Source of the DNA: Ascidiella aspersa
Taxonomy: Eukaryota
Direction of reading: 5' to 3'
Length of the DNA: 64,000 bases
Assembly: GCA_963924565.1 (NCBI GenBank)
Contig: OZ004607.1
Coordinates: forward strand, 23,126,001 to 23,190,000
Shown: positions 1 to 64,000 of the stretch, piece after piece
Numbering within the stretch: position 1 is the first letter of the stretch
Layout of the letters: every line of letters begins with the position of its first letter
Position numbers and translations under genes: made by a program
The notes under the pieces: model-generated
Seen by the model: only the letters and a program-made list of their open reading frames with translations
Databases searched by the model: none
Told to the model about the DNA's origin: nothing

Positions 1-274
1 CTTACCATTTAGTTTATTTATTTTTTGAATTATGCTGGTAATTTAAACCGGAAAACACTTTAAAGAATGTGGAACAATTACTTTTTAGGAATTGTTTGAA
101 TATATTTATCTTGCAAATCTAAAATCTATAAGCACCTAAGCAGAGCTGTGTTACTTTCTACCGGCGGGTTAGTCGACATTGTAGCGAAATAGAGAGCAGC
201 ATACGCCTAAACACCACTACTAAATGAACTTCTATGCTATTATGTAGCACAAAATATATGCCAAGGATACTTAC

Positions 275-3200
275 TAAATGCTCCGGGGTAAGTGGTGTAC
301 GCTGATGGATAGGCCGCATATGCTGTAGCCGGTCTTCCATAGGTTAAACCAGGAATACCTTTTTTATAAAGTAAGTTTTAGCAACTGACGTAAAATTGTA
401 GCAAATGATTTAAGTGGGTGACTGTGTTTACATTTATTTTAGCGTTAACAATACTTAAATATAAAATGGCAATAATATATTGGTTAATTTTTAACCCTAA
501 TTTCGCTTCAAAATGCATTCGTGTGTCGAAAAAAGACGGATTCGAAAAATAATTATCAAACCTAATTACTGACGCAAAGGAGAAGCGTTGTCTTGCATAC
601 TACTGTTAATATTAGTTTTGGAGAGAACGACCAAATTTAATCACTTACACTCACTGTTGTCTATTTGATAAAGCCACGCATTTCAAATATTTAAACGCAA
701 TATAATCAAAAGTGAGAATCGCGTTGTATTGTAATACCTAGGACATATGCGGATGACTGGTCTATGTGTGGATAGCCGCGGTTTCTGACCGATCCTCTTG
801 CCAAAGTTGGAAGCATCACCTCCTTAGGTTGGGCTTTTTTGCATTCGACCTACAAAGTGAAACAGACGAGTGTTTATGCTGTCGTAGGTCGCCATATAAC
901 ATTAGGTGGTAAAACATATGTACGGGCTAAAGATTCCACGGGTTGCAATGTATTACTAACGTAGTTAATTTGTTAATATATTGCAGCAAGATTCTAGAAG
1001 TTGTGTAAATAAATGGCTTTGTACCATTTTGTTGTTGATCTCGTGAAAATGAATTTCGCACACTTTCTCCACCGGGTCTTCATTGTCAAATGTCACGAAC
1101 CCGAAGCCTGCAACAAATAGATAAGGTGAAATAGGTTCGTTGCCGCTATAAGCACCCATACGCTTGCTTAACATTTACTTTATTTCAAAAATTAGGGAAA
1201 CGTGTAAAAACGATCTCAAGATGTAGGCTTGCTTAATCTTGTTAGCATTACACATCTCACCCAACGAAGTACGTTGGTACACCTTTCGTATTGACAACAA
1301 TATATGCAAAAATAATCAGAAGGTTACGCAAAAGGTGATGACGACCTGCAATATTGAATAACCGTTTGTTTCTCTTCTCTTATACAAGAAGGAAGGGAAC
1401 ACAGCCAGTGTGTAATGAGCCAATTATGCGCAAAGAACTCGTCGGAAAATTAAAGAAAGCGACTTATCGTTTGCGCAGCAGTAAAACGTTCGGGTCTAAG
1501 CGGGAAATGCGCGTCTCGCAAAAGTTATTTGATGTTACTTGCTGGCCAATGAATTGTTGGTTCGCAGTGACGTACAATGCTGGATTCCTGGTGCTCTTCT
1601 GACGTGTCGGAACACAAAGCAAACACCCAGAGCGTGTAGAACAAACGACAGTCGACGGGGCGCCACTCCACATAAAAGTAGCGCAAATTGTAATTGATTT
1701 GTGCAATTTTCGCAGTCCGAAATTATTCTGTTAAACTGCTAAGATCACGAGTAATGCGGTTCTGTCAACGTAACTACCTAACCGGCAAAATAAATTAGCG
1801 TATGGCCTGGCGAGATCCTTTTTTACCGAAATTCTTCTTCTTATTTCTATGAGTATTTCGTTTTGAGGCGTGTAGCTTAAAATCACAGGTCAATTAAGCT
1901 CATTGCGCGACACGGGCGACTTTAAAACGTTAGAAACCAACGACAAATCTATCTTAAGAGAGAGCGAGAACAAACAAAATAACAAAAGATTGGCCAAAGC
2001 AAGAGAACCCGGTCGGCTCGCACAAACACAAGCCGGCAGACAAACGGACTGAAACTTGATAGATCGAGGTGCGATCGCAGTTTGGGGCTAAAAGCGAATA
2101 CAGGTCCGCCTTAGATCAACATTCCCACTACCGTTGGCATTGTTGCGCGCCGGGAAGGCCGTATAGCTTAAGTCACTTCCCACAAACCCGGATAAAAACC
2201 CGGAAACTGTCCAGGATTTGAACCTACAAGGCGGACATGCGTGTGGAAATAAAATCTCAGGACCGACTATATATTATCCGGTCTCTAGATCACTCTTTGA
2301 TTTGGTGTTAAGCGGACGCCAATATTTTCACAAGCAAAGACACAGGAAGGAAAACTTTAGAAGATAAATGGCCTACTTTTCAATACATGTACGTCACGAA
2401 AAATCCATAAACAGCACTAAGCGACGTTTAATTAACGGGAGTGGAGTTAAGTTGATAACTTATTTAACATTTTCGCGAATAAAAAAATGATTTATGTATT
2501 GATACAACCAAGTTGGGCAGATCTATATTGATTCCTGCTTTAAAATACTGTATACGTGTTACCAATTGTATTGCGTAAACAGACTTTTGACTTAACAGGA
2601 ACATTGTTTAAACTACCTATATATAATAATAAAAAGAAACTAAGGGGGACATCAACTGGAACGTGTTTCGCGCAAATCCATTGTGGACAAGTTGCGGGAC
2701 GATGTTCGGGGTGGTCGAGTGTTCAGCACTCAACGTGCAGCTGTAAGTCAAGCAGCGCCTCACTCACATCGCCGCTACTCGTTAAACACAGTTGCGAGTA
2801 CTCGGCTGGAAACCGTTCGCCACAAGGACCGGACGAACAAAGCGGACGACAGTTAAAACCGGCGCGCTGGAAAAGTGTTCGAGAGCCCTTTGCTTGAAGT
2901 ACGTTACAAGCAATCAGACCAAAACTGAGGTACTCCTGGCTCCCTGAATCCCACAGTGTAGCGCTTGTAGAAAATGTACGCGTTTCGGATAGCGCAACGA
3001 AATGAATTTCAGGCTTTTGAGCAGCAGTTGCCAGGAGCGACCAGTTTTGAAAAACAAACTCCTGAATAATTTCGAAAACGTGAGCGTGCTGAATATTGTT
3101 GTTTTAGTGCCATTATATGCTTGCCGCCCGTTTACAGTGGCTCGATTAGTTGGCCTCTGTGGAGGATTGTCGTTGCGCGGTCTTTTGTAAAAAACGGCGA

Positions 3201-6200
3201 CGGAAAACCGGAGCGCGCACGCAAAGGTAAGCTCAACCATTGTCTGGCCACAAAGCTCCTTCAATTATTAGTGGTCTTGTTCGGACAAGCCTCCCACCGT
3301 TTGCTTTCATATTTTACCCCTTTTCCGATACAAAGCATTTGTTGCTCAGATACAACAAAGGTATGTCACAGGTGTTCGACGCAATACCGCTATAGTGCCA
3401 TGGTAAATAATTTGCTGCCACGTAGCCTTCAAAAAGGCAATTAATCAATTTGTGCTAAGCTCATGTCGTAAAATCGCAAATAGAGACTTTCGTTGCGCAC
3501 GGCGAACGACGCACGTGCAACAACTTATTTTTTCTAACTTGGTTGGAGCACAATGGTAGGTATAGAAGATTGAGACTTGAAACGTTCAGTGTTGATATAG
3601 GTGCTTAATTACTGGTTTCTTCGCCGGAAAACTTTATAATTGGCTTGGAATTCACCAACATGGTAATATAAAGAAAAAGCATTTGTAATAATTTTAATCG
3701 TTGGGTGCGATTTAGGAATAACTAAGACACTTTCTAAAGACAACTTTGATTTGGTATTTTTCCAGAATTTATTATGTCCCAAAGGACATCGCCAGTTTGA
3801 TATGTCACATCATTCCACACAACACAAACATATTATTATCAAGACTATATATTATGCTATGGCTTCTAACGCTATAAATTACCAAGCCAGCTAGGTTACA
3901 CGACAAACAAACCAGTTCTAAGTTTGTCAAAGGCGAATAATCACTGTGTTTATTCTATATTGCCATTAACGCTAAGTGAACAAACAAAAACAGATTACCT
4001 CTAAATATGAAATACGATTCAATTAATATAGAACTTCTACGCACGGCTGATACGAGAACAAACACTAATTAAATCTTACAAATACCTATATTTACGACTA
4101 AATGCATTACAAAACAGAAACTTAAAAACAGGAGTAGACGTTGGACTACAACAATTTGATATCCGATAAACAAAACTTTGTAAACAAAGTTTAACTGTTT
4201 ACCATTATGTATCAAGTGCTGTCCATCGAAGTGGCAATTAATTTTCACGTAGGAATGTTTGGGTTTCGTTATATATTTGAGGTATACATGGCAAAGCGTT
4301 TATTTGGCGCTGTTTGAGTCTAATCACAACTCGCTGAGCAAACACAAAAGCTGCTACGTGATATTTTGTGGGAAGCTATGTGGAAATAGCCGCGCTACCA
4401 ACTCTCACTAGAAGATCGACTCAAAACGTGTAAGAACAAACAAAACTCAGTTTATGTCTAGAGCTACGTCCAACTACTGTGTCCTCACTTACGTGCGTAC
4501 CTTCCAGGCGAGTCGTAAAGAGGCCGAGTTAAGCATCTCTTTATTTATGCCTATACAGACACTTTGTGAAATATTGGCTATTTTTTGTTTGGTCTTTATG
4601 TATAGAAATCTATCCAATTTTTATATAGACGCTGTACGTTTAACAAAACAATCTGAGTGGGAAAGTTAAAACCCATTTGGTTGAACTTACCTCTGTGTCT
4701 GTTTGTCTGCTTATCGAACATGAGCATCGCGTCTTCGACCTGAACATAATGAGGGGTTTTATTGGCTTGACGAATTTTAGGAGCTTCATTTCAGGGCATA
4801 ACTTGGCGTTTAAATAAACAACAAGTGTCGCACTCAAAACAACCCTTGGCACATTCAAGACATTCATGCATGTAACGTCCAGTGGTGGTCACGTTGCAAA
4901 GCACGTGTGTTAAGCGAGGTGTAACAGAGCACGTGATCACCAAAACAAGATTTACGCGAGATCCAGTGACAAGTGATTTGCGCAACTCGACACGCAAAGG
5001 TTAGCCCAAGGCGCTGCATTTTGCAATAGGACTGTAAACGAGCCTAAACGACGAAACAACACGGTGATCCCTTGTTTCATTTCTTACGTTTTATAGAATT
5101 TAACTGTAACAAGCCTTTGTTCTATTTCAAATTTTTTATTGTCTTTAGCAAAAAAAAAGGAAAAATGCTTCAGTTCTATCTTAGAAAGTTTGGTGTGCCG
5201 ATTGACATGGTTAAACTTTGTGTACGCGCTTCAAAGCCCCTTACAAGGCCTTGTTTTGATTTACAATTGCGGTTATGTTGCAATTTAAACTTACGTCAAG
5301 CTGAACACTCATAGTTCGAAATAATTTTTTTTTTGTTTTTTTAATCTAAGTGAAAAAAAACGGCCACAGGATTTAGATTTAAATTCACTTTGGATCCGAA
5401 TATAATTCATTCAGGAGGCTGGTACAGGTATAGAGAAAGCTTGAATAGCCCCATACAACGCAATTCGAATAATACGGTTTCTGATTAAATTATTTACGAA
5501 CCGATTAATGGCCAACAAAGGCGCGTGTTGCCTTAGCACAAAATTCCCATTGTTACTTCGCGTTTGTTCTTCTAATAATATGCTCGGGCAAGCGCACTGC
5601 TCTTTGGAAACCGCCTTAACGACCCTCTATTATGATGTGTTATTTCATCTGGTCGTATATGGTGCCTGTAAAGCACATAACAACCGATATAATTTAATTA
5701 CAACAAACTTGCAGTTTCTACAAGATCTTAATTTGAGAAAAACGTGTCGCAATCATTAAACGAAATAAAATAAGTGTTTCCCAATAGTACTGAAAGCATT
5801 TACCAAAAGCGTACTATTCGCTCCAATAAGGTAAAAAAAAATTTAACATTAATACAATATAACTACACATAAGATAAATAGTTAAAATAAAGGTCTGTTT
5901 GGCTTTTGGAAACCCGATTTGCGGTTAATAAACGTTTTAATATATTTACTTGCCTAAAGATAAACATTTAAAGATTGTTAACGAGGTTTATGCAAATGGG
6001 CAGCGGAAACCATTTCTGAGCATTATACGCTCGCAAGCATGGCAAGCATGTGTTTCATGGCATTTATATAAAAATCGTATTAAGCAGCGGTTACCTAAAA
6101 GTTGTCCGTAAATGGTTTTACGGGTTCCGCGAATGAAATGTTTGTAGAACTAAATCTAAACCCAAAACAAGAAATGGATTGAAGGGAAGCAAGTTAACCA

Positions 6201-9200
6201 ATCCATATAAACTTCTCTATATTAGTTACTTTTATGGTATTTCTTGTGATGTGACGGTTTTCCTTGGGACGTCGTTTCGATTAAAAAAAATGTTGAGTGT
6301 CCTTCCACGTAAATTTGTTTAAGTTAGGGACCCAGTGCTATAGAGTATAAAAGACAAGAAGATAGTTTAAAAAGTGATCGACCTTGCCGTAAGTTCCAAA
6401 ATACATCTTGAGATCTTCGACCACAGTGTTGGCCGACAAGCCACCGACGAAAATCTTCTTTGTTCGAGTTACCATCTAAAACAAAAGAGGTTTTGTGCAA
6501 TATCCATAACGAATTGTATTCAAGGATTACTAATTACATCGTACACTTGGCGTAACAATAATGATGAAGCGTATAATCGATTTTTGGCGACTGTCTTTAG
6601 TATAATTCAAAACTTTTCAAAACGTGACACGCGCCTGAGTTGGATTGTCCACAGAATGTGCCAATAGTATACGAAAGTGCTGTGATTGCCAGCTTCCCTT
6701 CAGTACTTTGTACAATTTAGTTTCTTGCTGTGACCCTGCGCTCATTGGCTTATGTAAGCCTACATGTGGCCAAACGGATGATCACGAGTATATTAGTAGG
6801 AGCGACCCATTTAATAGCTCTCTAATTAATATGCTCGCTTTACGAATAAGCGCCACCGGACGCCCGGCGGCCATCCCGCCCTTACACCGTAGTTATCGGA
6901 CAGAACGCCATCTGATTAAGGAACATGAAAGTATGTTCCTACTATGTTGTAAGACTTATTGCTTACAACAACTTTAAAACTTAAATTTTGCGTGATTTTT
7001 ATAGCATTTCACGCGCAATGTATTGCACCTAATTTAACGCGCATCACGCAACATATCGACTTTGTGAGGTCAGAGACGGATATTGCGACGACTTCTTGCG
7101 GTTACAACTAATCGCATTTCCGCATAAATGTATTGTGAGTCGTCCATGTCACCTGATCCGCCCTACTTTGGTTGCAACGCTTCAAAAGGGAGAGCGTCTT
7201 GTCTTACAACATGTCTTCACAATTTGGAACGACTAAGGGGCCAGGTAATTGGGGTCTACCTCTATTCGATTGTTTTCGAGTTAAAGGATATCCAGATTCT
7301 CATCGGAATGCTCAATATCAAACGGGTAGAAAAGTACTCCATTACTTACTTGCCATCAACGGAATAGAAAAGCAATTAATTTAAAAGTGATACCGATACG
7401 TCAAGTACACCACTTTTCACTCTGATGTATACTACAAACCGCGTTTACGACAAACAATTTAAGGTCCACAACAAATTAAACTAAAAGGGTGTTGTACTCC
7501 TCTTACAGTTATAGAAGATTTTCAAAGATATAATTGGATTTTCCTTGTTCATTATCGAACAAATCTTGTATGCACTTACCGTTGCACTTTCGTGTTGCTT
7601 CGCTTTTACACAAAAACGGTGATTCCACGGCAAGGCAAATCTACACCAAGTGAAACTAACGCCAAGAATGCACCACCCAAACAAAGCTACACAATAAACT
7701 ACAGTGATCTTATCACTACATAAAGAAGGGGCTGAACCTATATAAAAAGACAAGTATGAAGTTTACAACACCGTGATTTTATTATACTTTCCGTACCATA
7801 AGAATATAACGTTTATTAAATACATTCTGATCCCATGACAAAATTATTTAAACTCTGGTTTAATTCCCGTTTATTCACCATCCTGCTGATCTGAATTTCT
7901 TTACTATTTGAACCGTAGAGTCCGATTCGAATGCTATTTGTCGTAGCTGTAGGGCGTGGGGCGAGACACGTTATAAGGGCTTTTTCGCTTGCTCAAGCGT
8001 GTGAGGAACAATAACAGGTCTGCCATACACTGCGTGGTCGCTACCTCTCGATTCGCACCAGTAAAAGTTCGTAACCGTGCGAGCCCCGAAATTTTATTTA
8101 TAGGCATTAGTTAAAGCGCATGAACATGAGGCCTGCTTAAATTCGAATAGTAGTATAAGCTGTACCAAACTACAGGTTATAACTAAACTATTTAAAATAC
8201 TGCACGTTAAGCTTTCTTGTACACAAATGCATGTCATACACGCTCACACCTATATACTAACTTACTTACGTACTTACTTACTTACGCTGTCGGAATGCGA
8301 TATTGTTCGACTGACAAGTTAAAAATAACATTCAGCGACGCCATAGTTACCAATGGCGTGCTACCCAAAATCATGAATAACCGCGAACTTTCTGACGGCG
8401 CTTTGTTGTCGCTGTGACATGCGGGTCTCCTCAACTTTGCTCAACAAAGCATAGCTGAAGATGTGTCTAAATTAATCTTTTTTTAATAAGGGTTTACTGT
8501 TAATATCATTTCACTTTTTGTCTGCAACTATTTGTTTTCGGTTTGATCAACTTGGGAAAACTAAAACTAAAATACTTTGGTCTGTCTCGAGGAGACGGCA
8601 CAATAAATTTGAACTACACCTTAACTTAAACTTTCTTTTAATAAATTGCTTTATACATTTTAAATTTGTCAGCAAGGAAATGTCGAGGCCGAGGGTTGCC
8701 CCAGTTGAAGTGTGACACCTAACCCTCGCCTCGCCCTCGAAACCTTTTCACTTAAACCCATGCGTCACCAGACCAACATCCTGCGACGTTTTTTCCTGAC
8801 TAACTGTGGAGCGCCCTCGCTGCACGTACCGCCAGTCGCGAAACTGAAGTCGCAGAGATTCCCTTTTTTAAGCAGGGTCCCGCTGGTGAATAAGCGATAA
8901 TGACCCGCGCAAAGCGTCGCCCGTCCGACTTTCACCAGCCACTTTCGCCAGTCTCAATCCTACACAAGATCGCGTAACATCCCTACGTGGTCATTATCGC
9001 TTAAATAATGGCTATGACCGGATTCAATGCACAAAGGCTATACTGCCTCGTGGGTGCGTCCGTACGACTACTTCCACCTGAGAAACCTTTGATCGTCGGA
9101 AATGTCAGGCTTAGTTGGCACGTTGAGAAAGAAGAGCGTGATTAATCTACTTCGATATTTGCTACTGTCTACATGAACGTTTAAAGTGTTTTCATGAGTA

Positions 9201-12200
9201 ACTAGCTTTTAATTTCGGATTTTTTGTCAACCCTTAACTGCGGTTTAAATAACTGTCAACGCATGTTATGATTCGTTTTATATGGCACGCCATTCTTGCG
9301 TTCACAAAGTTCAAGACTTGAGGCTTCATTCATCGATGCTACGGTTTATACAAACCGGCACTGAAATAGAAAAGGCATTTCCTACTATTTGCATATGTTT
9401 GTCTATGGAGGTTTTCGCCATCTAAACTGACCAACGACTAGCATATATAAGAAAGTTACATTTGAATAAACTCTTACTTGGAATATATTTTGATATATTA
9501 CACAAAAGTGTTAAAAAGATCAACCGTCTTTGCGGTTTGACTGGCCTATGTGAAATTTGTCGACATGAATTCTAAAAATTGCATTCCCGATTTTTAAAGC
9601 ACATTTAGAATATTTCTTTAAACAACAAACTGTTCAATAATGGCATTAGCGATATTTATTTCATCAAAAAATAAATTCCAGTAGATTGGTTTGCGTTGGC
9701 ACGCTATAATCACCGCTAGTCCGCTATATAATGCCACGGTTGGTTGCGCTGCAATAAATAAACCCCGTAGATTTTAAATGAAGTGCCCCACGTCATCTAC
9801 GCCGATTCAACGATGATATCGGATCGAGTATTGTTCGTTGTTGTTATGTAGGTTCTGAATTCACGTGAAGACCACACAGTTAAATTAGCCATGAAGCAAA
9901 AATAACTGATAATAATTGAAGTGAACACATTGAATACCGTTACTGGAATCGTTCACACACAATACAAAGGATCTGCTGGCGCAATGTTTTTTTGTACTTT
10001 TATAAGCTTCCATAAGAAGAATTGCGATTATTTCGATTAGGTTTTGTTGCCTTGTTTAAGCAGATTTTACTATGATCGCTAACTTAGGTGTCGCAATGTA
10101 TAATAAATAGCTATTAACTTTGTCGATGCTTTAGCTAACTCAGTATTTTACCTAACTTACAACAGCACACGTGAATTGATTATATTATAGTAATTATAAT
10201 TTTTCGTACACATGGTTAGCAAAACTTTTAGTAGTCAAATGCTATATACATATATCTGACAGTCATCTGAAGGACGAAAGTATGCTGGCCTGGCCTATAC
10301 TTGACTATTACACGACAATAATAACGACCCCTTCCATCCATGGCGCGCCTATTCAAACACAGCCCCATCACTCTCCTTATTTCTTTATTGCGAGAAATTC
10401 GTCCCATTTCGACAAAGGTGTGGGCCCTCGTGTGAGTAAAGCCAACGTTGGCGCACCATCATAAAGGATTTTCAGAGGATCTCTCCAGTGAAACTGGAAA
10501 AGTAAATAGAAGACAACGGGAATGAGGGACGACAAACGTATAAAGAACGTCGGTTAAAGAAATGCCGCACCCAACGAGCAAACTTTACAGAGCAGAGTTA
10601 CCTTTTGTTGAAAATAGGCGCAAGTAACAAAGCAGGTGTAGAGAGCAAACTGGGAACTATGGCAGCACTTTAAACCAGTTGGTAGCAAACCGTCCATACT
10701 TTCCTTGCGGTCCAACGGTCGAACTTTGGCACAACAGTCTGCGTTTCTGCATAGGCTATGAAATTGGCTCGCAACCGAAATATGCCAATAGGCAACACCC
10801 AGTTTGTTGACATTTCTCCACCGCTCAAGCTCGGTTCAAATTAAGTACTTGAAAAGGACAATACTATCTCTAATACCAAATTTTTAGCCCAAAGGCGTCG
10901 TGTGTCTCATCGCACCATCAAAAATGAAACTTTTTACCACTTAAAACGACATAAAAGCATTTTTGTCGCTTTGCGTAAATCGAAAACACCTTTGTAATGT
11001 AGCTTTGGTATTAAAAGTAACACCTCTTAAACCTAAAACTTTAACAAACCAACAAACTGTGCAATGTTCAAAAGATTACTTCTATGTGACGTCACGTTCT
11101 GGCGTAACCTTGTGACGTCATCTCTGAAAAATAGTTTTATGATCCACCCAAACAAAATCCTAGATCCAACCTGGTGGTTCTTACCAACCGTACGTGCTTT
11201 ACAAACAATATAATTTAATGACAAATTCTTACCTTAGTTTGAACTTTGCGGGGTATGGCCACTTTTGGATCGATCTAAATAATAAAAACCTAATTGTTTT
11301 TTCAACTATAGGCCTAACGATATAATCGGTGTTCACGAAAAAAGTTTGATAGCACACTTGAATATTTAGAAGATATATGTTTTACAATTAAACTATGTCT
11401 AAAATCCGTCTCTGGTTGATGATTAAGTTGTCACGTGAAGCAAACGAATTAAACCAATTTGCTAACAAGTAGGATAAGTGGGAGTTATAAACCATTAGTA
11501 TTTTAACGCTTAATCTGGAGTTTGTAACCTAATTTAATAGTATGTAAAAATTATTTAAAAACTACCTCAAGCGTTATGCGAAACATCGAATCGATTAATA
11601 TCTGCGACTAAAATTACTGGCGGCCATCGACCGTACAGAGAACCATTGTTGCAATTAATATCGAAAATAACAAAAAAACATAACCTCTTTCTGATCCAGT
11701 GTATGTTGTCCGTTGCTCAACACTTTATCCACGTCCTTGGCGTCTTCGTACGTCACAAACCCAAAACCTCTGTTGTATGGGGAATAAACAACACGCCTTC
11801 ACGGCGATTATCAACGAATTGACTAACAGCAAACCCTTTCCATGCGCGGTTAAATAAAACAAACAAATGCAGGCCAATATTTTGAACAGCGTTTTTATGT
11901 TTAGTTATAGCTTCAAGTTCTCCAACACGATTTAAGAACCCTTAATCATATCACACACCGCTGGGTCAAATAGAGTTCAAATCATAAGCATGCAAAGCTT
12001 TTACAAATAGGACTGGCGTTTAAATTGGTAGCATTGGTCCTGTTGCGCCACCTAACCGTCAGTTTAAATGTGTATATATATATATATATATATATGTCCT
12101 CAAATGCACTAATCGCAAATATAATCGTTTTTTTGTCCACAATAAAAAATAATCACACAACCAAATGAGACATTTAGCTCTTATAAATTTATTGATTCAA

Positions 12201-13199
12201 TTCTTAATATTTTTTTAAATTTCTATAACAAAATATTGTGTGGTATAGAGGTTAAGTAGAAGGCCTTCCACGCGGGTGACATCGTGCTTTTGAAACAACG
12301 TACATAATCATACTACAACATAAGGGACTTTACACGATAATTTTAGACTGCGAAATAGCTTTAGAAAAGTTATGAGGGTCGTTGAAACACGGATGTAGCT
12401 TTACAAGGACTGTTGTCGATGCCACGACGCGAGTTAAATACACACCTGGAACGCTTTGTTGCCGGATCGCGCATCACCATAGCGTCAGACACCTCTCCAA
12501 AGCGGCTGAAGTACTCCTTCAGCCCATCTGCGCAATACAAACACAAATCATATTCCCTGAACTCCAGTCCTTTTCCATATCGTACTGCCTCGTGATGTTG
12601 TTAAAATTATGGACTGCTTGCCGCCAACCTACTCTAAGCCGTATGAGATAGTTTTAAAAAAAACTTCTTTAAAAAAGAAGTACCTAAAACGACTGTTTTT
12701 ATAAAAATAGTTGTTAATACTTATTTAAAAAAAATGCTGAATACATTGAATAAGTCCTTATAACAACAACCAACAACACAAAACAACTTGAAATGTATCT
12801 TTCTTACCAGCTGTGGTTTGCCAACTTAAGCCACCGACGAACATTTTGCTGAAACCAAAGTTACAATTATTACACAATTATAATATTAATGAAATTACAA
12901 ACTTTGCTGTTTAATCAATAGGGTTTGTATTAGAGCCCTATAAAAAAAAATTACTAATTAAGTTGCAAGTATTTTTTACAACACTTGCTTTCATAAATTA
13001 AAGTATAGGCTAATTTCCTCCCTGAATGTTTATCACTTCCATAACAGTTTTGCTGATAGATTTTCTTTATCGTATTTTGTTGACACGCTTTTTTTCTTAA
13101 ACGATTTTACCGAGCAATTGTCTACCGAAATACTTACCCGGGGTCGAGCGTATCCTCGGAACTCACTCCCACGGGCATCGTTTGTGCCTCAGTCGTCAT
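275..13199 (-). CDS. msi: RNA-binding protein Musashi (two RRMs); 3' end not resolved in window
   Basis: Ten GT-AG exons with consistent phases: 13138-13199, 12808-12848, 12446-12527, 11685-11769, 11233-11274, 6383-6475, 4691-4739, 1025-1107, 738-849, 275-358. Translation: [69 protein letters not shown]...[101 protein letters not shown], then a Y/A/P-rich tail. These are the Musashi RRM1/RRM2 signatures. Confidence 0.97.
8261..8285. repeat. Imperfect (CTTA)n tetranucleotide repeat, reading as tandem GTAA(GT) on the msi sense strand
   Basis: cttacttacgtacttacttacttac seen directly in msi intron 5. Confidence 0.8.
12074..12095. repeat. (TA)n microsatellite
   Basis: About 11 TA units in msi intron 3. 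Confidence 0.9.
12238..12297 (+). pseudogene. Degenerate tRNA-Gly-like sequence or tRNA-derived SINE head
   Basis: GTGGTATAGAGGTTAAG...GCCTTCCACGCGGGTGAC resembles the D-arm/A-box and TCC anticodon arm of tRNA-Gly. The T-arm/B-box is decayed and there is no acceptor stem. Confidence 0.3.
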
Positions 13200-15661
13200 C
13201 CTTTCAAAAGCGTACCGCGATTTTTTACACACAAGCAATTCTATCCTACAAACTTTTTTTTCCTATTTTCCTATACCGTATTTTTCCTATACTGTATGGG
13301 GCAAGATTTAAGGCCGTGTGTATTTCCATATGTTCAGTGGAAATCCATAAATTAAGTCAGCGGTGAATCTAACGAAATGGTCATAATAGAGCACTTGAAA
13401 CTTGCGTTATAGGTGTCCTCAGAAACGTCTTACAATTTTATTTTTTAGTTTTAGTAATCGCATTAAGCTTAAGTTATAAAATAAACTGCAAAATTGACGT
13501 AATTTTCATTTCGCGCCGAACAAAGTGTGTTAAAATATAACAAACAAAAGGGCGTCTTAAAAAGACTTCATAACCTAGGCGTTGAAAAAAAACAAAAACT
13601 TGTAGCAAATAATAAAAAAATCGATGGTTTTAACCTATTGTTTTACAGCCCTTACCCCTACAAGCAGCAGTAGTAATCCTAAACGAACCGGAACGGCGTT
13701 CTGGTAGATAAAAGTCTTTTTTTACAAGGCCATGTACATTTAAACCAGGTCTTTTTGTAATAATCCCTTTGAATGTACTAAACTAAAATTTCAGTTGCAT
13801 ATTTGTGCACTACACTTCCAAAAAAACAGCAGTTTTTTAAAGTTAACTTATTTTGGATGACCCGTTTAGACGTAAGTTTGTGACGTTATTTCTAAAAAAA
13901 ATGTTCCGGTAAAAACATGTTTGTTCAGGTAAGAACGTTTTTCTACTTTAACCCTGCATAGCACACACAACAACATGTGGTTGCATAGCTAGTTTTTCAG
14001 CTATACAAACTCTAATCGTCAATATACATCAAACCATTACCGATAAACGCGTTTAAATCTTTTTGCACGGAAAATAAAGAACCACCAACAGTTCTTATTG
14101 CGATTCGTTCGTTTATGGTTAGCTGGAGAATAGACAGTTATAGCAGTTAGCACATATATCTGTTTGTTAACATTTTTTTATTGGTAGCCAATAACACCAG
14201 AGTTAATAGTGCATCACTTTAGTCTGTAAATTTTGTATACGCATTTTACAGTACACTTTAAATGCACTATATTGTCTAGGCCTGACGGTTTCTGCTTTAT
14301 GATGCTACGTTACAAAAAGGCTTACTCTGTGCTGAATCACATCACTATTATGTCAAGTGCAGCAAATACCCTGGCAAAAAGACACTGAAGGGTTTTATTC
14401 GAGCACTTTCCATCTCTCAAGTCCTTCTCTTTAAAGCATCCTAGATATAACGCGTATAGGTCGTCAAAATCTGGTTTCAATCTAAATGTTTCTCAGACTG
14501 CTGACACTACGGCCATCAGAATTTTATTACCTCTCTACAAAGCGACCGTATAGTTTGGCTTCTGAACCTGGGCGATTGCGAAAACATCAGTGTGCGCCGG
14601 CTGCCTACTTTAAGTTCTTAGGACTGCAGCTACCGATCGAAAGCATAATGGTGACAAATCAATTTCAGCGTATTAGCAACCGGTTTACTTCCATTCATTT
14701 CCCACGACACAAATCCTTTCCTGAGCTTCTAAGGCCATTAGACAATATTGCATTCGCATTTAATCGCCTTTATTGTAATCACATGGCATAATCGAATGGG
14801 TGGCCAACCACCTTTGACGGTTTTTATAAATTGCATTTAGTGGGCGATGGGCCTAACATTGCCAGTAATTTTAGAAAGCCTTCAATTTTGAGTTACGTTT
14901 TAAAAAATGTTTCCCACATGCTATGAAGGTATAATACATAGTTTGGCGCCAGCAATATGGAATTGTTGAAATGCTTAAATGCGTTAACGAGTCATCCAAT
15001 TGAGATGGCACCGAATTAAAAAAATAAGGTGGCTAAACCTAGCCTATTTTTTGCACATTAGTATGCTATTTACAAAAAAACATTATATTTATTTAGTTTT
15101 ATACGGTATTTAATATAGGGCCTGGTGCAGTGGCGCAATGCTTTCTGTCGGTTTGGTAATTTAAAGCCCATGCTATCTCATTTCTTCTAAATAATGATAA
15201 AATATTCTAAAAAACAAAAATATCCCAAGCAAAGTCCACAAGTTTAATTCGACAGACCTTCGCTCAAACTAAAAATCTCTCATACTGGTTTTACGAATGC
15301 AATACATTGCTATTTTCGTCCATAACAAATTGCAGCTAAAAGCGTTTAACGTGGTACACCGAAAGCTTAAAATTGTAATTAATGCTAAATAATTTTGATA
15401 CCTTACGCTTGTTTCCCTAATTGTGTGACGCAAATTCACTATTACGTAACACAACATATGAATTTTCCCACGAGTGAAAATGTATCTCTCTACTGCCCTC
15501 CATCGTTTACTGCGAAGTATGACGAAGCGAATACAATCTGTTTTTTTTGGCAAATTAAGCACAACAAATATACAAAATTGAGACGAAACCATATCTATCA
15601 CGCCAAACTACCATGACGAATGTTGATTGTTTAACTTCAGTTAATATACTGCAATTAGGCC

Positions 15662-16513
15662 TTAGTCCTCTGCTACGGCATCCTTTTGCTTTCTTGAGGG
15701 TTTCTTTTTCAGGTTAGTTTTGTGCACAAATGCACCGAAGTCGCGTTCAAGGTTGCCAAAAGATGGACGCGGCGACAAACTTGCTGAAAAAACAGCATCC
15801 TGGCAACTGCAGTCATTTAAACTGCCTAAATCGAAAACATCGTCCTCAATGCAGTCACCGTCGTGTTGATAGATCGTTGATGTTCTTGGTACCAAATCAA
15901 AGTAGACTTTTCCGGCGTTTTTCTGATGCGAATCAGTGCCTTTTCCACTATTAGCCTGACTAGTCGCTGTTTTAACTTTGTTACAGGTTTGAAAGGATGA
16001 TTCATCGCATTCTGGTTCTTGATAACGCGATATGAGCGGTTTGGAATGTTTTTTGATACTATTGTTCCACCAGATTAGCTTAGTATTGTCATCCCCATAC
16101 CGCAAGGGTGCAGCCTTTTTTCGGAAAACCTGATAAGAATTAGTAGAACATTGAGCTTTAAAGTCGCCTCGGTCGAAAACGTGTCTATTCAGCTGGGAAA
16201 CTGACAATGCTGACGGTTGATATTTTTCCCTGGCGAGTACATTTTCACCAGTGGTACTTGGTTCCCGTTGAAGAGCGCTGGACTGGGTTAAAAGGTCCGT
16301 AGATAAACTGTTACTTTCCAACAAAAGTTCAGAATCTATTTTCTTTGGTTTTACTGTTGTAGGTTTAACGTTTGATGGTTTTCTGGACTTTTTGCATTTC
16401 AGAAAACATTTTAAAAAGCTTACACAGAATCCACTACGGACTGTTTCCGAACTGTCGTCCTTGTTCATAGGTAATGTTTTTGCCTTTTCACCTTTTAAAA
16501 ACCTGTGAGACAT
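15662..16513 (-). CDS. Uncharacterised 283-aa S/K-rich protein, single coding exon, no recognisable domain
   Basis: 852-bp ATG-to-TAA ORF, far longer than the background ORFs in this AT-rich sequence. Low-complexity, probably disordered composition. Confidence 0.65.
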   Translation of the reverse strand: MSHRFLKGEKAKTLPMNKDDSSETVRSGFCVSFLKCFLKCKKSRKPSNVKPTTVKPKKIDSELLLESNSLSTDLLTQSSALQREPSTTGENVLAREKYQPSALSVSQLNRHVFDRGDFKAQCSTNSYQVFRKKAAPLRYGDDNTKLIWWNNSIKKHSKPLISRYQEPECDESSFQTCNKVKTATSQANSGKGTDSHQKNAGKVYFDLVPRTSTIYQHDGDCIEDDVFDLGSLNDCSCQDAVFSASLSPRPSFGNLERDFGAFVHKTNLKKKPSRKQKDAVAED

Positions 16514-19500
16514 CAGCGTGCTTGTTAGTACTTTAGTTTTTTCAACTAGCTAGAATAATTATTATATATATAGATATTATTTTGTTCTAGAATAAGTACT
16601 AAACAAAATAGACGAAACCTATGCTGGTAAGGTATGGTCAACGTATCAAAAACATTTGTTTGCAGCCTACATTGGACATAGCTTTAACATGTCCCATTAC
16701 AGCTCTATACGTAAATGAATCCTTTCTCGTATATGAAAATGGCCTTGGGTCAGAGCAGCATGCAATTGAGACAAATCGGTTGCACTACAACAGATGTAAT
16801 ATAATTTACGGTTATAGCGTCATTATAAACGTTCTTTGTTACCCATGCTGGTACTGGTGGTTCTTTGTGACAAAAACCTAAAAAATACCGACATGACGGA
16901 CAACACAACAAAAAAGCCAATACAATTTTTTTTTTCCTAACAAAATTTTTAAATACATGCGTTCATTTGAAAAAAAGGGGTATGTAGCAACAGCCTAATT
17001 TAATAAAACAAGATGGAAGATCATACAAAAATTCACCGGACATTCTGAACACAAATCATGTTTATCGTGTTATACCTCCATCAGCAGCTTAAATATATCT
17101 CTCTTGGTCTACAAGCCACTCAAGCCACGCATGAAGTTACTTCTTAAAAAATCTACTCACTATCCGTCACTAAAGAGCAGTTATGAGCAAATTAATGTTC
17201 GTTTTGGAGGGTAAAACTTTAGCCCATCTGCTATGACTATAGTTTCAATTTTATGCCAATCTGCACAAACACCCACACAAAACCGACGTGTATAATATGG
17301 CCTTCCATAAATAAGAATGGTTTACTAATGACATGGTAATTCTAATTGAGACACAAAAAGTAAATTTGGACCATGGTATGGGCAATCTATAACCAGCGGG
17401 TCGGATTTTCCAAACTAGGCATTTCGGTTGCAAAGCTTTACAACCAAAGTGCGCTCGCATATCATGGAACTCTCAACTCAGTAATAAAGGTTTTTGCCAA
17501 CCTAGTCTACATAAATGTACTTTCTCGCGCTTTACGTGAAAATACTTGAAGGATTTATGATATAACACCGAGAGTATATCGACCCTAATCCAATTACAAA
17601 TAAAAACAATTAAATTTATATACATTTTTGCGCTTAGCGCGAACGCCTTTATTTTGTTTTCTACAACGTTAACTATACTTTTTTAATTACATATAATGCT
17701 GGATAAGATACTGCTTAAAAACATACTTTTTACCAAGAAAATTATCAGTAATTCTGGTTTTGCCCTTCAACTGTTGTAACGCAAATTCGTTTGTCTTCCG
17801 GCTATCTGCGAAATGCGTTTGGAAACTTTATTATGCAAATCTTAGTTTAATTGTTGTTCGTTAGTTGATACATTTAAAATTAAAAAAATGATGAACAGCG
17901 TAGATCTGTGCATACGGAACAACAGACTCTGGCGTTATCCTGTTGTAACAGAGATAAATGTGTAATATAAACATTTCCGGGGGTGATGCTTTATCTATTT
18001 TTTAAAAATTTAATTTAATTATGCCGTTATGTTTTCGATAACACATTTATGAAGACATAAAACATACTGTGCTGTGAATAGCGACAAAACAAATCTGTAA
18101 AACGGGGTTTTCGCGTGTAGCGCGAAAAATGTTTGCCGCAGTTACATTTTTAAAGTTGCAAAAAAAAGTTTTCTTGAGAGCCATGTCATGGTTTCCAACC
18201 CCTGTGCACAACTTAGATTTCCCGTATACTTAGAAATACACCTCATTGTTCTGACCAAACATAGCTGTAATCGATCGTAAAAGTTTAAAGGCGCCTATAA
18301 ACACCACAATTCATCTCCCCGCGGTTTTAAATGTTATTTCATTCAGGCAGGTTTAGGTCTTATTCCGAAGAATTTAGGTGTTGTTCCGTCGTAAATATTA
18401 GTGCGTACTTGGATGGTTGCTCTCTGCCGCTCCACGGGTTTGTGACATTTTTTTACTTATTGACCATACTTGGACATTTTGTAATAAGTCAGAAATTAAT
18501 CGCCTTAAATATGTGTGTTGTAAACTTTGCATTGTAAAATAGACCAAGTGGAAAAAGCTGTGTGATGCTATAACGTGCAAATAAAATTTAATGAAAACAA
18601 ACTACGACAATGTTGATGTTGCAGAGTCTAAATACAAGCTATGTATTAAGTGTGTATTTTTCGTTACATAACTTCTAGCAAGATAAAACATTTTTCAAAA
18701 AATTTTCCCGAAACATATTTAGTCCAACCAGAAACACAATCATGTGGGCAACAGAAGAACCCGCTTCACGGTGTTATATTGGGTTGGTTTGTTGTTTTCT
18801 TTTGGGTTTTGTTGCTATTCTTGCGTTTAAAATCTTTATATTTAGTGCGTCTCGGAAGGCGTTTCGCAACATAAACATGGGCATATACGGGTGGGTGGAA
18901 AACAGCATTATACGCAGCCGGGAAGATAACTGCATCGTATGGTTTGTAAACGCCATTGCTGTTTTACCGGTTAATTTATCATTTCGTGGATATGTAAACT
19001 TATAGTTAAGGGTATAGCAAAGGCCATATAGCACTTGTTTCTATTCTTTTCTTTAGTCATGATTATCAAACAGTGCGTTGTAGTCTGTGAATTTATTTGG
19101 GCCAAGACTCTCAGTAATCACAATTGTAAAAATGTTACAGTTCTGCTAAATTTCGCTAACAAAATCATCTTCAAGAATTACACACATTTTCACGCATGTA
19201 CAAAATGCTAAATCGGGTGAAAGTGCGGTTAAGCGTAATTCACGAGTTTAGTGCATTCCAGATTAAGTGTTGTAACACCACTTAGCAAAAATAACTAATA
19301 TGCTAGGCACAGATATATTGCCGTGACAGCCCCCGCATATATATCGGTGCCAAATATGTTGCTTCGCTTGTTGACGTCACAAACGCAACAAATGGCGTCA
19401 CGTGGTAACTTCCTCCACTTGAATGACGACGGATCTGCCGCACTAAAGAACGTGTGAGCGCCACTTGTGTCTGCTCCAAAATTGTTCCGAGCCGCAGTGA

Positions 19501-22181
19501 TTGACAAAACCAGCAGCATTATGTATAGAGAATATAGCTTGTAAACTTCAATTAAAGATTTAAATTGCCTGTTACAGTTCTTTACCATGATTGGCATACA
19601 CACTGCAATTGGTTGAGCAATATGTTGCCTAAATTGTAGTGCGAGAAAGTAGGCACTGACGATGCTTTGCAATCAATTGAATTTGTTGCAATAGACTGCT
19701 TGATAATCAGTAGGTCGAGTGATGTCAGAAAAGTCTGAATTTATATGACGGTTTTTGGTTTTATTGTTCAGCTGTATATAATGTTGTGAGCTTCGTTAAA
19801 GGCTGTTCATGACACACCATGTGACCCATAAAATAAACAAATAGAACACCAAGTTAAAAATTCAACGGAAACTCGTCAGCGGTGATCGACAGAAAGTTTA
19901 GTGGTTGACAGGGCTGAATCCGGTAGGGGTACCAGGCAATTGTTCTCTCGATAACCGTTTAGCGCATCTTCATTCGTTTTTTGTATGATATAGTCCATTT
20001 TAAGAAAATATATATTTTCTATTACAAACAAGATATAATTACACCGCTTACTGAAATAATTTCTCTCAAATATTAAAGAAATAATAAATGTTTATGTGAC
20101 GACAATCTTAAACAGTGTACACTTACGCTGTCGAATAACTGCAATTTCTATCATATTAACCCAGTTAGGTCAATTTTGCCGTTTAAGTGAGACGATAACG
20201 TCTTTGAAATATTGGCTTGTGCCGTGCATATAATATTTATTTAGATAGGACATTTTTGTGACCCTAATAATTAGTTCAGTGTTGAGCAATACCGCAACAC
20301 AGACAGACTCTGCGTCTGCTTATCCACACGCGGATCCCAGTAATCTCAACCAACTGGTCATCTGGTAGTCGCAGTAACAACTTACATGCCGGTTGTTTTA
20401 ACAATGGCACAAAGGGGAAAGCCAATTAGGCTGAGACGCTTCCGCCTGCTTTCATTATAGGACTTAAGTCACGGAGCCGGACGGCCTTGCCACACATAGG
20501 GCGGCAAGTTGTGAAATAGGCTGGCCATTTGCTTGCGTCTTCCACGCTGGTGATCCTTTGTTATTCGCCAGCAAAGTATTCTTATCCTGATCACACTGCC
20601 GTCGCTGCGTTTCTAAGCGATTACACGCTCTGCTAATTGCATACAGCATCGCAAGTTCTTTCGCGCATTACTAACGTGGAGTTTTTCTTGGATCATATTG
20701 AAAAGAGTCTTGCGTTTAAAGAACTCAAAAGTGTTTTAACTACAGTCAGTCGATAAGTCATCGCCGTTAAAAAAGCAATGCATTTACGGCAAGCGTTTAT
20801 TGAAACTTTAAAGTTTAATTGCAAAGTGCGATTCACAGGAGTTAGTTTTCATGGCGTTTTGGGCATCTTATTGTTTTTAAGTTACTTAAAAGGATGTTGA
20901 ATGTACAATAATTTCACCAAAATAATCTATTGGTTCAAATTTTAGCTTGTTACGATATTTAGTAAATGATACAGAGAAATCAGATAATATCAAACTTTTA
21001 AATGAACGCTAGATTTGTTTTTAGAAGATTAGAAAATAATTCTATTTTCCTAAATTTTCTCGATTACCCATCGTTAAATTAATTATTGTCAACGACGTGC
21101 GTGACTAAAGGATCTATCTAGTAAACAGGTGTAGGCGTGTTGAAGTGGGAGCCAAAATTTAAGTCCAAAAATGACCAAACCTGGGAGAAATGTTTGTTTG
21201 TGTAAATCGGCTTCATTCCTTGTCCGGTTTGGCTGCTGGTGTGTTTTGATCGACTTTAATTTGTCGTGGCAAGACGAGGCAAAAACGAATCACGTTCGGC
21301 GAAGAAATCAGCTCATTTACCAAGGTTAACACTAAGTTGTAGGCGAGGAATTTTTATCCCAAAGTTACATGTCGCAAAGATGGGCAGGGCAGCCCTTCTG
21401 AAAAACGCCGCCGCGTAAAAATGAATGTTAGTACGAAGTTTCCTACGCTGTTTTTTTTTGGTGAGCTCACGTTTTAAGATGCGAGGCAGAAGAAAAGTTT
21501 TGATCACTGGCGTACTCTGATGTGCCCGCTGAAGTTTTAAAATATATTTAAGCTGGTTATATTTTAATTAGGTTTATGTAGATATTGTTGCAACATTGTT
21601 CATGTTCTTGTTAAGCGCTAAAACTGTCAAAACAAGAAGGGAAATATCCACGATCCTACAGGTCAGTGTTGCAGTTTGTATAAATAAATATGATGGCCTT
21701 ACTGTAGGCTGCTATTATAATCGAAACAATGCAACAAAGATAAATCGATCGTCAATTTTACAGGAGCAACGTCGATACATTCATCGCACTCAGAAGGCCA
21801 TTGTCATCTAAACATGCTTAAACATTTGGTAAGTGGTTACCTAAGTGTCTAAACCGCCTAATTAGTCGTTGAATTGTGAAGTTCTGTTGCGTGTTCTCTT
21901 CGAATTCAACACATGGTCCATGGCGTTGTGTTTTTTTTAATTTGTTGCACTTGCAACGCAGTAAATATCCATGGGCACAATTGCGAAACACACTAAAGGT
22001 ACTACGGGGTTTTTGTTGGAACATGTTAAAGACTTTGAAGGTTTTTAAAAGAGTGGTGTGTGACGAACGATTAATAAGCTTCTGAGGAAACACAGGAACG
22101 TTAAAATACTTTTGAATTACGCCAATGCATCGTTCGTGATCTTGGTCTAAGTTACTCTAAGAAGTTCTATTAAAAAACTTG

Positions 22182-22239
22182 TTAAAATGACGGACGATCT
22201 GAACTTTAACTTAAAATGACGGACGATCTGAACTTTAAC
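22182..22239. repeat. Perfect 29-bp tandem duplication
   Basis: ttaaaatgacggacgatctgaactttaac x2. Confidence 0.95.
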
Positions 22240-22821
22240 GATATCGCGCTGAAAATGTCTCCTAGAAAATAGTGTGCTTAAAACATAATAACGTTGTCAA
22301 GTTTTCTAAAAGCATATAGTATTCTTACCAAGCGTAACGAAATAGGCATTTTAGGGCTGCTGTATAGCAGTTATTTTTTCTTCGCTATTATACTTATGGT
22401 CGTTGAGACTGAATCGCTGTTTATAAATTAATTGAAAGCTACCAAAATGGGATAGTGACGTTATACGTACGATTGTTAGCAAGGACCTATTAGAACAGAG
22501 GCGTTAACGTGGTCCGGCCCGTGACCCGAAATTTTGGGTCCGCACAGCCTTCGTCAAACTTAATAGGCCATTCAACCATTATATCATATGTTTTTGTTTT
22601 CAAGTTATTTTTACTTTGTGTTACGGTAAATCATATACTCTTTGATATATGATTTCTATACCAATTGATATTCATATAGTATCATTGATTGAAACTTCCA
22701 TTACCTTTAGCGTTGTTTAACTAGTCCCATTGTTTCACCATAGAGTGCATCTATCTGTTTATTTCTTTACACGATGTTATAAAAAGAAAAAGTGGTGAAA
22801 GAACTTATCTACAGCTTGTCA

Positions 22822-22864
22822 TAATGTCACAGTGTCACCCCCCTAATGTCACAGTGTCACCCCC
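22822..22864. repeat. 22-bp tandem duplication
   Basis: taatgtcacagtgtcaccccc(c) x2. Confidence 0.9.
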
Positions 22865-24784
22865 GCATATTTTTAATTCTATTTTGCTGTGTACTATTCC
22901 ACAGAAACGATGCTTTTAGCAAAGGTTTTTGTTCTTTTTAAGAATTGTATATTTTAAATTTGTATCTTAAAAATACGACCACCATTTTGTATTCGAGGTT
23001 GTCCCGCCTTTGAAAACAGTTTTGTACACCCCTGTGTTAAAAACTTTGCACTAAATGACAGGATTCATAAACTGTGTGCCTCAATAAATTATTGTGCCGC
23101 GAAACTGTTTGTAACTTTGAATTAACTTTTTCGTGTGACAAATAGGTGGTATGCAGGCAAATATGTAAGACTCGAATGCACATTATTCATCGTAATAGCT
23201 GTCAATATTAATCGTAATTCGGGGCGATTGTCAAATTATGACATTACTGTTTTGGAGGAAGAGTGTAGCAAATACACTTTTTCGTGAGGGAGTGAGGAAC
23301 CACCTATCTAATACCTTTAGTTTTATATTTCGTTATTTTTGTTTTTGCTAAATTCAGCCAGTCGCTGCAATTCCGAGTGTGAGCATTCTCTCGTTCTCGT
23401 TTGCCAATCAAGTGGATACGACCCGGATTTGCTGCGTTTGTTGTTGTTAAACGGCTTAACTCGTTCATTCTGGTTTGCCTTGGCGAAATGCCGTATGTTG
23501 CGCTTTTGATTTGTTTCAAATACGCGCGATGCACTTCTGATTTGTTTTATATATTACCAAATGACGCTTTTCTAACTTGCCCAAAAATAAAATATTGTTT
23601 TGGCGTGTTCAACAAAAATATATAAACAACTTACATACCACAACATCGGTACAACGTTTTTTGTATCAACAAAACCTATCTAAAAAAAGATAATTTAAAA
23701 GGAAATTTGTCTAAAAAGAAAAGTGCATTTAATTTCTTTCCCTAGCTTTGCGGCAAGATAGCGTGCTAGCTCGTAATCATTCGCACAGTCACGCCCGACA
23801 GCTGTTAATTCATTCCATCCGTAGTAAGGCAAGCCCATCCAGCCACTAATATGCGCCAATTTACTACCAGACCGTGCCTAACTTCCTTGTTTACCGTAAT
23901 TGAAAACTAATTAGACGACGTGAAGCGATTTAGGTATTTGGCACGTGTACGTGCGTGGGTTGATTTTAAGTTCAAGTTTAGCCTAGTTGGTGAAGTTTGA
24001 ATTGGAACCGACATTTTCCTTTTCTGCGTTTAACTTACGAATGATTCCTTATTCATTTGGCGTAGGTAGTTGATTAAACGATAGGTTAGTTTGACGTAAG
24101 TAAGTAATTGATATACAGTAACCACCGTCCTTGCGTGGTGTTTCACAAAAATAAAACGTGAACCAGTTTGACCAAGAGATAACAAAACCTTAGTTTTTAC
24201 AACAAAGTTGTAACACATTTCAACAAGATATGTAATTATCGGTGGATTTACCTATTTAAACTTTATAAACAATATGTTATGTTGACATGTGCACAAAACG
24301 AACAGTATATATGATTTAGCACTACAGTCCATCACCCAAAAACAGTCCATCACCGCAAAAAAATGGACAGTGGTGTAAGCGTGTGAAATACCTCACGATG
24401 TCGAAACTGAACCAACAAAGTAAAATAAATCTGTCTGAGTTGGCTTAAGAGTATACTGTAACGTTCAAAGGCGAACCATCGCAACTTCGCAAGACGCCTG
24501 TCATTCACCGCCGTTCTCACCCTCCAGTGCTGGTCGGGCAGTCGGCATTTTAATTGCGGCTGAGATTTATAGCGACTATAGTTTGGGGAGCGGAAAGAGC
24601 TTATGACGCTTGGTCGCTCGAAAAGGTGCGAAGGCAAGGCCAACTTTCTATATTCGATCGAGGCGACGTGTGAGGCTCAGGACAATTTGCTTATCGAAGA
24701 GTTCGCAGTCTAACCACCTATTTTCGGACGATGTGCTCTTAGCACGATCGCATTTAATTAGCAGACCGCTGAGTTATATTTATG

Positions 24785-24913
24785 GCCGACCGAACGTTAG
24801 TAAACGGTTTCTGTCGTAGGAATGGTTTGCATCGATCGCGACTTATAATAATTTGCCGACCAAGCGCTGGTAAACGGTTTCTGTCGTAGAATGGTTTACA
24901 TCGATCGTGGCTT
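24785..24913. repeat. Diverged tandem duplication, period ~70 bp
   Basis: gccgacc...gtaaacggtttctgtcgtag(g)aatggttt(g/a)catcgatcg repeated at 24785 and 24855. Confidence 0.85.
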
Positions 24914-27900
24914 GTTGATGTACGGATCAGCTGTTTACTTCGATAGACGAGCTCAGTCGGGCTGTTTTAGGTGTGTGTGGCAGTTGGGCGTTGTGCCTTG
25001 TTAAGAAAGTAAGAGCAGTCATAAACAAGTGGGCATTTTAGAGTATAATTCGCAAATGTTTGACATTCAAGCCCAGGGCCAGCAATTGTAGCCTAAAATG
25101 ATATCTATTTTATTTTTCCCACACTTATAGTCTACGTCAATTCTTTAGTTTAAAAATGTAGAAAAAGTAATAATATTTTTTTTGCCGTACGGTTTTGCTG
25201 ATTAAAAGCCTTAAAACCAAAACCTATTTCATGTAGCAGGCCGTGTGTTTTTTCAGTACGTTGTACCCAGCAATGATGACATTTGTCCAAGTGCCCTTAA
25301 GGCCGTTATCCTTTCTACTTGAGTTCTATGTTATTTGTTTAAACAGTTTATTAGGTTCGTTTTTGTACTGCTCAATGCTCAAACCCTCGCTGTTTGCTTG
25401 TTGTAAAAGAGCGTAAGTAAATAGAATCGCAATGAGACGCATCCTTTTCATATAAATACACACCTGAATAACAAACATAGCCTATATTGTTGTAAAAACT
25501 GAATTTCAATAATGATATTTTTAGTAAAATTTGCATGTTTATATTAAAATCAATTCGTTTAGGTAGATGCGTCATCAAAATATATTTATCTCATTTGTTT
25601 GTTCTATATAAATAAACATTGCTTCCTTTTCACTTTTAAATGAGATACCAACAATAAAATTGCCTGTATTTCATGTGATTTCAGTGTTGCTATTTTAATT
25701 GCACGAAAAGGTTCCGTTTGTATATTAGGATGATAAAAACTCAAATGCGCTATTTGTTATAGTATACTATACGTTGTACAACAGTTCACGCCAAATCGGT
25801 CCCACGAACGAGGTAGCTTAAGTACGCCGATTTAGATCTGAAAATTGCGAGGTATCATATACCTGACTATATAATTTCGATGTTTTTGACTCGAGTCATC
25901 CATTGCGACGGTGCTTTGCTCAACATTCTCGCGAGCTTTTTAAGTGTGGAATATTTCTCTGAACAACACGACTGTCAAAATGATTCTCAACTCGTTACGC
26001 ACGTCACGCTTGCATGGTTTAATTTTCGAAAGATTAGTTAATTTGAATGTCCTTTAGTGTTTCGTAAATACTGGCGGTATAAATGTGATTAAAAGTTATT
26101 GAGAGCCCGGAGCCCGGTGTTGTAAGACACGTCACTTAACGTCGATAAAAAATATTCTTGATACATTTTCGTAAAAATCTACGTGTAATGTGTGCACTTT
26201 GTTTAGAGAACGTCGCATGATTGTTACTTCTATAAAATTACGGCCATGTTGTACCGCCTGCAGGCCATGCCACTTTGTATAGGCATACTAAAGATAATAA
26301 AATAATACAGTTGCTGTGGATGTATGTGTAAGGATGTCATATATTGTAGGACGTTGGCTGCATAAATTTGTCTTTTATACGTTTTGGACATTTTTACACA
26401 TGCGATATTGGAAAAACAATTACGTTTTCTTGTTTGCATTTTTTGTAAAGGCAGTTACGAAACATAAAATGTACCTGTTAAAAAGCGAGCAGCGCTGTTG
26501 TCCGCCATACACGTGTTTGGAAATTCGTAGACATGCGCTTGTTTCCCGTTTAGTTAAAATATGCGCGACTCTAGTTGGTTGCTTGTAATTAAGCCCGCCG
26601 AGACTCGCTATCTGGTTTACAAGCTGTTGTTAGGAAGTGCGGTGCTCGAGATCTGCTCCCCGAAGACACGTCTGTTCGTCGTACATTTGCAAACTGTTAG
26701 CGGAAACGTGTAGAAAGTTAGTTGCACGGGTTCAGCAAACAACAACAGGTGGTTTTACCCTATGCTTCGATACTATTACGACGTATTGAAGTTCAATTGC
26801 CGATCCACTTACCTGTCCCAATCATATGGTTCGCCCGTAGGGTTCGAAATCTTTAGCGTCAATGGCCCAACGGAGTGCAATAGCCCATAAAGGGAACCTG
26901 TAAGCGAAGAATCGCCAGAATCAGCATGAGACAGTGAAAGAGTCTGCATGCCGAGTTTAGGTGGAGCCAAGTCGAAGTCGAAACTGTAATGCTACCCAAC
27001 GCGACCTGTAATTTAGATCACTTGTAACTGTCGGAGACTTCACGGCTGACGCCGCCTTCAATGATTGAGTTGTGATTAAAGTTCGGGGCTTTGCTTAAAA
27101 GTATAGGCCGCAGTTTATGTGTGGAATGGCATTGTGCTATAAATATATTGCTTTTTCAACAAGGAATATTTCGAATATATTTGCTATGCAGTTTTCCTAA
27201 TAGGACTTCAAGCAATAACTAAGAGTGTATATGGTAATATATCTCAATTTGTATTATGTCTAAATTTAAACTTAAGGTTATATTTGCTCCGAACAGAATG
27301 TGAATCAGTAAGTTAAAATGTTATTTTAATGCGTGTTCCTATTTGTTATTAAATTGTACGCCTTTATAATTTAGAGTTTAAGACATACTAAAAATAAGGT
27401 TATAAATTAGTAGGCAACCGGGAACAATTGCTGGACTTTTTCACTTAAATCTAAAGTTAACTTTCTAATTTGCATATTTAGTTCTTAGTATATTTTTCAA
27501 TGTTCACGTTGGTAAGGCTGAATATGTCAAGATACTGGAATATGTCTTTTTTTTTTTGTTCCTAAAAAAAATTAAACATTTAAGCCATAAATTATTGGGT
27601 TAAAAAACGAATTTAGGTAAGATTTAGATTTCGGTATTTTCTACTATACTTTAGTTTGAAATGAATTTGTAAGAATGGGGTGTACCTCGGAAATTACTTA
27701 TTTATATATTATCATGGAAAGGCTGGTGAGGCGGCAAGCAGTGGTTTAATCACACGTTGCTGAAAAATATAAACAGCGGCCAAACCGCAGATATAAGCCT
27801 GATTATGCCCAACGAAGATGTCAAAATCTTTTCTTTTTTTAAATTGGATCTCTATCAAACAATGGGTTAACGTTTAATGCTGTTGAGACTTGAACACAAC

Positions 27901-28671
27901 GCACATACCAACCTGTTTTAGAAATTGCGCAAATTTTACAAAGACAGCAATGTTTTTTTTCCTTTAAAAAACTAAACGCCCTTCTGATCGAACAACTTAT
28001 CGACCGTTCACCGGTACTATTGTTTACATTCGTCAGATCAGCGAAAGGCGACACGTCGCATATCAGTCGCAAAGGAAAAGTATAATTACCCGAGGCCGGA
28101 TCAATGTCGAATGTTAATCCGGTTATTACTAGTTGCCTGCCGTTTAACGACATTGAGACAGGGGCTAAATAAATGATTGCTGCGTGGGATTTTAATAGTG
28201 GCAATTACACAAACCACCGCGAATTATACAATTTTTTTGCGGATACGTGTTTATTATTGCGAGCCCGGCCATGGCCTAGTACAGACGTTGGAGTGTTTAT
28301 GACGTTGGCTACTTCTCTACAGGTTAAACAAATTCAAGTGGGCGTGTGGGCAACCGCTAATCGAACTAAAAAAAATTGAATTTGTTCTGAAACACGCATA
28401 AAAGTTACAGTTCCGGCTTTGTATGTTTCTCTTAAGGCTGGAATTGTGGGTTAGAAAGAAATTCATATAATGACAGTAAAAACTGCTAGCTTTCAGAAAT
28501 TGGATAATTTTTTAAAATTAGGGTGGCGCTTTAAGGCAATTTTGTTATAACAATGGTCTGATTGCAGGACGAATGATGCACGTGGCGCGAATCTGTTATT
28601 CGTTTACACATTTATGTTGAAAAGACGCTCAGCTGTAAGTACAGAAAGTTATTATTTCTCTTTTGTTACAG

Positions 28672-31600
28672 CATTCAGCACATAGGCGATCGCTTAGTTT
28701 TTTGAGTGACAGCAGTATCTCGTCGTCTAGCATCGCTTTGCCAAGTGATCCGACCCTTACCAACTACACACCGACATTAGAAGCACCCAAGAAGCAGCAT
28801 ACACGTAAGTTGAAATCAGGGACGTAAGTTACAGCAAAAATACTTGGTGTCAGACATTTTGACTTTATGCGCTTATTAGTATACCACAAGCTTAATGTGT
28901 TTTTTATTTGTTATTTAAACGATAAAATATTCATCTATGTACAAATACAGTTCGCAATTCAAGGTACTAAGCTTAACAAAAACCTTGCGCCGTTCACAGG
29001 GAAGTACAGCACGCGTTCGGTAAAGCATCGCAAAGCTGCGCATTTGGAAGGTGGAGTTTCCCAGAAAGTCAAGCAAAGAAACGCTTCGGGTCGCGTGAAG
29101 GCTAACAGTGTGTACAGCGAGTCTCCAAGTACGAATGAATATCAAAGGAAACAGCCAGCCGAGGTCACCAGCTACGACCATAGTAAACTAAATATTTCAA
29201 GGATGCGAAAATTCATGCATCATCACAGTCAGAAACCGGTCAGCTTGTGGTCAACCGAAGATGCCTGCGATTGGTTGAAGTCGACTCAGTTGGACGACGA
29301 CAACCAGTTATCAGAACAGTTTCGCAAATCTAGAGTCTGTGGAAGACACCTGGCGGATGCCGAAACCGCCTGGAATTGTCTCAACAGACTCAGCTTTCAA
29401 AACAGTCGACAAAGGCAAGACGTGGTCTTGAAGTTGGCCGAATATTTGCGAGAGTCGAAAACGGCCAACACACACCAGTCATCAAACAATCAGTTTGATT
29501 CAGACACCAAACATCCCAAATCAAGGCTCAGGCTCAGACCCCCGTCCTCCATAGGTTACCAAGATGCAACTGCGACTTCGTCAGACTACGTCAGCGGAAC
29601 TTCCTCATCGTCTTCCATTACAAATTCCACAGCTATTCCCGAAAATGAGCAAGGCAGCACATATGGTGACTTGTCCGCATCTTCTGTCAGTACATCATCC
29701 AGTAGAGTAAAGAAGACGTTAAGTACAATACGCCAAGCAATTTCAAAATCAAAAGCTTTGCCAATATCGCCAACAGAAACAGGCCTTCTTCATGACATAG
29801 TCATCCATTCCAATATCACATCACCAGGTACGAAATGTGCTTTATCATCTGTTTGATATACTGAATAATTTTACAGGGCCTAACCGTAACTTTAAATTTA
29901 GATTGTTTCGCTGCCACTCAACTAAAGATTACTGACACCACAACTACAAGTGAGCTTGTTCAACTTTTTGTGGATAGCTCTTCCATAAACGAAGATATTA
30001 ACTTGTTCGTAATAAACGACGTGTCCGTCCCCGATCCCGACGTAAAAGGTTGGTAAAAAAAAACAAACCAGTTTTTTAGTTTGATGCTGTTATTTCTGGT
30101 GAAGGCATTTTGTTGTTTATTTTTTTATAATTTTGTTAAGAAACGATAAATTCCAGGTTACCTTAAATCTCATTGTGAATTCATGTTTTAAATGTTTCAT
30201 GTGTAAACTTGCAGTCGAGAAGAAACACCGCAATAGAGGAGTGATGTCATCACGTCGAATGCTGGAGCCTGACGAATGTCCATTGGCTGTTTATAAATCA
30301 ATAACTACGTCGACAAGACGTAATGTCACTAGGAGACTGGAGCTCATACAAATGAAGGGTGTTATTATAAAGGTACGTCTATTTTTGCCTAATAACACCA
30401 AACGCGCGTTAGATAGGTTAAAAAAGCATGATAAAATTTGGTTGTAAATGAAACATATTAGGAAATATCAATAAGCTCGTATACGTCAATAGCTATTATT
30501 CTGACATTGACCGCGGTAACGTTTAATTGGTTTCCTGTTGGCGGTCGATTTGATATCGATCCGACGAAAACAAGTGCTGTCGTCGTTTAAGGTTTAAAGG
30601 CGAATTAGTTTAATTTCGTTGCCCACCCGACCGATTTCTGCCCATCGTTGGAAGCGTGCGTAGCCTGGGGGCTAGTGGCATTCGAAGTGGCTCGCTCGCG
30701 ACTGGACAGTCACGCGACAATGTTTGTCCACGCCTCGCACTCATGCCGTTGAACGATCTTAATCTCCGCCCAATAAAATAATTTATGTTTTACGGCGAAA
30801 ATCTAAGGTCACTCCGTTTTGACGAACGAATCGCTTTCTGAACAGGCAAAACCATCAGCTGCAGCTAAAAAGAAAGTATACTTTTAACAGACTTTCTTTT
30901 TTATATAAACTGTTGCTACCAGGCATGGTAATATAAATCAAAAACAGCTCCTCTGGTAATTGTAATTGTAATTGTTAACCAACATTTCGGCAACCTATAC
31001 AAGCCGCCTTCGTCAGGGTGAATGACACTGAACGCTCGTACAATAAATGGAAAGCAAAAAAAGGAAAAAAGCAGAAATAAACGCGAGCAACGAAACAATA
31101 AGAAAATAATTAGCGACTGCCTCTAGTTTATTTTTTATGTTATTAGGGTCGGCCTTAGGTTGGAGACACGATTTGTTAGTTGAAATCTCACCATACAGGG
31201 TTTTATATTATGCTCTTCGCATTTTCTAGGTGATTTGTCGCATTGGGAAGCACCGTCCACGCGGGAAGCAATTTCGCATTTCTACCCAATCATCTGTCGA
31301 TCACGTGATTCGATTGGCACTGCGCAAATTCCGTCTGCGCAATGTTGATTCGAGCTTGTTCGCCCTGTGCGACATATCCGTGTCAGGAGGTAAATAGCCA
31401 GGCGAATATCGTGCTGTTTGTCCTTGCCTATGATAGAAACTTAAGTGTATCAGTTTATCGTAATTTATTTTAAATGCCAGTAAACAATTCTGTCAGCTTA
31501 GTTTTTAAACTTTATCAATAAATATATAAATTAATACAAATATATGACAGATTTTTCCGAGTTTTCTGAATCGAGGTTGCCGCAGTGGAAAAATGGAGCA

Positions 31601-34600
31601 TCACTTTTGATGTGCGACAGGGCTACTCTCAAGCAGCTAAATTCTCAGTCCGGTATGGCCATCTTGCTTGGAAAATCGTTGTCCTTCTTTCACCATGTTA
31701 GATTATGCAACTTTTTTAGATCACGAAAATTTTTGTTTATTTGTTGTAGTAATTTTTTTATTGTCTTCTGTGTAATATTGTTTTCTTTTGCCTCAATTCT
31801 GCCTTTCTAAGAAGGGCAAACAAAAATATTCAATTCAAAACCGTGGTTAACTTTACGCCACTAATGCAAAGTGCCAACCAACCGATTTGAACCATGTTAT
31901 TTGATTTTCAGGTGCCGCCACAAACCAGATCCCTGATTTTAGACGATCTTGTTCGATGACGTCCAACCTGTCTGCGGTATGTTTTTTGTGACGTCATAGC
32001 ACGACTGGTTTAATCCGCAAATTACGAACCTAAAATGTAACATTGGTTTCCTTATTAGCTAATTCGAAACCTATTCAAAGAGTATGTTTTATTTGAAAAA
32101 CAATTAAATTGCATGTAAAGTAATTGTGTAAGTGCACTTGAGTTTTATCATTCAAAGGGTTATTTTTGTTGGTAGAGTTTTTTTAAAACGTGATAACTGG
32201 AGCGACCATGTCTGTCACTTTAAGTAGGGAATTTTTGACGTACACTTTGTGTTATTTTTCAGTAAAAATGCGGCAGTTTAAAACCCATTTCGTGCTGGGA
32301 ATTGTGTGTTGACTTTAACGGTTATGTGGAAAGAAACCACCGAAAATATGGAAATTCCCCCCAGTTAAAATGTAATATCTAATCGCGTTGGTGAATCAGA
32401 TCACTAAAAATATAGGTCGTGTGGAGCGTTGGAGCGATTTTATCTGTAATTTTGGGCAATTTTGTTTCACTAGTTTAGAGTTGTAGGCTACATTAAAGTT
32501 TAGTTAGTCCTTTTCCAGAAGATTAATATAGTATTTTATAGCGTCTACTGTAATAACTTGATTAATGATAAAGGCAATAATTTGTCAACGTTGTGATAAC
32601 ATTTTGTAAAACAGTGAAGTAATAAAATTCTAATTTTGACTAAAATGTAGTCTATTTTCGACAACAATTTTATAGTTTAAAAATACTTTTTCGAATTTGT
32701 TATACACATCTTTGTAACGCATTGTGGCATGAAGCGCTGCAGTAGTGCCCAGAATAGGCGCTGTCAGGCTCTGTTGTTTATTATGTTTGGTGTTTTGCTG
32801 ACAAGGGTATATACAAACTCTTAAAAATGTATTATGTAAATCTTAGTTTTTTTGATATATGTTGACATTTTTGCTTGAAAAATGTAGGCAAATTACTAGA
32901 AAAATGTTTTTTTTAAAAACGAACCAGTCGATGGAAATAACCCATAAAATTGCTCAATATACAATAGGGTAATGGACAACACAGATATCTACCATATTTT
33001 AAAATATGAAATGAGCTAATTGCAAACTACTAACAAAAAAGAAAAACTCTTCAATACATCTGTCTGAATTAGAGATCTGAAACAAAAAGCACTTTCTGAA
33101 ACAAAAGCCAACTATCAGCTTCAAACTTAGGACCGCGGAGTTTATTCTGTTAGGAAAATACAGTTAAAACTTGACGGATGTAATCCCAAATCAAATGGTA
33201 ATGAAATTTTAAACTCAACGACAATTTCATGAAGCTCACTATAGGTTTTCGTAATATTTCTTTCGTTTGACATATCATACCGTACTATTTTGAAACTCAT
33301 ATATATCCCTCGTTTAACAATAATAAAGGTAATTATAACAGTTTATGTCTGACACATGATTGTTAATCTTTTCAGTTTTCAGCACTTTATGAACAAATTT
33401 GGTTGCCCCTGGGATAAACTATAAACTAGTTAGCAACCATAACAACATATATGCGCTAAGAGAATTTTGTAAACAATTTTTAATTTTGCCAAAACTAACG
33501 CCCTATATGTAGATGACTCAACATCTACTACGACACATAACAAATTTCTATTAAAGTCGTTTCTTAAAGGCCCAATCTGAACATGTTCATATTCATTGCA
33601 CTATCTGAAGACAGTTTAATGCGAATTAAACTTATTTCGCAATTTAAATCGTATCTAGATTTTATAGAACAAATTGCTGAGGTATATTCCATTAAAGACC
33701 CCTCAAGTTACAAATAGACAGATAATTACAATGAGCAAAATATTTATTATAATAAATGCATGTTCAGGAGAGTCGTGGTTCGTCCGGATCCGACTCATGG
33801 ACTCCGTACAAACTCGACCAAACCGGTCGACTCACCGATGAGTTAATGGAGCAAGAACGCGAGTACCTTACACGGGTCCAAAACTCCATTAGTGATGACG
33901 TCATTGTTGACGACGTTTCCCCCCTTACAAACGATGACATCGGCAAGTCTGCTGAACTAACGCATTTCCACCAGCGAAGTGGGAGCTGCAACGCATCCGG
34001 AGCAGTCTCCATCGTGCGTAACTTTTTCTATTTTTTTTTTAAATTAAATTCTCTTTTTGTGTTTAGTTAAAATGGTGCGTCAAATTATTTTTGTTACGTA
34101 TAGTTTTAGGGTTTTTTTTGGTTTTTTATTATGTTTTCTAAAACTATGACGTAAAGTATTGTTTTTCAATCTTAGTCTTATGTTTTAAATTACCTCGGAT
34201 GTACACGGCAACGAGATTTTATTTTTCTCTATAGCAAGTTAGTTTTATAAAGAGCAACATCATGAGCTTTTTATACAACAAAAAAGTGATCTAATATTTT
34301 TTATAAAGGAGAAATTAACCGTTAAAAATGCAGGAACATCAAAAAGCAGAGGCCCTAACAGTCGACAACGCAGTTTTGCGATCCCAGCTACGCGAAAAAG
34401 TCGACCAGTTTGACGATATTCACCGCAAGGTGACGCAAGTGAGGAACATGCTGGAATCAGGTTTGCAGCGATATCACGATTCCGTCAATCAACAATCGGA
34501 AAACGCTAATGGAGGCTCACTTGCGCTTGAAGAGGAAATTAAGTTAGTCATATAATGTAAATTACCCCAACATTTGTTTTAGAAGAAATTTAATAAAACT

Positions 34601-36138
34601 AAAAACACTAATTAAGCTAACAAAATGAAGGTAACAACAAAGAAAAATCTCAGAAAACTATTTCTTTACTTTAGGTGCCGCTTAGTTGACCTTTGGACTT
34701 ATCTAGCTATAGTTCTACACCAAATCTGAAATCTGGCATATGTTTTATTACTAGGTCGACAGAAAAAATGATTAGTAGCACAGAAGACATGCTCGGTCAG
34801 CTATTCCGTCATCAGCGTCAACTATTGTCCAAACAAAAGGTTGAAAACTCGTCGCAAAGTGACAGTGACGAGCAAATAAATTATTCTGCGGGAAACTTGG
34901 ATTTGGAGGGAGTGGATAGCGCTTCTCTTGCTGATGTTGACTTGCAAATAGCTGTCCACCAGGCCGATTTGCTATCATTAAAGCACAAACACCAACTTCT
35001 AGATACGAAAGTATGACGAACTTAGAAACTACACATTCACCACGCAATCAACAATATAGTAAATGTCAACAACAAATATGAAATACACGAGGGTCAAATT
35101 TACGTTTTTTTGGTTGCAGATGTCCCTCTTTGTTGCCCAGCGGAAAGCTGAAAAATTTCGTCACATGATCCATAGCAGTCTGTACGACATAGTCTCTTCC
35201 AACAGCGGTGTCACTACTGTCCAATCCAATCAACCGCAAACCCAAATAAGGCCAGGTCAAGCTATAGTGGGATACACGATTCACTGTTGTGAAGTGTTCT
35301 CCAGTAATGCTGGATATGGCCTTGCACTCAAGGACGAACTTGAGACAACTCGCACCAGCGCAATGGTTCGCGGCACTATCATGGACTGTGAGCATCGACA
35401 AGGCGCCTTGCGCAAAGGTAAGTGTATGTTCACTAAAATCAGAAACTTATCAAACTCTCCTGTATTTGTGGCTGGACACATTGCAAATATATAACTATTA
35501 TTATTAAATGATATTTTTAAAGCAGTATTTTTTTATTTTAATGCACCTTTAATTACCTGTATAAAAATTGGTTCATCAACGCTTACATATTACTTTGCGA
35601 TTTTTCCCTTGTTTATATGCTTTGCCGTAAGTATGGTTATTTTTACAACGTAGGTGACCGACTACTCGAGATCAACGGCATAAACGTGCAATCAGTAGGA
35701 GCTGAACACGTTGCAAGGATCCTTAAAGGTACAACGACCGCTCGTATCGTCGTAATGCGGAAGCGGGACTCGACGGAATGCAACAGATGCCTACTGGATC
35801 TTCCAGCGAACAAATCGCAGCCTGCCAGCCCGAGCACGCGCTCCGAGGACACCGATGACGATGACGTCATCATGAAAGAGTTCGACGCCACGTCAAAGCC
35901 GGTCGTTGCCGGAAGTGAGGAGATGGCCGATTGGAGGGAAATGTCCGCGCTCAAGAGCGACCTGTCGATGCTCATGCGCGAACTTGAGCTGACGTCACGG
36001 GCCAAACGCGAACTTGAGCGTGATGTGGCGCGCAAACGCAACCGCGATGTGCTTCTGGAGAGCGAGAATGCTAGGTTAAGAGAGCAAATCATCCGTTTAC
36101 AGAAAGCTGTACGCACTGGGGAATCCGACTCTGCCTAA
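28672..36138 (+). CDS. Uncharacterised multidomain scaffold: SAM, two Ras-association (RA)-like domains, coiled coil, PDZ, coiled coil (~1030 aa; start codon unresolved)
   Basis: Phase-consistent GT-AG exons: 28672-28804, 29000-29827, 29902-30048, 30215-30372, 31230-31389, 31551-31652, 31912-31976, 33768-34013, 34334-34542, 34755-35010, 35120-35417, 35654-36138 (3087 nt, ends TAA). SAM: PVSLWSTEDACDWLKSTQL..LSEQFRKSRVCGRHL. RA1: LKITDTTTTSELVQLFV...RRMLEPDECPLAV. RA2: IIKVIC..KQFRISTQSSVDHVIRLALRKFRL..SSLFALCDI. PDZ: GYGLAL...GALRKGDRLLEINGINVQSVGAEHVARILKG..ARIVVMR. Confidence 0.88.
30950..31090 (-). mobile_element. Probable 3'-terminal fragment of a Penelope-like or non-autonomous retroelement
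   Basis: On the minus strand a T-rich leader precedes the hammerhead motif, followed by an (ACAATT)3 tandem tail. It sits in an intron, antisense to the host gene. Boundaries are approximate. Confidence 0.5.
30978..31019 (-). ncRNA. Minimal type I hammerhead ribozyme motif (Penelope/retrozyme type)
   Basis: Minus strand reads ACC-CUGACGA-A-GGCGGCUU-GUAU-AGGUUGCC-GAAA-UG-UU-GGU. It has the intact core CUGANGA/GAAA/UH, an 8-bp helix II, a short helix I, and helix III reduced to an A-UG-U loop. Confidence 0.7.
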
Positions 36139-37797
36139 AACTTGTTCCATGTTTATCATTTATAAATTTCATTTATTTATTAACCCTCTCTGGTGCATTA
36201 GCGTTTTGCGCAATTTGTAAAGCCCTTAAATTACAATCGTTTGTAAAGGATTTATTTGTTATCATCCCTTGTCCTGATAACATAGCCGTGCTTCGTTTAG
36301 CGTATTTTTGTTTTATTATTAATTGGTTTCGCCATTTGTTATTCTGGCTCGCCACTATATCTCATATAAATTTGACGGATGTCTTTTACATTTTAATATT
36401 TATAAGCATTTGAAATGTTTGTAGGATGCAACACTCAGACTTTGTTTTTTGCTGTTTGTTTTCAACCTATTAAGCCGAATATATTGATTTAAAGCGCATA
36501 TTTTGCGGTTGTGTTAAACAAAGCGTATTTCTTACGTCAATAACGTTAAGCAAACCATTTTATTTTAGTTAAATTAGCAAAAATTACTCCTAATTGCAAT
36601 GAAGATGTGGCTGAACAAAGGATGGAACAAGTGAATAGTTTAGGCCTACACCATTCTAAAAATACTTTGCAGGGTGTGTTTATTTTTTAAAATCTATTTC
36701 GTATTCAGCAACTTGAAGACAGACTTTGCTTTGTGATTTAAAACAGCAGTACATGTAGAATTAATAACTTTACAGCAACTTCGAATAGCTCTTACTAGGA
36801 CTGCAGGCCTACAAGAAATTCAAACAAAAAAACACTAAACAAAAATCTTGGTTAGTATAATAGCACAGCAGCATATGTAATTATACATTTAAAATCAACA
36901 GGATAATTAATTAATAGATTTTGTTAATGTTTTAAAGCACAGCAAAGTGCAAATTTATTCCCATTTAAGAAAATAAGATATATTACTGCTAGACATATGT
37001 GATAGTGTACACGGCGCCTTTGGAGTAAAAAAAAAAGGTACAAAAATGTTGATTTATTTAGCAAATTGGCAAGACATTAGTTAAAAGGAATAGCCTGATG
37101 TAATTGTTTCTAACAACACTGTACATTGAGTATAGTAAGTATTCCATTTTCAGGTCAGGGGAACTAAATACTAGAAATGAAAATCAAGACTCGTATCATT
37201 TTTTTGGGAGAGTCCTGCGCGCGTCCCTTTGCAACTCCTTGGTCCCCCTAGCGGCGCGCACCCAGCTTAAGAATCTCTGCTTTATATCAATAATAATTGC
37301 ACCGCTGGACATCTTTGTTGCATAGTGATTTCTTTGATATATTTAATTACTCTCCAAAGTCTATGTGTAACATTCAGATAATCCGATTATGTTGTTACTA
37401 TATTGAAAGTTGAATGAATGTGTAAACTTTAATGTTTGCTTAGCTGGCGGTTTAAATAAAAATACACGGGCTTTTTTTTTCAATGGCGTATCAATAAAGG
37501 CTGCGCCGTAATGGCTGCAGGGTGATTTTGGCGACAATATCCCAATATTTTCAGACCAGCCGATCGAAGTTTGGGGAGCCATCGGGTAAAAAGGAATACA
37601 AAAAACTTGATAATATATTTTTGATAAATCCAACCAGTATAGGTAAAATAATATCTGAAGCATCCTAAAATACAGCACAAGAATAGCCTGTGATACATAG
37701 AACAACTCGTTTTTTTTGGCTGCAATTCTACTGACGTAAATTAAGAGATTTCAATGGTTTAAATCTTTTTGACTGACGTTATTAAAAATTAACCATA

Positions 37798-37854
37798 TGA
37801 CTTGTATACAATAACATTCGCTGTTATTGTGACTTGTATACAATAAAATTCGCT
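37798..37854. repeat. Tandem duplication, period 32 bp
   Basis: tgacttgtatacaataa(c/a)attcgct at 37798 and 37830. Confidence 0.85.
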
Positions 37855-38324
37855 TAATCGATTGTTAGATTTTTATCTGCGTACAAACGAATTCTAAATG
37901 TTTTGCATTTTACGAAAATAATGTGTTAAATGTAAAACAAAATCGGTAGCGTCAGAGATCTCGTAAAAAAACCTATTGGATCGTCAATTAACTATTTGTT
38001 TTTCAATACCCTTTTTGGCGCTTCTTCTTCGTTCCAACTATTATTGCCATGTTTAGATTACATAAAAATAAATTCAAAACATATAATCGCTAAGCTTTCT
38101 GATTTTTAAAAAGTGAGTAAATTTACCACGGAAAACAATAATGCCCTGGTCAAAACGGATATTAGAACAACTACAATGTAGAGTTGTAGACTATTTAAAT
38201 AATAAGGAAATAAATTCAATTATAAAACCGGCAGGCGCCGGCGTAAAAGTGCCATAACATCGCACTACAATGTTTGCCAGCTTGAGAAAGAGAAGATTTT
38301 GTCTGGAGACACTGGACATTTTGG

Positions 38325-41300
38325 CTATGCTTTCTTGTTTTGAGCAGAAACCGGTGAAACGCGGACAATAATTCGCGTGTGGGTGAAATATTTGGTGACG
38401 CTCTTGATTTCTGCTTTCACAGAGTTTAAACCGTCTTTGGGCTGCCTTTTCCACCACGAATCTAGCAGCTTGTAACGCTCGGGATTCTTTGGATTATTTA
38501 CGTCAGACCTGTGCGGGATCATCTTGAACCTAAATAAAGGTACAGGACAAACTTTTACGAAAGATTGCTATACATAAACAATCTAAATTTAAATAGCGCC
38601 GGAATGGCACGACTATAGCCGCACACGGTGAGGTAAGGCGGTAGGTAATCTTGCAAAACCAAGGTTTTGTAACCCCTGATTCCATTTTAACAACACTATG
38701 GCGTATTAAGTGGGTTACGACAACAGGTTAGGTTAATTTATTTGCCCGAAACAAGTACTTCATCGGTACATCTAAAAATGGTGGAAAAATAGCATAAGTC
38801 TGCGTTAAGAAACAATCTACATGAAAGGACATCAAAAACTGCTAAACTTATAACATCTAAACGTGAAGGCAAAACAATTAAGTGTTTCTACAGCCATGTA
38901 AATCTCTATAACCTTAAAATTGCTACTTTTAGTGAATAGCCCATATATATTCGTGGTGCGGTACACGTATTTCCCTATTGAATATTTTGACTATATCGTA
39001 TTATAAACGCTTGTCCAGTTTTCAGTCTTATGCCAATTATCACCATATATCTATATAATGCTTTACAGATATAACAACCTGGAGTATTGCTTCTTATTTC
39101 TGTGGACTTTAAACTTTCCAACTTTCTCAATCCGAGCGTACATGTCATCATCCTCGCCACCCCAACCCTGGTTGTTTAAAAAGTTTTTTACAAATTAACG
39201 AATCAACTTAGATTAGACATTTGTCTAGTCTTGTCGCAGAAAGCATTATTATTAACAAAGCAAATGATTTGGCAAATGTGTTAGTACAACTGATTATTCT
39301 ATTTCTAGCACATCTATTTTATTCATAAATACAGGTCATTGTTTCGAACCTCTGAGATTAGATTTTGTCAAAAATATATTACTTACATAATATTGGTTGG
39401 AAAAGCCGTTGACTTTAGTAAATTGCTTTACAGTAAAACCCACAGCGCCACCAACGGTGATTCCACAGCAAAGCCTGTAATTGAACTTGTCGATTTTGCT
39501 TGCAATGTGAGCCACTTGTGTCTCATCTTAATAATAATGCAGAGATTATTAAACCCTATCAAATTGCTCAACTTGTCCCACTTTAATATAGCAAAAGTCT
39601 TAGAGGAGCTAACGGTATCAACACGATCCATAGACAATCGAAAAATGTGCCATGGGCAATGAGATTCCCGTATAATACAAGATAAACGTTGGAAACTTTT
39701 GCGTGATTGTCACCAGAGAGGTCATAAAAAAAACATGTCGAAGACTTTACGAAATCACCATACTTATGCTTTACATACCCTTTGCTAATCAGTATTTAAA
39801 GATAGCTTATATTATTGAAAAAATAAACCTTTAGGGGTAAATATACCCATTTGTTAAGAACAGTTAACGTATGTATAGTACTCATCAAAAGTTAAAACAA
39901 ATCATTATTTGCGTTTAATAGCCATAGTATTTAGTGGGTAAGGATATAAAGTTGGAGTCAAAAGGCATGTAAACGTATATGCTTAATATTTGTTATGTTG
40001 CTTATCAACCCGGGGGCTAATCCTGAACAGCCAAGAAAATTTCAGTTAAGTAACCTTAAGCTGGTGTTTTCAGAGCACTCTTGTGTCAATGTATAACTGA
40101 AATCGACTCGTTTGAAACTTACGTTTTTAACGTTTTATGTATAAAGGTAAGATTAACGCAAAAAAAGTTCCTGGAACTAGATTAGTTATGCTTAATGCGC
40201 CACGTCTCCTTCTAAATTAGAGTTTTGTCAACTTATATCACATAAACGCAGTCATTTTCCTATGCTTTGCACAATCGCATAGATTTAAACATTTCAGTTC
40301 GACATTTACGGTCGACTGGGAAATATAAAGTTTCTTAAGGTTACTTTTTTCAAGTCACGTTATGACGTAGATATATGACGCAATTTCTGAAAATGTTCAT
40401 GCTTTCCCTTTATACAGAAACAAAAATTCAACCTAATGTTAGGACTATACCCAAGTATTCGAAATTGTATCAATTAAAACGAGCAAAGCAATGCTTGTCA
40501 GCTGTTAGCTAAACGTAGGCCTAAGTGTTTACTTTAATATTTAATTACTTGTTTTGGAAACATGAACCATTAAATCAATATGCACAAATCTAAAATGCAA
40601 ACCTTACCTTGTTATGTGTTTAGCAATGTGATCCTATACCCAGAACCTAATGAGTACCAGTATAAGCTTCGATTCGATATTATTACAAATTTCTATGATG
40701 GTAGAGATATGTAGATTATTCCATTTATGGTCCTAAAAGTGTGAAAGGATATTATAATTTAGGCTTTGGTCTAATTTACAAGGCCCAGATTTTTTCACAT
40801 ATTTGTCAGATTATTCAACGGAAAAAGCATCACAGGGAAAATAGTGTCATTTTAATTCAGTGTTGCAGGTTACATTAACATTCTGAAATAGAGCCTATAG
40901 GTTTCCATCGTTGTTACCGGCGAACGCGTGCCAAGAACCGCAGGGCGACAAGTTGTATCACTACAACGCTCCATACTTCGCGACCGACGCTGATCTGATT
41001 TTATTTTCAGCTGGTAAGCGTTCCATTAACAACGTCCCATAAAGCCTAGACTTGTCGATAAATGCCGTTATCACCTTTACAACTGTACAATGTTCGGTCA
41101 TCCTCGCTGATAGTGTCGACATCGTGAAAAATAATACAATCAATTCGATCCATCTTGGTCAAGTTCCTGGCGTACAAAAAGCCGATGTTCATGAGCTGTC
41201 CTTTGTTGAATGGTGCAAACATATCTTGCTCGACAACGATAATCGTGTAACTCAATTGCTGTCTTTGCAGTATGGTATGCATGTAGTGAAGAAAGAACCT

Positions 41301-42617
41301 AGATTGTTGAACTTTTAGAAAATCGCCATAAACGTTTAGGGTAAGGATAGCTGGATTTCCAAAAATATAATTAAGGTAATCATACGATACTATAAGGTGG
41401 TATTGGTAGCGATTCAATTCCAAACTAAAATGGGAATTTTAGCTATGAGTACCTGTAAGTAGTTAAAATTTGAAATATGGGGTAGGCTAAGCAAATAAAA
41501 CTTTCCGACTCCAAACATGGTTGTTACGAAACGACACACACGCATCACACACCTAAAATATATTTTCGTTATAATGATATTCGTCTTTAGTATGCCGTAT
41601 TACATAATCTGAAGCAACATACGGTATATTCGAAATAGTTTTAACTTACCTAAGATGAACCTGTCTGTCTCGAAAGGGTACTACAACAACAACCGATTGC
41701 TTGGCAATGCAATTCATAGGTCCCGGGAAAACACCTCCGATGCCAACCGAGGGGTTATTGATTGCAATTTCCTCTAAAGTTGGAGGCCAGTTGTTTTTAT
41801 TGGATTTATCTGAAAATTATGTAACATGCAAGCTGTCCATCTAAACTTGTATACATTTTGTAGACAAAGTTACATAATTAGTTAAAAATCTTCAGTATAA
41901 ATTTGTTACGGCAAATCAATGTAAGTACTCAAACGAAAGTTGAAAACATGTCCGGCCTGTTCGTTGAGATATATTCTGATATGCATGAAAAACCATTATT
42001 TGTCGAAAACTAATCAAAAAACAATAATATTTTTTGATTTATATCAGAAATAATCAAAACGATATTAATAACTAAACCTAGAAATTAAATGTTAGACAAC
42101 AGAACGTATTTCGTTTCCAACAGAATAGGACTGAAAAATTGTAAATAAATAAAAACGATCGGTTGTTGCCAAATTTTGTCGTTCGTGGCCCCTTACACGG
42201 ACCCTAGAGGTGTCTTTGCTGCTGTCTTACTCAAGCCTGAGTCCGACTTCAGCGAGATACATAGACTCTGTCAAGTCCCGTGTCCCGACCACTTTAAAAT
42301 AATAGTTTGAAACAGTTTTCTTTTTCCCAAAAAGAGTCCTCATTGGCAAAAATAGACTCACCTTCAAATGACACATTTAGATTTCCCTTGAGGAGCGGTG
42401 AAACAGAAGGACATTTCTGTATAGCTTCAGTGTTGGTTTGCATCGTTGTTACCGGCGAACGCGTGCCAAGAACCGCAGGGCGACACGTTGTATCACAGCA
42501 ACGCTCCATACTTCGCGCCCGACGCTGATCTGACTTTATTTTCAGCTGGTAAGCATTCCACAAGCAAAGGTAGAACAATAACACCGACGCGGAGACCAAT
42601 GCAACTTTTCTTTTCAT
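38325..42617 (-). CDS. GT7-family glycosyltransferase (beta-1,4-galactosyl-/N-acetylgalactosaminyltransferase-like), type II membrane protein, 357 aa
   Basis: Six phase-consistent exons: 42362-42617, 41650-41809, 41075-41298, 39387-39526, 39079-39167, 38325-38529 (1074 nt). N-terminal KRK plus TM helix. Motifs: VVPFRDRQVHL, LQRQQL, FNKGQLMNIGF, FHDVD (DxD), IDKFNYRL, VGG, VNGFSNQYYGWGGEDDDM, KMIPH, DGLNS. Confidence 0.93.
40900..41025 (-). repeat. 126-bp direct copy of part of GT7 exon 1 (42435-42560) inside intron 3
   Basis: Ungapped alignment, 119/126 identical, same orientation. Confidence 0.95.
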
Positions 42618-43058
42618 TTTACAAATAAATTACTTAAAGTACTGACAAACAACAAATTTTATAATTGCGCAACCATTTAAAATACAATGTAGCACTGGCA
42701 GCACTTCGCATGTTTGAACGGTTGTAAAATATCAACTAGAAAAACGTTTACAAAAGTAGCAAAATAATGATCATACTTTATTTCGCGAGTGGTTGTCAAA
42801 ATTGTAATATAGGTGTTATTGTAGTTGAGCGTTTCTCCTATAGTGGTATCACATTATGTTCATCCATATCTAACTTTGCTCTAACGCGATTATCAAATCG
42901 TTCAGAATGGCCTAAACCAAAAGTTTTTTTAAACTATTTTTTGCCACACTTTGTTTCGCTGATATTTACTAATCTTTTCGCACTTTTACTTATTTGTTTG
43001 TTTCCAAAAATCACAATTAATAGCTGCAGTTTTCTCGAAACAATAAGTTCGAATAGGG

Positions 43059-43124
43059 CAGTGGTTCTTCACCGCCGGTCCGCGTCAACCGACAAACATA
43101 TTACAATTTTATTGAGAACCACTG
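43059..43124. mobile_element. 66-bp hAT-type mini-MITE
   Basis: TIRs CAGTGGTTCT...AGAACCACTG; perfect 8-bp TSD GAATAGGG (43051-43058 and 43125-43132). Confidence 0.85.
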
Positions 43125-44873
43125 GAATAGGGATGTTGGATAATATGGTGAGCCTACACCCGACACGAATTTAAAATATCGGTACTCGACAGATATTAGG
43201 AATAGTATCGGTGCCGGTCCGATAATAAATTAATTGCGTATTTGAGCATATAGAGTAATGTTTATTTGAGCAAGTGATACAGGGGTCGTACTTGGCCCTG
43301 TGCTATGTTTTTTTTCCTTCTTTTTTTATGTGTTTTTTTTGAGGTGTAAATGTTGACAATTGAGGTAAATAAACGTCATTTTTCAGCGCTTTTTGGGATT
43401 ACCTTAACTCTTGTTGATTATTTTCACAAACGTTTGTTTGAGTGCAGGTAGCTTCTTAAAATTACTTTAATTATGACCTCACGTTTTAACATAACTTGTG
43501 ACGTCATATATAAAAAAATTGAAGTTATACCTGAAATTTTGGTCCTTTACTCACCTATAGTCACGGTGATAATTGTTTAAAATTATGTTGCTGAGCCTAC
43601 ATTGCGCTACGCGTGAAAACTTAATTTAAAAAGGTGTTGCATTTACATAGCCTACCATATATGGTGGTTCTCATAATTTTTTACCCGGGGTTTTATAACA
43701 AGACATAGGTTTTATAACAAGAAAAAAATATAAAAAGACATGCTGTGCATTAATTATTCTAAGATTCAAACCATCGGCCCGAGAGGAGGTCGTCGTGTAC
43801 TATTTGATAAAGGAAAACTGTTGACTAACAACTATACCAATAAATAATATATGAAATAATTGGCAGTGTGGCAGAGCAGAAGCTTGCGCCAGTGGAACGA
43901 ATACTGTTTATAATGTCGTCATTGCGTTTGATTTCAATTAACAGCCGAAGGTCAGCTTTAGTCAAATAGATAGTCTTTTAAGAGAAATAAAAACCATAGG
44001 TGTAGCCAGGGGGCCAAAAAAAAGTTATTAATATTGTTCTCCTACTAATTTGTTTTTTAGCATTTATTGCCGTCTAGTAGTGCTGTACCACACCAGTCGA
44101 TTACAGGCATGCTACACCTTGAATTGTTACGTCTAAAACGATTTAGTTATTGTTTGCTATACTTATTAATTTAGTTCCACTACTTTTTAGTCAATTTGTT
44201 TTTGCTCTTTAAATGGTTTTTGAGTATTGCGTTAAAACACACTGTTCAAGACGGTTTGCTAGCATATTTATTTGTGTTCAATACGGCAGTTTATACATAA
44301 ACAAAACACGTTTCAAACTTTTTGCCTACCCCCAAAATTTTCGGTAGGCCGCCACGCCACTGATAAAAAGATGGCAATTTTGCGACCGTTGCAAATCCTT
44401 TTTGCAACACTCGCCTACATTTTTTTAACACAATTAAATTATGTGCAACGACATATTTCCCACTAAATTAATTTGAAAAAAACATTACTGACTTATAAGA
44501 TATCCTTCAGCTTTATTTTGGTCAGTTTAATTTCTTACTGATGGTGTAACGTTTACATATTTACGACTAGTGCTTGCGTATCACATTGTTACGTCATAAG
44601 CGCAAAATAGTTTTTTCTTCTTGTTAGGAACAAAAGACGTAAACACGCCAATGGAGGCCTGCGCATAATATTTTTGGCCATATCTGGACATCCCTGCCAA
44701 ATTTAAAAAAAATCCGCTAATTTAAATAAGATTCCAATTTACTTTAATTGGTTATGTGTAGGCCTATAGACTAAAATTGAAGGGTCGCACACGTTTCTCG
44801 TAAAAAGGTAAAAAAATTCAAGAAACCCGCAGCGGTCCGCGGACCCCAGTTTATGAACCACTGATCTAAAATG

Positions 44874-45501
44874 TGGTACAAGGCCTGACCATCGTGGACC
44901 GGATAACTGTAAGAATTTACGATCGCGGGCCGGATAAAAAAATGTCGAATTTTATTACATGAAATATTGCTATACGAAAGAAACAGGGACGCCGGAGAGG
45001 GGGGGGGGGCGCGGGGGTTAAGCGCCCCTCCTACCCTTTGTTAAGGGGGGGGGGGAAAAAGTGCCCTTTTTATGAAAAATGATATTTTGCTTTCTACGGA
45101 ACGCTACGGAAAAATGCAAACAAATTCGTAAAATGACATGGTTGACATTTGTTAAAACATTTTTGGTACCATTTTAAGCCAATCTAGAGGGCGTGGCCGC
45201 AAAACTTTTTCAGGGGGAGTACCCGCGGACCTCCCAATGTTTCATGATTCGGCTCGCTTCGCTCGCCTGCGGTCTATGTTGCCCTTACCAAAAAGTCACC
45301 TCCTTGCCCTGAAATCGCTCCGGCGTCCCTGGAAAGAAATATCAATACATGCAATAACAATAAAGCAACCCTTAATAAATCGTCATACAGTTTAAAATTC
45401 CAATAAAATTTTGTTGTTAATTGCATTCGACAACATAAAAAATAAAAAAAAATATGCCACGGGCTGGATCTGGCCGCGGGCAGTGCGTTTGGTGACCCCT
45501 G
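44874..45501. mobile_element. Older Charlie-like hAT remnant interrupted by the 44984-45331 MITE
   Basis: GCGGGCCGGAT subterminal motif on the left; ...GGATCTGGCCGCGGGC...TTTGGTGACCCCTG terminus on the right. Left end is decayed. Confidence 0.5.
44984..45331. mobile_element. hAT-type MITE (348 bp)
   Basis: 14-bp TIRs CAGGGACGCCGGAG...CTCCGGCGTCCCTG; perfect 8-bp TSD GAAAGAAA on both sides. Confidence 0.9.
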
Positions 45502-48500
45502 CCCTATAACAAGTGATATAGTAGCAGTATTCGCCTGATACTAAAGTGCTTTCGTTGCCAAATCGTCACTAGTTTCAACATTTCAGCAATGGTTTGCAAT
45601 TAAACTATAACCATTTTCCTGGGTCCCCAAATAATAATGCTAATGCTTGCATTGTTTATATTCGCATCTATAGGTCTTTTCCAACACTGTCATTTGTTGA
45701 TCTTTTATCCTTGTCATTACATTCAAAATAACCACTAAAAAGATTAAAAAAGTAGTGTTTGCAGTTTTTAAGCGATGATAAAGCCGGTATGGGCGTAACA
45801 GTATTTTGTATTTTTAAAGTTGTTTTATGTCTTTTTACCCTTTGTGGATTTAAACGTTTTCCATTTTTAAAGAAAAAGAAAATTAGTGTAACTAATTTTT
45901 CAGTGCTAAACCAATATTTTACTTAACAAACCGGAAAACACGTACGTTTGCACGTTTTATCTGGTATATTTACCAATGATAGACAATATTAACACGGTAA
46001 TGTAGTGATTTTCCCTAAATATCGGGTATCGGCATATCGGAATAAATATACCTATAGTATGCCGGCATTAGATACATTCTGTTCTGCATTTCAGTGTAGC
46101 ATTACGCAGTGTTGTTTATGATATTCTCTTTGTTTATGACCGCGAAATGCTCAAAACTGTAGTGGTAAAAAATGCAAACAATGGTTAGTGGCAGGTATTA
46201 AATTAATACCGACGTATACATCGTATGTTCAAACGAACTCTCAACTTTTAGACGATAATCGCATCCAAATTTTGTAACAAGTCTGGGGTTTTGGCGCAGA
46301 TGTGTGTTTTGTAGTTTTACATTTTTTTATTTTACTTTTGTCGATTGCTTCCCTGCAGGTTTGACTTTTCTGTCAGCAGGATTCTTATAATGAGTGATAA
46401 ATAAAAAAGCCAAAATACATCGTGTTTTTTTGCTGGGAAGGAATTGACAGTACTTTGGCTTGTATACGGAAGGAATATAAAAAAGACAATCACTGCTCTC
46501 AAACATACCGATTCACATTTGTCAACACAATTTGAATAATGCCACGTTTGTGTTTCTCCCGAATTATACCGTTTTTCCATTGGATCGCAAGAAACACATG
46601 TGCAACTTAGAGCTTCAATAAGCAAAAAACGGCATTGTAAGTCGTTCTGTGCAAAATTTTAAGGCATTTTAACATTGAGCTGTTTAAAACCCACCACTTA
46701 ATGCCAACATATCAATGAATGTACATATGTACGAATCTACATAATCTGTGCTCAATGCGTTAAGTAATCCTCTAAATCTAAATTAAAGTTTGCATTTTAA
46801 ATCAAATAGTCGCGATTTTTAGGCGTTTCGCGCGATACCTTGTCACCATCAAATTGACTTCACCAGTACATTGCGCACAACTCCAACGTAGTAACAGGTT
46901 CTTGAATTTGCGATCCTATTTTTTAACTGGCGCGCCACAACATTTTATGTTTCTCGTGCGACCCGCGGTAAAAAAAAATTTACCCACCCCTGACTTAAGA
47001 GATAAATACTAAAAAATAAATACTGTTTTTCGAGTTTAACAAAATAGTTTTTGATCATCAGTAGGGTAGCAACCGAAGGGTCTTATGATAAGTTACTCCT
47101 ATGCCAAACAAAAAACACTTAAAAAAGCACACATTCTGAGTAATTACCCTTTTTGCCGTTTTAACCGGGCAAAATGGACCCCACTAATGAAAGATAGTTT
47201 AACTGCCTTGCTGTGTGAAAATGGAGGGTCAAGGAGTTTTATTTAGGGTCGTATAAAAAATTTCAGAAACATTTTCACAAGTTGCGTTACAATGTGACGT
47301 CATAATTCAAGTAATGGTATACATGGAGCCTTATTACTTAAAAATATGACTATGCGTATTATCATTGTTGCATCAATATTAAGTATAAATGGTTATAAAT
47401 AGGTATAGTACATAAATTGCCTTACATTTGTGTTGTGCCATACGAACTCATATGTATTAAAACAATTATCAATCGACCTTTTTACAACGATGTCTTTAAA
47501 ATCTCTAAACTTTAAAAAGTTTAATTGTCTTGGATTAATAAACAGACCCTTATCTAAAAACTACTTACCAAAAAAGTAACTTTCCTTAACTTTATTAGCA
47601 AACACATAATTGTACTATACTATCCTTATAACAACATCCCTAAACACATTTCCCCCTCCGCGGTTTGTTCAAAATTGAATCAGCTTGATTTTTGTCCACA
47701 AACGTCATTTCGACGATGGTCACTGTTCGGTAAACAATATTTGACGCTGGCAATTTTTGTTCACGAGAAAAGTGTGGGATCGATCCGTTTCCCCCCTTGA
47801 AAAATGTTCTGTGGGCGCCCCTGTCCGCAACCCATGTGCAGCGGCACACTGGTGTGCCGCGAGACCATGCCAGATGTGCAGCGGTGTAAAAAAAGCTTTT
47901 ACTTGCGCTGTTTCCCAAACGCACTGTCTAAAATTTTTAAATGAAATCCAAAATTCGTAGTTTATGCGTTTTTTTTATTGTATACAATAATTCTAGTAAA
48001 CTTACTTTAGTCTACTTAATATTTAAACTTTTTAAAACCTGTTATCTTCAATTTTAAAGTAAACTTAATTACCAATTTATTTGCGTGTCCAAACAATGCA
48101 ACAAAGGTTTTCAACTTTTGTACAAAAAACCGGATATATTATTATCCATAGGCTCGAAACCCATTCAACTTAATTTCAACTTAATTCCATTCAACTTAAT
48201 TCCAAAAATATTTGTTTAAGCATTTTATGAATTAGTCGCCTACACTTTTAGTTTTACCAAGTTTTAGTATTTACCTGTAAAATAAGAGGCATTTATTCTT
48301 TTACCCACCTTGGTTCTCACTGTTCACTTCGGTTCAAACAATTGCTTTGTCAACGTGGAAAAATATAGTTTTAGGGAGGCCATGGCCTGGAGTTCACCCT
48401 GTGGACACCTTGAATCAAGTGTTTCCGATTGTGCTGATTAGGAATAGTGACTAAACCAAATCGTTCATAAAATGTAGCTGTAGCATATGTAATTAATTGG

Positions 48501-48669
48501 GCCCGACTACTGAGAAGCTGTTAAATCATAAGCATGAGACTTAACTTAGCTACATAGTACAGTACCATAGTGTAATTTTAAGATCAAGAAAGGTCGCCGG
48601 TTTGGAGCTAAAACCCCTTTGTTAAATAAATCAGTGTTTTAGCGCCAACACAAATGCAAACAAGATTAC

Positions 48670-48760
48670 TACGTTAGGGGGCGTGAAACCAACCTCCTCT
48701 TTGACCAATCAAGAATCGCGCATTTATTTGGCGAGTGACGCAAGGGACGTGTTGTTGGTT
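48670..48760 (+). promoter_or_regulatory. Candidate wsb promoter
   Basis: Clustered GGGGCGTG (GC-box-like), CCAATCA (CCAAT box) and TGACGCA (CRE/AP-1-like) motifs about 0.75 kb upstream of the ATG, in a locally GC-richer patch. Confidence 0.4.
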
Positions 48761-48835
48761 TCTTGCCTTCTCTCGAAGAGTGGTGCTCTCAAAGCAGCAG
48801 ACGTTCGCAGACAGTGAGACAACATCACATATTTC

Positions 48836-49038
48836 GGCGCTGGTCTAGAATCCTACCACAACGTTGAAATGATTATTAAGCAATGCATAATATGTGGGTT
48901 AGGGTGTCGGTTAGTGTTTGGGTGTGGGTAGGTCAAGTAATATTGTTTAACACTATTACTGGACTCACCCAAACCCAAACGCTAACCGGCACCCTAACCA
49001 AAATAATGTTCGTTGTGGTAGGATTCTAGACGAGCGCC
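48836..49038. mobile_element. Palindromic MITE, GGCGCT family copy 1 (Merlin-like termini)
   Basis: TIR GGCGCTGGTCTAGAATCCTACCACAACG...CGTTGTGGTAGGATTCTAGACGAGCGCC, internal inverted arms, perfect 8-bp TSD CATATTTC. Confidence 0.92.
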
Positions 49039-49131
49039 CATATTTCTACTGTTGCTGTAGTAAGTGCTTTGGAAAGTGTGTGATGCATGCGCTATTTACT
49101 GAACTGATGCATTCTTTTTAGATAACACTTT

Positions 49132-49334
49132 GGCGCTGGTCTAGAATCCTACCACAGTTCTAAAATCAACGCACAAAATTTGAGTTAGGTTGCGGGTTAG
49201 CGTTTGGGTGTGGGTGGGTCAAGTATTATTATATTCTTTATTTAATAATAATACTTGACCCACCTTTACCCAAACGCTAACCCGCACCCTAACCCAAAAG
49301 GTGTTTCGTTGTGGTAGGATTCTAGACCAGCGCC
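49132..49334. mobile_element. Palindromic MITE, GGCGCT family copy 2
   Basis: TIR GGCGCTGGTCTAGAATCCTACCACA...TGTGGTAGGATTCTAGACCAGCGCC; perfect 8-bp TSD AACACTTT. Confidence 0.92.
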
Positions 49335-49493
49335 AACACTTTTTCTGAGCCATTCTAACGTTTACTCTCGATCCTTTACAGAGATTTATGTTGTGTAGCA
49401 TCAAAATTATTATCATATTTTCAAACACCAAGCTAAAAATTACCGAAGTGGGCCATACATTTAAGACTTGTTGTCAAGAGAGTTCTCAGTAGT

Positions 49494-52400
49494 ATGGTCA
49501 ATTCCTCTTCTACATCTGAAGTAACATACGCGGAAACAACATATACAGGTATTAGGCCTTTTCCTTTTTGGGAAATAGAAATGTTTATGCAGCGAAAAAT
49601 TGACTGTTGAACACAGTCAATATGATAATTAATTTATCTTATTTGCGAGTTCCATATCATTTTATTGTAACATTTTTTTATGGTAGCCAACTGTAAAACG
49701 AGATTGCATCACCTGTCCTAGTTTTTTTCAACATTCCATGGTGTTGCTAAAAAAGGGCAATGACAATTTTATAAAAAAATAATTTGATCTTATTGTTTGA
49801 CAAACAAAATTTTATTTTACAACTTGTACCTAAATTTACTTTTAAAATCAAACCATTTTTGACTCTGGTCATTGTATATGTATTCTTAAAATTGCAATTG
49901 ATGTTGTATTCTTTTGGTTTAAAACATCACTGGTACAACTAAGGATGAAGTATGCCATCAGTACTAAATGTTTAAAAAAATATATATATATATATACATA
50001 TTATTTTATATAGCTTTATATTTATATATAAATAAATTTATTAAAGCTGAACAAGTAATATCAAAAGATTGCATCTTATCCCTAACAGACATTGGTATGT
50101 TTTATTTCATTATAAATTTTACAATAATAGGAAAGAAATCATCTTATTTAAACTTGTACTATTTATACATATAGTAAGTTTTGTTTTTAAATTGTTTTTA
50201 TGTTCAGAAACATTTATTGAAGTTGGGCAGATACCAAGTGTATATAGTGGTACCAGATGGAAGCCTGGAAGAGAATGCAGATGTTGCGCATTTTCCAAGG
50301 ATGGTGTTAGGTTTGCTTGGTCTATTGGATATGGACAAATCAAAGTTGAAATATGCTACAACAATACAAACAGAGTCAAAGATATAATTGACTATGCCAG
50401 GTACATACATATTCAGTTTAGATTGTTATTAGTTTCCTTATTGGACAACGTGATTTTAGTTCCAGTGTAACTGATTGTTTTTGCTTAATTTATGTTTATA
50501 TTTTTAAGTATAGGCTATTTTGTTTCAACTGCAAGATTTATTAAGTGAGCGAAATCTCTTTTTAGGACTGGTCGCATAATTGATTGCAGCTCGAATGTTA
50601 TCTCAATGGAATTTGCTCCAAACATTTCTTCAATACAATCTAATGCTAAATCTTTTTGTTTGCTAGCAACAGGATTGGAAAGTGGTCAAATTAAAATTTG
50701 GAATTCTGACACTGGTTAGTGATTTGTGCATTGAAAGTTGATGTTTTAGTGTATTAAAATTGTAATTTTCCATAGACTAAACTTTATTATATAGCTGTAT
50801 ATCAATGTTATATATATAGTTATGCAAAATACCCTGTTACACATCAACCTGTTGTAAATATGAGTATTTTAATAAATATATGTGCAGAAATACAACCTGC
50901 ATCAATTGTTTACTTCTAATTTCTAATCCTTTTTTAACCGTGCACTGAACTATATTTGTCAAGCTGTATTAGCTAACTGTAAGAAATGTAACTAAGCAAC
51001 GACAGGCACATTGACCTTTACAGGGACCTGTTTTCTAAGAAGGCATTTTACTAGATAAAATTATGTGATTAATTTTAAATTAATCTGGGGTTGAAAATAA
51101 CGTATAAAACCATGTGAGAAGCCAGCTCATTTATACCACCTTGAAAAAAATTGGTACTTAAACTGATTTATACTAAATTTAGTGATTCCGGTGTACATAT
51201 AGTTGATTTGTAAGTCTCCTTGTTTGTTTCTGCTGTGTACAGTTGTAGGTTGGGTAAAGAGTTCCTCAATACAAAGTGTGTGCTAGAACTAATAATGCAT
51301 GCCCTAAAGCTAGCCTGTTTTGTTTTAGGTGAAATGGTTTACAACTTATCTGATCATCATGGAGGAGTAAATGGACTGACTTTTGCGCCTTGTAATACCC
51401 CTTTGTTGGTGTCATGTTCTTCAGACAAAACACTTAAGGTATATACATTAATTTTTATTTTTTTAAATCCCTAGTTATGTTGTAATGCATAGTTTAAAAA
51501 AAAGAGCATTGTTCATATATACATGGTAAAAGGCGCTTCCTATTTAAGGTTTGGGATTTAGAGGATGATGGAAATATGTCACTGACAATCAAAGGTCACA
51601 ACCTTCCCGCTAGTGATTGCGCTTTTTCACCAGTCAATCCACATATTATTGCTTCTGTAGGATTGGGAAAATCTGTAAGTACATACTATATCGGAACATT
51701 TTCACACTTCGAATTATTTTGTTTGTTAAATTGCCAATAAATAATAGGTTAAGAACCCAGCCAACCGATCTTAGAACCTAGGCAACTGATGTATTATTTA
51801 ACAAATTAGGCAATATTTATTTAGCTTTGGGCAAAACATATTATATATAAATTGCCAAAACTTACTATCAAATCTAATAAAATTCGCGCAAAACACAAAA
51901 AAATAGTGACTCTAGGTAGTTTAAATTATGGATGTAAAGGTAAAAAGAATATATTTACCACTTACCAGCCATAAGCACAGCACAGTGCAGTGCAGGTCAA
52001 ATGAGTGTGTGCTGTACAAACTAATAACAAGGCTCAAGGTTGAAAACCGAGGTAATGTCAAATTGGTTCACATGAATATAACAAAATGTTATGTTGTTGG
52101 ACTAGTAGACTATTTGCTGTGTTCAAACAACCTACTTGTTGTACACTTTTACATTTGTTTACATGTAGGAATACGATTAAACATTTCGGTTAATTTCTGT
52201 TTAGTTCCCCTGCCATGCTACGGGGTTATTCAGTTAACACCGCTGTAGATGGGATATCGGATTTTTTACACAAAAAATAGTCATATGACTAGATTTAGGC
52301 TTTTCTCATAAAGGGCCTACAAACGAGAAATGACGTTGACAGTTACGCATGTACAACTGTACGTAGTTTGTGCACGATCGTGAGCCATCTGTTGCGCGAG

Positions 52401-55400
52401 TCTTTCGTCATCAATACGCACACTCGCACAGTATCTGCTGCTTTTTAAGTGACTAACGTAGTGCGACACAATGTTTCGTTGTTTGTAGTAACAACGAATT
52501 TGAAAAAAGCATTTCTTTGGTATATATTTAAAACGTTGGTTTCGGGTAAAATTTGACCCGTGGAAAGACTAACTCCGAAGCAAAGACTTTTTTTAATTAT
52601 TCACTTATGGGTGCTCTTAATTAATGGTTCTTAACTTGTAGGCGGTGGTTCTCCAAGTAGGGCGGCGCCTAACCGCTGGGCCGTGGATGTATTTGTTAGA
52701 CAGGGAAAACAGCAGAAAGGCTCATTTTTCGTGCGAAAATCGCAGTTATGTTTCTGTATATTTTAAAGATATATTTTTACCCTAGGAGTGCACAACAGTT
52801 TAGCTATGGATGGCCGCAAGAACAGTTTTTAATATCACTCGGTCCAGTAGCATTTTTTGGGGGCTGACATCAGAAAGTTACGTTGCGTCAAATAACAGTT
52901 AAAAGCGATTAGTGTTCAATCTTACGACAGTAAAAAATAATTTTGACTAGATAAAATACCGAGCGTTGCAATAGTTAAAAAGAGTATTGACCAGTGTAAT
53001 TTTGATTGGTAAAGGACAAAAGTAGTTGTACCTGCGATATTTGTAAAATATTGATGTGGCAATTAACTTGTGACCAAAACCTAATGTTACGGATAGCGTC
53101 AGAGGGGTAAATAATGCCAAAACCTTTTTTAAAATGTAATAACGTTTTATAAATGTCAAACTTGATCTGTTTATTTGCATTTCGCGGTGATCGGAACTCG
53201 GATAGCCACATTGTAAAAAAGCAAAGGCGTCATTTACGGTCCCTATTGTGTTTGAAATCGGTAAACTAAATGCTTTGCCACAATTTTATAGACACCCTTA
53301 TAGCCTGAATGAAAGCGGCATTTAATCAAAGGCATGTTATAAATTATAACAAAAACGTGTAACTTTAAGTCGTAGCAGCAATTGGTCGAATTGCGTTAAA
53401 TTGAAGCAAATACGCATTCCTGGTACTTACTGCGTCAAACGTAAGAAAAAAATTTAAATAAAAATTCCTTATTGTTGACGCGACATTTTGCGTTCTCCGC
53501 CTACATTTTTCGTGCTGAAACATACTGCAAGAAGTTATAAAGCATTATTTTGATTTTCACGATCACGCAGTTGAATGTTTAAAAAACTTGTTTTACGCGG
53601 TCACGTCAAGAGGTTTTGCGAGCAATCCCGCACGCGCCGCCCCCTTGGAGATGCGAGCGCACAGTGCGACTTTTTCTACTGCGAAGTTAAAACTGGAAGA
53701 CAAAATATTTGCTAATTCGAATTAGATATTATCCCAAAGGTTTTAATGTTTGTTTATGTTGTGTTACTAAGAAACCATTAACAGCGTAATCTATTAACGA
53801 ACTCACGGTAAATCGCTAATGACAATAGGCCAAGCTGTTAAAAAGCCAAACTAAGTACAAGATTTTAACTGAGATTTAAAAAAATCCCGAGTTGTCAATT
53901 TGCAGGTAATTATATGGAGGTTGCACCACAAGCGATCCTATGAGCTTTTCATGCGGCTTCGTGGTCACAATAATGACGTCGTTGCTTGTGATTGGTCGCC
54001 AGACGGCGCCCTACTCGCTTCGGCCTCTCACGACTCAACCGCTATTGTGTGGGACGCCACTAGTGGAGAAACAATAGCCGTACTCGCGTAAGTTGCCTTA
54101 TTTATACTATAGGTAAAATCATATTTTGGCGACTCTTTTGATTGGAAAAACTACGTTCAGTTTTTTTTTTTATTTGTTTACGTCTGTTAGAGTATTAGGC
54201 TTGCTTTTATTCGGTTTTCCTCAGCGACGTTATAAATCGTCGAGAAAAAACTTGGAATGATAAGAATTTAAAATATGAATTTTTTTTTAAGTTAAATCTG
54301 GAGAATGATGTAAAAATCATCGAAATAATCTGTCTTAGTTTGTATTGTGGTCGCTGCTTTCTACAGTTTTGGTTCTAAACGTTCTTTAATGTTCACAGGC
54401 ACCAATATCCTTTACCATGCCCTATATACGCGGGCGGAGCCAACGGTTCGTGGGTCAGCTCTCTTTGTTTCTCCCGCGACGGATCCAAGTTGGCCACCGT
54501 TTGCGAGGACGACTAGTGAGTTTACGTTTATTCTTATGTTGTACTTTTAAGAACCTGACATAAACTTGTTTACAAAAGGTAACACCAATTTTATTGGGGA
54601 AGCAGTGCAATAAATAATGTCGGCTACTCAATCTTTATCTTTGCTTGGTGATTTTCACGACTTTTTTGTATAACTGCTCATATTGTGATCTTTTTCTGTG
54701 TATTGTGTGTGCCCAACGCCTAACCCATACTCCACACAGAACGAGCACTAGCATGTGAGGATTTCAGTTGAAATGCATGCGGGAATGAAGCAAACCTACC
54801 GAGTGTCGCAATGAAGAACAACACGTGATCCTTTCTATGTGTGTGCTTTCAGTGTCAGTTATTTTAAAAGTGCAGCTGGATTTTGTGCCTTTTGTGTAAT
54901 CGTGTCGGTTTTTATCGTTATTCATAAATATACTATTTTATGCTATTTTTTCTTGTTTTATTCTTGGTTTTAAAGGCTAGACGTCGTCTACGTTAAAATT
55001 TCAAATTTAACATTAACATTACTTTTTAGAAGATTGTGCCATAACGTGTGTTGCCTTTATTTGTTTTATACAGTTTGCGTGTTTGGAAGTTATGGGGAGA
55101 TGAAAGGAACATCGTGCAAACCAAACTATCCAAGAGCGGCTGCAAATGTACACTTTCATTGGACGGAAAAACTATTGCTGTGGGGTAATAATTTAAAATA
55201 TTTTATTACAGAGTTTACATGAACAGTGTATAACGCAGGGAGTGTTTTTGGGTTACAATTTGCAAACCAATGGGATGATCCTGGATTTCTGCTTTAACGG
55301 GTTATGAAAAAATGTAAAAACGTGACGTCATAACATGGCGTCATTAAAAGAGCAACCTTACAAAACCTCTGTCTTGTAAAAGTCTTGTACAACCCCCTTT

Positions 55401-57193
55401 TATCAAGATTCAAGCAAAACCACAAAGGTTGTAAAAGAGATCCAAAAACAACTTTGTTCAACAAAAGCAGAATACTATAGTTACGCAAAAAGCATCGTCA
55501 GTTCTGCTAATATACTACAAACACAACGAAACACCAAAATTATATATAAATAAAATAAAATAAAAATATTCAAAAGTTTAAAAAGCCAATAACAGAATTA
55601 CAATACAGTTCAGTAGAGCTGTTAACCAATACTGACGTTAAAATGGCAAAATAAAGAGCTACTATAATAAACGGAATCACAATGCCTGAAGCAAAACAAC
55701 GCCAAGAAAACGCAAAGAAATTCTGAGGTCGCGCAAAAGTAGGTCAAGAAAAGAGAAAAAAACGTAAGGTGCAAGGATTATTTAATAGTGGGTGTTATAA
55801 TATTCTGAATATTGATGGTAGCTCCTATTTTATTTAACCAAATGTCCTCATGAAAGTCCAGCTGGACCATTTCGGGTTGTGCAACAAATGTTACATTGTA
55901 ACACTCGTGTATTGGGGGTTTTCTTTCTAGTTCATTAATGTGATGTGTGGCGTAGTGTCGTAAGAGGGCAGATTGGTCATTATTGCCTGAAATGTCAAAC
56001 TTTTTCCAATGGTTTCTATGTGCGGTCCATCTTGTAGAGAATTTATTTTTTGTTTGGCCGACATACTGATTTTTACATAATTTACATGTCGCGACATAAA
56101 TCCCGTAGTTAGAACACGTTAGATTGCGTTTGAGTTTGATATAACCTTGTGGAGTGTAGAGCTGTTTAGAACAGTTAACCATAGAAGTTTTATATTTTCC
56201 ATAATTGCCACACAAAGCACACTTTCCACATGGGCCCGACTTGCCTTCATCAATATTTTGACTGTTGAAAGCTAAACGGCGAAATCAAGGTTTATTTGAG
56301 AGGTTGAAAATTAGCACAAAAAATGATAAAAAACAACTAACTGTAATACTGGTCAAAGAGTTGTATGACTACAGTTGCGTCATGAACATTTGTGCAAAAC
56401 GCAATTAAGCATTGGATTTGTCTTGTTGCATTAACAACGGGGTGTTATTACCACCATAAATTGAACATATTTCAAAGACGCTATAGATTCGCGTGTGCTT
56501 TTCACTAGATCAAGTTTCAGCAGCTGCGGTCGTAATAGTATTTTGATATTTCAAATACATAAGAAAACATTTCCACAATAAATTTATATAGATTAAGTTA
56601 TGGCATAACTAAAAACTATGTCATAAAAGCCGCAGCGCTTTTTGACTGAGTGTCACATCAATGTGGCTAACATTGGACAGTCATTAAATTCGCGCAAATC
56701 ACAAATTTTTTCGCCTATACGTACACAAAGTCTGTCGAATTCCTTACCAAAATACTGTGGCGATTCAACGCTTTTAATTTAAACGAACTCATATACCTAA
56801 AAGACAAAGATAGGTTGTCATTGGCAAACATAGATTAAAGTTTGACCGATCAATTTATCGGTCAATCGATCGGTCAATCACCAGCGCATAAACCTCACTC
56901 GTAAAAATATCGCGTTGTACGGTCCAGTGTTCCCTGAATTGTGCGTCAGTGTTATCTGTCTATATTGGATAAGCATATTCGCAACCATAAAATTCAAGTA
57001 AAACAACTTTTTTGCTTACAGTAAACACGATGGTTCTGTCACAGTGGCTTATGACAAAGGCCCTGACATTCTATCGCTTCGCCATCTTAGTCGCCTTGCT
57101 GCAAGACAACAATACTCGACTCAACAAATCAGAGAATTGCCTCTGCCAAAAGCTATTAAGGACTACCTTACATACAGAACCACTGTTTTGTGA
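49494..57193 (+). CDS. wsb: WD repeat and SOCS box-containing protein (WSB1/2 orthologue), 404 aa
   Basis: Nine phase-consistent exons: 49494-49548, 50208-50400, 50566-50714, 51329-51438, 51549-51674, 53906-54087, 54399-54515, 55074-55184, 57022-57193 (1215 nt). WSB hallmarks: [79 protein letters not shown]-terminal SOCS box [11 protein letters not shown]...[14 protein letters not shown]. Confidence 0.93.
55466..55508 (-). ncRNA. Minimal type I hammerhead ribozyme motif with a core variant (GAAA to GUAA)
   Basis: Minus strand reads AGCAGAA-CUGACGA-U-GC-UUUUU-GC-GUAA-C-UAUA-G-UA-UUCUGCU. It has a perfect 7-bp helix I, a palindromic CUAUAG helix III and a GUA cleavage triplet, about 270 nt after the GIY-YIG stop codon. 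Confidence 0.7.
55778..56284 (-). pseudogene. C-terminal Cys-linker plus GIY-YIG endonuclease of a Penelope-like ORF (no RT, no true start)
   Basis: Open frame FRRLAF...[12 protein letters not shown]...[36 protein letters not shown]...SALLRHY...[13 protein letters not shown]. It contains the GIY/YVG motifs, catalytic R/E/N positions and a Cys-rich linker as in PLEs. Confidence 0.85.
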
Positions 57194-57914
57194 TGCAAGA
57201 TAGAGTTTTGAAAATGTTGCATGTTGGCAACAAACGCCAAACAACCACTTGCAGCTTTTGCTGGCTCCCAAGGGTTCTCGCAAATTCGCAAGTTTTCTCA
57301 TCCAGTGTTCTTGTAAAGTTTCCTCGTTTTATCGCTTTTTACATAAAAAAATATGTCAAGCATCATTAATATGAAAAAAAGCTTGGTTTATAAATATTAA
57401 TTTGGAAAAACAATTGTCTTGTGAAAGTTAGCCTTAACACTTTTAGCGTACACAAGTCTGTCGAATTCCTTACGAGTTTTTTTACCACCTGCTGTATTTA
57501 CTTTGTTATGTTTTATTGAATGCTGTACTTTGTTTTAGCAGCAAATGAGAATCCGATAGTACCTCCTTGCGTTTTGATGTAAATTGAAGTGTTTTTGCAT
57601 ACTATCACAATCATTTAAACCCGTCGGCGCGTACTTACCTATGTCAATCAATGTTTTCCGGTTTAAAGGATTATCCTAATCTGATTTATTGTTTTGTCTT
57701 TTCCGGATAAGTAAATTTAGAAAAATGCTGTAAGTTACGTGCCAACCATGGTTAACCGTACGAATTTTCTACTTCTTGCAATGTCATATGTGTAATCATT
57801 GATGGTTTAATACACTGGTGGCTTCTAACACTTCACTAATGCACGTATTTCTTTGATGTTTTGTCACGCCTTAGAATAAATTAATTATTCCATTACCACT
57901 TGATTAGCCTAAAG

Positions 57915-57985
57915 CAGGGGTGGGCAATTATTTTTAGCCGCGGGCCGCATGACAAACTTAAAATGTTGTGGCGGGCCAGATCACA
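57915..57985 (+). mobile_element. Charlie-like hAT terminus fragment
   Basis: CAGGGGTGGGCAA...GCGGGCCGCA...GGCGGGCCAGAT; a related end in reverse orientation lies at ~46960-46992. Confidence 0.5.
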
Positions 57986-58333
57986 AATAGGATCTAAAAT
58001 ACACGCAAAATGATGTCAGAAACTCTGACGGAATAAAACGAATAAGCTAACGAGTTTATTATTACGTTTAGAGTTATGCGAATATGTGCAATTTAACTCG
58101 AATTTAAAGAAGGCCACAAGAATAAGATTGCTGCATAATGCAACCTACTGACGAAACTTTGTGACGTCAGCTCTGAAACAAATGTCATAACCCTTCCCAA
58201 AGAAAAACACTAGATCTGTGCTTAGACATGTTTTTTTTTTTCTCAGTAGGTTTTGTACACAATAAAGACGAAAACGATCTGTATGATGACTAAAATCAAC
58301 ACAAAATAACGGTTTATTACACAGTAAATAGTA

Positions 58334-58548
58334 ATACTAAGATGCAATAAAGGAATACTTTGGTTTTATAACTTACATAATGAATTTTGCATTACTAATG
58401 ACACATCATATAAATGATTTAGCCCGCATAAATAACACAGTGAATAGGTATACTAAGATGCAATAAAGGAATACTTTGGTTGTATAACTTACACAATAAA
58501 TTTTGCATTCCTAATGAAAAATCATATAAATAGCATAGCTCGCATAAA
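58334..58548. repeat. Diverged tandem duplication, period ~116 bp, between the convergent wsb and CDC50 3' ends
   Basis: atactaagatgcaataaa(a)ggaatactttggtt..ataacttaca...cgcataaa at 58334 and 58450. Confidence 0.9.
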
Positions 58549-58884
58549 AAAACATGTACATATATGAATAAGAAAATAGAAATGTAAGTGCATGTTGATA
58601 CCTTGAGTACAAACAGGTGACACTAATTTACTAAATTCTTCTTTTTCTATAAAGATTTTTTCTTGGCAACAGTTGACTAAAACTTAGCGTGTAAAGCAAT
58701 CTAGTGTGACGTAATAACATTACTGCCATTTTTAAACATGTATGGCAGGATTAACAGTACAAAAATAGTATGGAATACATTTAGGTCCCATAACAGTTTC
58801 ACAATTTAGAATTTTGTTGTAAAAATATTAAACTAAATTAATGCTATTTTTATATCCATCGGTTATATACATTCTTTGTTATTT

Positions 58885-59976
58885 TTAAGATATTGGTTGA
58901 ACATTAATAATATGTAATTTTTTACCGACAAAGTGCACACTCAACAACACTAATAAAAGTACAGCACACAATGCACCACAACAGATATATGCAATTCCCA
59001 AAAAATCATTTCTTCCTCCCATCCAAGAAGTATTTGAAACAATAAATCTTTTTTTCCCACCAAATAAGGCAACCGGGTAGTTATAATTAACTTGTACAGT
59101 ATAGTTACCAGCAGGAAGACCAGCTTCAAAGGTACTTTGTTGTCTGTCTAGCCGGCCAAACAGCTTACGGAACTTTGGGAAAGCAGCTGTTCGCATCCAA
59201 ACTATAAAAGCTTCATTCTCATAGCCATTGTTTGACATTGTATCATTGTCCAAGTAGTAAATTGGTATTTGCCAATAGAATGGTTTTTCAGAATTTTGAA
59301 ATGCTTCAATAAGATTATTAGTTGGGCTTGGGTTATTAAATTTAGCAGACTTGTCGCTGTGCCAGGCAATTCCTGTCCTTAATATCGGCACCTGCATTGT
59401 TTCGGCAGCAGAATAATAAACTGTAAATGTGTCATTAAACATGCTGTTGGCTATTGCACCACAAGGAGCGATACTGTAAGAGTTGCCATTGATTTTGTAC
59501 TCATTATAAGGTGCACAATCACTGTTGCCTGTAGTATCAACAGAATTGCCAACAAGTTGGTTGTCATCTCTTGATTTTAAATATCTGCGGTGATTTTGAA
59601 AAAAATTTTCAAGACCATAATAGAAGTAAACATTTCCACCAAGTAATTCATCAACAGATATTGTTAAAGAACAAATGCACTGCTGTTGAGAAAGTGATGT
59701 ATTTTCACGGAAAGTACTGCACAGCTGAGAAGCATTATCCACCATGTGGCATTCAGTGTAGTCATATGAATGCTCGGTCACTTGGCGAGATGTCATTAAT
59801 AATACAACACCAATAGAAGTAAATAATATTGATATTACCAAAAATACAGGCAGTATAGATTTTGCAGTATAAACTGGTTGCCATGCTGGTAAACTTTGTT
59901 GCTTAAATGCAGTGTTGTCGGGTCTATTTTTCACTTGCTTATCGCAGTTTTGGGGTACCGTAGAATCTTGTATCAT
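58885..59976 (-). CDS. tmem30a: CDC50/TMEM30 family P4-ATPase flippase beta-subunit, intronless, 363 aa
   Basis: Motifs KNRPDNTAFKQQSLPAWQP, TM1, YFYYGLENFFQNHRRYLKSRDDNQL, APCGAIANSMFNDTF, NEAFIVWMRTAAFPKFRKL, SWMGGRNDFLGIAY, TM2. The first in-frame ATG is at 59976; the track start at 59994 is TTG. Confidence 0.95.
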   Translation of the reverse strand: MIQDSTVPQNCDKQVKNRPDNTAFKQQSLPAWQPVYTAKSILPVFLVISILFTSIGVVLLMTSRQVTEHSYDYTECHMVDNASQLCSTFRENTSLSQQQCICSLTISVDELLGGNVYFYYGLENFFQNHRRYLKSRDDNQLVGNSVDTTGNSDCAPYNEYKINGNSYSIAPCGAIANSMFNDTFTVYYSAAETMQVPILRTGIAWHSDKSAKFNNPSPTNNLIEAFQNSEKPFYWQIPIYYLDNDTMSNNGYENEAFIVWMRTAAFPKFRKLFGRLDRQQSTFEAGLPAGNYTVQVNYNYPVALFGGKKRFIVSNTSWMGGRNDFLGIAYICCGALCAVLLLVLLSVHFVGKKLHIINVQPIS

Positions 59977-60093
59977 TTCACAAATATATACCAATCATCT
60001 GTAAGATTAAAATGTTGTAACTGGTTCACATCAAATAATTAACCTTTATTAAGGTTGGTAGATTATACAATAAGACTTAGTTTGGAAAAATAT

Positions 60094-60230
60094 GGGCACT
60101 TTACTAGAATCCTACCACAGCGTTAAAACATCAAAGATAATTTGGGTTTGGATAATACAAGCAATACTATTAAATAATGATACTTTACCCACACAAACCC
60201 TCATTCGCACTCCTAACCCAAATAATGCTA
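60094..60230. mobile_element. Degenerate, partial GGCGCT-family MITE
   Basis: CTAGAATCCTACCACAGCG left end plus decayed internal arms (tttacccacacaaaccc...cctaacccaaa). Confidence 0.7.
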
Positions 60231-60319
60231 TCTATATAACCCCCTGACGAAAATGTAGTGGGATTGATTTCCAATAAACCTGAATTCTTCACTTTATTAT
60301 GTTTGATGTTAAAAAAATG

Positions 60320-60585
60320 GGCGCTCTTTCACTATTGTACGTGAAAAGTTATGCAAAAAAAAAAAATAATAACACCGCATACCACAACTCATGTTGTTTG
60401 GGTTAGGGTTAGCGTTTGGGTGAGGGTGGGTCAAGTAATATTATGTTTATTATTAATAATAACTTGACCCACCCTCAACCAAACGCTAACCCGCAACCTA
60501 ACCCAAACAATATGTGTTGTGGTATACGGCATTTGAAGAAAATTTTTTTTTTATCAATTTTTACGTACAATAGTGAAAGAGCGCC
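60320..60585. mobile_element. Palindromic MITE, GGCGCT family, second subfamily
   Basis: TIR GGCGCTCTTTCACTATTGTACGT...ACGTACAATAGTGAAAGAGCGCC; same internal arms as the 48.8/49.1 kb copies; perfect 8-bp TSD AAAAAATG. Confidence 0.92.
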
Positions 60586-62551
60586 AAAAAATGCTGCCAT
60601 AAAGTTTTGGAAGAGATTTTGCCAAACCTTATATGTGAAAAGTAACCAGAAGTTCAAAATACGACCCTTGTTGATATGTAGTGTTGTAATAACTTACTTG
60701 AACTAATAAAATACTTGAATTGACTTAAGTCAATGTTTTCAATAAATGCCTTGACTTGGACAGCGAAGCTGTAAAGCAATCACTATGGCAACATGCGAAA
60801 CAAGTCGATCGCTAAGTATTGAATTTTTATATACTTGCAAAGGGGACTAAAGAGAAAAATGGCATTTATACCAAAAATATTTAAATAAGTCCCTTTGTTT
60901 AAACGCAAAGGGTTCTCTAAAACCTTAGCTTTTTAACCTGGGGGTCGCGACCCCCGGGTGGGTGGTTTTCCCTTTCTCTGGGGGTCGCGAAGGCGACAAT
61001 TAAATACCAATCACTATTACGAGAATCCTAATTAATTACAATAAAAAATTAAATGTAATTATATTAGTGAATGTTGTTGACAGTGAATGTTCAAACAGTG
61101 AGCAGCCAGGAAGCAAGTTGCGAGATATACTATTATTTTAACAGTGGTAGGCTTACTATTGAGTTCCCGGTATCAATCATAGGTAGCCTGCCTACGGCAG
61201 TCCTTTTCAACCTTTTTTTGGAACAGTTCACAATTTTACGTTTACTGAAAAATTTATACACACCAGTCGCAATTTGTCAAACAACTAAGTGAAAACTCCA
61301 ACCTGTAATTCAAGTTGCTTATTTATATTGCACTATGTTAATCCTCAGACTCAATAAATACGAAATCACAAGCTAAAAAATTGTTTACTATACTGCAAAA
61401 AAATTAACCGTTGTGACAAAGAACTAATTATTACACCACAATAACGATTGATATCACAAGAAATATTTGAGTATGATGTCACAAATAAAATATAGTGTCT
61501 TACAAGCAATTAATGCACACATATAGATGTTTGTACACTCCAGACAGTCTGGTGACCTGGCCATAAACCTGGTTATTTATTGCTCTGATACTGGATCATA
61601 GGCTTATTGTATTGCGTTATCTTGTAAACCCCAGTACACCCCTTCGCGCCCTTTAAAAATCCTACACCCTTCAAAATCCTGGTACACCCTGGGGTGTACA
61701 ATACACCCTGTTCAAAAGCACTGGCCTACGGTAGTTAGCCTAGCGTGAGGAAATTTTAAAAACGACTGTTCGTAGCAAAGTAACATAATGAAATAAAAAT
61801 GATTTTTTTATTGCTATTTCACTTATTGCTATTATATATTTTAGATAGATGAGGTGCGAAAAACTTCATTCAACTCTCATTAAGCAACGATCATATCGGA
61901 TCGGGCCCGATATTTGATGCCCAGTGGTAGTATCGGTACTCGTCCGTTACTGGATTGGCATCGGTTGCGATCCGATACGAAATTAGTATAGGTATTTTAG
62001 CCATGATTTGTCACCCAATGCAGCAATTGCTACATTAAAAGGTGTCAAAAAATAGATGGTTAAAACAACTGAGCGTAATTCTATTTTTTAAAAATACCAA
62101 AAAAATTGACGAAATATTCTGAGAAATATATTCCTTAAACGTTTTAATTTTAATTTAAATTATTTTGTTTGTATGAGCCAAAGAGATTATAAGTTATAAT
62201 TTCTGTGTGAGCATAGTAAGGAAGTCATTGGTATCGGATCATCATACTTAAAATCACGAAGTCAACATGATTGTACGTCAGGCTGAAACACAATTATAAA
62301 TACGAAGCACAATTTTATTATAATTGTACAGAAGTTTTGTTACGTGATTTTCTATGGTGAAGAATTACTATTTTTATAAACGTTTAGTCAATAATTTATA
62401 AAACTATCTGTGGACTATATATTTCTCACCTGATCCGTTTTTTTTTTCAGTTCTAAGAAAAAAGGTTTATGACTTTTATAGACTTTGAGGTCTTAAACAA
62501 TGCACTAATTTGACTTAACAAATCTGCATAAGAAGATTAAATTTAATATCG

Positions 62552-62606
62552 CTTGACCCACCCGAACCAAAACGCTAACCAGACCCTAACCCAAACATTG
62601 TGCGTT
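62552..62606. mobile_element. Half-arm fragment of the GGCGCT MITE family
   Basis: cttgacccacccgaaccaaaacgctaaccagaccctaacccaaac matches the right internal arm; a complementary fragment lies at ~63351-63377. Confidence 0.65.
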
Positions 62607-63571
62607 GATTTTAATAATAGTTATATATAAACGATTTAGGCCCAAAAAAAATAATGTGTGACGTAACAATTTTAAATAACCTGGACGAGAAATTATCTTA
62701 TGCCCACCCGATTTCTCATATTAAAGCCGATCAAATACAATCTTCATAACGGTTGTATATAGCACAAAGTCTCTGTGAGTACCATTGTATGTTTTTCGAA
62801 GAAAAAGGGTCCTATATGTAAATTATAGTTTGTCTAACTTATAGATAAACGATAAAAGTTATCCCTTTTCCAACTATTTTATATATGATAACAGGCTAGA
62901 AACACGGAGAAACGAACCTGTTTTTAGCTAATTCAACCAAATAAACTGAACATTTTTCGCGCTACGTGCGACCAACGATACACTTTACTATTTTTTATGT
63001 TGTCTAACTAATATGTATTCAAAAATACCCGATTGGTTGTTGTAGGTGGGCGCAAAGCGCAGGACAATTACCAAAGGGGGCTCGGTTTAATAAAGGTTAA
63101 GAACACTAAGCTAGACGAAACCAGCTGCACGCAGAATCAGTATCTTGGCTGCTGTGATGGCTGGTAACAGCATCAGTCTGGGTGTGGGTTGCGTATCAGA
63201 TGACGTCTGCCACGCAGCCGCTGGTGCGATCTTGCTTGTGATCCTTTTTTGCCCTTGTTGTGAAAAATTTGTGAGCCTCATTTTGGCGCCCCTCTACCTT
63301 GGCGCCCGGGGACATATGTACCCCCCCTGCACCCCCCTAGCTACGCCTCTGGTTCGGGTGGGTCAAGTATTATTAATTGCCAGATTGGAAACTTTGGATA
63401 TTGCGCGGGGGAGATGTTTTGCAGCTGAAAAAATGCGCGGCCGAAAATAAACCGAAATGATATTAAACTTGCGTTCATAGAATACTTAAAGCACTGCGCC
63501 ATTTTTGGTGGGTGTGCGGGCGCAGTGCGCAGGTAAACATTTAAAAAGTTTGATAGTGTAGCATTTAATAT

Positions 63572-64000
63572 CAGGGAGTCGAACTGGAACCGAACCGGAA
63601 CTTTATGAACCAGTTTTGGGCCATTTTTTCGTGAACCGTAACCGAACCTGAACCGTTTAATGTAAGATTCTAAGGAGCCGAGCCGGAACTGAACCCAATA
63701 TTTTGAATAACCCTGAACCTTAACCGAACCCGAACCTGTCAACAAAAGCGGTTCACTCCAGAATGACGTCACAACCTCTATTTTACAACGTTAATCTATG
63801 CCATGTTTAAAATTTTATGAAAAATAATGAATAGTAATTACATAAAACGTTAGTTTTTTTATTTTTCAAATATTTCAATAACGAGCAGCTTTGTTTACAC
63901 CGCGTAACTCTACATTTATTGACACACGTTTTGATCTCATATTGCATCCGAACCAGAACTTTATAAACCGGTTTTGAAAAAAAATTAGTCGAACCGGAGC
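63572..64000 (+). mobile_element. hAT-like element end with multiple GAACC(G) subterminal repeats, running off the window
   Basis: Starts CAGGGAGTCGAAC, followed by many GAACCG/GAACCT/GAACCC motifs; explains the spurious ORF 63341-63772. Confidence 0.6.

What the first reader, a model, noticed from the sequence alone, without database searches (positions are those of the whole stretch)
28672..36138. Uncharacterised SAM-RA-RA-coiled coil-PDZ-coiled coil scaffold
This is the strongest protein-level novelty. The 12-exon, ~1030-aa model is frame-consistent but appears only as fragments in the ORF track. I do not recognise the domain order in a named protein. Afadin is RA-RA-FHA-DIL-PDZ, RADIL is RA-FHA-DIL-PDZ, CNK is SAM-CRIC-PDZ-PH, neurabin is PDZ-CC-SAM and fungal Ste50 is SAM-RA. 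The PDZ carboxylate loop is a GYGL variant. Inference: an oligomerising Ras/Rap effector linking small GTPases to membrane-protein C-termini, possibly lost in vertebrates. The RA calls come from motif recognition and are less certain than SAM and PDZ.
Basis: partly seen in the sequence, partly recalled or inferred. Interest (0 to 1): 0.7.

Follow-up and report, generated by a model that had tools for sequence, protein, structure and literature searches.

The report
Unnamed invertebrate tandem-RA PDZ scaffold gene
This is a real 13-exon sea-squirt gene for an unstudied scaffold protein that likely binds an active Ras/Rap switch, and it is a shortened member of an unnamed invertebrate family whose longer forms also carry a predicted Rab11-binding tail.

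Summary
The gene is real. The 12 exons splice into one open frame, and a missed start exon (21814-21828, MLKHL) lies 6.8 kb upstream: 13 exons, 1033 aa. It is the ortholog of Ciona/Phallusia 'uncharacterized LOC100187130' (64% to Phallusia). SAM-RA-RA-coiled coil-PDZ-coiled coil holds: the ortholog's RA pair folds as two ubiquitin-like domains (pLDDT 87.5) matching RA structures. New here: collinear orthologs in amphioxus, hemichordate, echinoderms and a brachiopod are SAM-SAM-RA-RA-CC-PDZ-CC, and 11 of 12 non-tunicate species end in a Rab11-FIP-like tail (YLD motif, then EEFC). Ascidians lack the first SAM and that tail. RA2 keeps the beta2 lysine that marks Ras binders (16 of 16 rows); RA1 does not (0 of 16). 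The PDZ binding loop drifts, so a link to membrane-protein tails is uncertain. No vertebrate member and no paper was found, on limited searches. No binding was tested. Verdict: a new arrangement of known domains in an unnamed family; moderate interest.

The parts
21764..21828 (+).
   Evidence: matches Phallusia N-terminus; no RNA read covers it
28672..28804 (+). Exon 2, disordered N-terminus
   Evidence: one RNA read pair
29000..29827 (+). Exon 3: SAM domain (29227-29460), Ser-rich linker, conserved helix before RA1 (29710-29751), first strand of RA1
29902..30048 (+). Exon 4: RA1 beta2, alpha1, beta3
30215..30372 (+). Exon 5: end of RA1, start of RA2
31230..31389 (+). Exon 6: RA2 core with invariant GK (beta2 lysine) and basic alpha1 end
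   Evidence: Pfam RA 25.2 bits
31551..31652 (+). Exon 7: end of RA2
31912..31976 (+). Exon 8: linker
33768..34013 (+). Exon 9: acidic linker
34334..34542 (+). Exon 10: coiled-coil region 1, first part
34755..35010 (+). Exon 11: coiled-coil region 1, helical hairpin
35120..35417 (+). Exon 12: end of coiled coil 1 and first half of PDZ (from 35273; GYGL loop)
35654..36138 (+). Exon 13: second half of PDZ (to 35766), coiled coil 2 (35914-36111), stop; no FIP-like tail follows
30902..31127 (.). High-copy interspersed repeat inside intron 5; not part of the protein

Best explanation
The locus is a single-copy, conserved ascidian gene for a 1033-aa SAM-RA-RA-coiled coil-PDZ-coiled coil protein that likely works as a Ras/Rap effector scaffold, predicted to dock on the GTP-loaded switch through RA2. 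Shown: gene structure, orthology, domain order and folds. Inferred: (1) RA2 pairs its beta2 strand with switch I of a Ras-subfamily GTPase, using the invariant lysine and a basic surface; (2) RA1, acidic and without that lysine, is structural or binds something else; (3) binding recruits the protein to the membrane, where coiled coils and SAM assemble it with itself or partners; (4) the PDZ holds a peptide ligand of unknown, probably non-class-I type. The ascidian form is reduced: the longer invertebrate form has a second SAM, a basic N-terminus and a Rab11-FIP-like tail.
For: Open spliced frame and orthologs; single match in the genome for the RA2 exon and for the SAM segment. RA pair of the Phallusia ortholog (74% identical to the window here): two beta-grasp folds, pLDDT 87.5. 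Best structural matches of RA1: PLC-epsilon Z 12.8 (rmsd 2.6, 99 aligned), RASIP1 RA Z 11.7, afadin RA1 Z 11.2, RADIL RA Z 11.1. The family RA profile hits afadin (E 1.3e-6), RADIL and afadin RA1 among solved structures. [quoted passage not shown] That column is K in 16 of 16 RA2 rows and 0 of 16 RA1 rows; net charge over beta1-beta2-alpha1 is +12 (RA2) and -4 (RA1) in the window. RA1 and RA2 are 74-76% identical to Phallusia against 46% for the Ser-rich linker. PDZ fold Z 12.7, rmsd 2.3, 85 aligned. Collinear homology with Ptychodera from SAM to PDZ, probability 99.9, 667 columns.
Against: No binding was measured or modelled. The lysine mapping for RA2 rests on weak alignments to RASSF5 and RASIP1 (E 0.13 and 0.086), and the 16 rows include two near-duplicates. 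RA2's structural matches are mostly generic ubiquitin-like domains (Z up to about 10), and Foldseek returned di-ubiquitin, ISG15 and talin rather than RA domains. An oyster member has no RA domains (P0052), so the family can do without them. PMC11698047 (abstract, section 6) shows that both Canoe RA domains bind Rap1 although earlier work said otherwise, so reading binding from sequence can mislead. The PDZ loop is poorly conserved. Folds are of the Phallusia ortholog, not the window protein.
Confidence: 0.55

Rival explanations
1. The RA pair is a GTPase-independent module: the very basic RA2 binds acidic lipids or another protein, and the whole is a constitutive cortical scaffold.
For: RA2 net charge rises to +9 or +10 in ascidians against -5 to +3 in other animals. 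Structural matches include FERM subdomains of SNX17, SNX27, talin and myosins. The oyster member lacks RA.
Against: The beta2 lysine and the preceding glycine are invariant in all 15 aligned sequences; the closest solved sequences are Ras/Rap effectors.
Confidence: 0.2
2. The family's main job is membrane traffic, as a Rab11-FIP-like adaptor on recycling endosomes; the ascidian copy, without the tail, is a repurposed remnant.
For: The tail profile hits only Rab11-FIP3 in the top 5 solved structures (best E 0.0028); Atlas first hits are RBD-FIP clusters (0.87, 172 features shared; a lead only). YLD is kept in 11 of 12 non-tunicate species; the YID/YMD motif is needed for Rab11 binding (PMC3279423, passages). 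The oyster member keeps SAM, PDZ and tail but not RA.
Against: Pfam RBD-FIP scores are below cut-off (14.7 and 13.3 vs 23.3 bits) and seen in only 2 of 11 proteins scanned. The ascidian gene is well conserved without the tail. This describes the relatives, not the window protein.
Confidence: 0.15
3. It is a diverged ortholog of a characterised gene (afadin/RADIL, neurabin, CNK, or Drosophila Rau, recalled as a two-RA protein).
For: RA1 is closest to afadin and RADIL RA domains; family SAMs hit neurabin, SAMD12/aveugle and CNK2 SAMs.
Against: Each hit is to one domain. No FHA, DIL, PH, CRIC or SARAH family appears in Pfam scans of 13 proteins. All 12 RA-carrying hits among 116 profile hits are family members (8 named, all invertebrate; 4 unnamed fragments). 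The only vertebrate protein I named among the hits is a PDZ-only match to lizard PATJ.
Confidence: 0.07
4. The architecture is an artefact of joining unrelated exons.
For: No RNA joint row was returned; one read pair only.
Against: Independently annotated full-length proteins from three ascidians and several other phyla have the same order.
Confidence: 0.01

Closest known systems
Ciona/Phallusia 'uncharacterized protein LOC100187130' and its unnamed orthologs (e.g. S. purpuratus LOC589102, B. belcheri LOC109464519)
   Same: Same gene: 64% and 44% identity full length; collinear with non-tunicate members; the RA-pair tree groups tunicates and echinoderms as expected for single-copy orthologs.
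   Different: Annotated as gene models only. Non-tunicate forms add SAM1, a basic N-terminus and (11 of 12 species) a FIP-like tail ending EEFC.
Afadin/Canoe, RADIL, RASIP1
   Same: Tandem RA domains plus one PDZ in afadin; RA1 is closest to their RA domains.
   Different: No FHA or DIL; has SAM and coiled coils instead. Both Canoe RA domains bind Rap1 (PMC11698047 abstract), whereas only RA2 here keeps the beta2 lysine.
Phospholipase C epsilon RA1-RA2
   Same: Tandem RA; top structural match of RA1 (Z 12.8). Recalled, not checked: its RA1 is structural and RA2 binds Ras.
   Different: No lipase or GEF domains.
Rab11-FIP3/4 (class II FIPs)
   Same: Coiled coil ending in a Y-[ILM]-D Rab11-binding-like helix in non-tunicate orthologs.
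   Different: No EF hands or C2; the tail continues about 18 residues to EEFC; the window protein lacks the tail.
Neurabin and CNK (architectures recalled)
   Same: SAM, PDZ and helical segments in one scaffold; SAM and PDZ similarity.
   Different: Different order; they have no RA pair; no PH or CRIC family found here.

Membership tests
RA (Ras-association) domain | Ubiquitin-like beta-grasp fold, both segments | tested here: met
   Ortholog model pLDDT 87.5; Pfam RA, 2 stretches, 44.2 bits in Phallusia
Ras-binding RA domain | Lysine in beta2 (AF6 K58, PMC5653649): RA2 | tested here: met
   K in 16 of 16 rows; mapping through weak alignments
Ras-binding RA domain | Lysine in beta2: RA1 | tested here: not met
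   0 of 16 rows at the aligned column; Thr in the window
Ras-binding RA domain | GTP-dependent binding to Ras/Rap | not testable with these tools
   No intron-free Ras or Rap gene among the 35 GTPase loci read, so no complex was modelled
Afadin/Canoe | Two tandem RA domains | tested here: met
Afadin/Canoe | FHA and DIL domains between RA and PDZ (recalled) | tested here: not met
   No such Pfam hit in 13 proteins; the region is predicted as linker and long helices
PDZ domain | PDZ fold | tested here: met
   Z 12.7, rmsd 2.3, 85 aligned; Pfam 23.4 vs 23.2 in Phallusia
PDZ domain | Conserved G-phi-G-phi carboxylate loop | tested here: inconclusive
   GYGL in the window; second Gly in 5 of 9 tunicate-type and 3 of 10 other readable rows, 3 family rows unreadable or not printed
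SAM domain | Five-helix SAM fold | tested here: met
   Five helices at 129-196, pLDDT 78-86; window Pfam below cut-off, orthologous SAMs above
Rab11-FIP | C-terminal RBD with YID/YMD motif, in the window protein | tested here: not met
   Stop follows coiled coil 2; no tail match downstream; the genome's 2 RBD-FIP matches are other genes
Rab11-FIP | C-terminal RBD with YID/YMD motif, in non-tunicate orthologs | tested here: inconclusive
   YLD in 11 of 12 species, E 0.0028 to FIP3, but below the Pfam cut-off; binding untested
CNK | CRIC and PH domains (recalled) | tested here: inconclusive
   No Pfam hit and no room for PH in the model; only a loose helix-plus-PDZ match to CNK2, rmsd 16.8
Drosophila Rau | Sequence orthology of the RA pair | not tested
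   No Rau sequence was returned by any search; paper search gave three listings, not read

The most novel reading that the evidence does not exclude
An old bilaterian scaffold family, lost from vertebrates, joins a Ras/Rap-binding RA domain and a Rab11-binding FIP domain in one chain, wiring Ras-family signalling directly to recycling endosomes; tunicates uncoupled the two by losing the Rab11 tail and one SAM, and oysters by losing the RA pair.
Probability: 0.3. Interest if true: 0.62.

Novelty: new variant of a known kind. Interest (0 to 1): 0.4.

Why it matters
It adds an unnamed family to the short list of animal proteins with tandem RA domains and gives a sharp test: RA2 should bind a Ras-family GTPase and RA1 should not. 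If the tail of the longer forms binds Rab11, one protein would read two small-GTPase families, and lineage-specific domain losses would be a natural dissection. Ciona, amphioxus and sea urchin embryos make this testable. It remains a rearrangement of known domains with no phenotype yet.

Tried and rejected
RNA: no RNA holder listed by the index; run X5, about 6% read, gave no joint rows for the gene. A start at 28614 (MLKRRSA, 37-nt intron) was dropped in favour of 21814. A first splice attempt with wrong boundaries gave 32 stops and was corrected. Two copies of the Phallusia SAM: no verdict, score 0.02, no evidence either way. No RA-GTPase complex could be modelled: Ras/Rap genes read from the genome are split by introns. 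The full-length model (3 sequences) left RA1 at low confidence until the alignment was deepened. The third word-indexed homolog search was crowded (7993 candidates scored, 8 hits, all family), so absence from vertebrates, arthropods, nematodes and cnidarians is weak evidence; the exhaustive search used a 3-sequence ascidian profile, and I named only part of its 116 hits. Rfam: 2 sub-threshold chance matches in 26000-38500. A crude heptad score found coiled coil 1 but not coiled coil 2; the latter rests on the predicted 70-residue helix. Papers: 0 for LOC100187130, 0 for six ortholog IDs, 0; listings show nothing on this family by title and abstract start. Main texts only were searched; supplementary gene lists could hold these IDs. 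No earlier scan finding.

Full report
Observation. The region holds a spliced + strand gene. Twelve exons from 28672 to 36138 join through 11 GT-AG introns into 1028 codons and a stop. That model has no start. A scan upstream gave six ATG-donor candidates; one, at 21814-21828, reads MLKHL with a GTAAGT donor in phase 0 and reproduces the Phallusia N-terminus exactly; the pattern occurs once in the window, 0.02 expected. The protein is 1033 aa in 13 exons. DNA runs of the same species show none of 12 listed indels in exons. One RNA read pair implies splicing of the intron 28805-28999; other joints have no RNA support.

Identity. The last exon found two relatives and the Phallusia protein a third: 'uncharacterized LOC100187130' of Phallusia (64%) and Ciona (44%) and a Clavelina protein (40%). 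The host is therefore an ascidian, and the gene is already annotated, without function. The RA2 exon and the SAM segment each match once in the genome.

Domains. The Phallusia model shows five SAM helices, a PDZ (Z 12.7, rmsd 2.3, 85 aligned) and long helices at 614-782 and 947-1016. With 15 sequences the RA pair folds at pLDDT 87.5 into two beta-grasp domains. RA1 matches PLC-epsilon, RASIP1, afadin and RADIL RA domains at Z 11-13; RA2 matches RalGDS RA and generic ubiquitin-like domains at Z up to about 10.

Family. A profile search over 1.84 billion representatives gave 116 hits; 12 carry part of the RA pair. The named ones are from Ciona, Ptychodera, Branchiostoma, Anneissia, Acanthaster, Strongylocentrotus, Apostichopus and Lingula; Patiria, Asterias and Holothuria were added later. 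Non-tunicate members typically have two SAMs (the Apostichopus model P0030 shows one), and homology with Ptychodera is collinear over 667 columns. The RA-pair tree of 17 rows groups the window with tunicates (100/99) and the echinoderms together (99/97); one unnamed long-branch row is unsure. Two unnamed ORFs share the boundaries of exon 6 (read by eye). Eleven of 12 non-tunicate species end in a YLD helix and then EEFC; the Lingula model does not. A profile of four such tails hits Rab11-FIP3 in its top five solved structures (best E 0.0028), though Pfam RBD-FIP stays below cut-off. PMC3279423 (passages) reports that the YID/YMD motif is needed for Rab11a binding. No ascidian protein tested has the tail, none follows the stop, and the genome's two RBD-FIP matches are other genes. 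An oyster member keeps SAM, PDZ and tail but has no RA.

Mechanism. PMC5653649 (passages) states that RA domains pair beta2 with RAS switch I and that a beta2 lysine (AF6 K58) is a conserved element. By the alignments, that column is lysine in 16 of 16 RA2 rows and 0 of 16 RA1 rows; the beta1-beta2-alpha1 region is +12 in RA2 and -4 in RA1 of the window. I infer that RA2 binds a Ras-subfamily GTPase and RA1 is structural. A conserved helix shortly before RA1 (low confidence) could act like the alphaN helix described for AF6; this is a lead only. Against over-reading: both Canoe RA domains bind Rap1 despite 14% identity (PMC11698047, abstract and section 6). The PDZ keeps its fold, but the loop's second glycine is present in 5 of 9 tunicate-type and 3 of 10 other readable rows, and the first position of helix B is Ala rather than the His of class I domains (consensus recalled). 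Binding to membrane-protein tails is possible, not supported. Oligomerisation is inferred from coiled coils and SAM and is untested.

Comparison. It works most like afadin-type Ras/Rap effector scaffolds but is not an afadin (no FHA or DIL), nor a CNK, neurabin or FIP by the features tested. The only vertebrate protein named among the hits is a PDZ-only match; absence from vertebrates is plausible but rests on limited searches. No paper was found for the gene or six ortholog IDs; PMC5610242 was seen as passages only and adds nothing needed.

Verdict. Real gene, correct architecture, one missed exon; an unnamed invertebrate family with an unusual mix of known domains. Interest 0.4; 0.62 if the longer forms prove to bind both Ras/Rap and Rab11 (probability 0.3).

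Noticed in passing
window 30902-31127: About 226-bp interspersed repeat in intron 5: 1545 first-look candidates in the genome, the 40 scored about 90-96% identical; nearly all RNA reads laid on the gene fall here. No Rfam match.
   Followed up: partly
window 58885-59994 (-): Intron-free 369-aa CDC50 family ORF (Pfam E 6e-90); possibly a retrocopy.
   Followed up: no
window 41046-42629 (-): Exons of a glycosyltransferase family 7 gene (Glyco_transf_7N, E 4e-26).
   Followed up: no
window 55778-56284 (-): GIY-YIG endonuclease ORF; likely a mobile-element remnant (Penelope-like, recalled).
   Followed up: no
window 15662-16549 (-): 295-aa open frame with no Pfam family above cut-off, about 5 kb upstream of exon 1 on the other strand.
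   Followed up: no
P0133 (unnamed, 731 aa): Long-branch family member with RA pair, coiled coil and a degenerate PDZ but no SAM; groups with tunicates.
   Followed up: partly
L002, L003, L006: Three similar, nearly intron-free Rab-type GTPase ORFs, two in tandem on C4; Rab34/36-like by recall.
   Followed up: no
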